In this document: piece after piece, positions 1 through 64,000 of the stretch
How the letters are laid out: each line of letters begins with the position of its first letter
Numbering within the stretch: the stretch's first letter is position 1
From: Elsinoe ampelina
Taxonomy: Eukaryota
Length of the DNA: 64,000 bases
Assembly: GCA_010093995.1 (NCBI GenBank)
Contig: ML992517.1
Span: 324,677 to 388,676, forward strand
Direction of reading: 5' to 3'
Made by a program: the position numbers and the translations under genes
The notes under the pieces: model-generated
The model's database searches: none
The model's input: only the letters and a program-made list of their open reading frames with translations
What the model was told of the DNA's origin: nothing

Positions 1-1329
1 TAATTAGCTAAGAGTAATATCGATTATAACGGACTACTATATATATAATAAGTAAAGCAATGTCATAGGTTAGAAGGACAATAGAACGCTATATTTTGCT
101 ATAATAGAGAATACTATCTAGTTTAAGGCTATTATCTTATCTAAGATATTACATAGTTTATCTCTTTATATCCTAATAAGGCAACGAGATTAAGGAAAGC
201 ATCTAGCCGAAGCAAGCATAAAGGAGAATAGTCCGGTAGTAGACTAAGTCGAACTAAAAAGTAGTAGGGTAATCTACGCTAAGCTATACCTACTACTAAA
301 CTCTAGAGTTTTAGTTTGTTTACTACGCTTTATCCTTCCTTACCTTTTAACTAAATCGCCCTTTAGAATTACTTATCTATCCTTCTACTATTAATCTATC
401 GAGTCTATTAGTATCTTTCGGCTAGGCTCCTAAGTATAAATATTAATTGTACTAACCTTGTTTCTCTAGCGGCTAATATCTAGACTATAGGATTAAGTAT
501 ATAGGCTTCTCTTATCTATTTAGGTGTTAAAGCATAGTCTTCTAATAGTCTCCCTAACTAGCTAGAGGCTTAAATTAGAAGCTCTCTACTATATATATAC
601 GGAGAAGAGTATAATTACGTTAGTAGCTAGCAAAAGCAATATAGGACCTAGTAGCCTAAATAGCTTAATAGATAGCAACTTCTAGAGGAAGATATTGTAC
701 TTGTTTAGTAGGAAGTAGGCTAATTACAATTAATAGCGAAGGAGAACGTAAGCTTAATTAGACAACTCTAGCGAAAGAATAATATACTTAGGAAGTATAT
801 TAGTAAAGCTTTTTACGCGTTTAGCGTCGCCTCTACGGACCTTACTAGTAGAGTGTTAAGGGGCTTATTCGGATTAAACAAGGGTATACGACGCTATACT
901 AATAGTGCTACTCTACTATTACTATATATAGTTACTAATAGCTAATTAACGCCTGCCCTCTATTACGATATAATTAGTAGAAGATAAGCTACTCTATCTA
1001 GCGTGTCTTATTTAGACACTCTAGACAGCGAGATAGTAAGCGATTAATGCTTTTAGCACTTAGAAGATATACTACTCGGTAAAGGGGGAACTACTAATGT
1101 AATTAATAAGGGAGCTACTATATAAATCGTACTACCTGTCTATATATATAATAGCTAGTTTCTATAGTCTTTCGAATTAGTGTATAATTGCTTAGTCTAA
1201 GTTTAATCTACAATTTCTCTCTATGTATTTCTACTCTAATTATTACTTAACCTAATAATAAATACTATATTTAGTTTAAGTATTTAGTCCAAGTAAGTTT
1301 AAGTAGCTTTCTTTTTTAGTTTAGCTTCT

Positions 1330-3700
1330 AGTAATTAGCACTCCGCGAGTTAGACCTAGCTATAAGTCTAATTTAATACCCTTACTAGTTAAGATTACTT
1401 TAGGGTATAGGTAGATATAACTAATTCTAATTAGAAGAAAGTCGCGTACTCTAAACACCTAACTAAGCTATTATCTAACTTAAACTAACGCTAAATTACT
1501 ATAACGCATATAAGATAACTATCTATCCCTCTTATAGTATATATTATTCCGGCCTGCCTTACTAACTCTCTTATACCTATATATCTCTTTATTAGAACTA
1601 TTATAAACTAAGATATCTTAGGCACGTCGGCGCCTATATAGCTTAGACTATAAGACTAATAAGTATTCCGAAGATAATAATTTAAGTTATTTCGACTAGG
1701 ATAAAGCAGAGTAAAGCTTTAGCATTAAGGGAGACTAAGCTAACTATATAGGCTATAAATACAATATCGAAGATAAAGGAGAAGGTATAAATTAGACATT
1801 GCTACTCTCGATCCGAGTTTAAGGGAGCTATAACCCGACAAGAATAGCCTAACGTTAGCCTCTACGCTAGTTAAGATAGTAAAGTAGAGGCAATAGAATA
1901 TACTAAACTAGTATCTCGACATTTTTGAGGTAGTATATAATAATCTACGTATAAGTATAGCTATTAGAGTAGATTATAATACAATGTTACTAATATTAGA
2001 CGATTAATAGCTACTCCTACGAATTATATAGTACTAGTGCTCGGTCCGTAACTAGCTACTAGTACTTTATCTATAGAGGACTATAGGCAAATACCCTTCT
2101 ATAGTTATAGCTAGTAAGGTAGGTTACGTAGCTAAAGCTAATTACTTATTAATATACATATAGCTCCGAGAGGCGCTCTACTATAGTTATAATAATATTA
2201 TACGAATAGTAAGTAAGATACTCTACTACGAATAGCTAGCTAAAGAGCTAGAGGATAGTAAGCTACTAAATTAGGCACGTAGGCTACTAGAGGAAAGAAA
2301 GTACTAATACAAGGACAGCGATTTAGTACGCGCTAGATATACTTATTAATTAATTACTTATATATAGTAGCGTAAACGCTTTAGGAGTTCTTTAATATAT
2401 AAAGCCTTCCGAGCAGCCTTTATTAGACATATAGGCTTAGCTATAATAGCTAGCACTTGCTATTACTTTAATAAACTAATACTCTTTTTTATTTTCTCTC
2501 TCCTAGTAACGATTTATATACTCTTAGTTAAGTAAGTAAATAGGGTCAAGTTCTACTTACCTAAGGGAATACTAGTATTTAAACATATAGAACCTTTAGA
2601 ACTTAATTATGTCTAACTAAGCATTTAGAATAACTTTCTAGCGTAGATTAGCCTAAGATAGGTTCTTATCCTTTGTTAGCTAAAACTTAGCTTCGCTAAG
2701 TGCGTTAAGAGGAATAGACTTACTATCGTAATAGTAGTATTAAATATATCTCTTTACGCTAATACTATAGAGAGACTATTAGATAGAGAAGATACAAGGG
2801 AAAGGTGTATATATACCTTCTCGTTTTAGTTCGGCCTACCTAACTTTAAACTAACTTATAGAGAAGTTAGGTATATAATAACAGGCCTAATAGCGGGGGT
2901 AATAGCTATTATATAGCACTAGTATAAAATGCTTCTACCAAGCACCTTTTAAGAGGTAAGCTTAATTCTTCTATTAGCTTCTTAAGTTTAATACTAATAG
3001 ATCGAGAAGAGCGTCTAATTAAGGCTAAATGCTCTATTATAGCGTATTAAGGTACTACTTAGTTCGCGTATAGGAGCGAAGTACTAAATCGCTCTATAGC
3101 AACTCCTATAACAGAAGTATAGCTAGCGTAGATACCTAACATAGACAGTAACCTTGTCGTGACTTTAACTACTACTAAACTAAGTTAGGTTGTAGTTAGT
3201 ATATACAAGGATTAATAGACTTAATAGCGACATTTACCCGGGCTACTTAATTATACACGTGCTATACTGTCCTAAGATAGACAACTTAATAGCGATTTAC
3301 TAGCGGTTAAGGCGTAGTAGAAGGATTTCTTAGGTACATAGACGTAGATAAACTTTTTGTCCTTTACACGTAAGAAGTTTAGAGGCCTACTACGTAAACT
3401 AGTCTTGTAGTACCGAATCGGCCTAAAGTATAGTAGTAGTATCTTAGACATTAAGGAGGATAGACATCCGCTAGATAGAGATACTTTTATAGAACTAAGG
3501 GATAAGGATATAGAATTATAAGAAGATAGTATATATATCGTTATTAAGAGTAGCGTTAGGTAGAACATAAAGTAATATATATATTCTAGCGACCTTGTAT
3601 AATTTTCTAGACGTAGTAGACGAATTATAAGGTCTATATAATATATAGACATATATAATATATACTACAAAGTAAGCTACGTAATAGAATATTTCTATAA
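1330..3700 (+). pseudogene. RIP-inactivated RecQ/SF2-like helicase ORF of a mobile element
   Basis: Stop-riddled translation keeps TIVIVV(L/P)NISL at ~2722 (motif Ia-like) and Y*RLRRSRR at 3298-3324, which de-RIPs to YQRxGRGGR (motif VI-like); boundaries approximate. Confidence 0.5.
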
Positions 3701-3999
3701 TTAATATTATTAAGCTTATAGAGTAGACACGAACTAATTACTTCGCGAACTAAGAAACGCTTAAACTAAGATAAGAGATATACGTAGTGCGCTATCTACT
3801 ATTAGGCCGTCTTTATTTGCTACGCATTAGAGGTTTTTAGATTTCTGCGGGGAAAAACTATATTACTTCTAAGCAGGACCTAGGGGTGACTAGGGAATTA
3901 CATTGAACTAAGTTAAACTAAGTTAGTTACTTAGAAGTAGTCTAATATAGCTCCCTAGCGTTAGGGATTTTGTAACGTAAGTATATAAGAGAACTTATA

Positions 4000-6635
4000 T
4001 ATTAACTAAGTACTATAGGAGACTAGCTTAAACTTCTCCTAATTTAGCTTAAAGTCTAACCTAAGAGCTAGTAGTTAATATAGTCTAGCTCGTCCTAACT
4101 TAGTAGCTAAACTAGAACTTAGTTTACGAGTTAAACTAGAACTAAACTAGTTCTAAACTAGAGTAGGAGCTCTACTAAGCTAGATTTCTAGATCTAAGCC
4201 TAGCTTAGATCTAGATCTTAGCCTTTTAATTAGCTATAGTAGCTTCTATTTAATAATAACTAGTAAAAGCTCTTCTTTATAAGTAACTTAGCTATACTTA
4301 TAATCGATAGTAGTCTTATTAGCCTTAAGCTAGCCGAGGCTAAGAATAATATTAAATTAGCTAATATCTATAATATAGAAGGTAGTAAGAGCGTTTAGCT
4401 TACTAGAAATAGTAGTAGTAAGAGAGATACTATATATAACTTATTCTATTAAAATACTATTATAAGCTTAAAGCTAAATAGAGCTAGCTAACGCTATAGA
4501 GTAGCTAAAACTCTTTAGCTTATTAAGGATATTATAATTAACTATAGCGCCGATAAGTATACTAGTATTAATAAAGACTTAGAGTATAATAGTATAAGAG
4601 TAGTTATAGAGATTATAGATTATAATAGGAGTTATAATAGTAAGGATATAATAGCTAATAACGCTATTTATTAACTATATACCTCCTCTAGATCTATCTT
4701 AAATTACTCTTATTCTACTAGAGAATAAGACTTATTCTTTAGCTACTTATTTCTCTAGCTAGATAGGCTAGTAGACTTATAATCTATTTTAAGGTCGAAC
4801 TAGAAGTAAACTAGATCTAGTTTATAAGCTAAACTAGTATTAACTTAGTTACTTAACTTAGCTAAGTAATTCTAGAGCTACTATATCTCCTTAATAGTAC
4901 TAATATATATAGAGTATATAGTAGTATAAGTAGCCTTCTCTAAGGCGCTAGCTATATACTTAGTAGAGATATAGCTAGGCTTACTATATATGTAATAGAT
5001 AAGTATCTAAGTTAGATAGAAAGGCTATAGAGCGCCTCTAGTAATAGAGTAGAAGGTAGCTAGAGTAATAGGTATAGAGGTAGAATAAGCTATATAAGTT
5101 AGTATAGTAGTAGTATAGCTTATAGCTAGTATAGAGCGTAAGGCTTAAGTATACTTAGTAATAAAGTTACTTTATTAAATGTTATAGTTAGTAGTATAGG
5201 CCTTTATAATAAAGGTAAAGAGGCTATTAGTATTAAAATTAATAAGGGTAGTACGTAACTTACTAAATATCTTCTAGTAAAGCTAGTAGAGCTATTTATT
5301 ATTAGTAATCTTAGCGCAAAGAGCGTACTTATTAAACTTACTAATAAAGAAGTTAAAGAGAGTATTACGCTAAAAGAGACTAGTAAACTAAGTATATACT
5401 ATAGCCTTATAGTTAGGGTTCTTAAAGCGTTAAGCTAGAAGAGTAAGAACCTTATTAACACTAATAATATTATTACTAGTAGTATCTATAATAAGAGTAT
5501 AGACTTCTCTAGTAAGGTAGAAGTATAAGTAGGTAAACTTAGTAGCCTTAGTTAGATAGTAGTCTAAGTTAGTATATATCTTATTCTTTATCTAGTACTT
5601 AAAGACCTTAAACTACTCTAGAGTACTACTACTAAATATAGTAGAGTCTAGTATCTTTTCTAATAAGGCTAGGCTATATAATAAGAGAGCTAGTATACTA
5701 CGTTCTATTTTAGCTCTTAGTTAGGCTAGTTCGGCTCTAAGTTTAGCATTATTAGTAATCTAATAGGTAGACTAAGTAGTAACGTTATTAGTAATACTAT
5801 TAGTAGTATCTAGTTTAAGTAGAGTATTATCTAACTAGTTATATAGATTAAGAGCGTTAGTATATATAGAGTTACGTATAGTAATCTATTTATTATAAGT
5901 AGATTTAATAAAAGTAAAAGCTTTACATAGAATAGTTATACTATCTATCTCTTATAGCCTCTTCTTAAGGTTAGTATTACTAAGGTAGATAAGGTTGTAA
6001 TAGGCTAACTAGACTAACTTATTATTATTAATAGAGAGTAGAGAGATCTTACTTACGTAGTAGTCGTCGCTATTACTAGAGTTAGAACGAGCTATACTTA
6101 GTAAGGTTAGTTATAGAAGAAATAGTATAAAAAGTTAATACGTAATAAAGGAGATATTAAAAATTCTAGCTAGTAGCCTACTTCCTTTAAGAGTTATCTA
6201 TAACCTAACTTATTACCTTCTTCTTATCTTTATAGTATTAACCTATATAGTAATAGCAAGGATCTATTATAGTATATATAGGAACTATAGTTATAATAGC
6301 TTCTTCTTTAATTCTTTAGTTCTTTATAGATAGTAGTTATTAGTAGTTACGCGAGTAGTAGAATAACTAGATAGTTTAATAGCTCTATTACTTAGTCGTA
6401 GTTATATAAAGTCTCGATATAGTAATCTTAACTAGTAAGATAAGAAGTTAATTATATCTATTTATTAAGATATTAAGACTTAGAAGAAGAAGAAGAAAGC
6501 TAGTATATAAAGTATATATAATATTAAGAGTAGAGTAGCTAGAAGTCTAGGCTATAATACTAAGATTATATAACTAATCTAAACTAGATCCTAACTAAAT
6601 CTAGTTCGTATCTAGTTTATATCTATCTTATATTA
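4000..6635 (-). mobile_element. RIP-degenerate copia-like LTR retrotransposon remnant with probable 5' LTR at 6430-6635
   Basis: Minus-strand relic motifs resembling LWHxRLGH (~5560-5600) and LRVFG..YV (LHIYS/GKPS/GY ~4970-5010); adjacent 206-bp segment recurs at 17765-17962. Confidence 0.45.
6430..6635. repeat. LTR-like dispersed repeat, copy 1
   Basis: aactagtaagataagaagttaattat...ctatcttatatta aligns along its length with 17765-17962 in direct orientation. Confidence 0.85.
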
Positions 6636-7626
6636 ATAGTAAGAATATTATAATTCTACTTCTATTTTATTAAAGTAGTAAGCTAACTACTATATATATA
6701 ATCTATAAGTAGTATTTACTCTCTAGGCTTATAACCTATTAAGTAGAAAGGCTCTTATAGAGTAGTATATTATATAGAACTAAGGTCTATACTTATTAAA
6801 CAATAGAAGACTTAATTATTAACTAAGGTTAGTTAGTTCTATCTACTAGAAATAATAGCTATATACTCTATAGCCTTAGTATTATATAACTTATAGTTAT
6901 ATAATTCTACTATAGTATCTATTAAGCTATTATTATAGACTAAGAAGTAAGTTACTAAACTTATTATTATTATTATAAAGATATTAAGAATATAGATAGT
7001 ATTATATTATTTATAATTCTATTAATAAACTATTCTTATATAAATATAATATTATACTATAGAAGCTATTATAGACTATAGATATATATACTATATATAT
7101 TACTATATCTTTAAAACTTCTATAGAAGCTAGAACTACTTTTAATATATATAACTCTATATAAGTAAAACTTAATATACTCTTAACTATAAATTAAACAT
7201 TCTCTAGTAGTAATTACTAATATTATAGTATAGAGTACTTCTTATTATTAAGTAGATATACTTAAGTCTTATTACTATTATTATATTAAAGTAGCTAGTC
7301 TAGTATATTATAAGTACTTAATTACTATATTAGTTATCTATAATACTATCTATATATTCTAATACCTCTTTATAATAATAGCTATAAGTTAGATAATCTA
7401 TATCTTAGCCTATAATAGTAGTATAGAGTAATAGATAGTATTCTTCTATAATTAATAACTATAATTAATCTACTATAGTAATTATATATAATAATTATTA
7501 ATAATTACTAATTATCTACTCTATACTCTTAGTAACTTACTAAGTAAACTATTCTAACTTATAATCTATCTCTAAACTACTATAGAGTAAACTATCTCTA
7601 CTTTACCTTTATATAGTTTACTAAGA

Positions 7627-7700
7627 GAGTAGAGTAGATTAGAGGTATAGTAAAGTAGGTTACTATAACTCTAATCTACTCTACTCTACTAACTACTCTA
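7627..7700. mobile_element. hAT-like terminus with subterminal hairpin
   Basis: Inverted arms gagtagagtagattagag (7627-7644) / ctctaatctactctactc (7669-7686); end ctactaactactcta is the reverse complement of tagagtagttagtag, the left TIR of the hAT at 32276. Confidence 0.55.
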
Positions 7701-8230
7701 CTTAACTCTCTAGTCTAAGGCGAAGTCTAGAGCTTTATTAAGAAGAATTAGTCTAAGATCTATAAGAAACTAAGTAGTAATATAGTAGTACTAGATTAAT
7801 ATCTTAGAATAAGCCTAATAAAGTATATAAGCTTAGAGATTAAGAAGAATATTAAGAACTATTTTAAGGACAAGGATTAGAAGAGTTTCGATAGAGAGTT
7901 AAGTATAGTATTAGATACGATTAAGAGGCTAGTAGAGTATAGGAAGCGAGATAGTAGAGTAATTAAGGAGTAGCTAGACGTAAGGGGATATAAGTAGATA
8001 GTAGTAAGTAGCATCTCTACGACAACGCAGCTAGGCTAAGTATTAATAATATTCTATTTAGAATAGCACATGCTCCTTGTGACGAGGTCATTCACCCTTG
8101 GCAAGGATAGAGCGGTCAATGAGACTGATTGGAATACTTGCTGTATAGTATACTAGAACCCCGTCCCTCATATCCGCAGTGATCTATGCGACCGCCAAGC
8201 TGACTCTGTGTTATCTCTGCCCTCCAGCCA

Positions 8231-9025
8231 TCACTTGTAAGCCCAAGCTAGATCGTCTTCCTTCTCAGCATCTCCACCTTCCTCGTTGCCACTCTGCGCC
8301 GGGCGTGCAGGACGTTTGTACTTCCCGCTCTTGTTCCTTCCCTTCCTACCCTTTCTCCCCTTCTTCTTCTGAGGCTCAGTCTTGCTGTCATCTTCGGCTT
8401 GGCGTTTGGGCTGGAAGATCTTACCACCGTCGTCCTTGTTGATCCCAGAGGTACTGTCTGCAGTGTCCTTCGCTTTCTGACGCTCTGGCTGGTCAGATGT
8501 GCTGCCCTCAGGCTGGCCGGGAATGCGACTGTCGGGCTGGTCGGATTTGCTGCTTTTGGGCTGGTCGGAGTCGTGACTGTCGATGCTGGGAGGGTCCGCT
8601 GCAATCGGACCAGAAGCCAGCTTTGCCTCTTCATCCTCCAGCTGCTTCTTGACCTTCTCCACCTCATGGGTAATCTTGGTGCAGAGATCGGCATCACCTG
8701 GCTCGGAGGAGGAGATCCGCATTCGAGCTGTAAGATGACCCAACAGAACCAGCATATCTCTGATGATTTGATTCTTGACGGTGACTTGCTCCTGCAGCTG
8801 GCGCCTGTATTTGGCTCGGTCCTCCTCGCGCGCATGCTGGGCGGACTGGCGCTCGATACCCCATTGCTGCATTGCCGCGCCGTGCTCTGCGTCGTACGTA
8901 CGTTTCAACGACAGAACTTCCTGCTTGTAAATACCCCTCATCAATGCACTATCTCGATTGTGCTGCTGTGCCTGTGTTGCCAGCCTCTCTTCGAGCGCGG
9001 CCAATTTCTGCTCCATTTCCTCCAT
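8231..9025 (-). CDS. Hypothetical 264-aa coiled-coil protein with acidic/basic low-complexity tail
   Basis: Open frame from MEEMEQKLAALEERL; heptad-rich N-half, KKKGRKGRKGRNK basic tail; upstream in-frame extension to 9262 looks non-coding. Confidence 0.6.
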   Translation of the reverse strand: MEEMEQKLAALEERLATQAQQHNRDSALMRGIYKQEVLSLKRTYDAEHGAAMQQWGIERQSAQHAREEDRAKYRRQLQEQVTVKNQIIRDMLVLLGHLTARMRISSSEPGDADLCTKITHEVEKVKKQLEDEEAKLASGPIAADPPSIDSHDSDQPKSSKSDQPDSRIPGQPEGSTSDQPERQKAKDTADSTSGINKDDGGKIFQPKRQAEDDSKTEPQKKKGRKGRKGRNKSGKYKRPARPAQSGNEEGGDAEKEDDLAWAYK

Positions 9026-10660
9026 GCTATCGGAATTTGGTGATGTGGGACGGCGTGAAAGGTAATACAAGCTTGGATAAAAGTGAAGCGAAGGGTAAAG
9101 GTGAATAAAGAGGGATGTGATGACAAAGTAAGAGAGTAGGGTGCTGCGGAGTGTACAGCAAAAGAAAAGCGCCACCCGATTGGTTGGAAGACAGACGGCT
9201 CGGTAAGTTGCAGGCCACAAAGTTGGGTCAAACGCCACATTAGACAAGCATCGTATGACCAAACGAACAGATCAGCATGAGCATAGCCTGCGAGGAGAAA
9301 ACAACAGTTCCGAAGCTCTCGCTGCAGGGGACATGTGCCGTCCAGCCTGGCAGGTATCATAATGCTTGCAGGCTGACGTATTCCGGCATGGAATGCCAGA
9401 CAGATGGTACGCTTGAGAGGCATAAACGCGGGCATAGTACTGCATTAGCGCTAAGCGCTCGTTTGGCGCGAGATTGGATCTTGCTGCGTTATTTGTCATC
9501 TACCCACATCACTGAGACCTTTGTAGTACCATCGGAGGCAGGAAGCCCGCGTAAAGCGCTAACAGAGCGAGGTCGGATGTTCTTCTTGTCCAAGCGTGTC
9601 GTTGCAGCGGTCTTGGACGACAAAACATGAAGTCGGAGATATACTGAAGCCGGTGAAGCTCACTGAGCTAGCCGCATTGGGAGAACGTCAGTGCTTCCCG
9701 CTCTCACCTCCATCCGCTGTCTGGGCAATCTTTGTCGCCAACATCGTTCTAGTTGTACCTCCAGCGAGATGATCCGTCGCTCGGTCACTGGTAGAGTGAC
9801 GCGGAACTCTACTCTATCATGCTGTTTTCATTTGTGCAGCGGAAGATGCTGTCTCCCACCCACTCACGAACATGCGTGGCACACAACACTCATGCACCTC
9901 CGATACCACCCATGACGTTCGACATGCATCTCGTTTGTCCTGTCTGAGCTGCAGGCCATCGCTCGTGCCTATTGGATGTCGTCTAGGAGCTGAAAGGCCC
10001 ATTGCCAGGTTCATGCATGGTTGTCTATCAACGTCACTCGCTTGAAAACGATTACTGACCGCCTCGATGCTAGGGCCAGAACGGGGTTACTGACTTGTAC
10101 GATCGTCGTAGGATAATCGGTCGTGAGAACGACATGGTCCCATTGATGTGTCTCTCTGAGGCTGAACATCTCCCATTAATGCCGTGAGAACTTGAGTCCT
10201 TCGTGTTGAGCTTCGATGATTCACTGCAAATAGAACAACTGTGAGTGGAGATTATCTTTTTGCCTCTGTTTCGCGGTCGCCGGTTTCACGATTGTCACTG
10301 GCTCCGCCACCGCGGTTCAAGGTGCTTAGCGCCAGTGCACGCTCCCGCCCGTCCTAGCTGGCGGAGCTTTCGTGAATGGGACATGTACTTCTACCCTTCA
10401 CCCGCCTCTCGAACGTGGTTTTCCATCGTCATCCGCTCCACGATCCCACACGCCTCGCTATCACACAAAGCCGTACAATCTCAAATCGTCTCCTGGCCAC
10501 CTTTCACCATCTCAGTGCTCTCAATTGACCTTTCCATCAGAGCTCTTAACTTATCGAGCTGTCTGACGACTGTCACACTGCTCCTCCACGGCGTTGCCAG
10601 CTTCTTCCAAGCAACGGCGACACTACCTCCACTCCGAAGCACAACTGCAGCACCGCCGCC

Positions 10661-13600
10661 ATGGCCGATCCGCCTCCTGACGATGGAAATCCATCCGGTC
10701 CGGGCGCCGCCGCCAATGGCGAAGAAGGTGGCGCAGGACTGAACGAAACCGTGCAGCTGCTGCAAAGAGTGCAGCAAGACATCGCCAAGTTGGGTCAGAG
10801 TGGCATTTTCCAGCTACTTTCACCACTGGCCACACCACCGCAACCTACCCCACCACAGCCCACACCGCAGCCGGTCACCCAACAAGACGAGTCATCCAAG
10901 AGGAGAATCTCATCCAAAAAAGACAAGACAGCCTCCACCGACACAAAGAAACAGAAGATAGGACAGAACCAGGGGCAGAGTCGTGAACAGCTGCAGGGCA
11001 GATCATACCTACCACATTCTTCGCCGACGCCCGGAGCTGACAAAGGCACTTCCTCATCCTCCGGTTCTGGTAGTACTGTCTCACTGCCAGAAAGAATGAA
11101 GAAGGAGATCAAGACACCGGTCCGTCCAAGGAAGCTCGCAGAACCCCGGACCCCACTCATGCGAAGTACCGCCAGCCTTCCTGTCAGAAGTGTGGGAGGT
11201 CGATACATCAAGCACCCCTCCCAGAACCCCGACGCAGTGTACACACAGCCATACACCCTCCGCCAGCCATTCCCTGAGGTCGAGGCTGATAGACTTACCC
11301 GCAAGAGCCCCTACCACATCGACCAGCCATTCGCCGACGTCGCTGATGGGGCAGGGTCTTCCTTTGAGCCTGGCCTGCAGCAGCAAGGGCAAGCCAGGCA
11401 GTTGGCCAGCGCTGAGCCTTATATGGAGCATGGGGCAGAGCGTATCTCACAGGCGCAGACAGTGCCAGCGGGACTCCAGCAGACTGAGCCAGCAGGACAA
11501 CCAGGCATCAGCTCCACGGTCAACGCTGCAGGGGTGCACTCGTCTTCGCACACGATGCTGCGAAGACTTGAGCCAATCGCTGAGCTTCCCACCTCCGTCG
11601 GCGCTTCACAAAGCGTACCAGGTTCGATGTACGGCCCTTCAGCGTTCAGACAACAGCCTCGATGGTCGTGGCAGCATGGCCGGTTTGTCACTCCTCAGCA
11701 GGGCCAAAGCTATTATCAGACTTCTGATCCCAGCATGAGATGGACTCCCACTCCAAGCATGCCCGTTGATCCCCCCTATCCGTACCGATACACAAGCTCG
11801 CCAGGACCACAGCAAGCTCCCGGATACTTCCCGGCTGCCCAGCAGGAAGATGTCTTTCAAGTGCATCCTCAGGACAACATTCAGCAGGCACCTGTCGCCA
11901 ATATGTCAGGTGACCAAGATCTTCACTCCCCGAGAGTTCAGTTCTCTACCGGACCTGACCTGGTCGATCCCTTGAATCTTGGTCGTGATTGGCAGGCTTC
12001 CGACATCCCGATGCTCACCGAAGAACAGCAACGCTTGTTGGATGGGATGACCCCGATACCATTTGACAGCTTCGACGACCACGAGACCGCTTATGGCCAA
12101 GCTGCCCAAATGGATGGGATCATGTCTTCAACAGAAGATCGTCCGGCCTCGCCTAAGAACTTTGCGCCTCCCTCACCTGGACATGACTCTGAGGACGACC
12201 TTTTCATGAAGCCTTACACTCCCGAACCTGACCAGGAGTGGCTGCCCGCCATCAAATCTGCGTCAGCCCCGCCGTCGCCTGGAGCGGCTTCTGATACAGA
12301 GGCGGCAGTCGCCCAACAGGCACCACGCCGAAGGGGTCGACCGAGATTGTCCACTGAGAACAAGTTACGTGTGAAGAAGTACGTGGAGGAAGAGGTGAAT
12401 GTCCCAAGACCTCCAACTCCTGTGGTTGGAGAGGACACCATCGATCAGGAGAAAGAGTGGCCGTACCTCAAGGCGAAGGCGGAGTACAACCTGTCTGATT
12501 TCACTAAGCCTTCCGAGAAGCAGTTCGCCAGATTGATCCTTCGCATCATCGATCGTGCCGAACGCGACTCAGATATGGCAAACAAGCAAGCGGCCGACGA
12601 TCCAGCGACAACTCGAGACCGATCTACCACCGACGTAGCTGCAACAACGGTGATCGATGAGAACACACCAGAGATCAAGCAAAAGGTGACAGCGGCGACT
12701 TTCCTGTACCCTGCATTCGATCATGGTACCCGGAAGACCCGGTGTATTGACTTGATCCGACTGTCGCCGGAGATCTGGCTCCATGACACGTCCATCGAAG
12801 CTTTGGTCAGCCCAATGGCACATCACCAGTCAGACGTCTATTTCATTACTTCGGGCGAGCTAGTCTGGATGTTACCAGACCCACTGCAATACGAAACCAC
12901 CGACGATTGGCGAGAAGGGCTGCTGAAGCAAGTCAAAGAGTACACGGATACTTGGCTGACGTCCACCGGCTTGATCAAAAGGCGACTGACCATCGGTCCC
13001 CTCGTCACCAAAGTTGTGGCAGTCTATAACCATGATGGGTCACATTGGACGACCATCGTCGTTGATCTGGTGAACGGTACTGTGACTGAACTGGATTCCC
13101 TCGATTCGAAGAGGAGAAAGAACAATGCGGAATTCGTTCTGTCGAATTTCGCAGAGTACATCGCCCTCCGAGCCGGCCGCCCGCGCGCTGCCCGATTCTG
13201 GCGAACTTCTTACGATTCTTCAAGCCGTCAGGCGAACTCCTGCGATTGCGGTGCTTTCACAGCACTTCATGCTCGAGAGATCATGCTTGGCCTTCCGATC
13301 AGCAAGCCCGGTCTGGAGCATCTCCCGCCTGGGATGGATGAAGGAGTGACAAGATTCGAAGACTTGAGCCGCGAAGCTAAGACACTGGCGAGGCACAACT
13401 ACGGCCTTCAAGTAAGATGGGATCTCCTACGCACCCAAGCTCGTCTAATCCTTGGCGACTTGCCGGACGAAGTCCTTGAGCTGGACAGGCAAGTTGGACC
13501 TCATACGACATTCACGATCCGCCGAACTGTGGACGAAGATAGTACAAGCGACGAGGAGGAAGTGGATGAGAAGCATTTCGACACCACAGAGCAGCTCTTG

Positions 13601-16600
13601 AAGGAAGCACCGCTGTCCAAGGGTGCGCTAGCCCAAGAAGCCTTTGGGTACCGTGCGCTGCTATTCGAGACCCTACGCGGTGCCGGACCACGTGGTATGA
13701 CGGTACGAAGGGTGACAGAGCAGGTGGCAGCGAAATTACGAGCATCTGGAGTCGAAGCTCGAAGTACGTTGAATGAAGACCTCGACTTCCTCTTGCGTCA
13801 GGCTCCATTGTACTTCGCCTTTGAGTTTCCCGATTCGCAAGACTCACAGAATGGATCGTCACCGCGCAGTGATGTAGATGAGCGCCACTGGTCTATTGTC
13901 GGCGGACCAGGAAGGGATCTGTCGACTGAATATTGTCGCCAACTTCTGCGACCCATCTCGCAGGATCCAGCGTGGTCCCTACCCGAGATCCAAGATGGGC
14001 GTCACTCGCGTACTCTTATTCTGGTCATTCAACGACATAGCGGAGCGATTTCCACAGGAGCTATTGATCGAGTCGAGACCGATGCTCAACGCCATGCTTT
14101 CGCCTTCTCGCAGTCCTTTAGCCAGAAGCCAAGTCTCCCAAAACCTTACACTGAGCATGAGGGTCTTGACAACCGGTATCTATCGATGTGTCTACCTCGG
14201 ATCCAAGGTACGACGGACCTGCGAGATATGATCAGATCCAGACCGTCCATTCTGAAAGCGATCACTCGGTACAACCAGAAGGCTAGAGATGGACAGTCAT
14301 TGGTCATCTTCCTCCACTCCGGTCTTGATGGAGGTAGTGTCAACAACGAATCGTACGCTACTATTCTGGAAGAATATCGAAATATCCACTTTCTCCAGGC
14401 AATCAGCATCTACTCCGAGCGGCCTGGTTCAAATGAAAGCCAAAACTTCCGCACGTTGACCGATTCTTTACTGAGCTACTTCCGACCCGCCTGCTTTCAC
14501 GCACCGCACAGCCTACAGCCCCATAATCACGTCCTTTGGGCTGTGTATGAAGTCGCTCTTCTGGCGCATCTTCATCCTCTCAATCATCCCAGCCAATCCC
14601 AGGATGGAGCATTTTCCATTGACGAAGTCACAATCGATGAGGCAGTACAAGCAGACATGATTCTTGCACACAAGCAACTATTGCTGTTGAACACGCTACA
14701 ATACTTTTGGAGACTTGATCGCCGGCTGCCAAAAGCGCAGAAGTATATGGACGACCAGACGGTACTTGGCAGGAGCGCAGGAACTTCCTACGGAGTATAC
14801 TCATCTGACAAAGGTCGAACCACCAACGACCTGAGCTTATGCTTGCTTCCTGGAGCAACTCACACCATGAGCAGATCTTGCCGTTACTGCGACGAGACCA
14901 CTACCATCAAAGATTGGCACCGCAGCTTCCACACACCACCAAATTATCTTGAGCTGCCTATCATTGGCTTTCATTGCGACCGGCCTACATGTGTAGACAA
15001 GGAACACCGTCTCAGAAGGATCTTGACTGTCCCAAATGGTCCGTCCCTCGGCAAATTGGGTATGCCACCTCCGGTGATGATGTTACGCGAACGACGACTG
15101 GCTTCTTTACGGGTGGATACACGTTCGAATGACTACGGTCCGATCTCGTCGCTATTTTCGAATCTCACCTTCCCGCTGGTCCCTCAGGTCCCAAGATGCA
15201 GGTATACTGTAGCCGGCACGGTGGAAGGGATGGACCTCATCATCGATCAAATCTGTCATGATGCTGACGCTCGATTCTTTGTGCCCGGTCTATTCTCCTC
15301 CGAGACCAATCTCACTGATCTGGAACATCTGATAGAGTTCTTCATCCATCACGGGCTGGACTTCACTATCAAGCAGTTCATCGCTGCAATGGACCTTCAT
15401 CGCCGTCGACACAAACGCCGGGAGAGAGATTCAAACGATGCAGGGAAGGATGACGAGAACCTCGACTCGGGGTCTGAAAGCGATGATGAAGACGGCGATG
15501 ATGACATGGGCAATCCACCAGCGGCGCGGACAGTCTTTCCTCTCAGTGCCGAGCGCGAAGAGCATTGCAAACAGATGATCTCGTACGGTTTCACATATCA
15601 ACAGATTAAGACATTGATACCCGACTGTCCCACAGTCGCACGACACGACTGGTTCAAGCGCCAGCTGGCCACGACGTTGACTTTTGTCGACGAGAACCTT
15701 TGGACGGACACCGATGAGCAGACTGCTAGGACGATGATAGTGGACAGGAAGGCTGACGATCGTACAGTCGCAGCTGCTCTGGGTCGTACACGGGTCAGTG
15801 TCAGTGAGAAGCGCCGCTCCTGGGGCCTGCGTCCCAACCGGCCGCCGCTCAAACATGGTGTGATTGCTGCTGCTGATCAGCATCGTGCGGATTATGGGCG
15901 CGTATGGGCAAAGTACACTGATGTGCAGAAGGACATCATCAGCTCTGAGTTCAAGCGTGGTACATCTGATGAGAAGATTGCAGAAATGCTTGGTCGGAAG
16001 GAAAGAAGCATAAAAGAGCAACGGGCTACAATGGGGCTTTTCCGTGTCCCCGGCGCTGCCAAAGATCATGGGTGGTCAAGTCCGGATCGAAAGGTGGTCA
16101 TCGACGGTTTCAAGAAGGGGCTGAAGGACCCAGAGATCGCTAAGCTTCTGTCAGGCCACGGAGTCCCTGACATCCGGAAGTTGATCTTTGAACATTTCCC
16201 GGAGGAAGAGGTCAGACGCAACGCCTCGACTCGTCCCTGGACGACCACTGAGGATGATTTGATCATCAAGCGGAAAGGAGATGGGAAAATGTGGAAAGAT
16301 ATTGCCGAAGAGCTCGGCCGTTCTGTAGGATCTTGCAAGAGCCACTGGCGGCAACTACGACGTACACAGGAGCAAAGGGATGCCAGAAACAGGGCCCGCG
16401 TCCGACCATCATCAAAGAGGGACACTGGCCCGGAAGATACAGCTGCTACGACCGCAGAAGATGTGATCGTGGTGAATGTGGCAGGCACATTGGCGGTGGC
16501 TAGCAGTGGCGATGGCGCTAGACCACCTCCTGTCGTCACTAGCAATGAGCAGACGACCACTTTGGCGACTGAGAGTCCGGTCACGTCGACCGACGCAGAC

Positions 16601-16987
16601 GGAAGGGAGCAGCCGAGCACAGGTGCAATTGTACCACCTCGGAGGATACAGCTGCTACAGCCGCAGCAGTGGCGACGGCGCAATGAGCAGACGACCACTT
16701 TGGCGACTGAGGGTCCGGTCACGTCGACCGACGCAGACGGAAGGGAGCAGCCGAGCACAGGTGCAATTGTACCACCTCGGAGGATACAGCTGCTACAGCC
16801 GCAGCAGTGGCAACGGCGCAATGAGCAGACGACCACTTTGGCGACTGAGAGTCCGGTTACGTCGACCGACGCAGACGGAAGGGATCAGCCGAGCACAGGT
16901 GCAATTGTACCACCTCGGAGGCGTTCGCTCAGGGGGCAGACGAGCTTGAGTCACGTCATGGAAGAAGGCAGCGATCAAGATGAATAG
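10661..16987 (+). CDS. 2108-aa multidomain protein: AT-hook, Ulp1/C48 peptidase, wHTH-like, resolvase-like, GATA-like Zn finger, Myb/SANT repeats
   Basis: Uninterrupted 6.3-kb ORF; RRRGRPR (12323-12346); WLHD..IE, HW (13043), ELDSL (13088), QANSCDCGAF (Cys 13247) = C48 triad; CRYC..W..CDRPTC (14879-14992); WTTTEDDLI..WKDIAEELGRSVGSCKSHW (16238-16348) plus similar upstream repeats. Confidence 0.85.
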   Translation: MADPPPDDGNPSGPGAAANGEEGGAGLNETVQLLQRVQQDIAKLGQSGIFQLLSPLATPPQPTPPQPTPQPVTQQDESSKRRISSKKDKTASTDTKKQKIGQNQGQSREQLQGRSYLPHSSPTPGADKGTSSSSGSGSTVSLPERMKKEIKTPVRPRKLAEPRTPLMRSTASLPVRSVGGRYIKHPSQNPDAVYTQPYTLRQPFPEVEADRLTRKSPYHIDQPFADVADGAGSSFEPGLQQQGQARQLASAEPYMEHGAERISQAQTVPAGLQQTEPAGQPGISSTVNAAGVHSSSHTMLRRLEPIAELPTSVGASQSVPGSMYGPSAFRQQPRWSWQHGRFVTPQQGQSYYQTSDPSMRWTPTPSMPVDPPYPYRYTSSPGPQQAPGYFPAAQQEDVFQVHPQDNIQQAPVANMSGDQDLHSPRVQFSTGPDLVDPLNLGRDWQASDIPMLTEEQQRLLDGMTPIPFDSFDDHETAYGQAAQMDGIMSSTEDRPASPKNFAPPSPGHDSEDDLFMKPYTPEPDQEWLPAIKSASAPPSPGAASDTEAAVAQQAPRRRGRPRLSTENKLRVKKYVEEEVNVPRPPTPVVGEDTIDQEKEWPYLKAKAEYNLSDFTKPSEKQFARLILRIIDRAERDSDMANKQAADDPATTRDRSTTDVAATTVIDENTPEIKQKVTAATFLYPAFDHGTRKTRCIDLIRLSPEIWLHDTSIEALVSPMAHHQSDVYFITSGELVWMLPDPLQYETTDDWREGLLKQVKEYTDTWLTSTGLIKRRLTIGPLVTKVVAVYNHDGSHWTTIVVDLVNGTVTELDSLDSKRRKNNAEFVLSNFAEYIALRAGRPRAARFWRTSYDSSSRQANSCDCGAFTALHAREIMLGLPISKPGLEHLPPGMDEGVTRFEDLSREAKTLARHNYGLQVRWDLLRTQARLILGDLPDEVLELDRQVGPHTTFTIRRTVDEDSTSDEEEVDEKHFDTTEQLLKEAPLSKGALAQEAFGYRALLFETLRGAGPRGMTVRRVTEQVAAKLRASGVEARSTLNEDLDFLLRQAPLYFAFEFPDSQDSQNGSSPRSDVDERHWSIVGGPGRDLSTEYCRQLLRPISQDPAWSLPEIQDGRHSRTLILVIQRHSGAISTGAIDRVETDAQRHAFAFSQSFSQKPSLPKPYTEHEGLDNRYLSMCLPRIQGTTDLRDMIRSRPSILKAITRYNQKARDGQSLVIFLHSGLDGGSVNNESYATILEEYRNIHFLQAISIYSERPGSNESQNFRTLTDSLLSYFRPACFHAPHSLQPHNHVLWAVYEVALLAHLHPLNHPSQSQDGAFSIDEVTIDEAVQADMILAHKQLLLLNTLQYFWRLDRRLPKAQKYMDDQTVLGRSAGTSYGVYSSDKGRTTNDLSLCLLPGATHTMSRSCRYCDETTTIKDWHRSFHTPPNYLELPIIGFHCDRPTCVDKEHRLRRILTVPNGPSLGKLGMPPPVMMLRERRLASLRVDTRSNDYGPISSLFSNLTFPLVPQVPRCRYTVAGTVEGMDLIIDQICHDADARFFVPGLFSSETNLTDLEHLIEFFIHHGLDFTIKQFIAAMDLHRRRHKRRERDSNDAGKDDENLDSGSESDDEDGDDDMGNPPAARTVFPLSAEREEHCKQMISYGFTYQQIKTLIPDCPTVARHDWFKRQLATTLTFVDENLWTDTDEQTARTMIVDRKADDRTVAAALGRTRVSVSEKRRSWGLRPNRPPLKHGVIAAADQHRADYGRVWAKYTDVQKDIISSEFKRGTSDEKIAEMLGRKERSIKEQRATMGLFRVPGAAKDHGWSSPDRKVVIDGFKKGLKDPEIAKLLSGHGVPDIRKLIFEHFPEEEVRRNASTRPWTTTEDDLIIKRKGDGKMWKDIAEELGRSVGSCKSHWRQLRRTQEQRDARNRARVRPSSKRDTGPEDTAATTAEDVIVVNVAGTLAVASSGDGARPPPVVTSNEQTTTLATESPVTSTDADGREQPSTGAIVPPRRIQLLQPQQWRRRNEQTTTLATEGPVTSTDADGREQPSTGAIVPPRRIQLLQPQQWQRRNEQTTTLATESPVTSTDADGRDQPSTGAIVPPRRRSLRGQTSLSHVMEEGSDQDE
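16542..16921 (+). repeat. In-frame tandem repeat, 138-bp (46-aa) unit, ~2.75 copies
   Basis: gcaatgagcagacgaccactttgg starts at 16542, 16680 and 16818. Confidence 0.95.
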
Positions 16988-17764
16988 TGAACTAGTCATT
17001 GGCGATGACGGAATCGAATCTGTAATATCAAGACTGCTTTTGCTCATACCATGGTTTTCCTGATTCTTCGCTCCAGCTAGTCATGTGACAAGTGATGGCC
17101 GTTGGTTTCGAGCTCTTGTGGCAGTGTTAGTAACCGGGATGCTTTGTCCTGTCATTCAAGACAAATATCATGAGCCTCATGGTCAGGCGACTGACGCTGG
17201 TTAGTCTGCGCATCAGGACCCGTCGCGCACAATAGATTCGAGTGTAGGCTACGAAAGTCACATGCAGCGTAGCGGGGCTGTCCAAATGCGAGGGTTCTAC
17301 TTGGCGGCGAATTTCAGACGACTGCTTCTGGCGCACGAGTGTCGTAGATGAGATTCAAGAGTGAGGCACAACTCATCAGGTGATATGTCTAAGTCTTCAG
17401 CGAGTCTCAAATCTATGCGCGATTGCTGGTAGTTCTGCACGGGCTCGAAACTATGACAGCTGACTTGAGTTACTCTTCGTAGTGGTGTCGCGAATATCTC
17501 TGCAGTACCCCGCCTTGCCTCGCAGAGCCGCACTGATATTCTCGCGGCCAAAATTACTGGGATTGCTTGGCGGACTTTTGGCTTGTTTACCACTCACCCA
17601 AAATTCGCCTCTAATACCCTCTGTAGTTATTATTTATCAAACCACGTGAATTGAAGCATTGATATCTATTAGTGTAGCCTTCTAAAGGTGTTTTTATAAT
17701 AGCTAAATCTTAAAATAGCTTAATTTTGCACTTACAAGTCTAAGATAAGGCTCTAGCTAATTAC

Positions 17765-17962
17765 AACTAGTAAGATAAGAAGTTAATTATGTCTATTTAT
17801 TAAGATATCGAGACTTAGAAAAGAAAGAAAGAAACTAAAGTACAAAGTATATATAATATTAAGAGTAGAGTACTAGCTAGAAGCCTAGGCTACAATATGA
17901 AGATTATATAACTAATCCAAACTAGGTCTAAACTAAATCTAGTTTAGATCTATCTCGTATTA
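17765..17962. repeat. LTR-like dispersed repeat, copy 2 (solo-LTR-like) inside a small RIP patch (~17620-18060)
   Basis: Direct-orientation match to 6430-6635 with transitions and small indels. Confidence 0.85.
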
Positions 17963-18350
17963 GAAAGCTAGCTATATAACTAGATATTAGTACTATAGCA
18001 CTAATAATAGTGTTACTAGCTCTAAATAGTAACTATGTAGTTAGTGTAATATACTGTCTATAGGGGAGCATAAATCACCTGATATATGCCCTTTATGCAA
18101 TTATCATACAAATTAGAACGAAAAGGCATCAGGCTCTCTAAACGAAATTCAAACGGTGCATGTTGATTGGGTGGGTCAAATGCCAAGGGTGGGAGTTGAC
18201 AATTGGGGGTGGCCTTCTCTCGTTCACATTACCTCACAAGTCAGGCTCACTTACCGAAATTCTGTCAAGTGCTCTGCCACCGTTGAACCTGACCTGTATC
18301 CTCAGACATAGCGAAACACACTCGAACCCCACCAGAACTGACTGCGCACC

Positions 18351-19223
<873 letters not shown>

Positions 19224-19596
19224 ACGCTGCAATCGTACGTTTCCAGTAAATGCTGCTTCTCGCCTTCTTCGGAGTTGGGAGTTCTACGCCAATCACCCTT
19301 TTCATGACTACGCGAATGACGCTGATGGAGATGATATCTGGTCAATGGAGGTAAACCCGGATGGTCAAGGTAGCCTTTGCAATCTGATTTTGACAACTAA
19401 TCTTCAAGTGCTTTACATCATTTGTTCACCCATCTTCATGCCCTGTACATCATGCCTCGCAGCTCCCACTCTTCTCCAATGTCTCGTCACATCTTGTACA
19501 TCATTCGTCGACCTCATCTACCGTCAACTCAACGCCTCGATTCTGCCATGAAACCCTATGTCAACATACATCCTCCAGATCATGGTCCGTGGAAGT

Positions 19597-20779
19597 CTAG
19601 AAGATTGCCTGTCCATTGACATGAGACGAAACACCGCCTATTAAACTGATCAGCTACATTCACCACACAAACCGAGATTCTTACCTGGCATATTCGCCGG
19701 CGCACTCGCAAAGAAGAAGAACCACCTATTATTCTTCTTACACGTCTCCGCCAGCTTCTCTAAATCCAGCATCTCCCCCAACGGCATCCCCCACATGGCG
19801 AGAATATACTCATGCAAGAAATACCCATGCTTACTCGGCCAGCACTCAAACGCAGGGGCATCTCCTCCTACCGCCGCGAAATAACAATCATGCAACCAAT
19901 CCAACACCTTCTCCTCCTGACTCACGCCCGAGAACGTATTCTTATTGTTCTCCCCTAACTCATGGTGTCTCTTCGCCAACGCATCCCGCTCATCAGGCTG
20001 CTTACTGTAATAGCTCTTCACCCACCCACTTCTCACGAACAACATATCCCCAATCTCGATGTCCCCTCCTTGACTCTTAGGCCGGATGTCAATCCCCTGG
20101 CTCTCCCCCACCTGCCGGAGTTCATCCCATGATATCTCCTCGTGGCCATACGCGTCGTACGCGCGCCCTTGCTTCTCCGCCCAGGAAGCAAAGTCGAGGA
20201 GGACGCCGCGGCCCGCGATGCCGTGGTTCGCCCAGTGGTGGATGCTGCATTTGTGGTTTGCTTTCTCACCCGTGATGTCTTCGCCTTTGGTGCCGTTGTA
20301 GAAGGTCTGGGTCGCGATGTGGGCGAAGTGGCGGAAGCCGTCCCATTGGGTGCCGCTTTGGGTGTTCATGGTGTAGAGGTCATCGTAGGCCACGCCGGGC
20401 ATGAGGGTTTTGATCTCATGCTTGAAGATCTCGCGCTCGAAGGCTGGGACGGAGGGGACGTTCAGGGGGAGGTTGACGGGGGCGATCTCGCCTGTGGAGA
20501 TGAGTTTGCTGGCTGCGGCGACGCGGGTGGGGGTGAGGAGGTTGAGACGGCCGAGCTGGGAGGGTTAGGAGGGAAACAGGGGGAGGGGCGGGGGAGACGC
20601 ACGCCGTCTTCAGATCCCCAGAACCAGGCGGCATCTTTGGGAGCTCCGGAGATGGAGGGGAGATCTTTACGGGAGGGGAAGGAGGTGTCGTCTGGGTTCC
20701 AGGTTGGTGCCATGCTGGGTCTTGATTCAAGCTGGTCGGTGATCAGATGGGTTCTTTGCTGGGCTCTGAAGTTGGCCAT
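19597..20779 (-). CDS. Putative cyclase / kynurenine formamidase-like metal-dependent hydrolase
   Basis: NTQSGTQWDGFRHF, GIAGRGVLLD, GDMLFVRSG, LHEYILAMWGMPLGEMLDLEKL; introns near 20550-20601 and 19640-19683; start could be 20713 or 20779. Confidence 0.85.
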
Positions 20780-21168
20780 ACGACCAGGATGTGTAAGAAG
20801 GGATGTGGTGGGGAAGCTGTATGCATCCTATGTCGTCACCTACCCCGCACCACCCCGCCATGCACAAGTCTGCATGTCGGCTGCTCGGCTTCACGGGGGA
20901 ATTGACTTCAAGACACTGTGCATCTGCCGAGCTTGGTCCAATAGGTTGTGTAATCCTTGAAATAGCATATCGAATAATATTTCATTTGGGTGTGATGAAA
21001 AGGTAGGGCCTTTCACGCCTAGATAGCGGCAGGAAATTGTGTATTACTACGGCGAAATCTGCTTTGTAATATCTGCGTACATCGATCAACTCTCACGTTC
21101 CTCTCGACAGCAGCATCATCTTCGTCTACATCCAAGGATACTAAATATCGAGCATCCACTGACTCAAC

Positions 21169-22111
21169 ATGTCACAACCACCGAACATCACCTTGTACAC
21201 AGCCCAAGTATGCACCAAAGTCATCATGAGACAATCCAGCACTAAAATCTGTAGACCCCAAATGGCATCAAGATCTCGATGCTGCTCGAGGAGCTCGGAT
21301 TGCCATATGAAGCCAAGAAAATTGACATGAAAGCGAATGAGCAAAAGCAGCAATGGTTCCTCGAGATCAATCCAAATGGCCGCATCCCAGCAATAACCGA
21401 CTCTCATCCCACCGAAGCTGGTAGGACGATTCGTGTCTTCGAGTCTGGGTCCATCATGCAGTACCTCGTAGACCGCTATGACAAGGACAACAAATGCACA
21501 TATTCCCGCGGTACAGTCGAGCACATCGAGATGACCTCCTGGCTGTTCTTCCTCAATGCGTGAGAATGCCCTATTCCATACTACCAGACAGAAACTAAAT
21601 CGCTCAGTGGCGTCGGCCCGATGCAAGGACAGTCCAACCACTTCACCCGCTATGCTCCAGAACACATCCAATACGGCGTAGACCGCTACCAGAACGAGAC
21701 CAAACGCCTCTACGGCGTGCTGGACGAGCACCTCGGCAAAGTCGGTGGCGACTACCTAGTCGGCAACAAATGCACGGTAAGCCCTTCCCTCAACCGTCCC
21801 TCCCAGCCCTCCTCCCCCTAAAACCGTCCCAGATAGCCGACATAGCCCACTGGGGCTGGATCGCCGCCGGCCTCTGGGCAGGCGTCGACATCTCCCACTT
21901 CCCTCACCTCAAAGCATGGGAAGCGCGCATGTGGGCCCGCCCCGCGACCAAAAAGGGCGCCGACGTCCCGGAGAAGTATAAGCTCAAGGAGATCTTGAAG
22001 GATCCGGCGGAGATTGAGCGCATCCAGAACTCCGGGCGGGATATGATTCAGGCGGGCATGAGGGCGGATAAGGAGATGAATGAGAGGAGGGCGGGGGGGA
22101 GTAAAGTGTGA
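21169..22111 (+). CDS. Glutathione S-transferase (Ure2p/YfcG-like), 3 introns
   Basis: [51 protein letters not shown]. Confidence 0.92.
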
Positions 22112-22216
22112 TTTTTGAGGAGAAGGGCAGGAAAGGGGGAGTGGGGGTTGGGGTAGTATACTTGGACATGTAGTTGTGTGTATCTCTATCAACATATCCT
22201 TGTTGAACTAGGCAGA

Positions 22217-24661
22217 TCAACGGCCAATGCCACTCACCCCCAGCCCGACAGCCTGACGCTGCTTTCCTAGCCATGACTTTGGTGACTCCCTCCTGCGTCC
22301 GACAATGACGTTGTCCCGCTGGATTCTGCTCGTGAGATCGAACCAAGCAGATGTCATGAGCTGGTTCTCCTTCTTCAGCTGGGCGAATGCTTTTTCGTCC
22401 GCTTTGGTCATGCCGGTGCCGTTCTTGGATGCGAGGATTCTGGCCTCTTCGAGGTCTTTCTTGTGTGCGAGTTGGGCTTCTTCAAGTTGTCGGCGGAGGG
22501 CGGCGAGTTCGATGTCTTTTTGATCGAGTGCCTGGGAGCAGTTAGAAAAGTCATGGAGAAGAGAAGCGATGTTGTATTGACTCACCTGCTGAGCACTCTT
22601 GCCGTCATGCCGAGCGCCTTCGATCCTAGCAACGAGACGATTGCCCACATCGACTATGACCTCGTCGTTCTCTGCCCGTCGCACTTCATCAAGCAGCTGT
22701 CGAACGAGCTCCCACTCCTTTGACTTTCTCAGCTCTTCGTCCTCCATGCCGATGCCTCTTGCGCTCAGCAGAGCATACCTGAGCAATGCTTTGCTCTCAG
22801 CCAGCTCAGCCTGGATGTTCTCGGAATGCTTCGTGAGATTGCTATAGCTTCTGCTCAGAGCGGCGTATTCTGCACCTGCGTCGAGTCGTTTTGATTCGTC
22901 CTCGCTGGTGGGGCTGCGAAGACCGTCTCTGGCATCTTGCTGCAGGGAAAGCAACTTCTCTTTTGTCGAAGCAAGCTCGCTGGTGAGCTCAAAGACACTA
23001 TCCTGAAACTTCCTGACCTCTTCGGTAGCTGACATGAGTTTCTTACGTTGCTCCAAGTAAGGAATTTTCTCCTCTTCGCTCCCTTTGGTGCCTTCGTTGA
23101 GCTCTCCGAGAGTGGTTTCCAGGCCGAGCTTGTCAGACAGAATGTCCAGGTATTGCTCCTCGAGACTCTTGTTGCGTAGCCCGAGAGCCCGGAGCCGGTC
23201 CTCAAGCATGGCTACATCGCCGCTTCCGGGTAGAGCAATACTGACTTTTCTGCTCGTTGGAGGTCGACAATCTGCTTTTTCCATCTCGCTGTCAAGACCC
23301 TTCTTGCCGTTTTCCTCCACGTCACTCCCGTCCATCTGCGTGAGCTTGCTCTCCAACTCCTGAATGACTTCTTGGTCTCGAACTTGGCGTTCCCGTACCA
23401 CGTCGTATCGTTGGCTGAGCACCCGTAGCTCATGTTCCAGTCGTTTTCTGGCCGTTCGCATGTCGAAGATCTCCTGCTCGGTGTTCGCAATGATGTTCAT
23501 GTTCTCTCGATTGGTCGTCTCCAAACGCTCGCATCTATCTTTCCACTTGTCCATTTCAGCAAGCTGCTCCTGAGCGTTCTTCAGATCTTCTCGTAGAGTG
23601 GCCGACCCTTTACTCTCATCTTGCAGGTTTTGGATCTTCTTCCGAAGGTTTTCATTGGCTCGGGTCTTGGAAAGCAGCTCATCTCGCTCGGCGCGTATCA
23701 ATTGAAGATCGTCCTTCATCTTCTGATGTGCCTCGCTACTCGCCCTGAGCCTTTCAAGTTGACGCTCTTGACTCGCCGCAGTAGTCCTGGCTGATTCAAG
23801 CTCTGTCTCCAGCTGTCCGATGTAGTCCCTGTCCTGGTCCGAGCGATCTTTGAGCTCTCGAAGAACCTCGTCCTCCCGCTTCCTTCCACCGGCGGACGGG
23901 TCTTCTCTGAGCTTCTCAAACGCATCCTCGATCCTGGCCTTTTCTTGTCGCAAATCTTCAAGCTCAGCAGCGGCCTTCGCGTTCGACTCTTCCAATTGCC
24001 GTATGATCCGGTGCGCCTGTATAAGCTGTTCCTCATGTTCCAATTCCATGTCTCGTTCAACATCCTTGCTCTTTTCCGCCGCCTTTCCCTTGTCTTGCCT
24101 CTCCTCCTTGATCTCGAATACACTGCCGTCCTCTGCACCGTCACTGATCTCTCCAGCCTCCTCCTCCATTCCGGCCATAGCAGCAGCAATTGTTCCAGCA
24201 GCCTCTTTTCCCAACCCAACCACTACCCTTCCCATTCTTTGATTACTGCTTGGACTGTACATGGCAGCCCTCAGGATCCCTTTCAATAGCCGCACTACTT
24301 CTGCCTCATCTCCGTCTTGTGCTATCTTCTTCAGGTCCGCACCCTTGCCCTCCACGTCCGCCCCAGCCCCGGTCTCGACTCCACATACATCTCGAACATA
24401 GCCTCCCACCTCGCGCTCGATATGCTTCAAATTTTGCCATTTCGGGATCCAATTGCTTGAGGTTTCCGCCGAAGAGGATGGGAGCGCCGAGGACGTGAAA
24501 TAGTCTGGGTCGATATCCTGCAGAATGCTCCACAACAGGTGTCCATCCCGGAGGGCGGAAAGCTTGAGACCTGGACCTGCCGGACCGGTAGTATCTGGGG
24601 CCAAAGCCTGCACCCAGGCCAGTAAAGCTGCTGGTAATCCAGGTGGGTCGGGGATGGGCAT
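22217..24661 (-). CDS. hookA: Hook-family dynein cargo adaptor (HookA/Hok1-like)
   Basis: N-terminal Hook/CH-like domain (LLAWV..L.DG.LL..IL..IDPDYF..NW..KWQNLK), long coiled coil, C-terminal LKKENQLMTSAWFDL..SWLGKQRQ; likely 54-nt intron 22532-22585. Confidence 0.85.
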   Translation of the reverse strand: MPIPDPPGLPAALLAWVQALAPDTTGPAGPGLKLSALRDGHLLWSILQDIDPDYFTSSALPSSSAETSSNWIPKWQNLKHIEREVGGYVRDVCGVETGAGADVEGKGADLKKIAQDGDEAEVVRLLKGILRAAMYSPSSNQRMGRVVVGLGKEAAGTIAAAMAGMEEEAGEISDGAEDGSVFEIKEERQDKGKAAEKSKDVERDMELEHEEQLIQAHRIIRQLEESNAKAAAELEDLRQEKARIEDAFEKLREDPSAGGRKREDEVLRELKDRSDQDRDYIGQLETELESARTTAASQERQLERLRASSEAHQKMKDDLQLIRAERDELLSKTRANENLRKKIQNLQDESKGSATLREDLKNAQEQLAEMDKWKDRCERLETTNRENMNIIANTEQEIFDMRTARKRLEHELRVLSQRYDVVRERQVRDQEVIQELESKLTQMDGSDVEENGKKGLDSEMEKADCRPPTSRKVSIALPGSGDVAMLEDRLRALGLRNKSLEEQYLDILSDKLGLETTLGELNEGTKGSEEEKIPYLEQRKKLMSATEEVRKFQDSVFELTSELASTKEKLLSLQQDARDGLRSPTSEDESKRLDAGAEYAALSRSYSNLTKHSENIQAELAESKALLRYALLSARGIGMEDEELRKSKEWELVRQLLDEVRRAENDEVIVDVGNRLVARIEGARHDGKSAQQVSQYNIASLLHDFSNCSQALDQKDIELAALRRQLEEAQLAHKKDLEEARILASKNGTGMTKADEKAFAQLKKENQLMTSAWFDLTSRIQRDNVIVGRRRESPKSWLGKQRQAVGLGVSGIGR

Positions 24662-27098
24662 TTACCCTGCTGTTGTAGTCGTTGTCGCGTGTGGTGGTCA
24701 ACACGCGTTGCTTGGGGACTGGAAGGAATAGATTTGTACGGTAGCCCAGATCTGGATCTCGACGTCACAAACGACATGACGGGAATCATGGGATGACATA
24801 ACATCATCACATCACTTCCTGGACCTGTCTCCAGACTTGCGACGATCGAGATCTCGATCAAATTGCACGGTGGGCTCGCCTCCAGTGCGACAATATGGGC
24901 ACATCGGGTGATCATTCCGGCGATGACGAGCCACACTGGTCCAGGATCGGTTCCGTTCGCCTTCATGGTCACGAACGAGCGCTAAGGCAATGCCATACCT
25001 GTGTCGGCTGCTTGGAGCTACCTTTGAAGCTTCAGGACGGTGGTATGGACTGTCAATCCGGCCACACACTTCAAGCATGCGGTCGGACGCTGTTTCTCTC
25101 AGCTCATGGTACTGTCCACGTTCAAGAAGTGGCCCCAGATGCTGCCGGAATGGGAAATGACCATGTCACACGTGCGGTTTGCCCCTTTCACAGCGTAGGA
25201 CGACTGACTTGGTGCAAACCTATTGGACTTTAATTTTTCCGTTGATGTCAATCGGGCTAGTTTGGCGAGAAGGCGGGACGGGTCTGCCGGGGCAGACCGA
25301 TACGGAGGTAAGCGACTTTCGAGCTGCGATTTTTGTGCTTAACCAGGAGTCGACTTCCCAAAGTCTTTTGGTGATCGACGCCCATGTCTCCCACGCAAAA
25401 GCTTCGCATATGCTGCAAACCAAGCTTTGTAGCGAGATCCCCGGCTCATCTACTTTGGACAGGTTCCCCTGGAAATTCTATGCTGCTACAACAGGCTGTT
25501 CAAAAAGGACAATGAAAGTCTTCATTGTGATCAGCGGCAAAAGATGCTCGCTCAGCACCGGCAGATCGTGGCAAGTACGATCAAGAAGGGCAGGAAGCAC
25601 GGTAGTGTCGCATTTGTTTGGTATAGGTGGAACTAGGAGTAAGTTGGGATGGTTTGGATCATGGAGTACGCCATTATACGCCAATATGGAAAGACTACAA
25701 TGGCATCGTGGGTCCCTCAGAAATCGCAGGTCGATGAATGGGAGTCTTTGTGACATCCGACTGGGAGCCAACTCGACCTATGGGGCAGTTGATCGTGCGA
25801 CATCCTATACGTTATTTAGCTTGTCGGTCTATAGGGAATGTGGCCAGTCGACAGCATCCGACTCTGGGAAAGCGTTCCATGATAGCCGTCTGGATTCTAT
25901 CGAGATTCGGACAAGCGAGTCTCCTAGGCGACGGACATTGTGCACGCTCGGTAGACCTAGCTGGACACCATGAAGAATAAGTGAAGGACTAGGCACTGAG
26001 CAGCGATCCGCTCGGCGCAGAATCGTACCGAGAGAAACCTTGTTGGTCCGAGAAGCCGGATGGCACGAAGTGGCAAGACTCGCCGATGCGGAGGCATCTT
26101 TAAGTCCGGGCTTTGGGAAGCTGGAGTCGGGGAGCATCAGAAGCGAATGCAGACTGTCCTAAAGCGCCGAACCATCTGGGCAGACTAGTGCTCGAGGGTG
26201 GGGCATTAGGCGATAGAATGCATATTAGGCGAAAATGGCGTCAACGGAGTTGGACAGTGTAGCCTTATTCTAATAGGCAGCTTCCTGATCGAGCCGTCAA
26301 TTCCAATATCATTCACCGGTTGAAGGCTAACATGAGCAAAAGGTCTGGTCAGAGCAACATGTAGGTGGCGAATGGCATCAAAAACAATCATGGAACACTA
26401 GGCGGCTGGGTCGGGCCTCTTAAACCCCACTGGTTCTGGTCCGGCCCGCGGAGCCCGACGTTGAGGACCCAGCTTTCGAGTGGAATGGGGTCTGGCCTGA
26501 CAATCAAAATCATTGTTGATATGCCGCTGCCTGAGAACGTAAGCGTTAGTGCCAACATTTGATCATCGCAGAGACGGGTAGTAAAGTTTATATAGACGAG
26601 GATCTGCATTCAGGGCGTGGTCGTTGGAGCCAAACCTGAGACGGATGATGAACTAACCATTACTTATTCAAATTCTGCAAGAGGTCTCTTCAGCTGGCCA
26701 TCATATCGGCATCAACTCGGGCGCTGATTAGTCCACTTGTATTCATCATCCTTGGATATAATATCATGTGGGGACAAGGCTTTCTTACGGTGATCGACGC
26801 TAATTAGAGACAAAAGCACGTGCGAGACCAGTGCTGCCCTCAGTGGGTGTGATGAGTCAGAGACTGTGCCCTAAAGCGTTCCTCGTCCATTCGTAACATA
26901 ATGTATATAAAGTGGAACATCTGGCCAAGTTGGAGCGAGTTTCACGTGCGAGCATGGCTTGGCACGTTTCACGCCAAGGGCCACCTTGCTGACAAACAGC
27001 TTTGCTTTGAGCTGTGCTATCCTCATCCAGACGACTTGGACCCGCATATTGATTTAGTCATGTTCATAACTCTCAAGAATGGCAGAGCGAGCGACACT

Positions 27099-28541
27099 AT
27101 GGAGCAGGTTTTGGCCAGGAACCCCGCCACCGTCCGAGAACGACCTCGTGAACGCCGCAACCTACGACGACCGGCTTGCGAGGCATGCAAGAAGAGCAAG
27201 GTATGTGTGACCCCCCTCAATACAAATGTACGTACTGCAGTCCGCTGACTACAGTGCTCTTAGCTTCGTTGTTTGGGCCCACAGTCACAGTGCGACAGAT
27301 GCTTGTCCCGCTCCATCCCGTGCATTTTCCCAGAGCCAATGCGAGCGAGATCTGGTCAAAACACGAATCGGAGCGCTAATGGGATGACAAGTGTTCAATC
27401 GGACTCGATAGTGAGCACGACCACATTCACTTCTCCATCCCAGACGCTGCAAACGCCAGTCGACACCGATTTCATACCGTCCAACTCTCTGCTCTCTTCT
27501 GACGACAATCCGAATGGTTTGAATGGAACCTTTGATTGTTTGTGACGTCTGATTTGTCCATTCCGAGATAATAGACTGACCTACATTAGTAGCATTTACG
27601 GATGAAGAGATGCGTTCTTTGACGGGCCAAGTATTCCCCGAAGCCGATCAAGACTGTACGTCGTTCAACGTCAGACAAAGGTTAGTGGCTGACGTGAGAT
27701 AGTTCTTGATGGTTTTGAGACCCAGGCTTTGGCCGATACGCCCATGGAATGGTTCAGTTCAGACAACCGCTCGCTCATGGACAGCACAGCATCGCACGAG
27801 TACCCGGTCCCAGACGTTTTCCTTCAGCAAAAGCAACGGCCCGGTCCTACTGCGCTGGAACAGCCATCGTTCGCTACTTCGGACGGCAACAGATCAAGCA
27901 TTTCTCAAGCCACAATAAGACATGATTCTGTGGGCTGCGACTGTATTACAAGTGCTCTTGGTGTCGTGCAACAGCTTGACGACGACCATTTCAAACTGTC
28001 CTCTCTTTCACTGGACCAAGTCATACAACTGCAAAAATGGATTCAAAAGTCAGCTGGAGCCTCTCTTAAGTGCGAATCGTGCAAGGATGACTCGAAAGTC
28101 CTCACCGTCGTCGTCATCGTCTGTGAGCGATTGACCGAGATGTTCGAGTGTATCCACCGCCGCATCGATCAAGCGACCCAAGAGACCCTCGGTGGCGATC
28201 CCAATCTTCCCAGGCTGGTCTCCATGTCGGATGAGCAGCTGTATCCTTCTTTGGGGACGAAAGAGGGATGCGATGTCCGCTGCAATACTGCTTTGTTCTC
28301 CATGGAGTTCCAAAAGATGTACTCGGGAGAGGAGCAGGTCCATATGATCAAAGTCCTGCTGCGGCTACAAATGAGGAACCTTCAGGCTCATCTGGTCACG
28401 TTGACGACAATCTACGACTCGAAAGCCAATGAAGCACGCCGACACAAGATATCCTCCCTGACAGCCCGTCTTTCGAGAGCTGCCTCTGCTATCGACAACT
28501 CGTTACAAAACTTGTTAGAGCATCAAAGAAATGAACGATAG
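27099..28541 (+). CDS. Zn(II)2Cys6 transcription factor, probable cluster regulator
   Basis: ACEACKKSK|intron|LRCLGPQSQCDRCLSRSIPC binuclear cluster; further introns ~27540-27700; C-terminal CDC..C..C region. Confidence 0.85.
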
Positions 28542-28554
28542 AATTCCTATAGAT

Positions 28555-30292
28555 TCAGCGCTGGAACCAATCCTCCTTCTTCTTGGTCAAGACTACTTTG
28601 ACAGACCTCTGCGTCGTGAACCACCGACCATCCACCGCCAACTCTTGCTTCGGATCTTCCAATTGCACATCAAAAGTCCTATATAGCTCGAACACAACCT
28701 TCCACATCTCAAGCATGGAAATGTTCTTGCCGATGCAGCTGCGTGGACCGTAACCGAACTGCGCCACGGTCAGTACGGACAAACATCGTTTCGAAAACCG
28801 GGCAACAAACCGTGAAGAGATTCCTCTTCATATCCCGGATCTGGTCGTTGTCGTTCTCAATCCAACGCTCAGGGCGGAAGACCTCTGAATCCTCACCAAA
28901 GACATCCTTGTTGCGATGTAGCACCCAAGTGTTCACGCCGACCACAGTATTCTCTGGTAGATGAATACCGCAGAGCTCGACGCCACCCTTGGGGACCAGT
29001 CGTTCCAGAATGAATCCTGTCGCAGGATGTACCCTTATCGACTCGTCTATGACTGCGGACCTGAATCTCATCAGCACAAAGCCGGATATGAGGAGAATTC
29101 CACCCACAAGTAGGGCAATCGAGTTGCCTCAGCATAGGTTATGGGCTGCGAGACTTTACCGGACTGTATAGCACTGGCCATCTCTGCTTCCAAGCTCGCT
29201 CGAGCTTTGGGGTACTTTCCAAGATTATACAAGACCGAGGCTAGAGAGATAGCTGTTGTGTCACTACCAGCAATCACATTCGTAGTTGTGATGGCTACAA
29301 TCTCATCCTCGGTCAGTAGCGTGGGATCCTTCTCGCTGGTGGCGAATAATTGGCTCAGTATGTCTCTGCGAGTGCTTGGCTCCTTCTTTCGTTCTTCTAT
29401 GCGGGCCAGGGAAAATTGCAAGACCTGGTTCGTCTTCTCTATAGACGGCAACAGCTTTGGTAAGAAGGGATTACCAAGCAGAAATTTGTGCATCAAAGGC
29501 GCCTGGCCGATCTGGACAAATGTGAGCAAGTCCAGTCACTATGGACGGAGGGGTGAATCTACCAGAGACACATAGCCTAGAATGCCGTGAATCGCAGCAA
29601 TGATGCTGTCAACATCGCCACCCTTCTTCATGAACCCGAGATCCTTGGAGAAATTGATCTGCCCGAGCACATCAAAGGCGAAATACTGCATCCAAGCGAC
29701 AGCATCAATGGCACTGCGCTTCTCTGCGGACACCTCGCTCAATCTCGCAAGAAGCAGCTCCACACACTCATCGACGTATGATTCAAGACCAATCATGGTG
29801 TCCATGGCGAAGGCTCGAGCGGCACCCTTCTTAAGCTTCGCATGATATTCGTTGCTCTGAGTGGTGAACAAGTTCGGGAGAAATCGACCTTTGTAGATAG
29901 CTTCGGCTAGAGGATAAAATTCAGACTATCATCGCTTGTCAGACACGATATAGCTCGCTACGTCGAGCCAAAGTCACCTTCTTGAACACCGTCTGAATTC
30001 CATAAATCGCCGCCATACTACCCGGATCTGCAAGTGAGACGTGATTAGGCCCGATGCGGACAATGGGACCATAATCTTCGTGGACTCTGATGTTCTCCCG
30101 GTGCATGTTCCGCCTCCATACGGCCTTCCATTTCCACCAATTCGAGAAGCTGGCGGTGAATGGTCCTGGGACGTTGCGGAGGCCGGGTCGGTACCGGGTG
30201 CGGAGCAGGGAGGTGGCGAAGATGACCAGGACGCACGTGACTGGATGAGAAACTACCAGAGAGACAGTCTTCTCGAAGATAGACGAAACCAT
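28555..30292 (-). CDS. Cytochrome P450 monooxygenase (multi-exon)
   Basis: N-terminal TM then PGP, YGPIVRIGPN, AGSDTT (I-helix), ESIR (ExxR), PERW, FGYGPRSCIG heme motif. Confidence 0.95.
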
Positions 30293-30563
30293 ATCGGTAA
30301 AACTTGACTTTTGAAGCAGGAATAATACGATCAGGCCGAGGGCATTCGTATTGTTTGTGTAGAGACGAAGTCAATCACACTGAAGCACTCGCTTCATTAC
30401 CGGCATCATGTACTGACCTGCTCGCTAACCACATGCACTTCATCACAATCGAGCTCGATGCAATCATCTCCGGCATGTATCTTGTCCGGAGATGGTACTC
30501 GGCAAGGTGAGCAATGTTGATGGGAGAGTCAACGATGCCTCACGCGCTCGGGCGCGTTCCGGG

Positions 30564-30705
30564 TGTTGTAACTGGCAAATCGGATCGAGAGACGTGTGTT
30601 TCATTCAGAGAGTTACAATAACCGATTTATCTACTATGCGTGCGCTGACTTATTAGTACTAGTTCTTTAGTACCAGAGAAGCTATACTAGCCTTCTATTA
30701 TAACA
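30564..30705 (-). repeat. 3' LTR of copia element
   Basis: tgttgtaactggc...ttataaca; 13 transitions versus the other LTR. Confidence 0.92.
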
Positions 30706-32275
30706 CTCCCCCTCTAGTATAGATTGTTAAAGCTAGAGAACTATCCTGTTATATATAAGTAAAGTAATTAGCTTATTACTTTATCTCTTTATAATTGCTT
30801 ATAATTATTAGTGCTAGCTAATTACTAGTGAGAATTTACTATTAGATTAGCTTATAACAGCTAGTAGCAATAGTAACTATTAATAATAGCTAGGCAGCTA
30901 TTATCTCTATTGTTCTATGTAAATAGATTAGCTTATAAATCTTAATAAGGGAGATATAAGTATCTAGCTAACTTCTTTATAGTTTCTCTTTCCTTTATTA
31001 TACTTATAATAATAGCTTACTATTTTATATTCTACTTTTATACCTTCTATAGCATAAACTAACTCTTTACACTATAAGTGCTACTACTTAGCTAAGTATT
31101 AGTAGTATTACTACTAGTGCTAGAGTACTAGGTAGTTCGCTAGGTAGTAAAGGTAGAGGATATAATCTTCCTTAGTCTAGAGATTTAACTAGTTCTAAGA
31201 CAAAAAAGTAAAGTACTATAAGGGCTATTACTAGACTAAATGCTCTTAGTATATTGTCTCTTATATAGTCTAAAAAGTAGTACTAACTTATTATAGTTAG
31301 GACTAAATAGGCTCTTACTTAGGAGCTTACTATAAGTATCTAGAACGACTTTACTAGGCTTAGGGACCTTAGATATTATAACTATAACTTACTATACTTA
31401 GTCTTTAGGTCCTCTACTATTTAGGCTTTTAGTGCTAGTAACCTAGATCTTTTAGTCTTAGCCTCTATCTAGGTAAAGAACCTAACTAAGACAATTAACT
31501 TAACTAGTTCTCTAACTTATATAGCTACCTTAATAGGAACTAGTGCTACTAGAAGGGTTATTTACTATAGTACTAACTACTATACTAAGTGTTAGAGCTC
31601 TACTCTAAGTAATAATAATAGCCTTAGTAGAGCTAGTAAGTTTAAGTAGTATATTATAGTCTCTAGCTAGTTCTATAGTGCCTATACTAACTATACCTAT
31701 AGTCTATAGTATAAGACTTACTCTCTTATCTAGTATACTCTAACTCTAAGACCTCTAAAGGAAACTCTAAGTAGTTTAAGGCCTATTACCTAACCTATTC
31801 TATATAGCCTAATATACCTACTAACTAAGCTTCTAAGGTCTTTCTCTTTTAGTAGTACTTTGCCTTAAAGGTTCTTACTAAGGCCTACTTCTTCTCGTAG
31901 TAGGCCTACTAACGTTATTAATAAGTCCTTAGTCTATTCTAACTTACACTACTTTATTATAGTTCCTATAGACTTTGTTAATCTAGTAAATCCTATATAG
32001 GCTAAGCTTTAGGCCCTATAGGTTATTATAGCTAGGTTTACTATAAGTATAGCTAAAGTTATATCTAGTAAGAGAGCTAGCCTTCTAATTATTTATACCT
32101 TTGCTATATAAGGTTTAGCTAGTAGTATAGGTTATATAAGAAATATATCTAGTTCTTCCCTAAGAAACGAAAGGTTAAGGGCTAACTCTAATACATTAAT
32201 AGGTAGTAGATCTTATACTAGCTCTAAGGGCTTTAAGAGAATAAGGACTCCTCTAAGGAAGTAATTAGTAAAGTA

Positions 32276-35200
32276 TAGAGTAGTTAGTAGGTAGTAGGTA
32301 TTTTACTACGGGTAGGGTAGAGTATTATTTCTTAGCATAGTAGGTATAGGTTAAGTAGAGTATTCTTAGCAGTAGGTATAGTAGGGGTTAGGTAGTAGGT
32401 ATTTCGCGTGCCTAAATACTCTACCTACTATAACCTACGCCTGTGCGTAGGTAGGTATTACGTAAGCAATAGAAGCTTCTCTTAATTCTCTAATATAAGA
32501 TATTATATAGAATTTAAAATTAGAAAGGACAGTAATAATTACAGTCTCTAATTATAGCATCTTATATACTTAGTTATTATATTTATAAATGGTTCTATTC
32601 TATACCCTTATAGACAATCTTATACGCTTTACTAGAGGCTCGTTGTCGTTAATGTTATTGTTCTCCTCGTAATTGCTTAGAACAAAGTTGCCCTCTTAAG
32701 AAGGTAGCTTAAGTAGGTTATCTACCTCGTCTATAGTAGTATCTTTATAACTACTGTTAATAGTATCTTAATAACTACTAGCAACAATATTACTACTTAA
32801 TAAAGAGAGACTTGTTATAAGCTTTATAATAATAAGCTGCCGGATAGTTTATGTAGTAAGCTAGTGTCTTCTATTACTAATAATATTTTTTGCTATATTA
32901 AAGACATATTCGACGCCTACGCTAGCTATTAGTATAGCAAGAATATTATAAGCGACTTTAGTAAGCTATAGGAACTTCTTCTCGTTAGTCTTCTACTAAT
33001 TAAGTAACTTAAATTTAGTACCTAGTTAAATTCGAATAGGAGAGATACTAAGGTAATTCTTACTCTCTTAACGTATAGTTTATCTCTTCTCCTCTTGTTC
33101 TAGAAATACAGGCCCTATACTAGATTAGAAGCTAAAGCTAGTCTATAGGGAGGTAATCTATATAGGTACCCGAGGTTAACGGAACTAATCCTCTTTATTA
33201 TTAGACAAGATTATAGCGTTAAGGGTTTTAGGTTAACTTAATAGTAATTTACTATTGTAACGACTAAGGTAGTTAAGGAACTACTTACGATACTTCCCCT
33301 TATTAGTTTTAGCCTAGGTCTCGTCCTATATTACTATTAGCTTTACTGTAATAATATATCTATAAGCTATAAACCTCGTAGGGAGTTAGCTTTTATAAAG
33401 GGTTAAGAATAGTGCTATAATTAAAGAGGTAACTCCTCTTATTATTAGTGTAAGAATAGTACTTTAATAGTTTATCTCGACTACGTTACGCTACCCTTCT
33501 AACTACTATAGGCTAACGCTTCTTATTATTCTTCTCCTCGCCTATAATACTATTCTTAATTATATTAAGAAAATTAAATAGTCGATTGTATATTATCTAG
33601 ATATATAAGATCTATAGGCGACCGATAGTACTTAAAGAGATAGTTACTTCCTTAAAGTTCTTAAGTATTTTTGTAACTAGCTTAAGGTAATTCTATTCTA
33701 TACTATTAAGATAAAGACGCTTAAGATCCTTATAGTCTAGATTACTAGTGTTATTACTAACTAAGTTAGATCTAGCACTAGTAGAGCCTTTTAGTGCAAT
33801 TTCCTGCTTAAGCTATTTATCGATAAATAGCCTAAGCTTAAGACTACGCTTATATATATCGAAGGTTAAGTTCTACTACGTCTTAATATCTCGAATAATA
33901 ACCTTACGCTCTCGAGGCGTTATAGTTTATTAAAGGTTAATAAACCTCTTAAACTATTAAGGTAATCGGTCGATAGCAATATAAGTTACATAAAGCTAGC
34001 AATTTATTAGACTATAATTAGAAACTGTAATTAGAAAGCTAACCTTCCGAAGCGAGTTTAGTACTAAGAGTTTAGTAGAGATATCTTTTAAGTGCTGTCT
34101 TTTAAGCCTAGTAGTCTACTCTTCTTCCTTAGTAGTCTAAAGGTTAAGGTACTTAATAATGTCTTATATAACTAGGTTAATAATATATATAAGATATAGA
34201 ATAGTATTCTCTTACGAGTCTTACATAATACCTGTCTATCTTAGAAGCTTATATATAGTCTTACGCAACGTACGATTATTACTTATATTGTCTATAGTAA
34301 TTGCTAGAAGCTAGTCCTAGAGATTATACTACTAGAGTACCTATATAAGCTTAGTAGCTATATTCTACCCTATGTGTTAACTACGAAGTAGTACTATATC
34401 TAATAGTTGTTCCTAGAGCTACTATTAGTCGTTAATATAATAAGCTTTAATTGTAATAAAGCCTAAGTAGTTATTAGTAGACTAGCTATTAAGTGTAATT
34501 AAAATCTTTATAGTCTTATTAAGATTCTATAATAAGCTTTTATAGAGAGTCTTAAATTCGTTAATAAAGAGTATAGCGAAATAACTATAGCTTAGTATAA
34601 GTACTCCCGGGTGTAAGAACTATATAAACTATTAAAATAATAGTCGCTTAATAGTATAGAAGGACTAATTATAGTTAACAACTATTTAAACAAGCTCTAA
34701 TTAGAAGCGAGTAACTAAATACAATAGAACGTTTTTCTAATCGATTACTAGACAAGCTCGAAGTTATATAAGTACTCGAAGTGCTAGTGCTCCCTTATAG
34801 ACTAGTCTTGTTACTTTCCTATAGAAATTTAACTCTCTATGTTTACTTATTGTATTAGTACTATTCTTTCCTAGTATAGGGTAGGTAAGAGCATTACTAC
34901 ACTATAGGTAGTAAACGTATAGACGGCTATCTAATACTTGTATAGCTTCTCCGAAATATCCCTATACTTGTCTAGTTCTTAGTTTTAAGTTCTAGTATAG
35001 CATATAGAACTCCTTAGAGTAACTATAGCGAGATGCCTAAAGTGTTAAGTTCTACTACATTAAGAAGCTTTAGAGGTCTATTTGTTCGTTAGGACGTACT
35101 AAGGAATTAAGCGTTAGACACTTTAGAAGATACTATTATATAGGCTAACTACTCTTATCGCGTTATTATATAGTAAAACGATAGTTAAGCAAATCTTAAG

Positions 35201-38040
35201 GGATAGGGATTACTATAACTAATAGAGTTAATAGAAGACGTAGTTATAGATTAATTAGATCGTCGGAGTCTACTATAGTAAAGTAGAGGTTATATAGTAT
35301 TATAGATAGTATAGGTGTTTATAATATTACACTTATTTAGCTATATAATTTTAAATAATAGATTTGTTTTTAGACTATTAGAAAGTCTTCTCTACTATTA
35401 CTTTACGCGAGGCATTTTAAAACGCACTAGTAGCCCCTATACAATTATAAATATTAATTATAACTAACATTTTCAATTCTAACCTTTAAAGCATATAATA
35501 AACAGGAAGGATTAAAGTATTATTACATTATATTATTATAGTAAAGAAATTCGTTACTCTCTCTATACTATTCCTCTAGTATAAAGTACCACCTAAAGCT
35601 CTAACTCTTAATATATTACTGACCTAGAACTTCTTATAGTAGCGCTTAGCGAGGCTAGAGTCCTTAGCCTAGATAGTAATACGCTTAGCATAGATAGTAT
35701 TAAGGTTTATATCTATATATAGTATTAATAGAGAATTTAACACATATTAGATAAGTATATACCTTCTATATATCTAACAATAAATGCCTCTACTAATTCC
35801 TAGAGAGCTCTAATTATACTAGTCTAGAAGCGGAGGTTAGACTTAAAGTTCTAAGTAATCTTATAGATAAGGTAAGAAAAGAAGAGCTTATAGAATAATA
35901 GAGTAACCTCTTTCTAGTAGCGACGAATCTCTTAGAGAGCGATAGCTAGCTTCTATTAGTTCTATACTATAATTAAAGACTATAATAATTACTGCCGGGC
36001 TTATATCTATACTTCTTTCTAGGCTTAGCTCTGGATTATAGCATCTTCTTTATAGTAGGTTACTTCCCTTTATAACCTCTTTCTCTAGGACTAGTAGTAG
36101 CTTAAGGACGATTCTTAGTACGTACTATAGTAAAACGAGAAGTTGTTTATATATAGCTAAGGAGTTAAAGTTCGTATATAAAATTTTAATATATATAAAA
36201 TAGTAAAAAGAGAAAGCTAGAGTAAGAAATGTAAAATCTATTATTAGATGTACTATTTACTATTAACAATAAGAACAATAGAAGAATAATAAATAACTTA
36301 TATAATAATAGCTTCCTTGTTCCTTGCCCTAGCTTTCCCTTTTATTATTTTACATATTTGTAAATTGTAATTTCTAACTCTAACTTTACCTTTATACCTT
36401 TACCTCTTTTACTTACCTTACGCACAATTTATATACCACAAATACTCTTTTTATTATATTTAATTAAATGTCTATACCTATAAAAGACGTTAAGATAGAG
36501 TAGAAAGAGTAGGTAGTAATTAAGTAGGAAGAAGACTCTAGAGAGAATATTCTAAGGGAATTATTAGGGGTATTAATTACAGTTTCTTATTATATACAGT
36601 TGCTAACAATACTAGGGGTTTAATTCTAAGTAGTAGGAAATTAAATACGAGATCTCTTAGCATAGCGCTAGTTAAACTAGAAGAGGCTATAAGACTAGAT
36701 TTGTCGCTAGACACTCTAGACCTCTAAGTTAAAGCGCTTATACTATTAAGTAGAGAGATTATGCTTCTTAGCGCATATATAAGAAGCAAGCCCTAGCTAC
36801 CGCTTATATAGTAGATTATAAAGTAGTTAGTACTTTATATAACAAGATTAAGATAGAGAATAGGTAGGACTAGCTCTCTACTAATAAGTAGAATATCAAA
36901 ATTAATAATGCTATTAATAATATAGAGGAGAAACGCTTTAATAAGTAGAGGAGTAGTAAGTCTATTATTATAGTATACTATTATAGTAGTACTAATTGTT
37001 ATAGGCGAGTAGCTCGAATCTATATTTATATAGACCTACAAGAAATAGGCTAGTATTAGAAAGACTCTATAAAAGCAAGAGTATAATAAGATTATTAAGC
37101 ATATCTAAGATAATATAGTAGTAAATTAGCAAGGCGAACAACAGCTAACACGAGCCTATACGTATATCTATAGTACTAGCGGTATTATCGAGAAGCTATA
37201 GCACTAGATTTACTAGAATAGCTATATAAGCCTTGTTACTAACGACACTAATAATAAATAGACACACGAGATTTTTTTTAAGTAGCTTAAAGAGCTCTCT
37301 CCTACGGAATTAGTAGTCTTATAGGATCCTAACTAGTAGTAAGTTTATTATAGTCTTTAATTACAGTGTATTCTAATAATTATATAGGTAAGTTATTCCT
37401 CTACCTCCTAAGTATAAATGCATCTCCGAGCTTAAACTCTATAGTACTAGGCTATACTATAAAGGAGACAACGATAACGAGTATAAGGAGAAGGTTAAGG
37501 AGAATAAGGATAAGATCGAAAGGATGTTAGATAAAGAAGCTAGTAGTAAGAAGAATAATTATTTAGGTGTTAAAGTTAAAGATAAGTCGGATAGTAAGGA
37601 TAAGAATAATAAGGTTATAGAGTACTCTAAGCTTAAGACTAACACTAATAACGATAATAAGGATAAGGATATAAAGGATAAGGATATAGAGGATAAGGAT
37701 GCTACTAAGGTTAAGGATAAGGAGATGTCTAATGCCTAGGTATAATAGGAATTAAAAGTGCAAAATCTATAAGTAGTAGCATTAGAGAATATAGTTTATA
37801 ATTAGAATCTGTAATTAGTAATCCTCTCTTGTCAACTTTTGAGATTACTACTTAAACTTTTTAGATTACTAATACCCTACTAGGTATAAAATTAATTACT
37901 CTACCCTACCCTACTTACCTCCTGGTATACTCTACCCTTACCTACCTTAGCGTAGGTATACTAAGAGGTAGGTAGAGTATAGGTAGGGTAGGGTATAGGT
38001 ATCTAAATTATATACTCTACTCTACCTACTAACTACCCTA
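32276..38040 (-). mobile_element. Full-length hAT DNA transposon (RIPed) nested in the copia element
   Basis: TIRs tagagtagttagtaggtag / ctacctactaactacccta; 8-bp TSD gtaaagta (32268-32275, 38041-38048); minus-strand relics TL(D)(G)(W)S ~34480, D.KT(RW)N ~33880 and hATC (WW)KTNEKKF..ILAI.IASVGVE.VFNIA ~32890-33010. Confidence 0.92.
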
Positions 38041-38149
38041 GTAAAGTATAATAAGTAGTTAGTAGTATAGGATAGTAGTTAGTATTAAGTAGTAGATATA
38101 GCTTAGGTATAAGTAGCTAGTAATAGAGTTATAATAGCTTTTCCTTTCT

Positions 38150-41027
38150 CTCTTTTTAATAATAAAGTAATAGATATTACTTTAGGCTTCTAATAAATAA
38201 GATAGCTTAATAAGTAGTAGTAGCATAAATAACATACTTAAAATAATAATATATATAAAATCTAAATAAGTGTATAGTATAGATATATACTAAGTAATTA
38301 GCCTTTACTAATTAATTAAGGATCTTATTAGGAGACTTAGGCTTTATAAGTGTATTAGCTAATTACTAAGTTATATTAATATACTTAAGCTTAATTGCTC
38401 TAAGCTTATACTACTCTCTATAGTAATAATTCCTTAAATTAATATACTTAGATCTTCTTAAATTAGTATAATCTCTTATAAGTTTAATAGCTAACTTATT
38501 ATTAACAAAGACTATAGTTAGGCTAAGGTAAATATTAGTAAGTAGCCTAAGTTTAATAATAAGATTTCTTAACTAATTAATCTCTCTATAGGTCTTAGTA
38601 AGGGTAAGGTATTTAGCCTTAGTACTTAATAATATAATAATCTTCTATAGCCTTAACTTCTAAATAACTAGTGTACTAAGTATATAAATAATAGTACTAG
38701 ATATAGATCTTATAGTTAATCTATCTNNNNNNNNNNNNNNNNNNNNNNNNNNNNNNNNNNNNNNNNNNNNNNNNNNNNNNNNNNNNNNNNNNNNNNNNNN
38801 NNNNNNNNNNNNNNNNNNNNNNNNNNNNNNNNNNNNNNNNNNNNNNNNNNNNNNNNNNNNNNNNNNNNNNNNNNNNNNNNNNNNNNNNNNNNNNNNNNNN
38901 NNNNNNNNNNNNNNNNNNNNNNNNNNNNNNNNNNNNNNNNNNNNNNNNNNNNNNNNNNNNNNNNNNNNNNNNNNNNNNNNNNNNNNNNNNNNNNNNNNNN
39001 NNNNNNNNNNNNNNNNNNNNNNNNNNNNNNNNNNNNNNNNNNNNNNNNNNNNNNNNNNNNNNNNNNNNNNNNNNNNNNNNNNNNNNNNNNNNNNNNNNNN
39101 NNNNNNNNNNNNNNNNNNNNNNNNNNNNNNNNNNNNNNNNNNNNNNNNNNNNNNNNNNNNNNNNNNNNNNNNNNNNNNNNNNNNNNNNNNNNNNNNNNNN
39201 NNNNNNNNNNNNNNNNNNNNNNNNNNNNNNNNNNNNNNNNNNNNNNNNNNNNNNNNNNNNNNNNNNNNNNNNNNNNNNNNNNNNNNNNNNNNNNNNNNNN
39301 NNNNNNNNNNNNNNNNNNNNNNNNNNNNNNNNNNNNNNNNNNNNNNNNNNNNNNNNNNNNNNNNNNNNNNNNNNNNNNNNNNNNNNNNNNNNNNNNNNNN
39401 NNNNNNNNNNNNNNNNNNNNNNNNNNNNNNNNNNNNNNNNNNNNNNNNNNNNNNNNNNNNNNNNNNNNNNNNNNNNNNNNNNNNNNNNNNNNNNNNNNNN
39501 NNNNNNNNNNNNNNNNNCTATTAGTAAGCCTCTTAGTCTTAAAGACCTATTTGCCTATTATTAGCCTAACACCTCTTAGTGCCTAAGATTTCTTAATAAT
39601 TAAAAAGGTTTTAGAGTTAGTTAGAGCCTTCTACTCTATCTCTATTATAGCTTACTAGTAATAACCTTTAGGAGAGAACAGTACATCTCTTACTATTTAT
39701 AGGTCTAGCTTAAAATTAACAGCTATAGATCTAATAATCTTACTATTATTAAGTTTCTTATAATTAATCTAGCGATATATTCTAAGGGACCTTCTAATAG
39801 TTTCTTATAGTAAGAAAGATCTCTTCCTTTTACTAGTTAGAGGTTATATATTAAATAGTATAATAAGGAAGTTAACATCCTTATTCTATATATATATTAG
39901 TAGTTAATTAACATTAACTATAGGATTAAAGGTTAAATATAGTTCACTAACAACTTTAGGTAGTAGTATTATAAGGTCTTTACCTTTATAATTAGTAATA
40001 TTAAGTTGCTTCTCCTATTTATTAATAGGTTAAGGATCTAGTTTAGGATATTAGTGTTACTCCTTCTATTCTTTAATAGGGGTAGGTAATTATTATTTAT
40101 ATCTAGGGATTAAAGGGTAGTTAGATATTAGTTATTTAACTTAAGGTTATTTAGCCTAAGTAGTTTATAGATTCTTATAACTAAAGGGTAGTTAATTATA
40201 GCTATAGCCTTAATTATAATTACTACTAAATGTCTACTTCCTCTAAAGCTATAAAGCTTTAGGTTATTATATCTATAAGATATATAGCTATCTAATAACT
40301 TATATTGCCTAGTCTTTATAGACTATGTTCTTATTAAATGTTACATAGGGTAATATAATAATCTTTCCCTTCTAGGCTTACTAAGTATAATACTAATAGA
40401 GTATCTAGATAAGGTAATTAGTTATTAAGTTGTTCTATATGCTAATATACTAACTAAGTAGTACTCTAGCTTAGAATTTGTGTAATTTAGGAACATATTA
40501 GTTATAGATATAGGCTCTATAGCCGAAGTGTCTAATATAAGTTAATAAGACTAGCCTATTATTATTAAGAAGATTCTTTCTTAGCTCTTATATAGGAATC
40601 TTCTTAGTTTTAGTATAGGTAATTCTATTACTAATATAAATTACAAACTCTATAACTATATACTAGAGTTTAAGAGGTACTTTATAATTAATAAAGATAT
40701 ATCTTGTTTTAAGAATAACTACTTTATTAGTAGCCTTAGATTTACTATTTTAGTATTAAGTATTAGGTATAGAGATGTTTTATCTCTACTCTTTAAGATA
40801 AATAGCTATTACTAGTTTATAGTTCTTAAATTTACCTCCTCTATTAGAGATAAAGATAAATAAAAGCTTATTATAGGCTATTTTATTCCTTATATAGATA
40901 AGTTTAATTACTACTAGTATATTACTCTTAAGGAAGAGGATAGTAATAAACTTATACTTACTCTTGCTATATGTTATAAAGAGAAGATATTTATAGCCCT
41001 TACTTAACTATAGTTTAATAGGACTAA
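38150..41027 (-). mobile_element. Probable gypsy-type pol fragments nested in the copia element (interrupted by gaps)
   Basis: Minus-strand relics resembling gypsy RT/RNaseH (LDTSAI ~40520, LPI(L/P)KTKR ~40610, PYVTFNK ~40340); ends unresolved. Confidence 0.4.
38727..39517. other. Assembly gap (N run)
   Basis: Run of n. Confidence 1.
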
Positions 41028-41657
41028 NNNNNNNNNNNNNNNNNNNNNNNNNNNNNNNNNNNNNNNNNNNNNNNNNNNNNNNNNNNNNNNNNNNNNNNNN
41101 NNNNNNNNNNNNNNNNNNNNNNNNNNNNNNNNNNNNNNNNNNNNNNNNNNNNNNNNNNNNNNNNNNNNNNNNNNNNNNNNNNNNNNNNNNNNNNNNNNNN
41201 NNNNNNNNNNNNNNNNNNNNNNNNNNNNNNNNNNNNNNNNNNNNNNNNNNNNNNNNNNNNNNNNNNNNNNNNNNNNNNNNNNNNNNNNNNNNNNNNNNNN
41301 NNNNNNNNNNNNNNNNNNNNNNNNNNNNNNNNNNNNNNNNNNNNNNNNNNNNNNNNNNNNNNNNNNNNNNNNNNNNNNNNNNNNNNNNNNNNNNNNNNNN
41401 NNNNNNNNNNNNNNNNNNNNNNNNNNNNNNNNNNNNNNNNNNNNNNNNNNNNNNNNNNNNNNNNNNNNNNNNNNNNNNNNNNNNNNNNNNNNNNNNNNNN
41501 NNNNNNNNNNNNNNNNNNNNNNNNNNNNNNNNNNNNNNNNNNNNNNNNNNNNNNNNNNNNNNNNNNNNNNNNNNNNNNNNNNNNNNNNNNNNNNNNNNNN
41601 NNNNNNNNNNNNNNNNNNNNNNNNNNNNNNNNNNNNNNNNNNNNNNNNNNNNNNNNN
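41028..41657. other. Assembly gap (N run)
   Basis: Run of n. Confidence 1.
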
Positions 41658-42911
41658 CTCTATTCTTACTATAGGTTAAGAATAATAATATAGATACTAC
41701 TACTACTCTATAGACTAGTATAATAATATTAATATTAGTGTTAGAGTATTTATCTAATTTATCTACCTTAGTAGGTTCTCTAGATTCTTTAATAGCTACT
41801 TAACCTTTAACTTTCTTAGTCTTTAACTTGTTACTTTTGTCTTTAGCCTTTATACCTTTATTATTTAACTTGTCTTTGTTATTCCTTTTACTTTAACTCT
41901 TTAGTACTTTCTTAAGGTACTACTTAAAGTAATCTATATTAGAGTAGACATAATAAGTACACTAAGTGTATTAATCCTTAATATAACTAGCTACTCTATA
42001 AATAGGGTTTAGATTAGTTCTTCTATTATATAGGGGCTTCTATATTCTAAGAGAGTCTATTATCTCTTCTAGACTCTTCTTATAGTTAAGGCTAGATCTT
42101 TAGCTCCTTAACTATTTAGTAGTCTCTATTTCTATAATAAACATAGTTTTAATATAGTATAGAGGGAGCCTAAACTTATCTAGTTTAGTACTAATAGTAC
42201 TTACTCTTTGCTCTATAGTAATAGTATATTAATAATAGTACTTTATAAAATCTTTATAGTACCTTTAGGTGTTATAACTTATTATAATTACCTTATTAAG
42301 GTTATAGATAGCTATATATAGCTTATATAAAATAACAAGTTTAAATGTAGCTTTAATAGTATTTAGAAGTTTCTTTAAAGTCTTCTAAGTTATACTATAG
42401 TAAGGTCTAATAGATTTATAAATTCTTATTATAATAATACTATAAGTAATTCTATTATTCTTATGCTAGGTTTTATTTCTAACCTTATAGACTGCCTTAG
42501 TGCCTTTACTAGTATCTAGGGCTAGTTCTTTAGGCTTTATAACTACTAGTATCTAGTTAATGTTATAAATTGTATATCTAAGTATATCCTTTTTAAGGAG
42601 AGTTACCTTAAGGGTTAATCTCTAAGTACTATAGTTGCTCTCTCTCTTAAGAATCTAAGTCTTAAGCATTTTTGCTAATTTAGATATAATAATAGTAATT
42701 AGCTAAAGGCCTATTAATTTAATTAATATAATTAGCTTGTTTAAGCCGTTTAAGCCGTTTAATTAAAGGGTTAATACGGGCTACTATAAGTATTTATCTT
42801 AATGTAGCTAGTCCAGAATTTAGTGTAGGCGGCTTAGTAATCCTTTTTATAATAACATGCTTAATTTGCTATAGCTTTAAGTGCTTTTATAGAAGCGCCG
42901 GGCTTATAACC

Positions 42912-43053
42912 TGTTATAACTAGCAAATCGGATCGAGAGACATGTGTTTTATTCAGAGAGTTACAATAACCGATTTATCTACTGTGCGTGCGCTGACTCA
43001 TCAGTACCAGTTCTTCAGTACCAGAGAAGCTGTACCAGCCTTCCATTACAACA
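42912..43053 (-). repeat. 5' LTR of copia element
   Basis: tgttataactagc...ttacaaca followed by TSD ccggg. Confidence 0.92.
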
Positions 43054-43058
43054 CCGGG

Positions 43059-43100
43059 CGCGTTTTCGGAGTCTAAACCGAAAGCGGACTCCGATCGGTC
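43059..43100. promoter_or_regulatory. CGG-rich inverted repeat, candidate Zn2Cys6 binding site
   Basis: tcggagtc-N13-gactccga (43066-43094) with internal ccg/cgg triplets, in the P450/CMD divergent intergenic region. Confidence 0.35.
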
Positions 43101-43299
43101 TTCCCCTTTGGGCTCTCCGACTACACCTCATCCAGATGAACATGACAAACACAATAGCTTCGTAAGCCGGTCACGGCAACAACGGTGATAGGAACAAGGC
43201 CATGGGGTATCGTTGTACTCCCATGCTCTGGCAGTCTGCTCGACCGGCCCCGAGCTCCTCTCAGACCGCTCGACGTTCTACCAAAAGATCCCGGCAGCG

Positions 43300-43917
43300 A
43301 TGAGCCAGTCCCAGACTTGCTTGGTTCCGTACGTGAACACGGATAATGCACCCTCAGAAGTAGCAGCAGCCATTAATCATCTTCCATACCGACGCAACAT
43401 CTTCCACCTCCTGGGCCACTCGCATGGCTCTTTCCCCAGGTTGATGAGTGTCTACGCCAACTTCTTTGATGGCAAACGACGTATCCTGCCCCTCCTGGAC
43501 TGGCAGCTCATTGTACTGCGCATTTCGGCCGTGCTGGATGCCGAGTACGAGTGGGACGTCAATTCCCCCGTTGCGCGCATAAACGGCATGTCAGACGCAA
43601 AGATAAAGGCAATCCGAGACACGAGGGCTGGGGGACGTGTGGTGAACGATTCAGATTTGTTCAGCGGCAGAGACAAGGCGATCTTGAATTTGGTTGATCA
43701 ACAACTTGCGACCTACGACAATTCGGAGGAGGTCGTGAGGCAAGCTCAAACATTCCTGAGTGTGGAGGAGCTGGTTGAGGCATATGTCGTGCTTGGGATC
43801 TATGTGTTGATCGCCAGGATCACGAAAGCGTTGAAGATAGATATGGACGGTGAGATACCGGGGTTGGAGGAGCATCTCAGGAAAGTTGTCACTGCAGATT
43901 ACCCGAAAGTACAGTAA
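43300..43917 (+). CDS. AhpD-like / carboxymuconolactone decarboxylase (CMD) family protein, 205 aa
   Basis: NIFHLLGHS, LPLLDWQLIVLRIS...AEYEW, GMSDAKI, LSVEELVE..V.G.Y pattern typical of CMD-fold proteins. Confidence 0.75.
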   Translation: MSQSQTCLVPYVNTDNAPSEVAAAINHLPYRRNIFHLLGHSHGSFPRLMSVYANFFDGKRRILPLLDWQLIVLRISAVLDAEYEWDVNSPVARINGMSDAKIKAIRDTRAGGRVVNDSDLFSGRDKAILNLVDQQLATYDNSEEVVRQAQTFLSVEELVEAYVVLGIYVLIARITKALKIDMDGEIPGLEEHLRKVVTADYPKVQ

Positions 43918-44386
43918 GGTAGCACAGTGTGACTGCAATACGTTTGAACCGCATATAACAGCATTACATGCTCCCTTCACTGTGTTGCAATCATGGCTGT
44001 TCTGGTAGTACAAGACTATACATTCAAAAGCACCGACGGAGCCAACGGGGCGACAGTGTCGTCAAGAGCAAGTCGACAGCTTGTGACACTAACCAATGGA
44101 GCGACGGTTCTGGTTTGAGTGGATGTTCACCCCTTGCTGTCCGGTCGATCACGCTAACCTGAATAGGCTTCCGAGGGTTGGCTTTGGTAATCACACATGC
44201 TGACAAACGATGGCATGCACGTGCTTGCACGTAAAGATCACATCTACCATCATAGAATTTTCTTTATGACCTTGTCAACTGTGTGTCACCACGCCAGTCT
44301 TTCACCTTCACACAAGCTCGAAACAACCCTTTCCTCTGGCAATCTCACCACAAACTACCATTTACTCACCCCTCTGACTTGGAACC

Positions 44387-46424
44387 ATGACAACGAACAA
44401 CTCCAGCCTTTCTCAAGAGGCAAATCCACAGAGTCACTTGGCTGAGTCAAAAGAGTGGGAGAAGGACACGCCTAATGGTTCCGATCACGTCAAAGAAGAA
44501 GCTCCGGAGGCGGATGCTTCTCCTCGCGATGTCCATGGATTCATGGTGAGTTGTGCCACACCCATGACATGTCTTTCGGTGCTGACAGATCAAGTGGTTC
44601 CTCGTGGTCATCAGCATTCTCTCTAGCATCTTTCTCTACTCTCTGGATAACACCATCGTTGCCGACGTAACGCCTGTGAGTGCTCCCCCAACAGCAAGGT
44701 AACGCCTATCTGACCTTTTCAGGCCATCACCAATCGCTTCGGGAACGCTGCTCTCCTGCCATGGCTATCTGTCGCGTAAGTGTCCAAAACCCTATCGCTG
44801 AAGAGACCTCATCGTCTGAAACCTGTAGGTTCCTGCTTGGTGGTTCCGCAGTAGTGTTGCCGTTCGGCAGGCTGTTTGGCTCCTTCGACGCCAAGTGGCT
44901 CTACATCGGGTCTTCGATCATATTCAACGTTGGATCTGCTGTCTGCGGAGCAGCGCCCAGCATGAACGCTCTCATTGTTGGTCGTGTCCTGGCTGGTATG
45001 GGAGGAAATGGCATGTATCTCGGAGTCATGACCCTTCTCTCAGTCAACACTTCCGACAAGGAGAGACCTGGCTATCTCAGCTTCGTGTAAGTAAGATTAT
45101 ACTTGGGTAGGGTCTGATCTCTCGAATCTAACATATTGCAGTGGTCTCGTCTGGGGCATCGGTACAGTTCTCGGCCCTGTCGTCGGCGGTGCCTTTGTCG
45201 AATCCAGCGCCACTTGGAGATGGGCTTTCTATATCAACCTCTGCATCGCCGGCTTGTGTGCACCAATCTACCTCTTCAAGATCCCCAACTTCAAACCTCG
45301 TGCTGGAACACCGACAATGACCCTTCTCAAAGAGTTGGATTTCCTTGGTACCATTCTCAGTGTTGGTGCCATCATGACAATTGTCATGGCCATCAACTTC
45401 GGCGGCACGCTTTACGACTGGGGTTCTGGCCAGATCATCGCCCTCTTCGTTGTATCAATCGTACTCTTCATCGTCTTTGGAGTTCAACAAGCGAGGCTGA
45501 TCTTGACGGATCTTCAGAATCGAATCTTCCCCTGTCAGTTCCTTCGCAACTGGAACGCAGTGCTACTGTACATCTGTGCTTCAGCCGTCAACACTGCTGG
45601 ATTCATTCCGATCTACTACATCCCACTGTACTTCCAATTCACTCGAGGCGACAATGCGATCGATGCAGCTGTTCGTCTGCTGCCCCTCATCTTCTTGTTG
45701 AGTGGTGCCATCCTCGCCAATGGTCATCTGATGTCCAGATTTGGCTATTTCCAGCCGTGGTACGTCTTCGGTAGTGTACTGGCTCTCGCCGGGGCTGCCT
45801 TGATGTGTGAGTACTCTTCAAACTACCTTTATGCTTGAAGCTGATCATGTATAGCAAAAATCGAGACAACGACTTCGGTCAGCCGCATATATGGCTACGA
45901 GGTTCTCATAGGTCTGGGGACGGGTTGTTTCATCCAAGCTGGATATGCGGTCATCCAAGCCGTCGTACCGCCAGCTGAAATGGCGTCTGCAATCAGCTTC
46001 ATGATGCTCGGTGAGTGTGTTGCAGACTATCCTAGTAATATTCGCTGATCTTTCGGATTAGCTCAACTCGGGGGCATTGCCTTCGGTCTAGCCATCGCCG
46101 GCGCTGTCTTTGTCAACAAAGCTATCAGCGGGCTCGAAGTGCTGTTACCCAGTGCTTCACGCGCGGACTTGCAACTGGCCATCACGGGGACAAGCGGTGC
46201 TTACTTTCGCACTCTTCCTGGGGACCTGCAGGGCCAGTGCATCGATGCTGTGGTGCTTGCGCTCAGGGACGTCTTCATTCCAGTCTACGTGGGTGCTGCT
46301 GTGTGTCTTGTGGCTTCAGTCGGTTTCACTGTAAGTGAACAAATCCAACACTTCTCATACGAGTATGCTGACACGATCCCAGCAACGCAGACTGTTCAAA
46401 GATGCTGTGAGCGTTGCTGCCTAA
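44387..46424 (+). CDS. MFS drug:H+ antiporter (14-TMS, DHA2-type) exporter, multi-exon
   Basis: LYSLDNTIVAD, GSAVCGAAPSMNALIVGRVLAGMG, GPVVGGAF..WRWAFYINL, YYIPLYFQF; several GT-AG introns. Confidence 0.92.
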
Positions 46425-46616
46425 AACATATGCATTCAGGTCTTCTACCATGCATAGCCGAGAAGGATAGACAAACGGGCATTCGGCGCATCTGTCCATG
46501 GGGTAACACTAAGATCTACACAAAGAGACGAGCATGGGCACAAGGATTCTGATACCTACAACTTGCATTGCAGACGGAGTAATAAATGGCATGATGCATC
46601 ATAATTATCGTGCCTA

Positions 46617-47642
46617 TCAATCATCTTTGAATAGCCATACACATTTCCGAGTGCCTGGTGTGTTTGCCTGCACTCTTTCCAGCACTTCTCTCATCACACT
46701 CTCATCGACAGGCCATTCTCTAACATCAATCTCCGGAATAGTCAACAAATTGTCCACAAACATCTGCGCTAATCCATCGAACAAGGCTTCCACCCCGCCA
46801 TCTTCCTTCTGTGCCAGGATGGCTGATCCCCTAAACGTCCTCAGTGTGATCTGCTTGGTGAAGAGGTGCTTGGCCTTCAAAATGACAGTCTCATTGATAC
46901 CTCGCAGCACACCAAGCAGAACATAAGTCGCCCCTGTCGCCACGACATCGAGCAAAGCCTCTCCCGTAGGACCAAACACACAGTCCAGCGCCAAAACAAT
47001 CGGCTCTGGAAACGAGGGACGGGCAACGACTTCAGCTTCCGTCAACACCATCTCCGCTCCAAGACCAAGCAATCTCTCCCTATCCTCCTCCGCCTCCTCA
47101 CTGTCTCGCACGACCAGCACAACCTTCACCCCCTCGATCTTTGCGAATTGCACCACAAAGTGAGCTACACAGCTCGTCCCCGCCGTCATGATGATCCAGT
47201 CTCCGGCCTTCAGGGGGATGACTTCATGCAAGAGCAGCCACGCAATCGCTACATTCGAACGGAGCAGAGCTGCAGCCAACGGTGGCGTGTCCCTAGGTAG
47301 CTTGATGAGGTTCTCATCCGGGAAGACGGCGTGAGTCCTCCATGTCCCAAGTCCCAGTCTGGCAGGTATCACCAGATCCCCCGGCTGGAAGCGTGAGGAG
47401 TTGGATCTCACCACCACTGCGCAACCGTCAAAGCCAGGGATGGGGGCGCCGTCGTGTGTGGCGGATGGACTGACGGGGTAGGAGCCGGAGAGAACCATCA
47501 TGTCGACTTTGTTGATGGGGGAGGCGGCGAATTTGACGAGGACTTGGCCTTCTACATTTGTCCATTGGGGGAGGGCGTGTTTGATGAGATGGATGTCATT
47601 GATTGCGGAAGGGATCTGGCAGGTGATGCTTGAGGCTTCCAT
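46617..47642 (-). CDS. 2-enoyl-thioester reductase (MDR family, Etr1/MECR-like)
   Basis: VLVKFAASPINKVD..GSYP, PGFDG, GDLVIP..LGTWRTH, GDWII..AGTS.V, LALDCVFG. Confidence 0.85.
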   Translation of the reverse strand: MEASSITCQIPSAINDIHLIKHALPQWTNVEGQVLVKFAASPINKVDMMVLSGSYPVSPSATHDGAPIPGFDGCAVVVRSNSSRFQPGDLVIPARLGLGTWRTHAVFPDENLIKLPRDTPPLAAALLRSNVAIAWLLLHEVIPLKAGDWIIMTAGTSCVAHFVVQFAKIEGVKVVLVVRDSEEAEEDRERLLGLGAEMVLTEAEVVARPSFPEPIVLALDCVFGPTGEALLDVVATGATYVLLGVLRGINETVILKAKHLFTKQITLRTFRGSAILAQKEDGGVEALFDGLAQMFVDNLLTIPEIDVREWPVDESVMREVLERVQANTPGTRKCVWLFKDD

Positions 47643-47886
47643 GCTTTGGCTGATGGGGCTGGGCTGATAGGGGGATCACAGGCAGGCTTGCCGGGTCTTA
47701 TGAGTTGTTGCAAAGGCACTACCATATTGGGAAGACCGATTTTTGCCGATGGCATTCTGCACGAGCACCAGGTACAACGTCACAACGACAAATACAAGGG
47801 CTTCACCGTTACTATCTGGCCTGAAGTGTTGTATTTTGGCGAATGCCTGCGATGCATACATGCTCCCAATCCTACTAGTTTGATAG

Positions 47887-48767
47887 TCATTTGGGGGCCG
47901 TATCGTTCCACTTGATATGAGTGACTCCATCAAACACCGGGCTGATGAAAACGTCGACCCGAGGATCCGTAACAATCTGAGTGTTGAACTCATTCAGTGC
48001 GTCACCGCAGTCTTGCCAGTACTTGCGGACATGATCGTTGAGCCAAGGGGCACAGTCCTTGCCGACCGAAAGACCACGAGCAAAGACTGTTGGATATCAG
48101 CAACGCATTCTGGGTCACGAACCAATGCATGGCCTTTGAAGACTTACCATTGTCGCAGAGGATGATGCCATTTGGAGACAGAAGTTTACGGTCGAGGATA
48201 GTTCGAACGTAGCCAGCATAGCCATCTTTGTTTGCGTCGACAAAGATGAGATCGAAATTTCCGTCGAGCTTATCCAGACTGCGATTGTTGTCAGCTGTAT
48301 TCATCTCGAGCGTCAGTGATTGTCTCACCTCTCTTGAGCTGGCCCTTCGATCAGCTTGACTCTGTCTTCCACACCAAGCCGGGCAAAGGCGGCCTTGGAT
48401 GCTGCTATCATCTTCTTGTTGAGCTCCAAAGTAATGATTTCAGCCTTTGTGTCCTTGGTGCCTTCGTACCAGGCAACGGCGCTATAGCCTGAGTAGCATC
48501 CGATCTCCAGCACTGTCCGACATCAGTGATGAGCGGAGGGTTTGGTACGTCAGTCGACATACCTCTCTTTGGCTTGCGATCCTTGGCCGTGAAGATCATC
48601 CACGACCCCTGCAGCTTGGATGACATTTTATCCGCATCGGAAAAGTGCGAGCGGGTGAAATCCCAATGGTCGAGTAGATTTGGGGGAATGGGAGTGGAGA
48701 GCTGCTCGCAGTAGTCACTAACTCGAGCCGCCACCTCTTCGTCAAAGGGAAGCACACTGCTGAGCAT
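47887..48767 (-). CDS. O-methyltransferase (CCoAOMT/catechol-OMT-like class I), 3 introns
   Basis: LEIGCYSGYSA, FDLIFVDANKDGY, GIILCDN|VFARG, DPRVD..SPVFDGVTHIKW. Confidence 0.9.
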
Positions 48768-49798
48768 CTTGGCAGATAACGAATGATGAATCTCTAGAAG
48801 GTTGATGGATATACCGTATCTCCGATGCCAGACGCTGTCTGCTTACGAGTACTTAAACGATGGAGAGACCACATAGCGCCGCCACCATACAGAGCATCAT
48901 TGACGGAAACGTGTCTTCATGATACCGCAAACCCACCATCAGAACCGTCGAAGCAACTTTTTCGGGCAGTCGACGGCATACCTACTACCAGATTAAACCA
49001 TGTCCACACGACCATGGACGGAGAAGCGACGAGTAGAGGCAAAGAGGCAGGTGCTCTTCGGAGTCGATGGCTGGATGAGATGGGTGGCTGCATCGCTAGG
49101 ACGGTCATTGATGAGTCAGGCTGCTCGAAGGTGTTCCGCGAGTAGCAATCTCTTCGGACCAGCGTCCTAATGCAGTGTGTTGAAGAAGAAGAGGAGTTGC
49201 AACCAAGAGCCAAAAACGATCAAGTTCGCCTCGGAGTTCTCGAAAAAGCCACCAAATTTGTCAGCGACGCGGATCAAAACACCGAATTTTGCCTCGTTCA
49301 GACGCTGCTTTCCTCCGACCAGATCTGGCAGTGATGGCGAGGCTCGGATCGGCATTTTTACGTGAGGACAGTGACCAAACAATCAGCGACCGGGCAAATA
49401 GGCAAGCGAAGTCCATGTGCCATGGTACATCGAGGCATACACCAAGTTCTATGGCACGATTTCCCGACCTGGACAGTCGAACCAGATCTGGGGAGTATCA
49501 CTTGACTATGATGGCGTATCAGTCCCGTGCTACCCTTTGTAGCTTCGTGATTACTGCGATGGCGAGGACTGGCAGCTCATCCTGGTGGCGTCCTGCCCTG
49601 CTCGGCAGCCCGCACGCCCAACCTGTCCCTCATGGCTTGATAGAGACTCCGGGCTGACCGGACGGATGAAACACAACAGGATGATACTATACACCTCACA
49701 CCATCAGAGTCAGCGACCTTGACATCACTGTTGTCACTGGTGCTCAAAGCCATACTTGACAGTTCCTTACAGGGACATGATCATTCATTGACTCCATC

Positions 49799-52700
49799 AT
49801 GCTACTGTCGAATGGGCTTGACGCCGGGCGATATGGCAGCAGTGGCATTCGAAGAGGATCCTCTTTGCGCATCAATGCTGATCAGGTCATGGGGATCACA
49901 CGGTCAATTGCTACAGTCGATGGAAAGATCGAACATGACTGCACACCATCGCAACTTGAGGTCATTGAAGCCGCCGGGTCGGATCTTGAACAGTCTGTCA
50001 TTTGTTGGGAATTACCTCGCGACATGGTAGCCAACTACGACGTCCTCAACTTGACATGGAAGCTCCTTGCGAGCCATCATGCGGCTCTTCGCACGAGTAT
50101 CCGCTATCGGAATCGTGACGAAAGCAAAATATACCAGAACCACATTCTTCCTGGTACCGGGGACGTACTCCTAGGTCGACTCGATGAGCTTCCACCTCTG
50201 GAGGCACCTCCTTGTTTGGCCATTCACGGAGCGTCAATCTCTCTTTCGCTCATCCTGTACATACATCCAGCTCTTTTGGACGGGACGTCTGTGAAGACAT
50301 TGATACGGGACTTCTGGCAGATACTACGAGGTGACATCAACCTCAGAGTAAGACCCTTTTCATCATATCTACTTGACGTCAATTCCAAGGACTCGGACTC
50401 GGCCATGACCTATTGGCGCAAATCGATGCCGGTACCAAGTCAGACATTCTTACACGGCTTCACAGCTGAGCGTGATGGTCAATTCCGCTATACTACTGCA
50501 TCCAATTCTCAATTAGAGCGGCGTGAGCTTTCCAGATTGGCAGAAGAGACAGGCTGCCCCGAAAGTACCATCATCTACGCAGCTCTCGGTCTGAGTCTCT
50601 GGTATCATGGCAACGTTGGTAGTGACGGACAGCTTGTCATCGCTGTGAAAGGGCGAGATAGCAGTCTTATTGCTTCAGACTGTCTGGTCGAAAAGATTGA
50701 TCAGGAGTATCCTCTCGTTACCTCGATCGATCCTTCCTGTACTGTCAGGGAGCTCTTGAGATCGACGCAAGCAGCTGATACCGAAGCCTCTGCCATGGCG
50801 TGGATTGGTACACATGGTATTCGTCAGGCGACAACAGGCGAATATCCCAACATCAAGATCAGCATCGACCATGGTAGCCAATGGGACCTGTCCAGTAGCA
50901 CCAAGGACGATCATGATATTGCTATTCATGTTTCGCTCCAGGAGCACATTTCCATCAAAGCCCGTCATGATAACCGCATACCATCTCAGTCTATCAAGGT
51001 AATACTGGACCATTTCAGTACTGCCTTGTCTAGCATGGTGGCGAACCCTCACGAGCGGCTGGATAGGATTGAGGTCATATCAGCCTCCGAGAAGCGCCTA
51101 ATCATGTCAGTGGGTGAGGCTAAAAGCCGGTCAGTGGCGGACCTGGTCCATCGTCTGGTCGAACATCAAGTCAGATTGACTCCGCGGTCTCCAGCGGTGC
51201 AGTTTGAGAACGAAGAGGCGCTCACGTTTCGCGAATTGGACGCTAGAGCCAACCGACTGGCCAGGATTCTGGTCAGAAAATCTTTGCCGTTTGTTCCCCT
51301 GTGTATGGACAGGTCAATCAACATGATTCTGCTCATGTACGCCATCTTGAAGTCTGGATCTGCATACGTGGTACTGGATCCAGCTGTTCCGATTGAGAGG
51401 AACCAGTTTATCATTACCGATGTTGGATCACCAATTGTCATTGTCGACCGAGGAAATGCAGGCCGTTTTCTTCGAGAATGGGTGATTGAAGACCTGATCG
51501 AGCATTCCATCGTCGAATCCGATGAGCCCCTTTCACTGCGAACCTCTCCAAAAGATCCTGTATACGTCATATATACATCTGGATCGACTGGAAAACCAAA
51601 AGGTGCCCTTCACATACACGAATCAGCCACTTCAGGACTCGCTGCGTTTCCATTCCTCCCCAATTTGAGACAGCTGTTCTTCCACAATCCAATCTTTTCT
51701 GCTGCACAAAGATCAATATGGTCAACTTTGAAGCAGGGCGGATGTCTTTGCATTGCAAGCAAGGAGAATCTGACTGTTCACATCAATCGTACCATCAACC
51801 TGATGGAAGTCAATGTTATCGACGTCACTCCATCCACTGCTCTACTCATTCAACCTGGGACGGTTCCAACATTACGCAGGATGACAGTAGCTGGAGAGTT
51901 GATCAACCCAGCTTTGGTGCCAGCCTGGGTGAATGAGTTGGAGCTCCTCAACGCTTATGGTCTGACTGAGAATACTCAGGTCAACTGGAGGCAGCAGCTG
52001 ACACTTGACAAAAACCCGCAGAATATTGGGAGGCCCACAGACACAACCACTTCCTATGTCCTGATTCCTGGGACAACCAGACTCGCTCCTCTACTTGTCC
52101 CAGGAGAGCTCTGCCTTGGGGGACATCAACTAGCCATCAAGTATCTCAATAGGCCAGAAAAGACGGATGAAGTCTTCATCAGCAACCCCTTCGGCTCCGG
52201 TCGTCTGTATCGCACTGGTGATCTGGTTTTGGCTCAACCCGACGGATCCATTGAAATGATTGGCAGGATCGACTTCCAGGCCAAAATCGACGGTCAGCGG
52301 GTCGAGCCGGGGGACTCCAATTCGATCCTACAGGCTCATCCAGATGTGTATACGTCGGCGGTTGTTTCAGCTCAGGTAGGCCACCGGAAAGCGTTGGTGG
52401 CTGTCGTTGTGCCCAAGGTCAGGTCGTCATGGCCGAGACTACATACTGAGCTGAGGGAGCTCTTGGGTCAGAAGTTGCCCAACTACATGGTACCATCGTT
52501 CTGGCTACCAATTACAGACCTTCCTCTCAACGTGAATGGCAAAGTTGACATTCCGCAATTGACCAAGTCGGTGGAGAAAATGGGTCGGGCTCACCTCCTC
52601 GGTGCCGCAAATCGCTTTGCCGCCGAAGCGGAACCAGGATCTGAACTTAACTCTGCCGCCATCAAGACCGCAACCACTTCACCCCAAATCAATGGAACCT

Positions 52701-55700
52701 CGCAGATGACCGCAGTAGCACTGAAACTACGGGATATCTGGGCAGAAGTACTCATGCTGGAACCATCATACATCTCACCCCAAGACTTGTTCCAATCACT
52801 TGGTGGATCCTCTCTGGACGCAGTACGGGTCATATCCAAGTGTCTTCAGTCGCAGATGAAACTCACAGTGGCCGATCTGTTGATCATGCCATTGAGTAAG
52901 CTCGCAAAAATGGTGCAGGATGTCCACCAGACAAATGGCCTACATCCGGAACAAGTCATTGTCTCCCTTCCGAGAAACGCCCCCATAGAGCCGGAGGAGG
53001 TTTTGGACGTCTTTCCAGCGTCACCGATACAAGAAGCGTTTCTTGCGGACACTTTGAGAGGTAACACCTACTACATCTATCGAAGATACTACCGCCTGAA
53101 TGGCCGTAGTTCGGAGCAGGTCCAGCATGCCCTGCAACAACTTCTACCTTCTCACCCTGTGCTGAATTCGACATTCATCACCGATAAGAGGACCTTTCTT
53201 CAGGTCATCCTGAAGAAGCCTTGTTTGTCTTGGCAAGAAGAGACTACAACCTCACTAGGCCAGTATTCGTCAAGATCTAAGCATGTCTTCGAATTCGGAC
53301 ATAGTCATGTTCATTTCACACACCTGCAGGATGATGTCTTGGCCATTACTATACATCATGCACTCTTCGATCACTGGTCCAATGGATTCCTTGTCGATGA
53401 TGTAGAAGCAGTTCTCCGTGGCAAAGTGTCTATCGCTCGTCCCTCTGCCAGACCATTGGTGGCGCATATCATGTCGCAGGACACTGCAGCGACGAAGACG
53501 TACTGGCAGCAGAACTTCGCTGCTTCGCCAAAGACTCTGCTGGATAGAAATGGATCCGACTTCGTCGCAGTGTTTGCAAAGGCAGTGCAAGGTGTTGGAG
53601 ACTTCGCCAAGACGCACCGCATCTCCGCAGGTGCATTGGTGTTTGCCGCCTGGTCTGTTGTGCTTTCTCTGTATACTAAACAGACTGATGTCATGTTCGG
53701 CGCTATGCTATCTGGACGAGATAGTCCCGTCCCGGGCGTCCTCGAGGTGGCGGAACCGACCGTGACCACAGTGCCCTTTCAAGTCAAGCTCCGAACTGAG
53801 ACCGCTGCTGTGGAATTTGCCAAACAGATCCAGGAGCAGGTCTGGGTGTCCTCCGTGCAAGGACGTATCGGTCTACGCCGAATCTTGCAATACACTGGTA
53901 TCTCCTCGGACGATTTCGACACTCTGGTCAACGTGTTCATCAAGCCGGAAGGCAGGAAGATTGACCATGAGAGGATCCTACAGCCGATCCCTCCATTCGA
54001 GCCCAATTTCGTAGAGCAGACCATGCTGGAAGGAGGACTGTCCGACGATGGTCTTCATCTTCGTCTACTCTCGAGGCTGCCCCATGATCTCGGCACAACT
54101 ATACTGGACAAAGTCTGCTTTGTGCTTGAAACGATGCTAATAGATGCAAATGTCGACGTTATGCATCTCCGAGACTTGGCGAAAGCATCAGATCTTCGGC
54201 CCACGCAAACGATAGCGCCGGATGCTCCTGCTCTGCTCGCACATAGTCTTTTCGCCAGAATGGCGGAGCGTCACCCAGAGAAGGCGGCTCTCGTGGATAT
54301 ATCTGGTGGTATGACATACAGAGAGTTCGATATAGCATCGTCAAACTTCGGCAAGGTACTCGTTGGCCACGGTATCAGGCGAGGAAATATCGTCCCTTTG
54401 CTTCTCACTAAGAGCATCTCGACACTCGTTGCGATTTTCGGAATACTCAAGGTTGGTGCGGCGTTCACCCCACTCGATCCCAAGAACTCAAAGGAGCGCA
54501 ACACATTTGTGATACAGGACGTGGACGCTAAGCTGCTCATATCTGATGGCGCTAATCGGCATCTGTTATCCGGCATGGATATAGAGATTGTCAACATGGA
54601 TACGGCCATGGTCGCCTCCACCGACGTGAGCGATGCTGCAGTAGGCCGTGACCTGCCAGGACCTACACCGGAAGACATGGCATACACCATCTACACCAGT
54701 GGATCTACTGGTACCCCAAAAGGGGTCAAGGTATCACATGAAGCAGTAGCAGCCTCCACAGAAGGTATGATCGAGGCTTGCAATGTCAATGACAAGTGGA
54801 GGGCCCTTTGGTTCTTGAACTATGTCTTTGACGCTTCGTACTTTGACGTCTTCACGATTCTCAGCACCGGTGGCACCCTTTGCATAGCTGCTCAAGACGA
54901 CTTGATCAATGACCTCGCCAATCACATCAAGCTCTTTGATGTCCAGCAACTCATGATCACGCCGACGGTAGCAAAGCTGATCACGCCGGGAGATGCTCCG
55001 AGCCTGAACACGCTCTTGGTATGCGGTGAGCCCATCACGCCGCATGTGACTGAAGTCTGGGCTTCGCATCTGGATGTCTACAATGGATATGGTAGGTGCT
55101 GGCAGATTCTCTGAAAAGCGCTGATGCTGACGAGCCGAAAGGTCCTACCGAAGCTACAATCCTGATGACCGTCGCTCGGGTCCAACCGGGCAGCAATCTC
55201 AAAAGTATCGGCAGACCTATGAAACATGTGACGGCCTTGATACTTTCACCTGATGGTACGAAGCAGCTACCAATCGGCGAGATTGGTGAACTGTGTGTCG
55301 CGGGCAAGCAGGTCTGTATGGGGTACCACAAGCGACCTGATATCACCGCTCGAAGTTTCCAGGAGCTAGAGGACGGCTCTGTGGTATACCGAACAGGTGA
55401 TCTAGCTCGTATCTTGGCTAATGGAGAGATCGAGTGTTTCGGCCGACTGGACAATCAGGTCAAACTGAACGGGTACCGCATTGAGCTGGGCGAGATCGAG
55501 AACACTTTGTACAGGGAAGCCTCGGAGATTCTGGAGGCCTGCGTTGCTCTTGTTCGCACTGGGAGCAATGAGAAGAAGCAATTGGCAGTCGTATATGTTC
55601 CTCGAAGCAACAAAACCGCCCAAGCTATTTCGTTCCTTGATTCAGCGACTTCAATCGATCCTCAAATCTTGGCCTCGAGACTCGGCTCCTTACCACAGTA

Positions 55701-57408
55701 CATGGTCCCTCGACTCTTTGTTCCAGTCTCGACAATGCCTCTTCTTGCGTCGGGCAAGATCGACCGTCGTAGAATTGCGACCATGCTTGCAGAAGCAGAC
55801 GACGGGCAGCTCGCAGCATACATGGCGCTTCTTGGCTCGGACGATGCCGAGGTGACTGCCAATTCTTCGCCCCATGAGGAGACTTTGCGGGAGTTGTGGG
55901 CGGCCCTTTTCGATGTGGGTGCCGACGCACTCAACCCAACAACGAGCTTCTATCAACTGGGAGGGGACTCCATCACTGCGATTCAGCTGTCTGCAACATT
56001 GAGGAAGGCAGACATGATTGCATCTGTCGACGATATATTGGCCAACCCAATCCTGCGGAATCAAGCCCATCGGATCAGGCGTGGCAAGGCATTGGTCTCT
56101 GAGAATGTATCATTCACGCCCAGCGTAGCAGACTTGCATCGACTGGCAGCTGCAGGAGTTGCAGAAGACATGATCGAGGACATGTATCCCTGCGCCCCAG
56201 GTCAGGCTGAATTTCTCACACAAGGTCAAAAGAACGAACAATTTTGGCAATTGATGACAGTCCGCCGATTACCTCCTGGATTTGACGTTGATCGTTGGGT
56301 CGAGCTTACAAGGGAACTGACAAGAGTCAACCAGATTCTTCGATCCATGTACGTCAAATCGGACAAGAGCCAGTGGTTGCAGGTCGTTCTCAAAGATCCC
56401 GTGGTCGATGTGCAATACTTCCACTCGAAGGATGAGACCACCAGTAGCGATGCCATCAAGACGCAGTGGGACGGGCTCTTCCAACTTGGCCGACCGTTCG
56501 TGCGGTACCTCGTCATAGTCAACAAGGACAAGTCGATGGATTTGGTAATCAAGCTCGATCATGCCATGTACGACGGGACCTTGCTCCGCATCTTCGACGA
56601 GCAATTCTGCGCCCTGCGAGACGGTCAAGCATTGCCTCAGATCGTTGAGTTTCGAGACTTCCTCCGACACTGCCGACAAGCCGACCGACAAGCCATGCTG
56701 ACCTTCTGGAAGGACATGCTCCAAGACAGCAAATTCGACTACCCCTCGCAACTCAGCAACCCACACGCCACGGGCGTCACATCCCTCAAAATCGACCTCC
56801 CCGTGCAGGCCTATGCTAGCAGCACAGCCACAACACCGGGCACCGTCTTCCAAGCAGCCTACACCATCCTCCTCAGCGACCTCAGCGCCAGCTCGGACGT
56901 GCTCTACGACTACCTCCTCACAGGGCGCAACGTAGACATGGACAACCCGCAAACGATCAACGGGACCTGCGCCAACTTCCTCCCTTTCCGCGTGGTGGTG
57001 GACAAGAACATGCCCGTGGCCGAACTCCTCCGCAAAACGCAGTCGCTGTTCTGGAAAGTCACCGAGAACGGCCTCGTGAGTCTGGGGGATATTCACGACG
57101 CGATGGGCGCCGACCGGGACGAGGCGGGCGCCAAGACGCTGTTTTTGTATCAGCCTTTTGAGCCGGCCACGGGGCCGCAGGATCCGATGAGGTGGATCGT
57201 CATGGCGATGAGTAGGGTTACGATGCACGTGAATTATGCGTTGATGTTGGAGGTGTTTAAGGATGTGAAGGGGAATAGGCTGAAGTTGCAGTTTGATGAG
57301 AGGGTGTGGTCGAAGGAGGAGGCGGGGGGGATTGTGAGGAGGTATGAGGAGATTTTGGGGAGGATGGTGGTGGTGGGAGGGGCAGGGGTGGTGGGGGAGT
57401 GTTTGTAG
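49799..57408 (+). CDS. Bimodular NRPS, C-A-T-C-A-T-C (~2519 aa, one intron 55092-55141)
   Basis: Two YTSGSTGxPKG and YRTGD A cores; T domains LGGSSL (~52800) and LGGDSI (~55960); C motifs HPALLDG, HHALFDH, DHAMYDG; intron joins NGYG|PTE. Confidence 0.95.
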
Positions 57409-58240
57409 ATTCTCGTCATGTGTTCGCTTTGTTCGTTCATTACAGGAGAAGTATGGTCTTATATCCACATCAGGTAGAAGATGTCATGCCAGATCTCACA
57501 TCACACACTCAGTAGAACGCACCACCTATCATGGGCGAGTGTAAAAGACTGTCGATCTTTATTTATGATGAGGGGCGAACAGGTGGGGAAACAGCGTCAC
57601 GACTTGGACGATTTGAGATCCCTTGGATGGGCGTTTGACCGATCTCGGTGACGATGAACCACATGGAAACGTCGATTATCTGGCGATCAAGATCTCAACA
57701 TCTCCTGTCTGTTTACTCTATTTTTCCGGACACCATTTCAACATTCTACACCAAGCAGACACCCTCATTGTCCTACTACACCCGCCATACACGCCATCCC
57801 ACCCTGGTAAGCTGAGCTCTAAAAGCGGGACACAAGGTAAGCCACTCGGACGCCTTGCATAGACCTCATTTCATTTCGAATCCATCTCATCTCAACATCA
57901 TGTCCCTTCATGGCCTGTCTGTCTATACCATCCGAACTTCTCATGATCAGTCATGACGGTCGATTGGCTGACGGGAGTCTTCCCAGACCAGTATCGGGTG
58001 CAGAAACCCGGCGGCCGGTCCTCACCACGTAGGCCTCGAGCTCCGCAGCTTCTAGACAATCTCGAGTTCGGCTTGGGTTCCACCACACAATTCTACGGCA
58101 CGAGGCATGCTGATACTCGGTCGACACGGCCTATCGGATTGGGAGAGCCAGGACAGGTCCCTGCTCCACGCGTGACGGTCCCTCTAACAGCCAAGGATAC
58201 TGCCAGGGTCTGCAGCATTCGATTCGTGCTGAGCGGACAG

Positions 58241-59824
58241 ATGGCTTCCGATAAGGCTTCGCTTTTGTCGCTACCGGATGAGCTCCTCGACCTCATATTC
58301 TCGCATTTCTTGGACGACCCCTACACAGAGTCCAAGCTGTGGTCGGTGACATTGTCACTCCCTGAGCCATCTGAGCTTGTCCGGAATGCCACATCATCCC
58401 GCCGACCAAACTATGGCCGATACGCTCTCCGATCACTATCAAGTGTATGCCATAGACTGCACCAGCTAGCTACGCCATGGCTCTACCACACGTTCCCGAC
58501 CTCGACTGCAATGTGGTATCCCGTCACTAATCGAATCCCACTCCGGACCTGTCAATTCCTAGTATCACTACTGGTGAATCCGTCACTGGCCAAGCACGTA
58601 CGACGGTTAGTGCTACATCCACTTGCAGCTACTTGGTGGGCTCACGAGAGTCCATTCTACCCGTCACAACCACCCGAATATGCCATCCAGTCCAGGAGAC
58701 TCGAGTCCATCACGAGCATCCGAGAGAACATCGACAAGCTCGGCATAGGTGGTAGTCAACTCTCGACAGCCTTTCGAATCCGACTACACTCGGCATCTCG
58801 CATGGAGGGCTTCGTGGCAGATCGGATCCGAGGATATGAGCCCATTGAAGCTCAACTCCTACTAGCAATCACCCCTCGACTTGAGACCTTGATCTGGTCG
58901 GACTGGCGGAGTGAAGCTGGACCAGAGGTCGCCAATATGCTCCGCCATGTCAATGCTACCAATCTAAAGACACTGATTGTCGACTACGCCTTCGACCTCG
59001 GTACCCTTGACCAGTGGGGGAATCTCGGCCGCTTTCAAACAACTCAGACCAGCATTTCCTGCGGCTGTGAGAGAGTATACTATACCCACTCGCCGGGTGA
59101 TGTGCCCCGAGGAATGAACACCACACCAGTCAATACTTTAACACTTAGCCGCACTCGATCGCTGTCACCCATGTCTTCCCTGCGTCTCATCTCTCCCTGC
59201 TCTACCGGTCTCCGCACCCTTCTCGCGACTCTCCCTGGTCTACGAAGCCTCCACATCCGCCTCACGGTGGACTTTCACATGCGAGACATCTCTCAGTCGT
59301 GGGGCCGTGTAGCAGGGTCCTGGACGGATGTTCTCTCGGACATTGGCGCCAACCCTGCCTTACTTGACACCATAGAAGACCTGGTACTGGACTCTGTCGT
59401 CAAAAACCCCGAGGAAGGAATGATGACGACGGACAATTGGCCCATCCATGCTAGCTCGCTACATGCTTTTCAACGCTTAAAGAGCCTAGAGGTGCATCAA
59501 TCTGCTTTCATCTCCTTCTCACCCTCGTCATCGTTCCCCACGAACCGCAGACCCATCGCCGAGGTCGTTCCAGAGACACTGGAGAGGTTGAAGATATTGT
59601 GCTTCGACGCCGGACTACTAGGGCAGATGGATGAATTTGTACAAATACTGCCAGCGACTTATAAGGTCTTGAAAAGGCTTGAAGTGCAGACGGGGGACTT
59701 TTGCTGTTTCGATGTGAATCGAGCATATCCTCCACATAATCTAGTCAGAAGCAGTGAGGATCATATTGAAGGGCTGTACAGGCGTTGTAGAGAGCGGGGC
59801 GTAGACTTTGTGGAGATGGCTTGA
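58241..59824 (+). CDS. F-box-like protein with leucine-rich C-terminus
   Basis: LLSLPDELLDLIFSH..LRSLSSVCHRLHQLATPWLY; LxxLxL repeats downstream. Confidence 0.75.
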   Translation: MASDKASLLSLPDELLDLIFSHFLDDPYTESKLWSVTLSLPEPSELVRNATSSRRPNYGRYALRSLSSVCHRLHQLATPWLYHTFPTSTAMWYPVTNRIPLRTCQFLVSLLVNPSLAKHVRRLVLHPLAATWWAHESPFYPSQPPEYAIQSRRLESITSIRENIDKLGIGGSQLSTAFRIRLHSASRMEGFVADRIRGYEPIEAQLLLAITPRLETLIWSDWRSEAGPEVANMLRHVNATNLKTLIVDYAFDLGTLDQWGNLGRFQTTQTSISCGCERVYYTHSPGDVPRGMNTTPVNTLTLSRTRSLSPMSSLRLISPCSTGLRTLLATLPGLRSLHIRLTVDFHMRDISQSWGRVAGSWTDVLSDIGANPALLDTIEDLVLDSVVKNPEEGMMTTDNWPIHASSLHAFQRLKSLEVHQSAFISFSPSSSFPTNRRPIAEVVPETLERLKILCFDAGLLGQMDEFVQILPATYKVLKRLEVQTGDFCCFDVNRAYPPHNLVRSSEDHIEGLYRRCRERGVDFVEMA

Positions 59825-60985
59825 TGGAGCCAACGGCTTTTGGCCCCCATCTGCACGATAATTGCGGCCTCGAAGGCAGCGAAATACCCAGTCCAGATGA
59901 ACTTCAGCCCTTGCACTAGACCCGACAACCTGCATGATCGCCTGGTCAATCTCCTTCAGAAAGCCTGTCCTAGAGGTGGACAGGGTCTCTAACCTGATTT
60001 TCGGGGGAGCATACTCTTCGGCAGCCACCAGAAACCTCAATTGGCAAAGCTGAGCAGAACGCGCTTGGTATGAAGAGAATTGATCTCCGCCTGACGAGAC
60101 TCGGGTGTCTGGATTCGGTACCGAGCTTTAGAATCTCACCTGGAGCATTATGCACTAGCCCCACCCTTCAGCGATGGGGCAGTCGTCCTCCGACCAATGC
60201 AGGGAAAGGTCTCTTGTCCTAAGGGAATCTATATCTGTCTCACGTGAGGGTCCACCGGTCCGTGTGACCATCGCTTGGTGGAGCTTCATCGCTTACTGAC
60301 GTCCAACTGCCCACATGTCAACTGGCAAGCTCTAGCTCACTCTGAGTCTCGCCGTCAGGACCGTGCACTCGGCGTCGCTGCATGAATGGACCCGATATGG
60401 GCTTGGGAGGAGGTGGTGCAGGGCTGGCTCTCTTCATTGTTGGTCGTCCGAGGCCCCACGGTTGGAGCATGGATACCCAATGATACGACAAGACCGACAC
60501 GACCTGCATGCCATGCTTCGGTACCAGGGATCTCAGGGGGCGCTGCACGGTGTTCTCCAAGCGAAGCAGAGATGGCACAGCGTTCAGATGAGTCTTACGC
60601 CACATGAGATCTTGTGAAGGCTGGGCCATGTTCATAATTGGATGGATCGAGTTTGACAGAGAATCTCTAAACTCAATATCCTCTCCTGAGAGTCAGACGA
60701 AATCACTTCCGGCAGGCGTCGGTGTGATTTGCAGCGCGGGCCTTTGATTGAACACCTCAGCTGCCTTGGAAGAGCGTGATTATGGTATAGCGCATGGATG
60801 CAAAGGTCGGTTGAAGTGGCACGGGCAGCAAGCGAACGGAGAGGCGCTGGAAGTCCTGCTCTGCCAATCAGAAGCACACCTACTACATATTTTCCTATTG
60901 CCTCGTTCTTGAATGCTATATTTTTTCTTGATCTTGGAGAGCTCATCGTGGAGTGAGGGCGATTGGGGACCTGACTTGTGCCCTT

Positions 60986-62179
60986 TCAACCAGGCACTAA
61001 GCCCATCACCACGTCCTCCCTCCCCATGTCCACCGCGGCGCTGACCTCTACAAAGTCCTCCAACTCCTCACTCACCGTCTTCAGCTTCTCCTTGACACTC
61101 GCCACCCCTTCATGCCCCACGATATGCCTCGAAGGAGGATTATCATGCCCCCCAATCGCCGCAACCGCATACACCGTCTCTGCCACCAACCTCTCCTTCA
61201 ACCCCTTCCCGAGTTGCGGCACCACCTCACTAATCCTATTCTGATGCAGTAGATCTCCCGTCGACGGCCCGGCTGCACCCGTACTACTCCCCTCATCCGT
61301 CCCCTCGGTCCCCTCCCTGCCCCTCCCCACCCCCTCCAACCGATCCAACAACCCGGACAAAATATCCCTAAACAACGGCGCCTGATTCACCTCCCCAGCA
61401 TACGCCCCCAAAGGCGGCGCCCCCACGATTTTATTCGTCAACACGCCGACCTCCACATTCGGCTGCACAATCGTCGTGCGAATATTAAACGGCGCGACCT
61501 CATACGCCAAAGAATCACAATACCCCTCCACAGCCCACTGACTCGCACAATAAATCCCCAACCCAGGCGTACCCAAATGGCCCGTGATCCCCGTGAGCAC
61601 CACAATATGCCCGTTCCGCTTGGCGCGAAAACCCGGCAACACAGCCTTGATGACGTTCACCGCCCCGAAGAAATTCACCTCGAACTGCTCGCGCACCAAC
61701 GTCCTGGCCAGCGGCGCGCCGCCGCCGCCGCCCAGCTCCTCCACCGCCCCGACCACGCAGTGCGACGCGCACGAGAACAGGATGTCGATGCGCCCGAACG
61801 ACGCCGTCCCCGTCGCGATGGCGGATTGGCACGAGCTCATGTTGCGCACGTCGAGGGGGACGGGGAGGAGGCGGGGTTTCCATGTGGTTTTGGCCGGGGT
61901 GGATGCGATTTCGGCCAGGAAGAGGCGGAAGGGGGAGGTCGCGGTGGAGAGCTCCGCGGGGCCAAGTCCCGCGATGATGTAGTCCCCGTGGGCGAGCAGG
62001 TGGCGCGACAGCGAGATGCCGATGGGTGAGGAGGCGCAGGTGAGGAACCACACTCGGGGCGCGTTGTGGGCGGGGAATTTGGGGACGCGGGGGGGTTTGA
62101 GGTCGGGTTCGGTGGCGGGAGGGGCCGAGGGAGGGGGAGAGGGAGGGGGGTGGGAGAGGGGGGAGGTGGGGGTTGCCAT
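60986..62179 (-). CDS. Short-chain dehydrogenase/reductase, atypical
   Basis: VWFLTCASSPIG, LDVR, FGRIDIL, QFEVNFFG, YCASQWAVEG. Confidence 0.85.
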   Translation of the reverse strand: MATPTSPLSHPPPSPPPSAPPATEPDLKPPRVPKFPAHNAPRVWFLTCASSPIGISLSRHLLAHGDYIIAGLGPAELSTATSPFRLFLAEIASTPAKTTWKPRLLPVPLDVRNMSSCQSAIATGTASFGRIDILFSCASHCVVGAVEELGGGGGAPLARTLVREQFEVNFFGAVNVIKAVLPGFRAKRNGHIVVLTGITGHLGTPGLGIYCASQWAVEGYCDSLAYEVAPFNIRTTIVQPNVEVGVLTNKIVGAPPLGAYAGEVNQAPLFRDILSGLLDRLEGVGRGREGTEGTDEGSSTGAAGPSTGDLLHQNRISEVVPQLGKGLKERLVAETVYAVAAIGGHDNPPSRHIVGHEGVASVKEKLKTVSEELEDFVEVSAAVDMGREDVVMGLVPG

Positions 62180-62747
62180 TGGGAGGGTAGGGCGGAGGTG
62201 TTGCGGGGATGGTGTTTAGTCGGTCAGGAAGTGGTGGTGAGCTTGTTACGTACGCATCGTGAGAGCGATTGATGTTATGCAAGTCGTCTGTTAGGTTGTA
62301 TCCGAATTGAGACCAGAACTTTGGGACGAGATTACCGATCTATGTTGTCCGGGACAAATTCCAGAGTCGCGGCAGGTAGTGGGATTGATACTGCAACATT
62401 TCAGCACTTGAAACATCCGATCATCGTCACTTGAGTGTTGCGGCTTGAGATAAACGTGAATGGTCAATCAAGTGCCGAAGTCAAAGGTCGTCGAACAAAA
62501 TGGCGGGGCAAAGACCAGAAATTTGTGGGGTGAACCAGCATCAATTGCCGGACCTTGCACGTGACCAGCGGCAAATGTCAACCGAGGTATAACAGATGTC
62601 ATCTCCATTCGCAGACTTGGGTATCTAATCATTTCTGCTGGCTTGTCGTGCTGTATCATGCTCCCTACCAGCTGCTATGCCTCCCGCAGCTTCCGACCAG
62701 GTGCAGTCGATCTGCCCTGGCCAACTGTTGCTCGAAACAAAAGTGTC

Positions 62748-63878
62748 TCATGACGCCTCAGGCGAAGCCATCGCACTCGGCGTCCCCACCACCGAAGTCG
62801 ATGTCGGGCTGGTCGCAGCTTTACTCTTTCTCCTCTTCTTCCCATCAGCCTTGCTCCCTTTCCTCTTCGCCGCCCCTGGGGCTGGCGCTGGTGTATCGTC
62901 CTTCATCTTCGTGCTAAATGCCGCAGGCACCGCAGCCTTTGCCTTTTCCGCTGCTTCCTTCTCCTTTGCTTTTGCGGCCGCCGCTTCCGCCTGCGCTTGT
63001 CGGACTCGCAAGTGGTCTTTGGTGTGCGTGAAGACAAAGTTCCCAGGTTCGCCGCGTAGGGGGTTCTCGTCCATGTATTCGTCTCCGTGAGCGAGGGCCA
63101 GACGGAGTGAGTGTTCGAGAAGGAGAGCATCGCGGGGGTCGAAGTCGGCTTGGGTGCTCATCGCACCGGCGGCGGAGGAGGAGCGGGCGCTGGGCTCGGC
63201 GGAGGTGGCGCGTTGGGAAGCTGACTGATCTGGTCCGACGCTGCCTTCGCGGCTGAATGTGGTGGACGGAGCTTTGCTAGACTTGCTGGCTGTGGGAGGG
63301 AACCAAGTATAGCCTGTAGCCGGGTTGAAGATGGGCAGGGGTGCGGCCTGGTCCATGAATTTGCTGAGCGATGTCATGGCCGAGAGTAGATGATTTCCCA
63401 CCACGTCGTAGACTGACGGCGATTGGTAAATGTTTTGTCCTGCAACATAGTACGTCCCGAGCGTGGTCAATTGGTCCTCCCGTGGTGGCCGCTTGACTCG
63501 ATCCTGCTTCCGTATCACATACACTCCCGTATCTGGTCCTTGTGACTGATCTTGCACTGGCTGTGGATCTCCAACGATCATGTACTCTGTGCCCGGTCTC
63601 TGTCGCAGCGTTGCTTCCAATCGTTGCCGGTCCGAGTAGAGCATCAGTGTGTTAGGATCGTTCATCGCCTGACCCCAGAGAACGCCATTCTTCGTCGTGT
63701 GATCGAAGAAAGGGGACTCGCTGAAGTAGCCATGTACTGAGAATGATCAGCTTAAAGTTCTGTCACTGGTACCGCTTGACTGACCACTGTTCGGGTGGAC
63801 TCCTTGCCAGTACTGCAGCACGGCGGGGTTGGAGAACTGGATCTCGTCGAGCGCGGCATTGTCCTGAGCTGAGCCCAT
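62748..63878 (-). CDS. MED6: Mediator subunit 6
   Basis: LDEIQF..P..GVHPNS|VHGYFSESPFFD, GTEYMIV, VYVIRKQ, TYYVAGQNIYQSPSVYDV; one intron ~63737-63784. Confidence 0.88.
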
Positions 63879-64000
63879 GGTGAATTTGATGCGCGCTTCC
63901 CAGCGCCAGAGATATGTTATCGCATTGAGTGAGGTGGGTGTGAATGACAAGAAGCAGAGTCGTATACAGCTGGAGCAGCTTTCGAGGTGATGGCTGCTGT

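Follow-up and report, generated by a model that had tools for sequence, protein, structure and literature searches.

Serine recombinases belong essentially to prokaryotes and viruses, and a reading frame of the fungus Elsinoe ampelina in which short motifs follow one another as in Tn3/gamma-delta-type resolvases raises the question of whether such an enzyme has become part of a eukaryotic protein. An initial annotation placed a region resembling the resolvase catalytic domain at 14009..14410 of the window, that is, the whole 64,000-nucleotide stretch of contig ML992517.1 that was analysed. It proposed a divergent eukaryotic branch of serine recombinases, either with altered chemistry or catalytically dead and reused. 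In the published work considered here, eukaryotic serine recombinases are recognisable IS607-type genes (PMC2715888, PMC4058570), and the documented presence of IS607-family TnpA in eukaryotic genomes includes horizontal transfer into yeast (PMC4058570, PMC6188088, PMC2715888).

We considered the gene, its product, the family to which the flagged stretch belongs and its predicted fold. Our verdict is that residues 1117-1305 of the encoded protein constitute a new family with a fold predicted to be resolvase-like. The domain is possibly an ancient exapted recombinase, and as an active recombinase it is very unlikely.

The gene and the architecture of its product

The flagged motifs lie in frame within an intronless ORF, P0001, whose features are collected in Table 1 with those of its gene. 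The gene is transcribed at a low level: RNA-derived contigs of depth 2-4 cover 13780-14133 and 14177-14344 and are free of joints within the flagged stretch, and all parts of P0001 lying under RNA-derived contigs lack internal joints. The contigs of runs X2-X4 are taken to be RNA-derived because GT..AG introns are spliced in the neighbouring Ras-family gene. Run X6, raw RNA under another organism label (organism B), contributed 0 reads and carries no weight here. The intron assigned to the 5' leader is weakly supported (contig depth 3.3, with 28 letters on the shorter side). The three copies of the C-terminal tandem repeat have identities of 100%, 99% and 82%. The open reading frame borders an AT-rich block. 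Neither terminal inverted repeats nor long direct repeats flanking the gene were found in 7000-19000, and the 64-kb window holds no second copy of it. For P0013 and P0011, no relative was found among metagenome contigs.

Table 1. Coordinates of the gene, the modules of its product and the conserved residues of the alpha/beta domain
Feature	Position in window	Strand	Basis
Probable 54-nt GT..AG intron, 5' leader	10019..10072	+	One contig, run X4
Gene holding the flagged stretch (P0001)	10661..16987	+	Uninterrupted ORF, 2108 codons + stop
RRRGRPR basic motif, AT-hook-like (aa 556-562)	12326..12346	+	Sequence position
Ulp1/SENP cysteine protease domain (Peptidase_C48), matched aa 790-880	13028..13300	+	Pfam PF02902
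Winged-helix domain, aa 1005-1081	13673..13903	+	Predicted model, structural matches
Conserved alpha/beta domain, aa 1117-1305	14009..14575	+	Model m4efc01b5b0d6 and conservation
Arg1125-His-Ser1127, C-terminal end of beta1	14033..14041	+	Model and conservation
G-L-D-G-G-S-V-N-N-E-S loop after beta3	14321..14353	+	Model and conservation
Cys1278 (16/17), His1290 (16/16), Trp1293 (16/17), before/in beta5	14492..14539	+	Conservation
Long helix, aa 1327-1354, positioned like serine-recombinase helix E	14639..14722	+	Predicted model
Cys4 zinc-ribbon-like element, CxxC (aa 1407-1410)...CDxxxC (aa 1439-1444), then helix	14879..15028	+	Sequence and model
Myb/SANT-type DNA-binding repeat, aa 1858-1899	16232..16357	+	Pfam PF00249
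138-nt (46-aa) tandem repeat, three copies, protein C-terminus	16542..16955	+	Family D1

The product is a cysteine protease of the Ulp1/SENP type. Its modules follow one another as protease, winged helix, alpha/beta domain, long helix, Cys4 zinc ribbon and Myb repeats. The likeness to Ulp1/SENP proteins rests on a Peptidase_C48 match above the Pfam cut-off (E 4.7e-08, 33.6 bits against 20.7), and this domain is also present in six of the 16 homologues described below. His795, in HWTTIV, and Cys863, in the DCG of residues 862-864, are present, and from what is known of Ulp1 we take them to be the catalytic residues. The RRRGRPR motif may be an AT hook. Residues 1-77 of the structural model, the winged-helix part, have winged-helix proteins (H5/H1, Fox, Fur, cullin) as their matches 1 to 27, with Z values of 5.2-6.1. 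The cysteine pattern of the zinc ribbon is kept in most of the homologues that extend that far, and the Myb/SANT match (E 1.2e-06) scores 29.0 bits against a cut-off of 24.4. Upstream of the latter, similar W-containing repeats can be discerned by eye. We know of no Ulp/SENP protein with a winged-helix, alpha/beta and zinc-ribbon module, and a literature search, judged by title and abstract, yielded no relevant paper linking an Ulp1 protease with a serine recombinase.

A small fungal family defined by the alpha/beta domain

An exhaustive HMMER search of 1.84 billion representatives returned 16 homologues at E<=1e-3, of which 14 reach E<=1e-10 and the best E 5e-51, with alignments that span about 385 residues (query 75-460). 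Those with names come from Aureobasidium melanogenum, A. pullulans and Elsinoe ampelina, thus from Dothideomycetes only, and every one is called hypothetical. Three of the homologues are 1159-3689 aa long, a length range in which a word-filtered search with residues 1040-1420 returned none. Several come from short assembly contigs. The alpha/beta domain is the hallmark of this small, uncharacterised family of large fungal proteins, which is unannotated, strongly conserved and without a Pfam model: Pfam gave no Resolvase, caspase or other match within the alpha/beta domain, at E<=10 for P0001 and at E<=1 for all 17 family sequences. Our literature search found no published work on the family, nor papers citing the accession numbers of the named homologues.

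The motif strings LILVIQRHS (14015), PRIQGT (14195), RPSILKAI (14240), DGQSLVIF (14288) and NIHF (14381) do occur where the initial annotation put them, and the Arg and Ser that it singled out at 14033 and 14039 are Arg1125 and Ser1127, both in the frame of a real gene. The flagged region is likewise part of a real domain, but its end was set too early: it covers the first two thirds of an alpha/beta domain of about 190 residues that continues to about 14575.

Conservation within this domain is concentrated: in 17 columns of the family alignment it is 85% or more, whereas column identity averages 19%. The R-x-S reported as kept survives the comparison, Arg1125 being present in all 16 homologues and Ser1127 in 15 of them, and the position two before Arg1125 is I, V, L or M in all 16. 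Asp1223, also reported as kept, recurs in 15 of 17 sequences; the arginine of the 'RP' motif, Arg1194, is Arg in only one of the 17. Of PRIQGT, equated initially with the resolvase motif DxxSG, only G/A (16/17) and T (13/17) recur; the loop after beta2 reads L-P-x-V-x-[AG]-T across the family and has no conserved acidic residue. The replacement of the DRLxR arginines was correctly recognised, no Arg being found at the corresponding columns in any of the 17 sequences. Where resolvases have LDRLxR, the family has a G-L-D-G-G-S-V-N-N-x-S loop without either Arg; G1221 is conserved in 15/17, G1224 in 16/17, N1228 in 17/17, N1229 in 16/17 and S1231 in 16/17. The nearly invariant polar residues are thus Arg1125, Ser1127, Asp1223, Asn1228, Asn1229, Ser1231, Cys1278 and His1290.

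Sequence and profile comparisons with serine recombinases

At the level of sequence, the resemblance to resolvases is no better than chance by every method used. Pfam found no PF00239 match at E<=10 in the whole protein or in the 270-aa piece P0002, and no family sequence of the 17 has one at E<=1. The same model, as a positive control, found 19 places in five plasmids at E 5e-50 to 1e-17. A phmmer search of PDB sequences gave nothing relevant (only a chemoreceptor at E 0.41), and the family profile had no match among PDB sequences at E<=10. When the family profile was aligned by hhalign with profiles of 8 and of 17 serine recombinases, the probability was 0.03-0.13% and E 0.44-0.97, values obtained with shallow profiles (Neff 3.2-4.6) and without secondary-structure scoring. 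The phiC31 integrase was excluded from the first recombinase alignment, where MAFFT misplaced its N-terminus, and included in the second.

Predicted fold and structural neighbours

The AlphaFold model of the domain has a pLDDT of 83.8 and a pTM of 0.83, and the structure models were built on an alignment of only 17 sequences. Its predicted elements follow the order beta1, long helix, beta2, helices, beta3, helix, beta4, helix, beta5, helix. The domain is, with good confidence, predicted to be a three-layer alpha/beta sandwich, and the solved structures nearest to it are catalytic domains of serine recombinases. The motif order noticed initially coincides with the order of secondary structure in this predicted fold: beta1 with R-x-S, beta2 with its loop, a helix, beta3 with LDGG, a helix and beta4.

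In a scan of 48,161 chains independent of Foldseek, serine-recombinase catalytic domains make up 12 of the 19 best matches, with Z values of 5.1-6.5 and rmsd of 3.3-5.1 A. Among these is 3guv_A (Z 6.5, rmsd 3.8, 117 aligned); the Tn3 structure 5cy1_A (Z 6.0, rmsd 3.3, 102 aligned) places residues 8-201 of the model on its residues 1-117, and 9dxd_A, TP901-1, gamma-delta, phiC31, TnpX and Bxb1 are also matched, as are the IS607-type structures 3lhk_A (Z 5.5) and 6dgb_B (Z 5.3). When the top 990 Foldseek chains were re-ranked, the TP901-1 catalytic domain headed the list (Z 6.4, alignment over 124 of 136 residues), and five of the first nine matches were serine recombinases (TP901-1, 9dxd, Sin and two phiC31 chains). 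Over the two rankings, 100-126 residues are aligned to the recombinases. Residues 1-161 of the integrase 9dxd_A align with 101-358 of the longer model that includes the winged helix, long helix included (Z 5.2, rmsd 5.2, 156 aligned).

These values must be read with caution. No structural match reaches Z>=8, below which, according to the tool, a score 'may mean only a common arrangement', and in the scan of 48,161 chains the recombinases stand mixed with unrelated folds (a ketoreductase at 5.9, a designed P-loop protein at 5.7, CbiX at 5.4, PIWI at 5.2). Foldseek found nothing at E<=1e-3 in the PDB with either the 476-aa model or the domain model, its top rows, below significance, being methyltransferases, DHFR and aminotransferases. 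Nor did it find anything at E<=1e-3 in BFVD, where a Pin invertase and two Pithovirus resolvases stand at rows 28, 40 and 45 (E 0.057-0.083) with TM values of 0.16-0.34, or 0.28-0.34 when normalised by the query. Three further rows of the same search (17, 29 and 48) carry the name 'Integrase' without a type. The predicted fold is thus an alpha/beta sandwich with serine recombinases as its best look-alikes, as the initial annotation would have it, at Z values of 5.1-6.5 and without a significant Foldseek match.

Discussion

In gamma-delta resolvase, R8 and S10 lie at the end of beta1, and D67, R68 and R71 follow beta3; in resolvases beta4 and beta5 form a hairpin. In serine recombinases, helix E serves dimer and tetramer formation, and strand exchange passes through a covalent 5'-phosphoserine-DNA intermediate. 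Serine recombinases (PF00239) are the best structural look-alike of the domain model, and further features are shared with them: an Arg-x-Ser ends the first strand, Leu-Asp follows the third, a long helix comes after the domain, and a zinc ribbon and DNA-binding modules of helix-turn-helix type occur in the same protein. Against this stand the lack of sequence or profile similarity and the composition of the predicted active site. Work on Tn3 resolvase names Y6, R8, S10, D36, R68 and R71 as crucial, mutation of which greatly reduces cleavage (PMC2794168). Of these six, the alpha/beta domain has equivalents of R8 and S10 only; those of Tyr6, Asp36, Arg68 and Arg71 are absent, and the 'RP' Arg is unconserved. 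Asn-Asn-x-Ser, Cys and His are, conversely, additional invariants of the family. The domain is also some 60-90 residues longer: its first helix is long, and a further helix separates beta4 from beta5. Unlike recombinases it sits mid-way in a 2108-aa eukaryotic protease.

The IS607-type enzymes offer a parallel in layout, since IS607 TnpA and P0001 have the same order of a DNA-binding (winged) helix, a catalytic-type domain and a helix like helix E. There are also differences. The winged helix of P0001 matches histone H5, Fox and Fur types and not a named MerR type, and no TnpB/Fanzor partner is found in the 64-kb window. The yeast IS607 copies have 27-31% identity to bacterial ones and keep motifs A-C (PMC2715888), and are thus recognisable by sequence, which the P0001 family is not.

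The explanation that we favour, at a probability of roughly 0.4, is that the domain descends from a serine recombinase or transposase by divergence and exaptation, is dead for recombination, has a pocket, and serves to place or regulate the SUMO protease on chromatin. Its ancestor would have been the catalytic domain of such an enzyme, much diverged since its exaptation, and the succession of winged helix, catalytic-like domain and long helix is reminiscent of IS607-type TnpA. The chemistry of DNA strand exchange would have been lost, since the domain has no counterpart of Tyr6, Asp36, Arg68 or Arg71. From the order of the elements alone we infer that Ser1127 is equivalent to S10 and that the conserved residues cluster: the loops after beta1 and beta3 are neighbours in a 2-1-3-4 sheet, so that their conserved residues should form one pocket. 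This candidate pocket may bind a phosphate-bearing ligand or a nucleic-acid backbone, and the domain, together with the winged helix, the zinc ribbon and the Myb repeats, would position or regulate the SUMO protease on chromatin. Of the two outcomes envisaged at the outset, a domain catalytically dead for recombination and reused fits the data; they do not demonstrate a divergent eukaryotic branch of serine recombinases.

A real possibility, though a minority one in our estimate, is that the domain is an independent Rossmann-like fold that shares no common origin with resolvases, and forms a new enzyme or ligand-binding module giving the protein a second activity beside Ulp1. Ser1127, Asp1223 and His1290 (or Cys1278 and His1290), with the Asn-Asn pair, would then be the nucleophile, base and oxyanion hole of a hydrolase-type centre. 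The site might be a centre of the Ser/Asp/His or SGNH type, a metal site like that of MIDAS or Toprim, or a Ser-Asp (DGG) dyad as in patatin. Such an origin is favoured by Cys1278 and His1290, conserved without a resolvase counterpart, by the absence of any known family linked by sequence or profile, by middling Z values with many unrelated alpha/beta folds within one unit, and by the beta4-helix-beta5 unit of the model, which is typical of generic parallel alpha/beta folds. It accounts poorly for the over-representation of serine recombinases at the top of both rankings and for an R-x-S at the same topological place as R8 and S10. Moreover, no esterase, SGNH or alpha/beta-hydrolase is found among the best 50 matches from the 48,161 chains, and the re-ranking of 990 chains contains a single thioesterase, at Z 4.0.

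The domain might instead be a degenerate clan-CD peptidase fold, caspase- or legumain-like, which has lost its His/Cys dyad and is now a pseudo-protease neighbouring the active Ulp1 protease; this we consider improbable. Clan CD (caspase C14, legumain C13) shares the three-layer alpha/beta sandwich and the order of its first strands, and its members are the nearest clusters by language-model features: 25 of 30 matches are Peptidase_C14 clusters (score 0.90, 132 of 256 features), and with C14 excluded Peptidase_C13 is the next named set (0.81), scores that lie in a range where chance matches are common, the 88-132 of 256 shared features falling far short of the 170 typical for true members. Caspases and a paracaspase turn up in the structural rankings as well, with 7jl7_B (Z 4.8) and 1i3o_A (Z 4.6) in the scan of 48,161 chains and with caspase-6 and MALT1 (Z 3.7-4.0) in the re-ranking of 990, but in both they rank below serine recombinases. 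A hydrophobic strand that leads into a small-residue/Gly loop after beta3 can be likened, in our reading, to the caspase His-Gly block; the conserved His after beta3 and Cys after beta4 of clan CD are, however, absent from the family, and Pfam finds no C14 or C13 match in P0001 at E<=10.

Two readings in which the chemistry persists are less probable still. A serine recombinase or transposase taken up into a SUMO-protease gene of a fungus may have kept its Ser nucleophile, a putative Arg-x-Ser and Asn-Asn-x-Ser pocket forming a covalent phosphoserine link to DNA or another phosphodiester. We give this little credence; if true, it would be an arginine-poor active site unseen in any known serine recombinase, and desumoylation on chromatin would be coupled to the cutting, joining or tethering of DNA. 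Slighter again are the chances of an active serine recombinase or transposase of altered chemistry, in which Ser1127 forms the phosphoserine link with DNA, the Asn pair replaces Arg68 and Arg71, and the gene encodes the transposase of a eukaryotic mobile element that has gone unrecognised. The conserved Arg and Ser agree with it, as do a resolvase-like fold with a long helix and a zinc ribbon behind it, a layout shared with large serine integrases, the several DNA-binding modules, the long intronless reading frame beside an AT-rich block and the homologues on short contigs. Yet four of the six residues crucial for cleavage by Tn3 resolvase lack an equivalent, the gene has neither flanking repeats in 7000-19000 nor a second copy in the window, and the conserved fusion to an Ulp1 protease is unlike known transposase layouts. 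That there is no domain at all, only a chance motif resemblance where a long protein is poorly structured, agrees with the chance-level hhalign statistics against resolvases but is scarcely credible in view of 16 homologues over about 385 residues, a confident domain model and conserved columns far above the family mean.

Exaptation of a recombinase fold remains our preferred explanation. If the domain is recombinase-derived, a recombinase catalytic domain has been exapted into a eukaryotic chromatin enzyme, and it defines a new active-site variant. The case also illustrates that a resemblance in motif order, invisible to HMMs, can coincide with a resemblance at the level of fold, and that it is insufficient alone for family membership. 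Even if the fold is convergent, an unannotated domain family has been defined, with 16 cluster representatives among 1.84 billion. Aureobasidium is genetically tractable, and the candidate pocket beside the SUMO protease offers a concrete target for mutagenesis there.

Results

Reading frame and transcription

The initial annotation described a serine-recombinase (resolvase) catalytic-domain-like region in P0001, the Ulp1-type protease under study, and the strings it quoted are correctly placed inside a real, stop-free reading frame. Contigs from three public runs (X2-X4) come from RNA, since they skip the GT..AG introns of the adjacent Ras-family gene, and they cover parts of the studied ORF at depth 2-4, compared with 18-54 for that well expressed neighbour. 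Within the region they span 13780-14133 and 14177-14344 with no joint and no sequence difference; a leader joint at 10018/10073 (54-nt GT..AG) was seen in one contig. The gene therefore shows low-level transcription, and the region lies in an exon.

Features of the window and of P0001
Feature	Location	Strand	Detail
Stop-free frame	10550-16987	+	Earliest ATG 10661; 2108 aa
LILVIQRHS	starts 14015	+	Arg1125 at 14033, Ser1127 at 14039
PRIQGT	14195	+	
RPSILKAI	14240	+	
DGQSLVIF	14288	+	
NIHF	14381	+	
Peptidase_C48 (Ulp1)	aa 790-880		Pfam E 4.7e-08
Myb repeat	aa 1858-1899		Pfam E 1.2e-06
Winged helix	476-aa model, 1-77		AlphaFold
Alpha/beta domain	476-aa model, 111-300		AlphaFold
Long helix	476-aa model, 323-350		AlphaFold
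Small strand/helix element			CxxC...CDxxxC; AlphaFold 476-aa model and family alignment
Three tandem 138-nt (46-aa) repeats	16542-16955	+	C-terminal tail; identity 100%, 99%, 82%
Related 30-nt piece	16431-16460		
AT-rich blocks	1-8000; about 30000-43000		GC 0.15-0.37
N runs	38727-39517; 41028-41657		
Open frame, 346 codons	8231-9271	-	Coiled-coil-like, Lys/Gly/Ser-rich
Ras-family (Rab-like) GTPase	18240-19636	+	Introns 18884-18957, 19036-19083 (RNA contigs)
Cyclase-domain gene	19650-20564	-	
Open frame	27693-28541	+	Sub-threshold AflR (aflatoxin regulatory protein), E 1.4e-4, 22.3 bits (cut-off 24)
Multi-module NRPS	49781-57408	+	Two adjacent long frames; repeated AMP-binding, PP-binding, Condensation domains

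The window is fungal in character, with a Ras-family GTPase, a HOOK protein, an NRPS, Med6 and dehydrogenases as neighbours. Gene blocks of normal GC (0.49-0.58) alternate with AT-rich blocks that resemble RIP-affected isochores, the edge of the left one lying about 2.6 kb from the studied gene. The open frame between that block and the gene matches no Pfam family at E<=1e-3, and none of the X2-X4 contigs falls on it. At the GTPase joint 18371/18493, all three runs carry 12 extra letters between the two sides, which suggests a 12-nt micro-exon within that interval. A CT..AC joint at 19636-19684, equivalent to a minus-strand GT..AG intron, occurs in contigs that also cover the GTPase gene, so that the cyclase-domain gene converges on it and both transcripts were assembled together. 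The frame with the AflR match possibly encodes a Zn2Cys6 cluster regulator, and the two NRPS frames probably belong to a single gene that an intron or frameshift near 55100 interrupts.

Protein architecture and homologue family

Pfam found nothing on P0001 beyond Peptidase_C48 and Myb. The 476-aa AlphaFold model (aa 1005-1480, 17-sequence alignment, pLDDT 72.6, pTM 0.78) adds the elements listed in the table, and its winged helix matched those of histone H5/H1, forkhead, Fur and cullins at Z 5.2-6.1 in a structural scan. The identity of the C-terminal repeats suggests recent expansion.

We searched 1.84 billion representatives exhaustively with HMMER, using residues 1000-1580 as the query, and obtained 16 proteins at E<=1e-3, 14 of them at E<=1e-10 (best 5e-51); they align over some 385 residues (positions 75-460 of the query, about aa 1074-1460). 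Named homologues come only from Aureobasidium melanogenum, A. pullulans and Elsinoe ampelina, and carry the annotation hypothetical or 'ubiquitin-like protease family profile domain-containing'. As 6 of the 16 have a Pfam Peptidase_C48 match, protease, winged helix, alpha/beta domain and zinc ribbon form the core layout of the family. Several homologues (the P0014/P0019-P0021, P0011 and P0013 clusters) lie on short contigs of 4-10 kb marked 'partial', and some are found on as many as 10 contigs; repeats or mobility could be the cause, but so could fragmented assemblies and repeated sampling alone.

Mean column identity in the family is 19%, yet a small set of columns in the domain is nearly invariant: Arg1125 and His1290 (16/16 each), Ser1127 (15/16), Asn1228 and Ala1302 (17/17), Gly1224, Asn1229, Ser1231, Cys1278 and Trp1293 (16/17), and Gly1221 and Asp1223 (15/17). 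The R-x-S and the Asp of the initial annotation are thus conserved, and its 'RP' arginine (Arg1194), also taken as kept, is Arg in only one of 17 sequences. A decayed pseudo-domain would not hold its Arg, Ser, Asp, Asn-Asn, Ser, Cys and His near-invariant at such a mean identity.

Comparison with serine recombinases

The Resolvase Pfam model had no match in P0001 even at E<=10, nor any at E<=1 in 17 family sequences; as a positive control, it found 19 places in five plasmids (E 5e-50 to 1e-17). Against PDB sequences, phmmer with a 270-aa piece gave only a chemoreceptor at E 0.41, and the family profile gave no match at E<=10. Comparison by hhalign with alignments of 8 and 17 recombinase catalytic domains (Gin, the TP901-1, phiC31 and Bxb1 integrases, plasmid resolvases and invertases) yielded probabilities of 0.03-0.13% and E 0.44-0.97, both profiles being shallow. 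On these null results the proposed motif resemblance is statistically no different from chance, and judged by sequence the domain would not be classed as a resolvase.

By fold, the predicted domain resembles a resolvase weakly, but SPECIFICALLY. With the domain model (aa 1109-1309, pLDDT 83.8, pTM 0.83), Foldseek found no match in PDB or BFVD at E<=1e-3; Pin invertase and two Pithovirus resolvases appeared in BFVD at E 0.057-0.083, with TM 0.16-0.34 (0.28-0.34 query-normalised). VIA-align, which works independently of Foldseek, scanned 48,161 chains and gave none at Z>=8, and serine-recombinase catalytic domains made up 12 of its best 19 rows.

Serine-recombinase catalytic domains among the best 19 VIA-align rows
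Chain	Description	Z	rmsd (A)	Aligned
3guv_A	Resolvase-family recombinase	6.5	3.8	117
5cy1_A	Tn3 resolvase; model 8-201 on residues 1-117	6.0	3.3	102
9dxd_A	Serine integrase	5.8	4.7	126
3bvp_B	TP901-1 integrase	5.7	4.5	116
2rsl_A	Gamma-delta resolvase	5.5	3.8	103
3lhk_A	IS607-family catalytic domain (PMC4058570)	5.5		
4bqq_B	phiC31	5.4		
3g13_B		5.4		
6dgb_B		5.3		
2mhc	TnpX	5.2		
1hx7_A		5.2		
9iu2_A	Bxb1	5.1		

Unrelated folds stood among these rows (ketoreductase, Z 5.9; a designed P-loop protein, 5.7; CbiX, 5.4; PIWI, 5.2), and beta-carbonic anhydrases (4.5-5.0), vWA domains and caspases (4.6-4.8) followed. When the best 990 Foldseek chains were re-ranked, the TP901-1 catalytic domain came top (Z 6.4, 124/136 residues aligned), with 9dxd, Sin and two phiC31 chains also among the best nine rows. 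For the 476-aa model, integrase 9dxd_A was the sole non-winged-helix row among the best 50, its residues 1-161 lying on model 101-358, long helix included (Z 5.2, rmsd 5.2, 156 aligned). Recombinases are over-represented at the top of the structural rankings, which we read as real evidence that, among alpha/beta domains, the model comes nearest to their catalytic one; matches at this level do not prove common descent.

In the domain model a strand ends at Arg1125, Ser1127 lies two residues on and the first helix five residues after the Ser, a layout which we take to be the R8/S10 arrangement of gamma-delta resolvase; Ser1127 may correspond to S10 by order of elements. In the predicted sheet (order 2-1-3-4) the loop that follows strand 1 lies beside the one that follows strand 3, so that the conserved polar residues most likely face a common pocket, where folds of this kind usually have their active site. 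According to Olorunniji & Stark (PMC2794168), mutation of Y6, R8, S10, D36, R68 and R71 greatly reduces cleavage and recombination. Equivalents of R8 and S10 only are found in the family: the Y6 position is I/V/L/M in 16/16 homologues, no acidic residue is conserved in the family alignment of the loop after strand 2, and the loop after strand 3 (G-L-D-G-G-S-V-N-N-x-S) has no Arg in any sequence, which agrees with the earlier observation that both DRLxR arginines are replaced. With four of six equivalents absent, serine recombinase membership is not supported, and the domain is very unlikely to exchange DNA strands by the canonical mechanism.

Discussion

The region is a real, conserved and transcribed domain in an Ulp1-type protease with several DNA-binding modules; literature searches found no publication on this domain family or on an Ulp1-recombinase link. 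It is quite possible, if doubtful, that the domain is Rossmann-like and unrelated, and has a catalytic or binding pocket of its own: the conserved residues make a hydrolase centre of Ser/Asp/His or Cys/His type conceivable, and unrelated folds intermingle with the recombinases in the rankings that recombinases lead. A clan-CD pseudo-protease is improbable. A protein language model placed the 270-aa piece nearest Peptidase_C14 (25/30 matches, score 0.90) and, with C14 excluded, the domain nearest Peptidase_C13 (0.81), although the C14 match shares only 132/256 features and both are weak by the tool's calibration; the family alignment lacks the His and Cys of clan CD, and caspases rank structurally below recombinases, which makes this a minor rival. 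That the domain is an active recombinase is most improbable: nothing supports an active mobile element, with no inverted or long direct repeats flanking the gene in 7000-19000 and no second copy within the window. Chance resemblance with no domain at all can practically be dismissed, given the family conservation.

The reading we favour, at a probability of roughly 40%, is that of a domain with the resolvase fold, which plausibly arose by exaptation of a serine recombinase in the distant past, in a protein whose domain arrangement recalls the layout of IS607 TnpA. Such a domain would no longer recombine DNA and may instead bind a ligand or DNA, or have a regulatory role, as a module of a SUMO protease directed to chromatin.

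What the first reader, a model, noticed from the sequence alone, without database searches (positions are those of the whole stretch)
51150..55780. A1 lacks the alpha-amino-binding Asp; code S-A-R-D-T-A-A-Q-V-K suggests a dicarboxylic acid
Seen: FSAAQRSIW (51695) replaces FDxSxxE. Manual alignment to GrsA gives A1 SARDTAAQVK and A2 DAFMLCGILK. Established: Asp235 binds the alpha-amino group, so its loss indicates a non-amino-acid substrate. The S-A-R...Q pattern resembles, from memory and needing verification, the fumarate-activating A1 of SidE, with Arg placed to bind a distal carboxylate. A2 looks hydrophobic/aromatic.
Basis: partly seen in the sequence, partly recalled or inferred. Interest (0 to 1): 0.7.

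Follow-up and report, generated by a model that had tools for sequence, protein, structure and literature searches.

The report
Fumarate-type NRPS cluster housing PaMTH1 ortholog
This fungal peptide synthetase has a first pocket like those of two known fumarate-loading enzymes and sits in a seven-gene cluster whose gene order recurs in the ageing model Podospora next to the lifespan enzyme PaMTH1, so PaMTH1 likely has a natural substrate made by this cluster.

Summary
The gene is an expressed Elsinoe ampelina NRPS (C0-A1-T-C-A2-T-C) with codes A1 SARDTAAQVK and A2 DAFMLCGILK. A1 lies in one clade (100/100) with A. fumigatus SidE A1 (SARGTVSQLK, 39%) and the Afu3g15270/FtpA A1 (SARDVGSQLK, 51%). 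A dicarboxylate substrate is likely (~0.9; fumarate ~0.65). It is an ortholog of neither enzyme, and loss of Asp235 alone is not proof: PlmJ A1 has Ser there and activates Met.

The larger result lies outside the coordinates. The neighbouring O-methyltransferase is 71% identical to Podospora PaMTH1, a lifespan factor for which only flavonoid/catechol test substrates turned up in the passages read. NRPS and OMT have consecutive gene numbers in 7 of 7 genomes checked. The order NRPS-OMT-enoyl reductase-MFS-CMD-P450-Zn2Cys6 matches Podospora Pa_2_7870-7930, a highly expressed block; NRPS and PaMTH1 both collapse in the grisea mutant. Here an LTR retroelement splits CMD from P450. The reductase belongs to a clade with Arg in place of the Etr1 Trp.

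The product is likely a tailored N-fumaryl/succinyl amino acid; A2's substrate is unresolved. My literature searches and this scan's notes showed no such link. Verdict: new variant of a known kind.

The parts
49889..57408 (+). NRPS gene, 2489 aa, C0-A1-T1-C1-A2-T2-CT; one intron 55092-55141 (an upstream in-frame ATG exists at 49799)
49889..51120 (+). C0: degenerate N-terminal condensation domain (motif HPALLDG, catalytic second His missing; also missing in 21 of the 22 homologues where C0 aligned)
51143..52558 (+). A1 adenylation domain, code SARDTAAQVK (FSAAQRSIW at 51695)
52724..52879 (+). T1 carrier domain (GGSSL, Ser intact)
53006..53935 (+). C1 condensation domain (HHALFD, same motif type as SidE and FtpA)
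54236..55773 (+). A2 adenylation domain, code DAFMLCGILK, split by the intron
55879..56073 (+). T2 carrier domain (GGDSI)
56176..57360 (+). Terminal C domain (DHAMYDG, catalytic His kept)
47887..48767 (-). Cation-dependent O-methyltransferase, PaMTH1 ortholog (239 aa, KAF2219371.1; 3 coding introns plus a 5' UTR intron), divergent from the NRPS
46617..47642 (-). MECR/Etr1-like 2-enoyl-thioester reductase paralog: no presequence, Tyr kept, Arg271 in place of the Etr1 Trp
44387..46424 (+). MFS efflux-type transporter, 7 spliced introns
43300..43917 (+). CMD/AhpD-fold protein (205 aa; a single Cys near the N-terminus, so no CxxC motif)
30564..43053 (.). RIP-degraded LTR retroelement island (LTRs 30564-30705 and 42912-43053, 91% alike; target-site duplication CCGGG; two N gaps inside), inserted between the P450 and CMD starts
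28555..30292 (-). Cytochrome P450 (heme motif FGYGPRSCIG); no spliced form seen in 4 runs
27060..28541 (+). Zn2Cys6 transcription factor with AflR-like region, 3 spliced introns

Best explanation
This is an expressed SidE/FtpA-family two-module NRPS at the end of a seven-gene cluster shared in order with Podospora anserina, and it likely loads fumarate on A1 and joins it to a hydrophobic amino acid, giving an N-acyl amino acid that the cluster's reductase, P450 and PaMTH1-type methyltransferase would then tailor. Steps: (1) A1 adenylates one carboxyl of fumarate, with Arg239/Gln330 holding the far carboxylate (inferred from clade and code). (2) C1 forms the amide with the amino acid loaded by A2 (inferred from domain order; the residue is unresolved). 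(3) The terminal C domain releases the product, and C0 is a non-catalytic relic (inferred from motifs). (4) The Arg-type 2-enoyl-thioester reductase reduces the fumaryl thioester to succinyl (inferred, weak). (5) The P450 creates a catechol or other metal-chelating OH, which the PaMTH1 ortholog O-methylates (inferred from PaMTH1's known chemistry and linkage). (6) The MFS exports the product and the Zn2Cys6 factor regulates the cluster (inferred). Shown here: codes, clade, gene order, linkage in other genomes, splicing. In E. ampelina an LTR element sits in front of the P450, which may leave the pathway incomplete.
For: Codes and alignment to 1AMU. A1 clade with SidE and Afu3g15270 A1 at 100/100; A1 is nearer Afu3g15270 (33-row clade 100; 13-row clade 92/99). 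Ser at position 235 is reported for fungal fumarate-activating A domains (PMC10549243). Intact T1, T2, C1 and CT motifs. The OMT has 169 of 237 residues identical to PaMTH1 (my count on the alignment), and the next PDB hit is ~100 orders of magnitude weaker. Consecutive accession or locus numbers for NRPS and OMT in 7 of 7 genomes checked: E. ampelina, E. fawcettii, Truncatella angustata, Neopestalotiopsis 37M, N. clavispora, Cytospora paraplurivora, P. anserina. P. anserina Pa_2_7870-7930 are annotated in order as NRPS, PaMTH1, trans-2-enoyl-CoA reductase, MFS, peroxiredoxin-GO protein, P450 and nuclear Zn transcription factor. Pa_2_7870-7920 run at 834-10168 tpm versus 18-40 tpm for the flanking 7850/7860. 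In the grisea mutant, 7870 falls to 0.02-fold and 7880 to 0.06-fold. LTRs plus a CCGGG target-site duplication show that CMD and P450 were neighbours. Spliced contigs exist for NRPS, OMT, MFS and TF. The ER clade of 55 sequences has Arg in 42 and Lys in 2 of the 47 with a residue at the Etr1 Trp site.
Against: No substrate was assayed. A1 differs from both characterised fumarate codes at 4 of 10 positions, including Ser322->Ala. PlmJ A1 shows that a Ser235 domain can activate an amino acid. A2 shares 3 of 10 code letters with FtpA A2, so an aromatic, catechol-forming residue is not established. PaMTH1 homologues in 6 named genomes (3 Colletotrichum, Bombardia, Cytospora leucostoma, Durotheca) had no matching NRPS ortholog among the 120 listed A1 hits, so the OMT may also exist without this NRPS. 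Over 7 ageing time points the Podospora genes do not move together consistently (r with 7870 from -0.28 to 0.70; 7880 vs 7890 r = -0.90). ER, MFS, CMD, P450 and TF were matched to Podospora by annotation class and order only, not by sequence. P0078 = FtpA rests on elimination and the neighbouring ftpR locus tag, because the primary SidE/FtpA papers were not held.
Confidence: 0.6

Rival explanations
1. A1 loads a different diacid, most plausibly a methyl-branched C5 acid (mesaconate, citraconate or itaconate) or succinate. The CMD-like protein could make it by decarboxylation and the reductase could turn it into methylsuccinyl. The rest of the cluster logic is unchanged.
For: Residues 301, 322 and 331 are Ala, Ala, Val against Val/Gly, Ser, Leu in SidE/FtpA, which would give a roomier pocket. 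A decarboxylase-fold protein and an enoyl reductase are in the cluster. Methylsuccinyl amides are known fungal metabolites (recalled, no call).
Against: Both characterised clade members use fumarate and bracket this A1 in the tree. The CMD assignment is only a fold-level match (Pfam E 1e-5).
Confidence: 0.22
2. The NRPS makes a plain fumaryl-amino acid, and the PaMTH1-type OMT is a linked self-protection or general polyphenol-detoxifying enzyme that does not act on the NRPS product.
For: PaMTH1 methylates flavonoids in vitro and is needed for quercetin-induced lifespan extension (PMC5945814, PMC2806012). OMT homologues occur in 6 named genomes without a listed NRPS ortholog. Temporal co-expression is mixed.
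Against: Immediate adjacency in 7 of 7 genomes checked across two fungal classes, divergent transcription in the window, and a joint collapse in grisea.
Confidence: 0.12
3. A1 activates an amino acid or is a skipped module, as reported for PlmJ A1, and the gene makes a dipeptide or a single-residue product.
For: PlmJ A1 (SIVIVTAGTK) lacks Asp235, activates Met and is proposed to be skipped.
Against: PlmJ A1 has no Arg239 or Gln330 and shares 3 of 10 letters with this code. S-A-R..Q is kept in 117 of 120 homologues. T1 and C1 motifs are intact.
Confidence: 0.06

Closest known systems
A. fumigatus FtpA (Afu3g15270, 'NRPS7'; fumaryl-L-Tyr/Phe synthetase; here P0078, identification by elimination)
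   Same: Bimodular A-T-C-A-T-C; A1 51% identical, code S-A-R-D...Q..K (6 of 10); A2 44% identical and in the same A2 subclade (99/97); clustered with a methyltransferase and a Zn-cluster regulator.
   Different: A1 SARDVGSQLK vs SARDTAAQVK; A2 DGYNAGSICK vs DAFMLCGILK; a full-length C0 here. FtpM is a carboxyl methyltransferase (PMC9307002), whereas the neighbour here is a PaMTH1-type cation-dependent OMT. The window cluster also has an enoyl reductase, a CMD protein and a P450; the ftp cluster's full gene list was not seen.
A. fumigatus SidE (Afu3g03350; fumarylalanine synthetase; here P0265, cluster named SidE in A. fischeri/lentulus)
   Same: Same A1 clade; S-A-R..T..Q..K (6 of 10); same C1 motif HHALFD.
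   Different: 39% A1 identity; no C0; A2 DVYFTGGVLK in a different A2 subclade.
Podospora anserina Pa_2_7870-7930 with PaMTH1 (Pa_2_7880; PDB 4QVK, 4YMG)
   Same: NRPS ortholog with identical A1 and A2 codes (68% A1, 54% A2); OMT 71% identical; same gene classes in the same order.
   Different: No product or cluster role was found in the papers searched; in the passages read, PaMTH1 is described as a polyphenol/flavonoid OMT and lifespan factor. In E. ampelina an LTR element splits the cluster.
Mitochondrial 2-enoyl thioester reductase MECR/Etr1
   Same: Best PDB hits (E 1e-36); catalytic-region Tyr kept.
   Different: No presequence; Arg for Trp at the GFW motif; the housekeeping Etr1 is a separate gene on contig C3.

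Membership tests
SidE/FtpA-type ('SIDE') fungal NRPS | Bimodular A-T-C-A-T-C architecture | tested here: met
   Pfam and motifs, plus an extra degenerate C0
SidE/FtpA-type ('SIDE') fungal NRPS | A1 lacks Asp235 and carries S-A-R...Q | tested here: met
SidE/FtpA-type ('SIDE') fungal NRPS | A1 groups with SidE and Afu3g15270 A1 | tested here: met
   100/100, 100; Bushley 2010 already placed the ortholog Pa2_7870 in this group
SidE/FtpA-type ('SIDE') fungal NRPS | A1 adenylates fumarate; product is an N-fumaryl amino acid | not testable with these tools
   needs enzyme assay and metabolomics
FtpA ortholog | A1/A2 codes and subclade of Afu3g15270 | tested here: not met
   6 of 10 and 3 of 10 letters; separate A1 subclade
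FtpA ortholog | Neighbouring FtpM-type carboxyl methyltransferase | tested here: inconclusive
   The neighbour is PaMTH1-like; the FtpM sequence could not be obtained for a direct comparison
SidE ortholog | SARGTVSQLK / DVYFTGGVLK codes, no C0, SidE subclade | tested here: not met
PaMTH1-type cation-dependent O-methyltransferase | Full-length high identity, DANKD and LCDN motifs, single close copy, same neighbour | tested here: met
   169 of 237 identical; the other matches in the own genome are 31%; adjacency
PaMTH1-type cation-dependent O-methyltransferase | Methylates vicinal hydroxyls with SAM and a metal | not testable with these tools
   shown for PaMTH1 in vitro per PMC5945814 and PMC2806012
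Mitochondrial Etr1/MECR | Mitochondrial presequence and Trp of the GFW motif | tested here: not met
   Arg271, no presequence; housekeeping copy elsewhere

The most novel reading that the evidence does not exclude
PaMTH1, studied for two decades as a mitochondrial 'longevity assurance' flavonoid methyltransferase, is really a tailoring enzyme of a highly expressed, GRISEA(copper regulator)-dependent seven-gene fumarate-NRPS cluster conserved from Podospora to Elsinoe. Its endogenous substrate is a hydroxylated N-fumaryl/succinyl amino acid, and the lifespan and copper phenotypes of PaMth1 mutants come from that unmethylated, metal-reactive intermediate. The pathway also uses an unrecognised Arg-type Etr1 subfamily that reduces a dicarboxylic enoyl thioester.
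Probability: 0.4. Interest if true: 0.8.

Novelty: new variant of a known kind. Interest (0 to 1): 0.58.

Why it matters
The fumarate-type A domain alone is a new member of a known group. What matters is the cluster. It supplies a concrete, testable endogenous substrate for PaMTH1, a fungal ageing factor with a crystal structure and existing deletion and over-expression strains. It also defines an orphan pathway with identical A-domain codes in many ascomycetes (DAFMLCGILK in 18 of the 120 listed hits), expressed at very high level in laboratory Podospora cultures, so the metabolite should be easy to find. Finally, it points to a subfamily of Etr1-like reductases with a Trp-to-Arg change.

Tried and rejected
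- Primary papers on SidE (PMC3811484) and FtpA (PMC4325157) were not held, and the FtpM supplement could not be read. Their published codes, loci and models were not seen.
- Paper searches that found nothing on this cluster: 'ftpA' + fumar + A. fumigatus gave 0 papers; the three code strings gave 0; locus tags gave only unrelated mentions; the cluster-composition search gave 9 listings, none on this cluster by title or abstract start.
- An E-64/epoxysuccinate pathway was rejected: it is NRPS-independent (PMC12568646), and no ATP-grasp or aKG oxygenase was seen in the cluster.
- The GRISEA/Mac1-type motif TTTGCTC (recalled) gave 8 matches in the window against 8.2 expected, none between OMT and NRPS.
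- The metagenome scan gave 5 loci. Only L009 is a real relative (71% over 114 aa), and it holds no flanking genes.
- No sequencing run is on record as RNA; splicing in the contigs is my evidence that X1, X2, X4 and X5 are RNA.
- No spliced P450 contig was seen in 4 runs; contigs show presence only, so this is not evidence of silence.
- The A1 model and Foldseek only confirmed the fold; no solved fumarate-type A domain was found.
- ESM Atlas gave only family names for CMD and ER.
- The PDB gave no useful P450 relative.
- Temporal co-expression in Podospora is mixed.
- The F-box gene at 57953 and Pa_2_7860/7940 were left out of the cluster (no shared class or low expression).
- No complex prediction was run.
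- Earlier scan notes held nothing on this system.
Full report
Origin and gene model. The window is from a fungal genome (G000:C17). The NRPS matches KAF2219372.1 of Elsinoe ampelina at 100%. The CDS runs 49889-57408 with one intron, 55092-55141, which is spliced out in contigs of 2 of 4 runs. Domains are C0-A1-T1-C1-A2-T2-CT. T1 (GGSSL), T2 (GGDSI), C1 (HHALFD) and CT (DHAMYDG) are intact. C0 lacks the catalytic second His here and in 21 of the 22 homologues where it aligned; 4 of the 26 examined had no alignable C0 motif.

Observation. FSAAQRSIW is at 51695. Alignment to GrsA (1AMU) gives A1 SARDTAAQVK and A2 DAFMLCGILK. S235-A236-R239-Q330 is present in 117 of the 120 listed A1 homologues; 2 are truncated and 1 is a bacterial domain. 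The AlphaFold model (pLDDT 88.0) has the ordinary A fold, with top Foldseek hit 1AMU.

Relation to SidE and FtpA. I obtained the A. fumigatus 2109-aa NRPS (P0265; its cluster holds proteins named SidE) and the 2353-aa 'NRPS7' (P0078). I take P0078 as Afu3g15270/FtpA for three reasons. Bushley & Turgeon list two A. fumigatus members of the SidE group, Afu3g03350 and Afu3g15270, together with Podospora Pa2_7870 (PMC2823734, passages). AFUA_3G15270 lies in the ftpR cluster (PMC13068945, passages and table). My two searches listed only these two A. fumigatus clusters. This is elimination, not a direct match, because the primary papers were not held; that SidE and FtpA A1 use fumarate rests on their titles in reference lists, on PMC9307002 and PMC10549243 (passages) and on recall. 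Codes computed here are SidE SARGTVSQLK/DVYFTGGVLK and FtpA SARDVGSQLK/DGYNAGSICK; A1 identities to the window are 39% and 51%. All A1 domains form one clade: 48 of 74 rows, SH-aLRT 100; 19 of 31 rows, 100/100 in the careful tree. These rows were a hand-picked subset of about 290 proteins. The window's A1 is in a subclade of its own, nearer FtpA than SidE (92/99, unstarred, in the careful tree). It shares 6 of 10 code letters with each. My odds: diacid ~0.9, fumarate ~0.65. A2 keeps Asp235 and groups with FtpA A2 (99/97) but shares 3 of 10 letters, so its substrate is an unresolved hydrophobic amino acid.

The neighbouring methyltransferase is a PaMTH1 ortholog. The P. anserina ortholog PODANS_2_7870 (P0277) has both codes identical. 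The next locus, Pa_2_7880, is PaMTH1 (PMC3495915, passages). The window's OMT (48767-47887, minus strand; P0304) aligns to PaMTH1 (4QVK/4YMG) over 237 residues with 169 identities by my count, E 1e-118, the next hit being E 8e-20. NRPS and OMT have consecutive numbers in 7 of 7 genomes where I looked up both:
- E. ampelina KAF2219371/72
- E. fawcettii KAF4547718/17
- Truncatella KAH6658495/96
- Neopestalotiopsis 37M KAF3010364/65
- N. clavispora KAF7541774/73
- Cytospora paraplurivora KAK7742005/06
- P. anserina 7880/7870
The OMT may therefore also occur without this NRPS. Sordaria macrospora lacks PaMth1 (PMC2851567, passages).

A seven-gene cluster. The window order is NRPS, OMT, MECR-like reductase, MFS, CMD-fold protein, then a 12.5-kb AT-rich RIP island, P450 and a Zn2Cys6/AflR-like factor. 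The island is bounded by 143-nt repeats that are 91% alike and flanked by CCGGG on both sides. It is therefore an LTR retroelement insertion, and CMD and P450 were originally about 500 bp apart; two N gaps inside make its length approximate. In P. anserina, the supplements of PMC3869774 (rows found by search) annotate 7890 as trans-2-enoyl-CoA reductase, 7900 as MFS, 7910 with peroxiredoxin-activity GO, 7920 as P450 and 7930 with nuclear/zinc/transcription-factor GO: the same classes in the same order. Beyond NRPS and OMT, this match is by annotation, not sequence. Genes 7870-7920 run at 834-10168 tpm over seven ages, 7930 at 99-215, the flanking 7850/7860 at 18-40 and 7940 (het-D) at 81-222. 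In the grisea mutant, 7870 is at 0.02-fold and 7880 at 0.06-fold (PMC3495915 supplements). Against tight co-regulation, correlations over the seven ages are mixed, and no TTTGCTC motif lies between OMT and NRPS in the window.

Expression in Elsinoe. Contigs of run X1 show spliced NRPS, OMT (4 introns) and MFS (7 introns) and cover CMD and ER. The TF is spliced in 4 of 4 runs. In X1, X2 and X4 the TF contig continues unspliced into the P450 gene, and no P450 splice joint was listed. Contigs show presence only, so P450 silencing by the LTR insertion is a possibility, not a result.

The reductase. It is a paralog of the housekeeping Etr1 on contig C3 and has no presequence. It keeps the Tyr of the 'GxYP' motif but has Arg271 where Etr1 has the Trp of 'GFW'; that these two residues line the MECR active site is recalled. 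Among 150 representatives plus these two proteins, a 55-member clade (FastTree 0.999) has Arg in 42, Lys in 2, other residues in 3 and gaps in 8. The 103 lower-ranked hits have Trp in 75. An Arg there would suit a carboxylate-tipped enoyl thioester such as fumaryl; this is inference.

Mechanism and rivals. Best reading (0.6): fumarate plus a hydrophobic amino acid gives an N-fumaryl amino acid, reduced by the ER, hydroxylated by the P450, O-methylated by the PaMTH1 ortholog and exported by the MFS. Rivals: another diacid such as a C5 branched acid (0.22), an OMT unrelated to the product (0.12), and an amino-acid or skipped A1 (0.06).

Novelty. In passages of PMC5945814 and PMC2806012, PaMTH1 is described through flavonoid and catechol substrates; 'NRPS' and 'peptide synth' occur 0 times in both main texts. 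Searches listed nothing linking PaMTH1 to an NRPS cluster; I saw only listings for most of the 35 PaMTH1 papers shown. The PaMTH1 structure paper and the SidE/FtpA papers were not seen, and they or their supplements may bear on this. Other papers seen as passages only: PMC12568646, PMC10512231, PMC6905131, PMC3203195, PMC2441463; the PMC10549243 supplement was searched without hits. The A1 is a new member of a known group. The cluster, with its PaMTH1, Arg-type ER, CMD and P450 set, is an undescribed variant. Interest 0.58.

Noticed in passing
window 30559-43058: LTR retroelement (TG..CA LTRs, CCGGG target-site duplication, strong RIP signature) inserted in the divergent P450/CMD promoter. The LTR ends facing the genes are less RIP-damaged, and related LTR copies appear in transcript contigs.
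   Followed up: partly
window 26972-29925: The spliced TF transcript contig runs on through most of the convergent P450 gene with the P450 introns retained, in 3 of 4 runs: possible antisense read-through.
   Followed up: partly
window 24721-26684: A spliced transcript contig (one 155-nt GT..AG intron at ~25306-25460, 3 of 4 runs) with no Pfam match for its ORF; possible lncRNA or orphan gene beside the TF.
   Followed up: no
window 56713-56856: Contigs of runs X2 and X3 skip 142 nt inside the terminal C domain with non-canonical ends (AC..GC); possibly an assembly or template-switch artefact.
   Followed up: no
proteins P0021, P0034, P0035, P0037, P0039-P0041: Dimorphic Onygenales (Histoplasma, Blastomyces, Paracoccidioides, Emergomyces) carry a SARDTAAQIK-type NRPS with different A2 codes. 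The family keeps the diacid starter and swaps the second module (48 different A2 strings among 120 hits, some truncated).
   Followed up: no
proteins P0093, P0094: Basidiomycetes (Taiwanofungus camphoratus, Amylostereum) have SAR-type bimodular NRPSs nested in the ascomycete clade.
   Followed up: no
P. anserina Pa_2_7940: The het-D incompatibility gene directly flanks the Podospora cluster.
   Followed up: no
window 10661-16987: 2108-aa Ulp1 protease/Myb protein, already noted by an earlier agent.
   Followed up: no
window 1-8000: A second RIP-degraded AT-rich block (composite RIP index 1.5-2.4).
   Followed up: no
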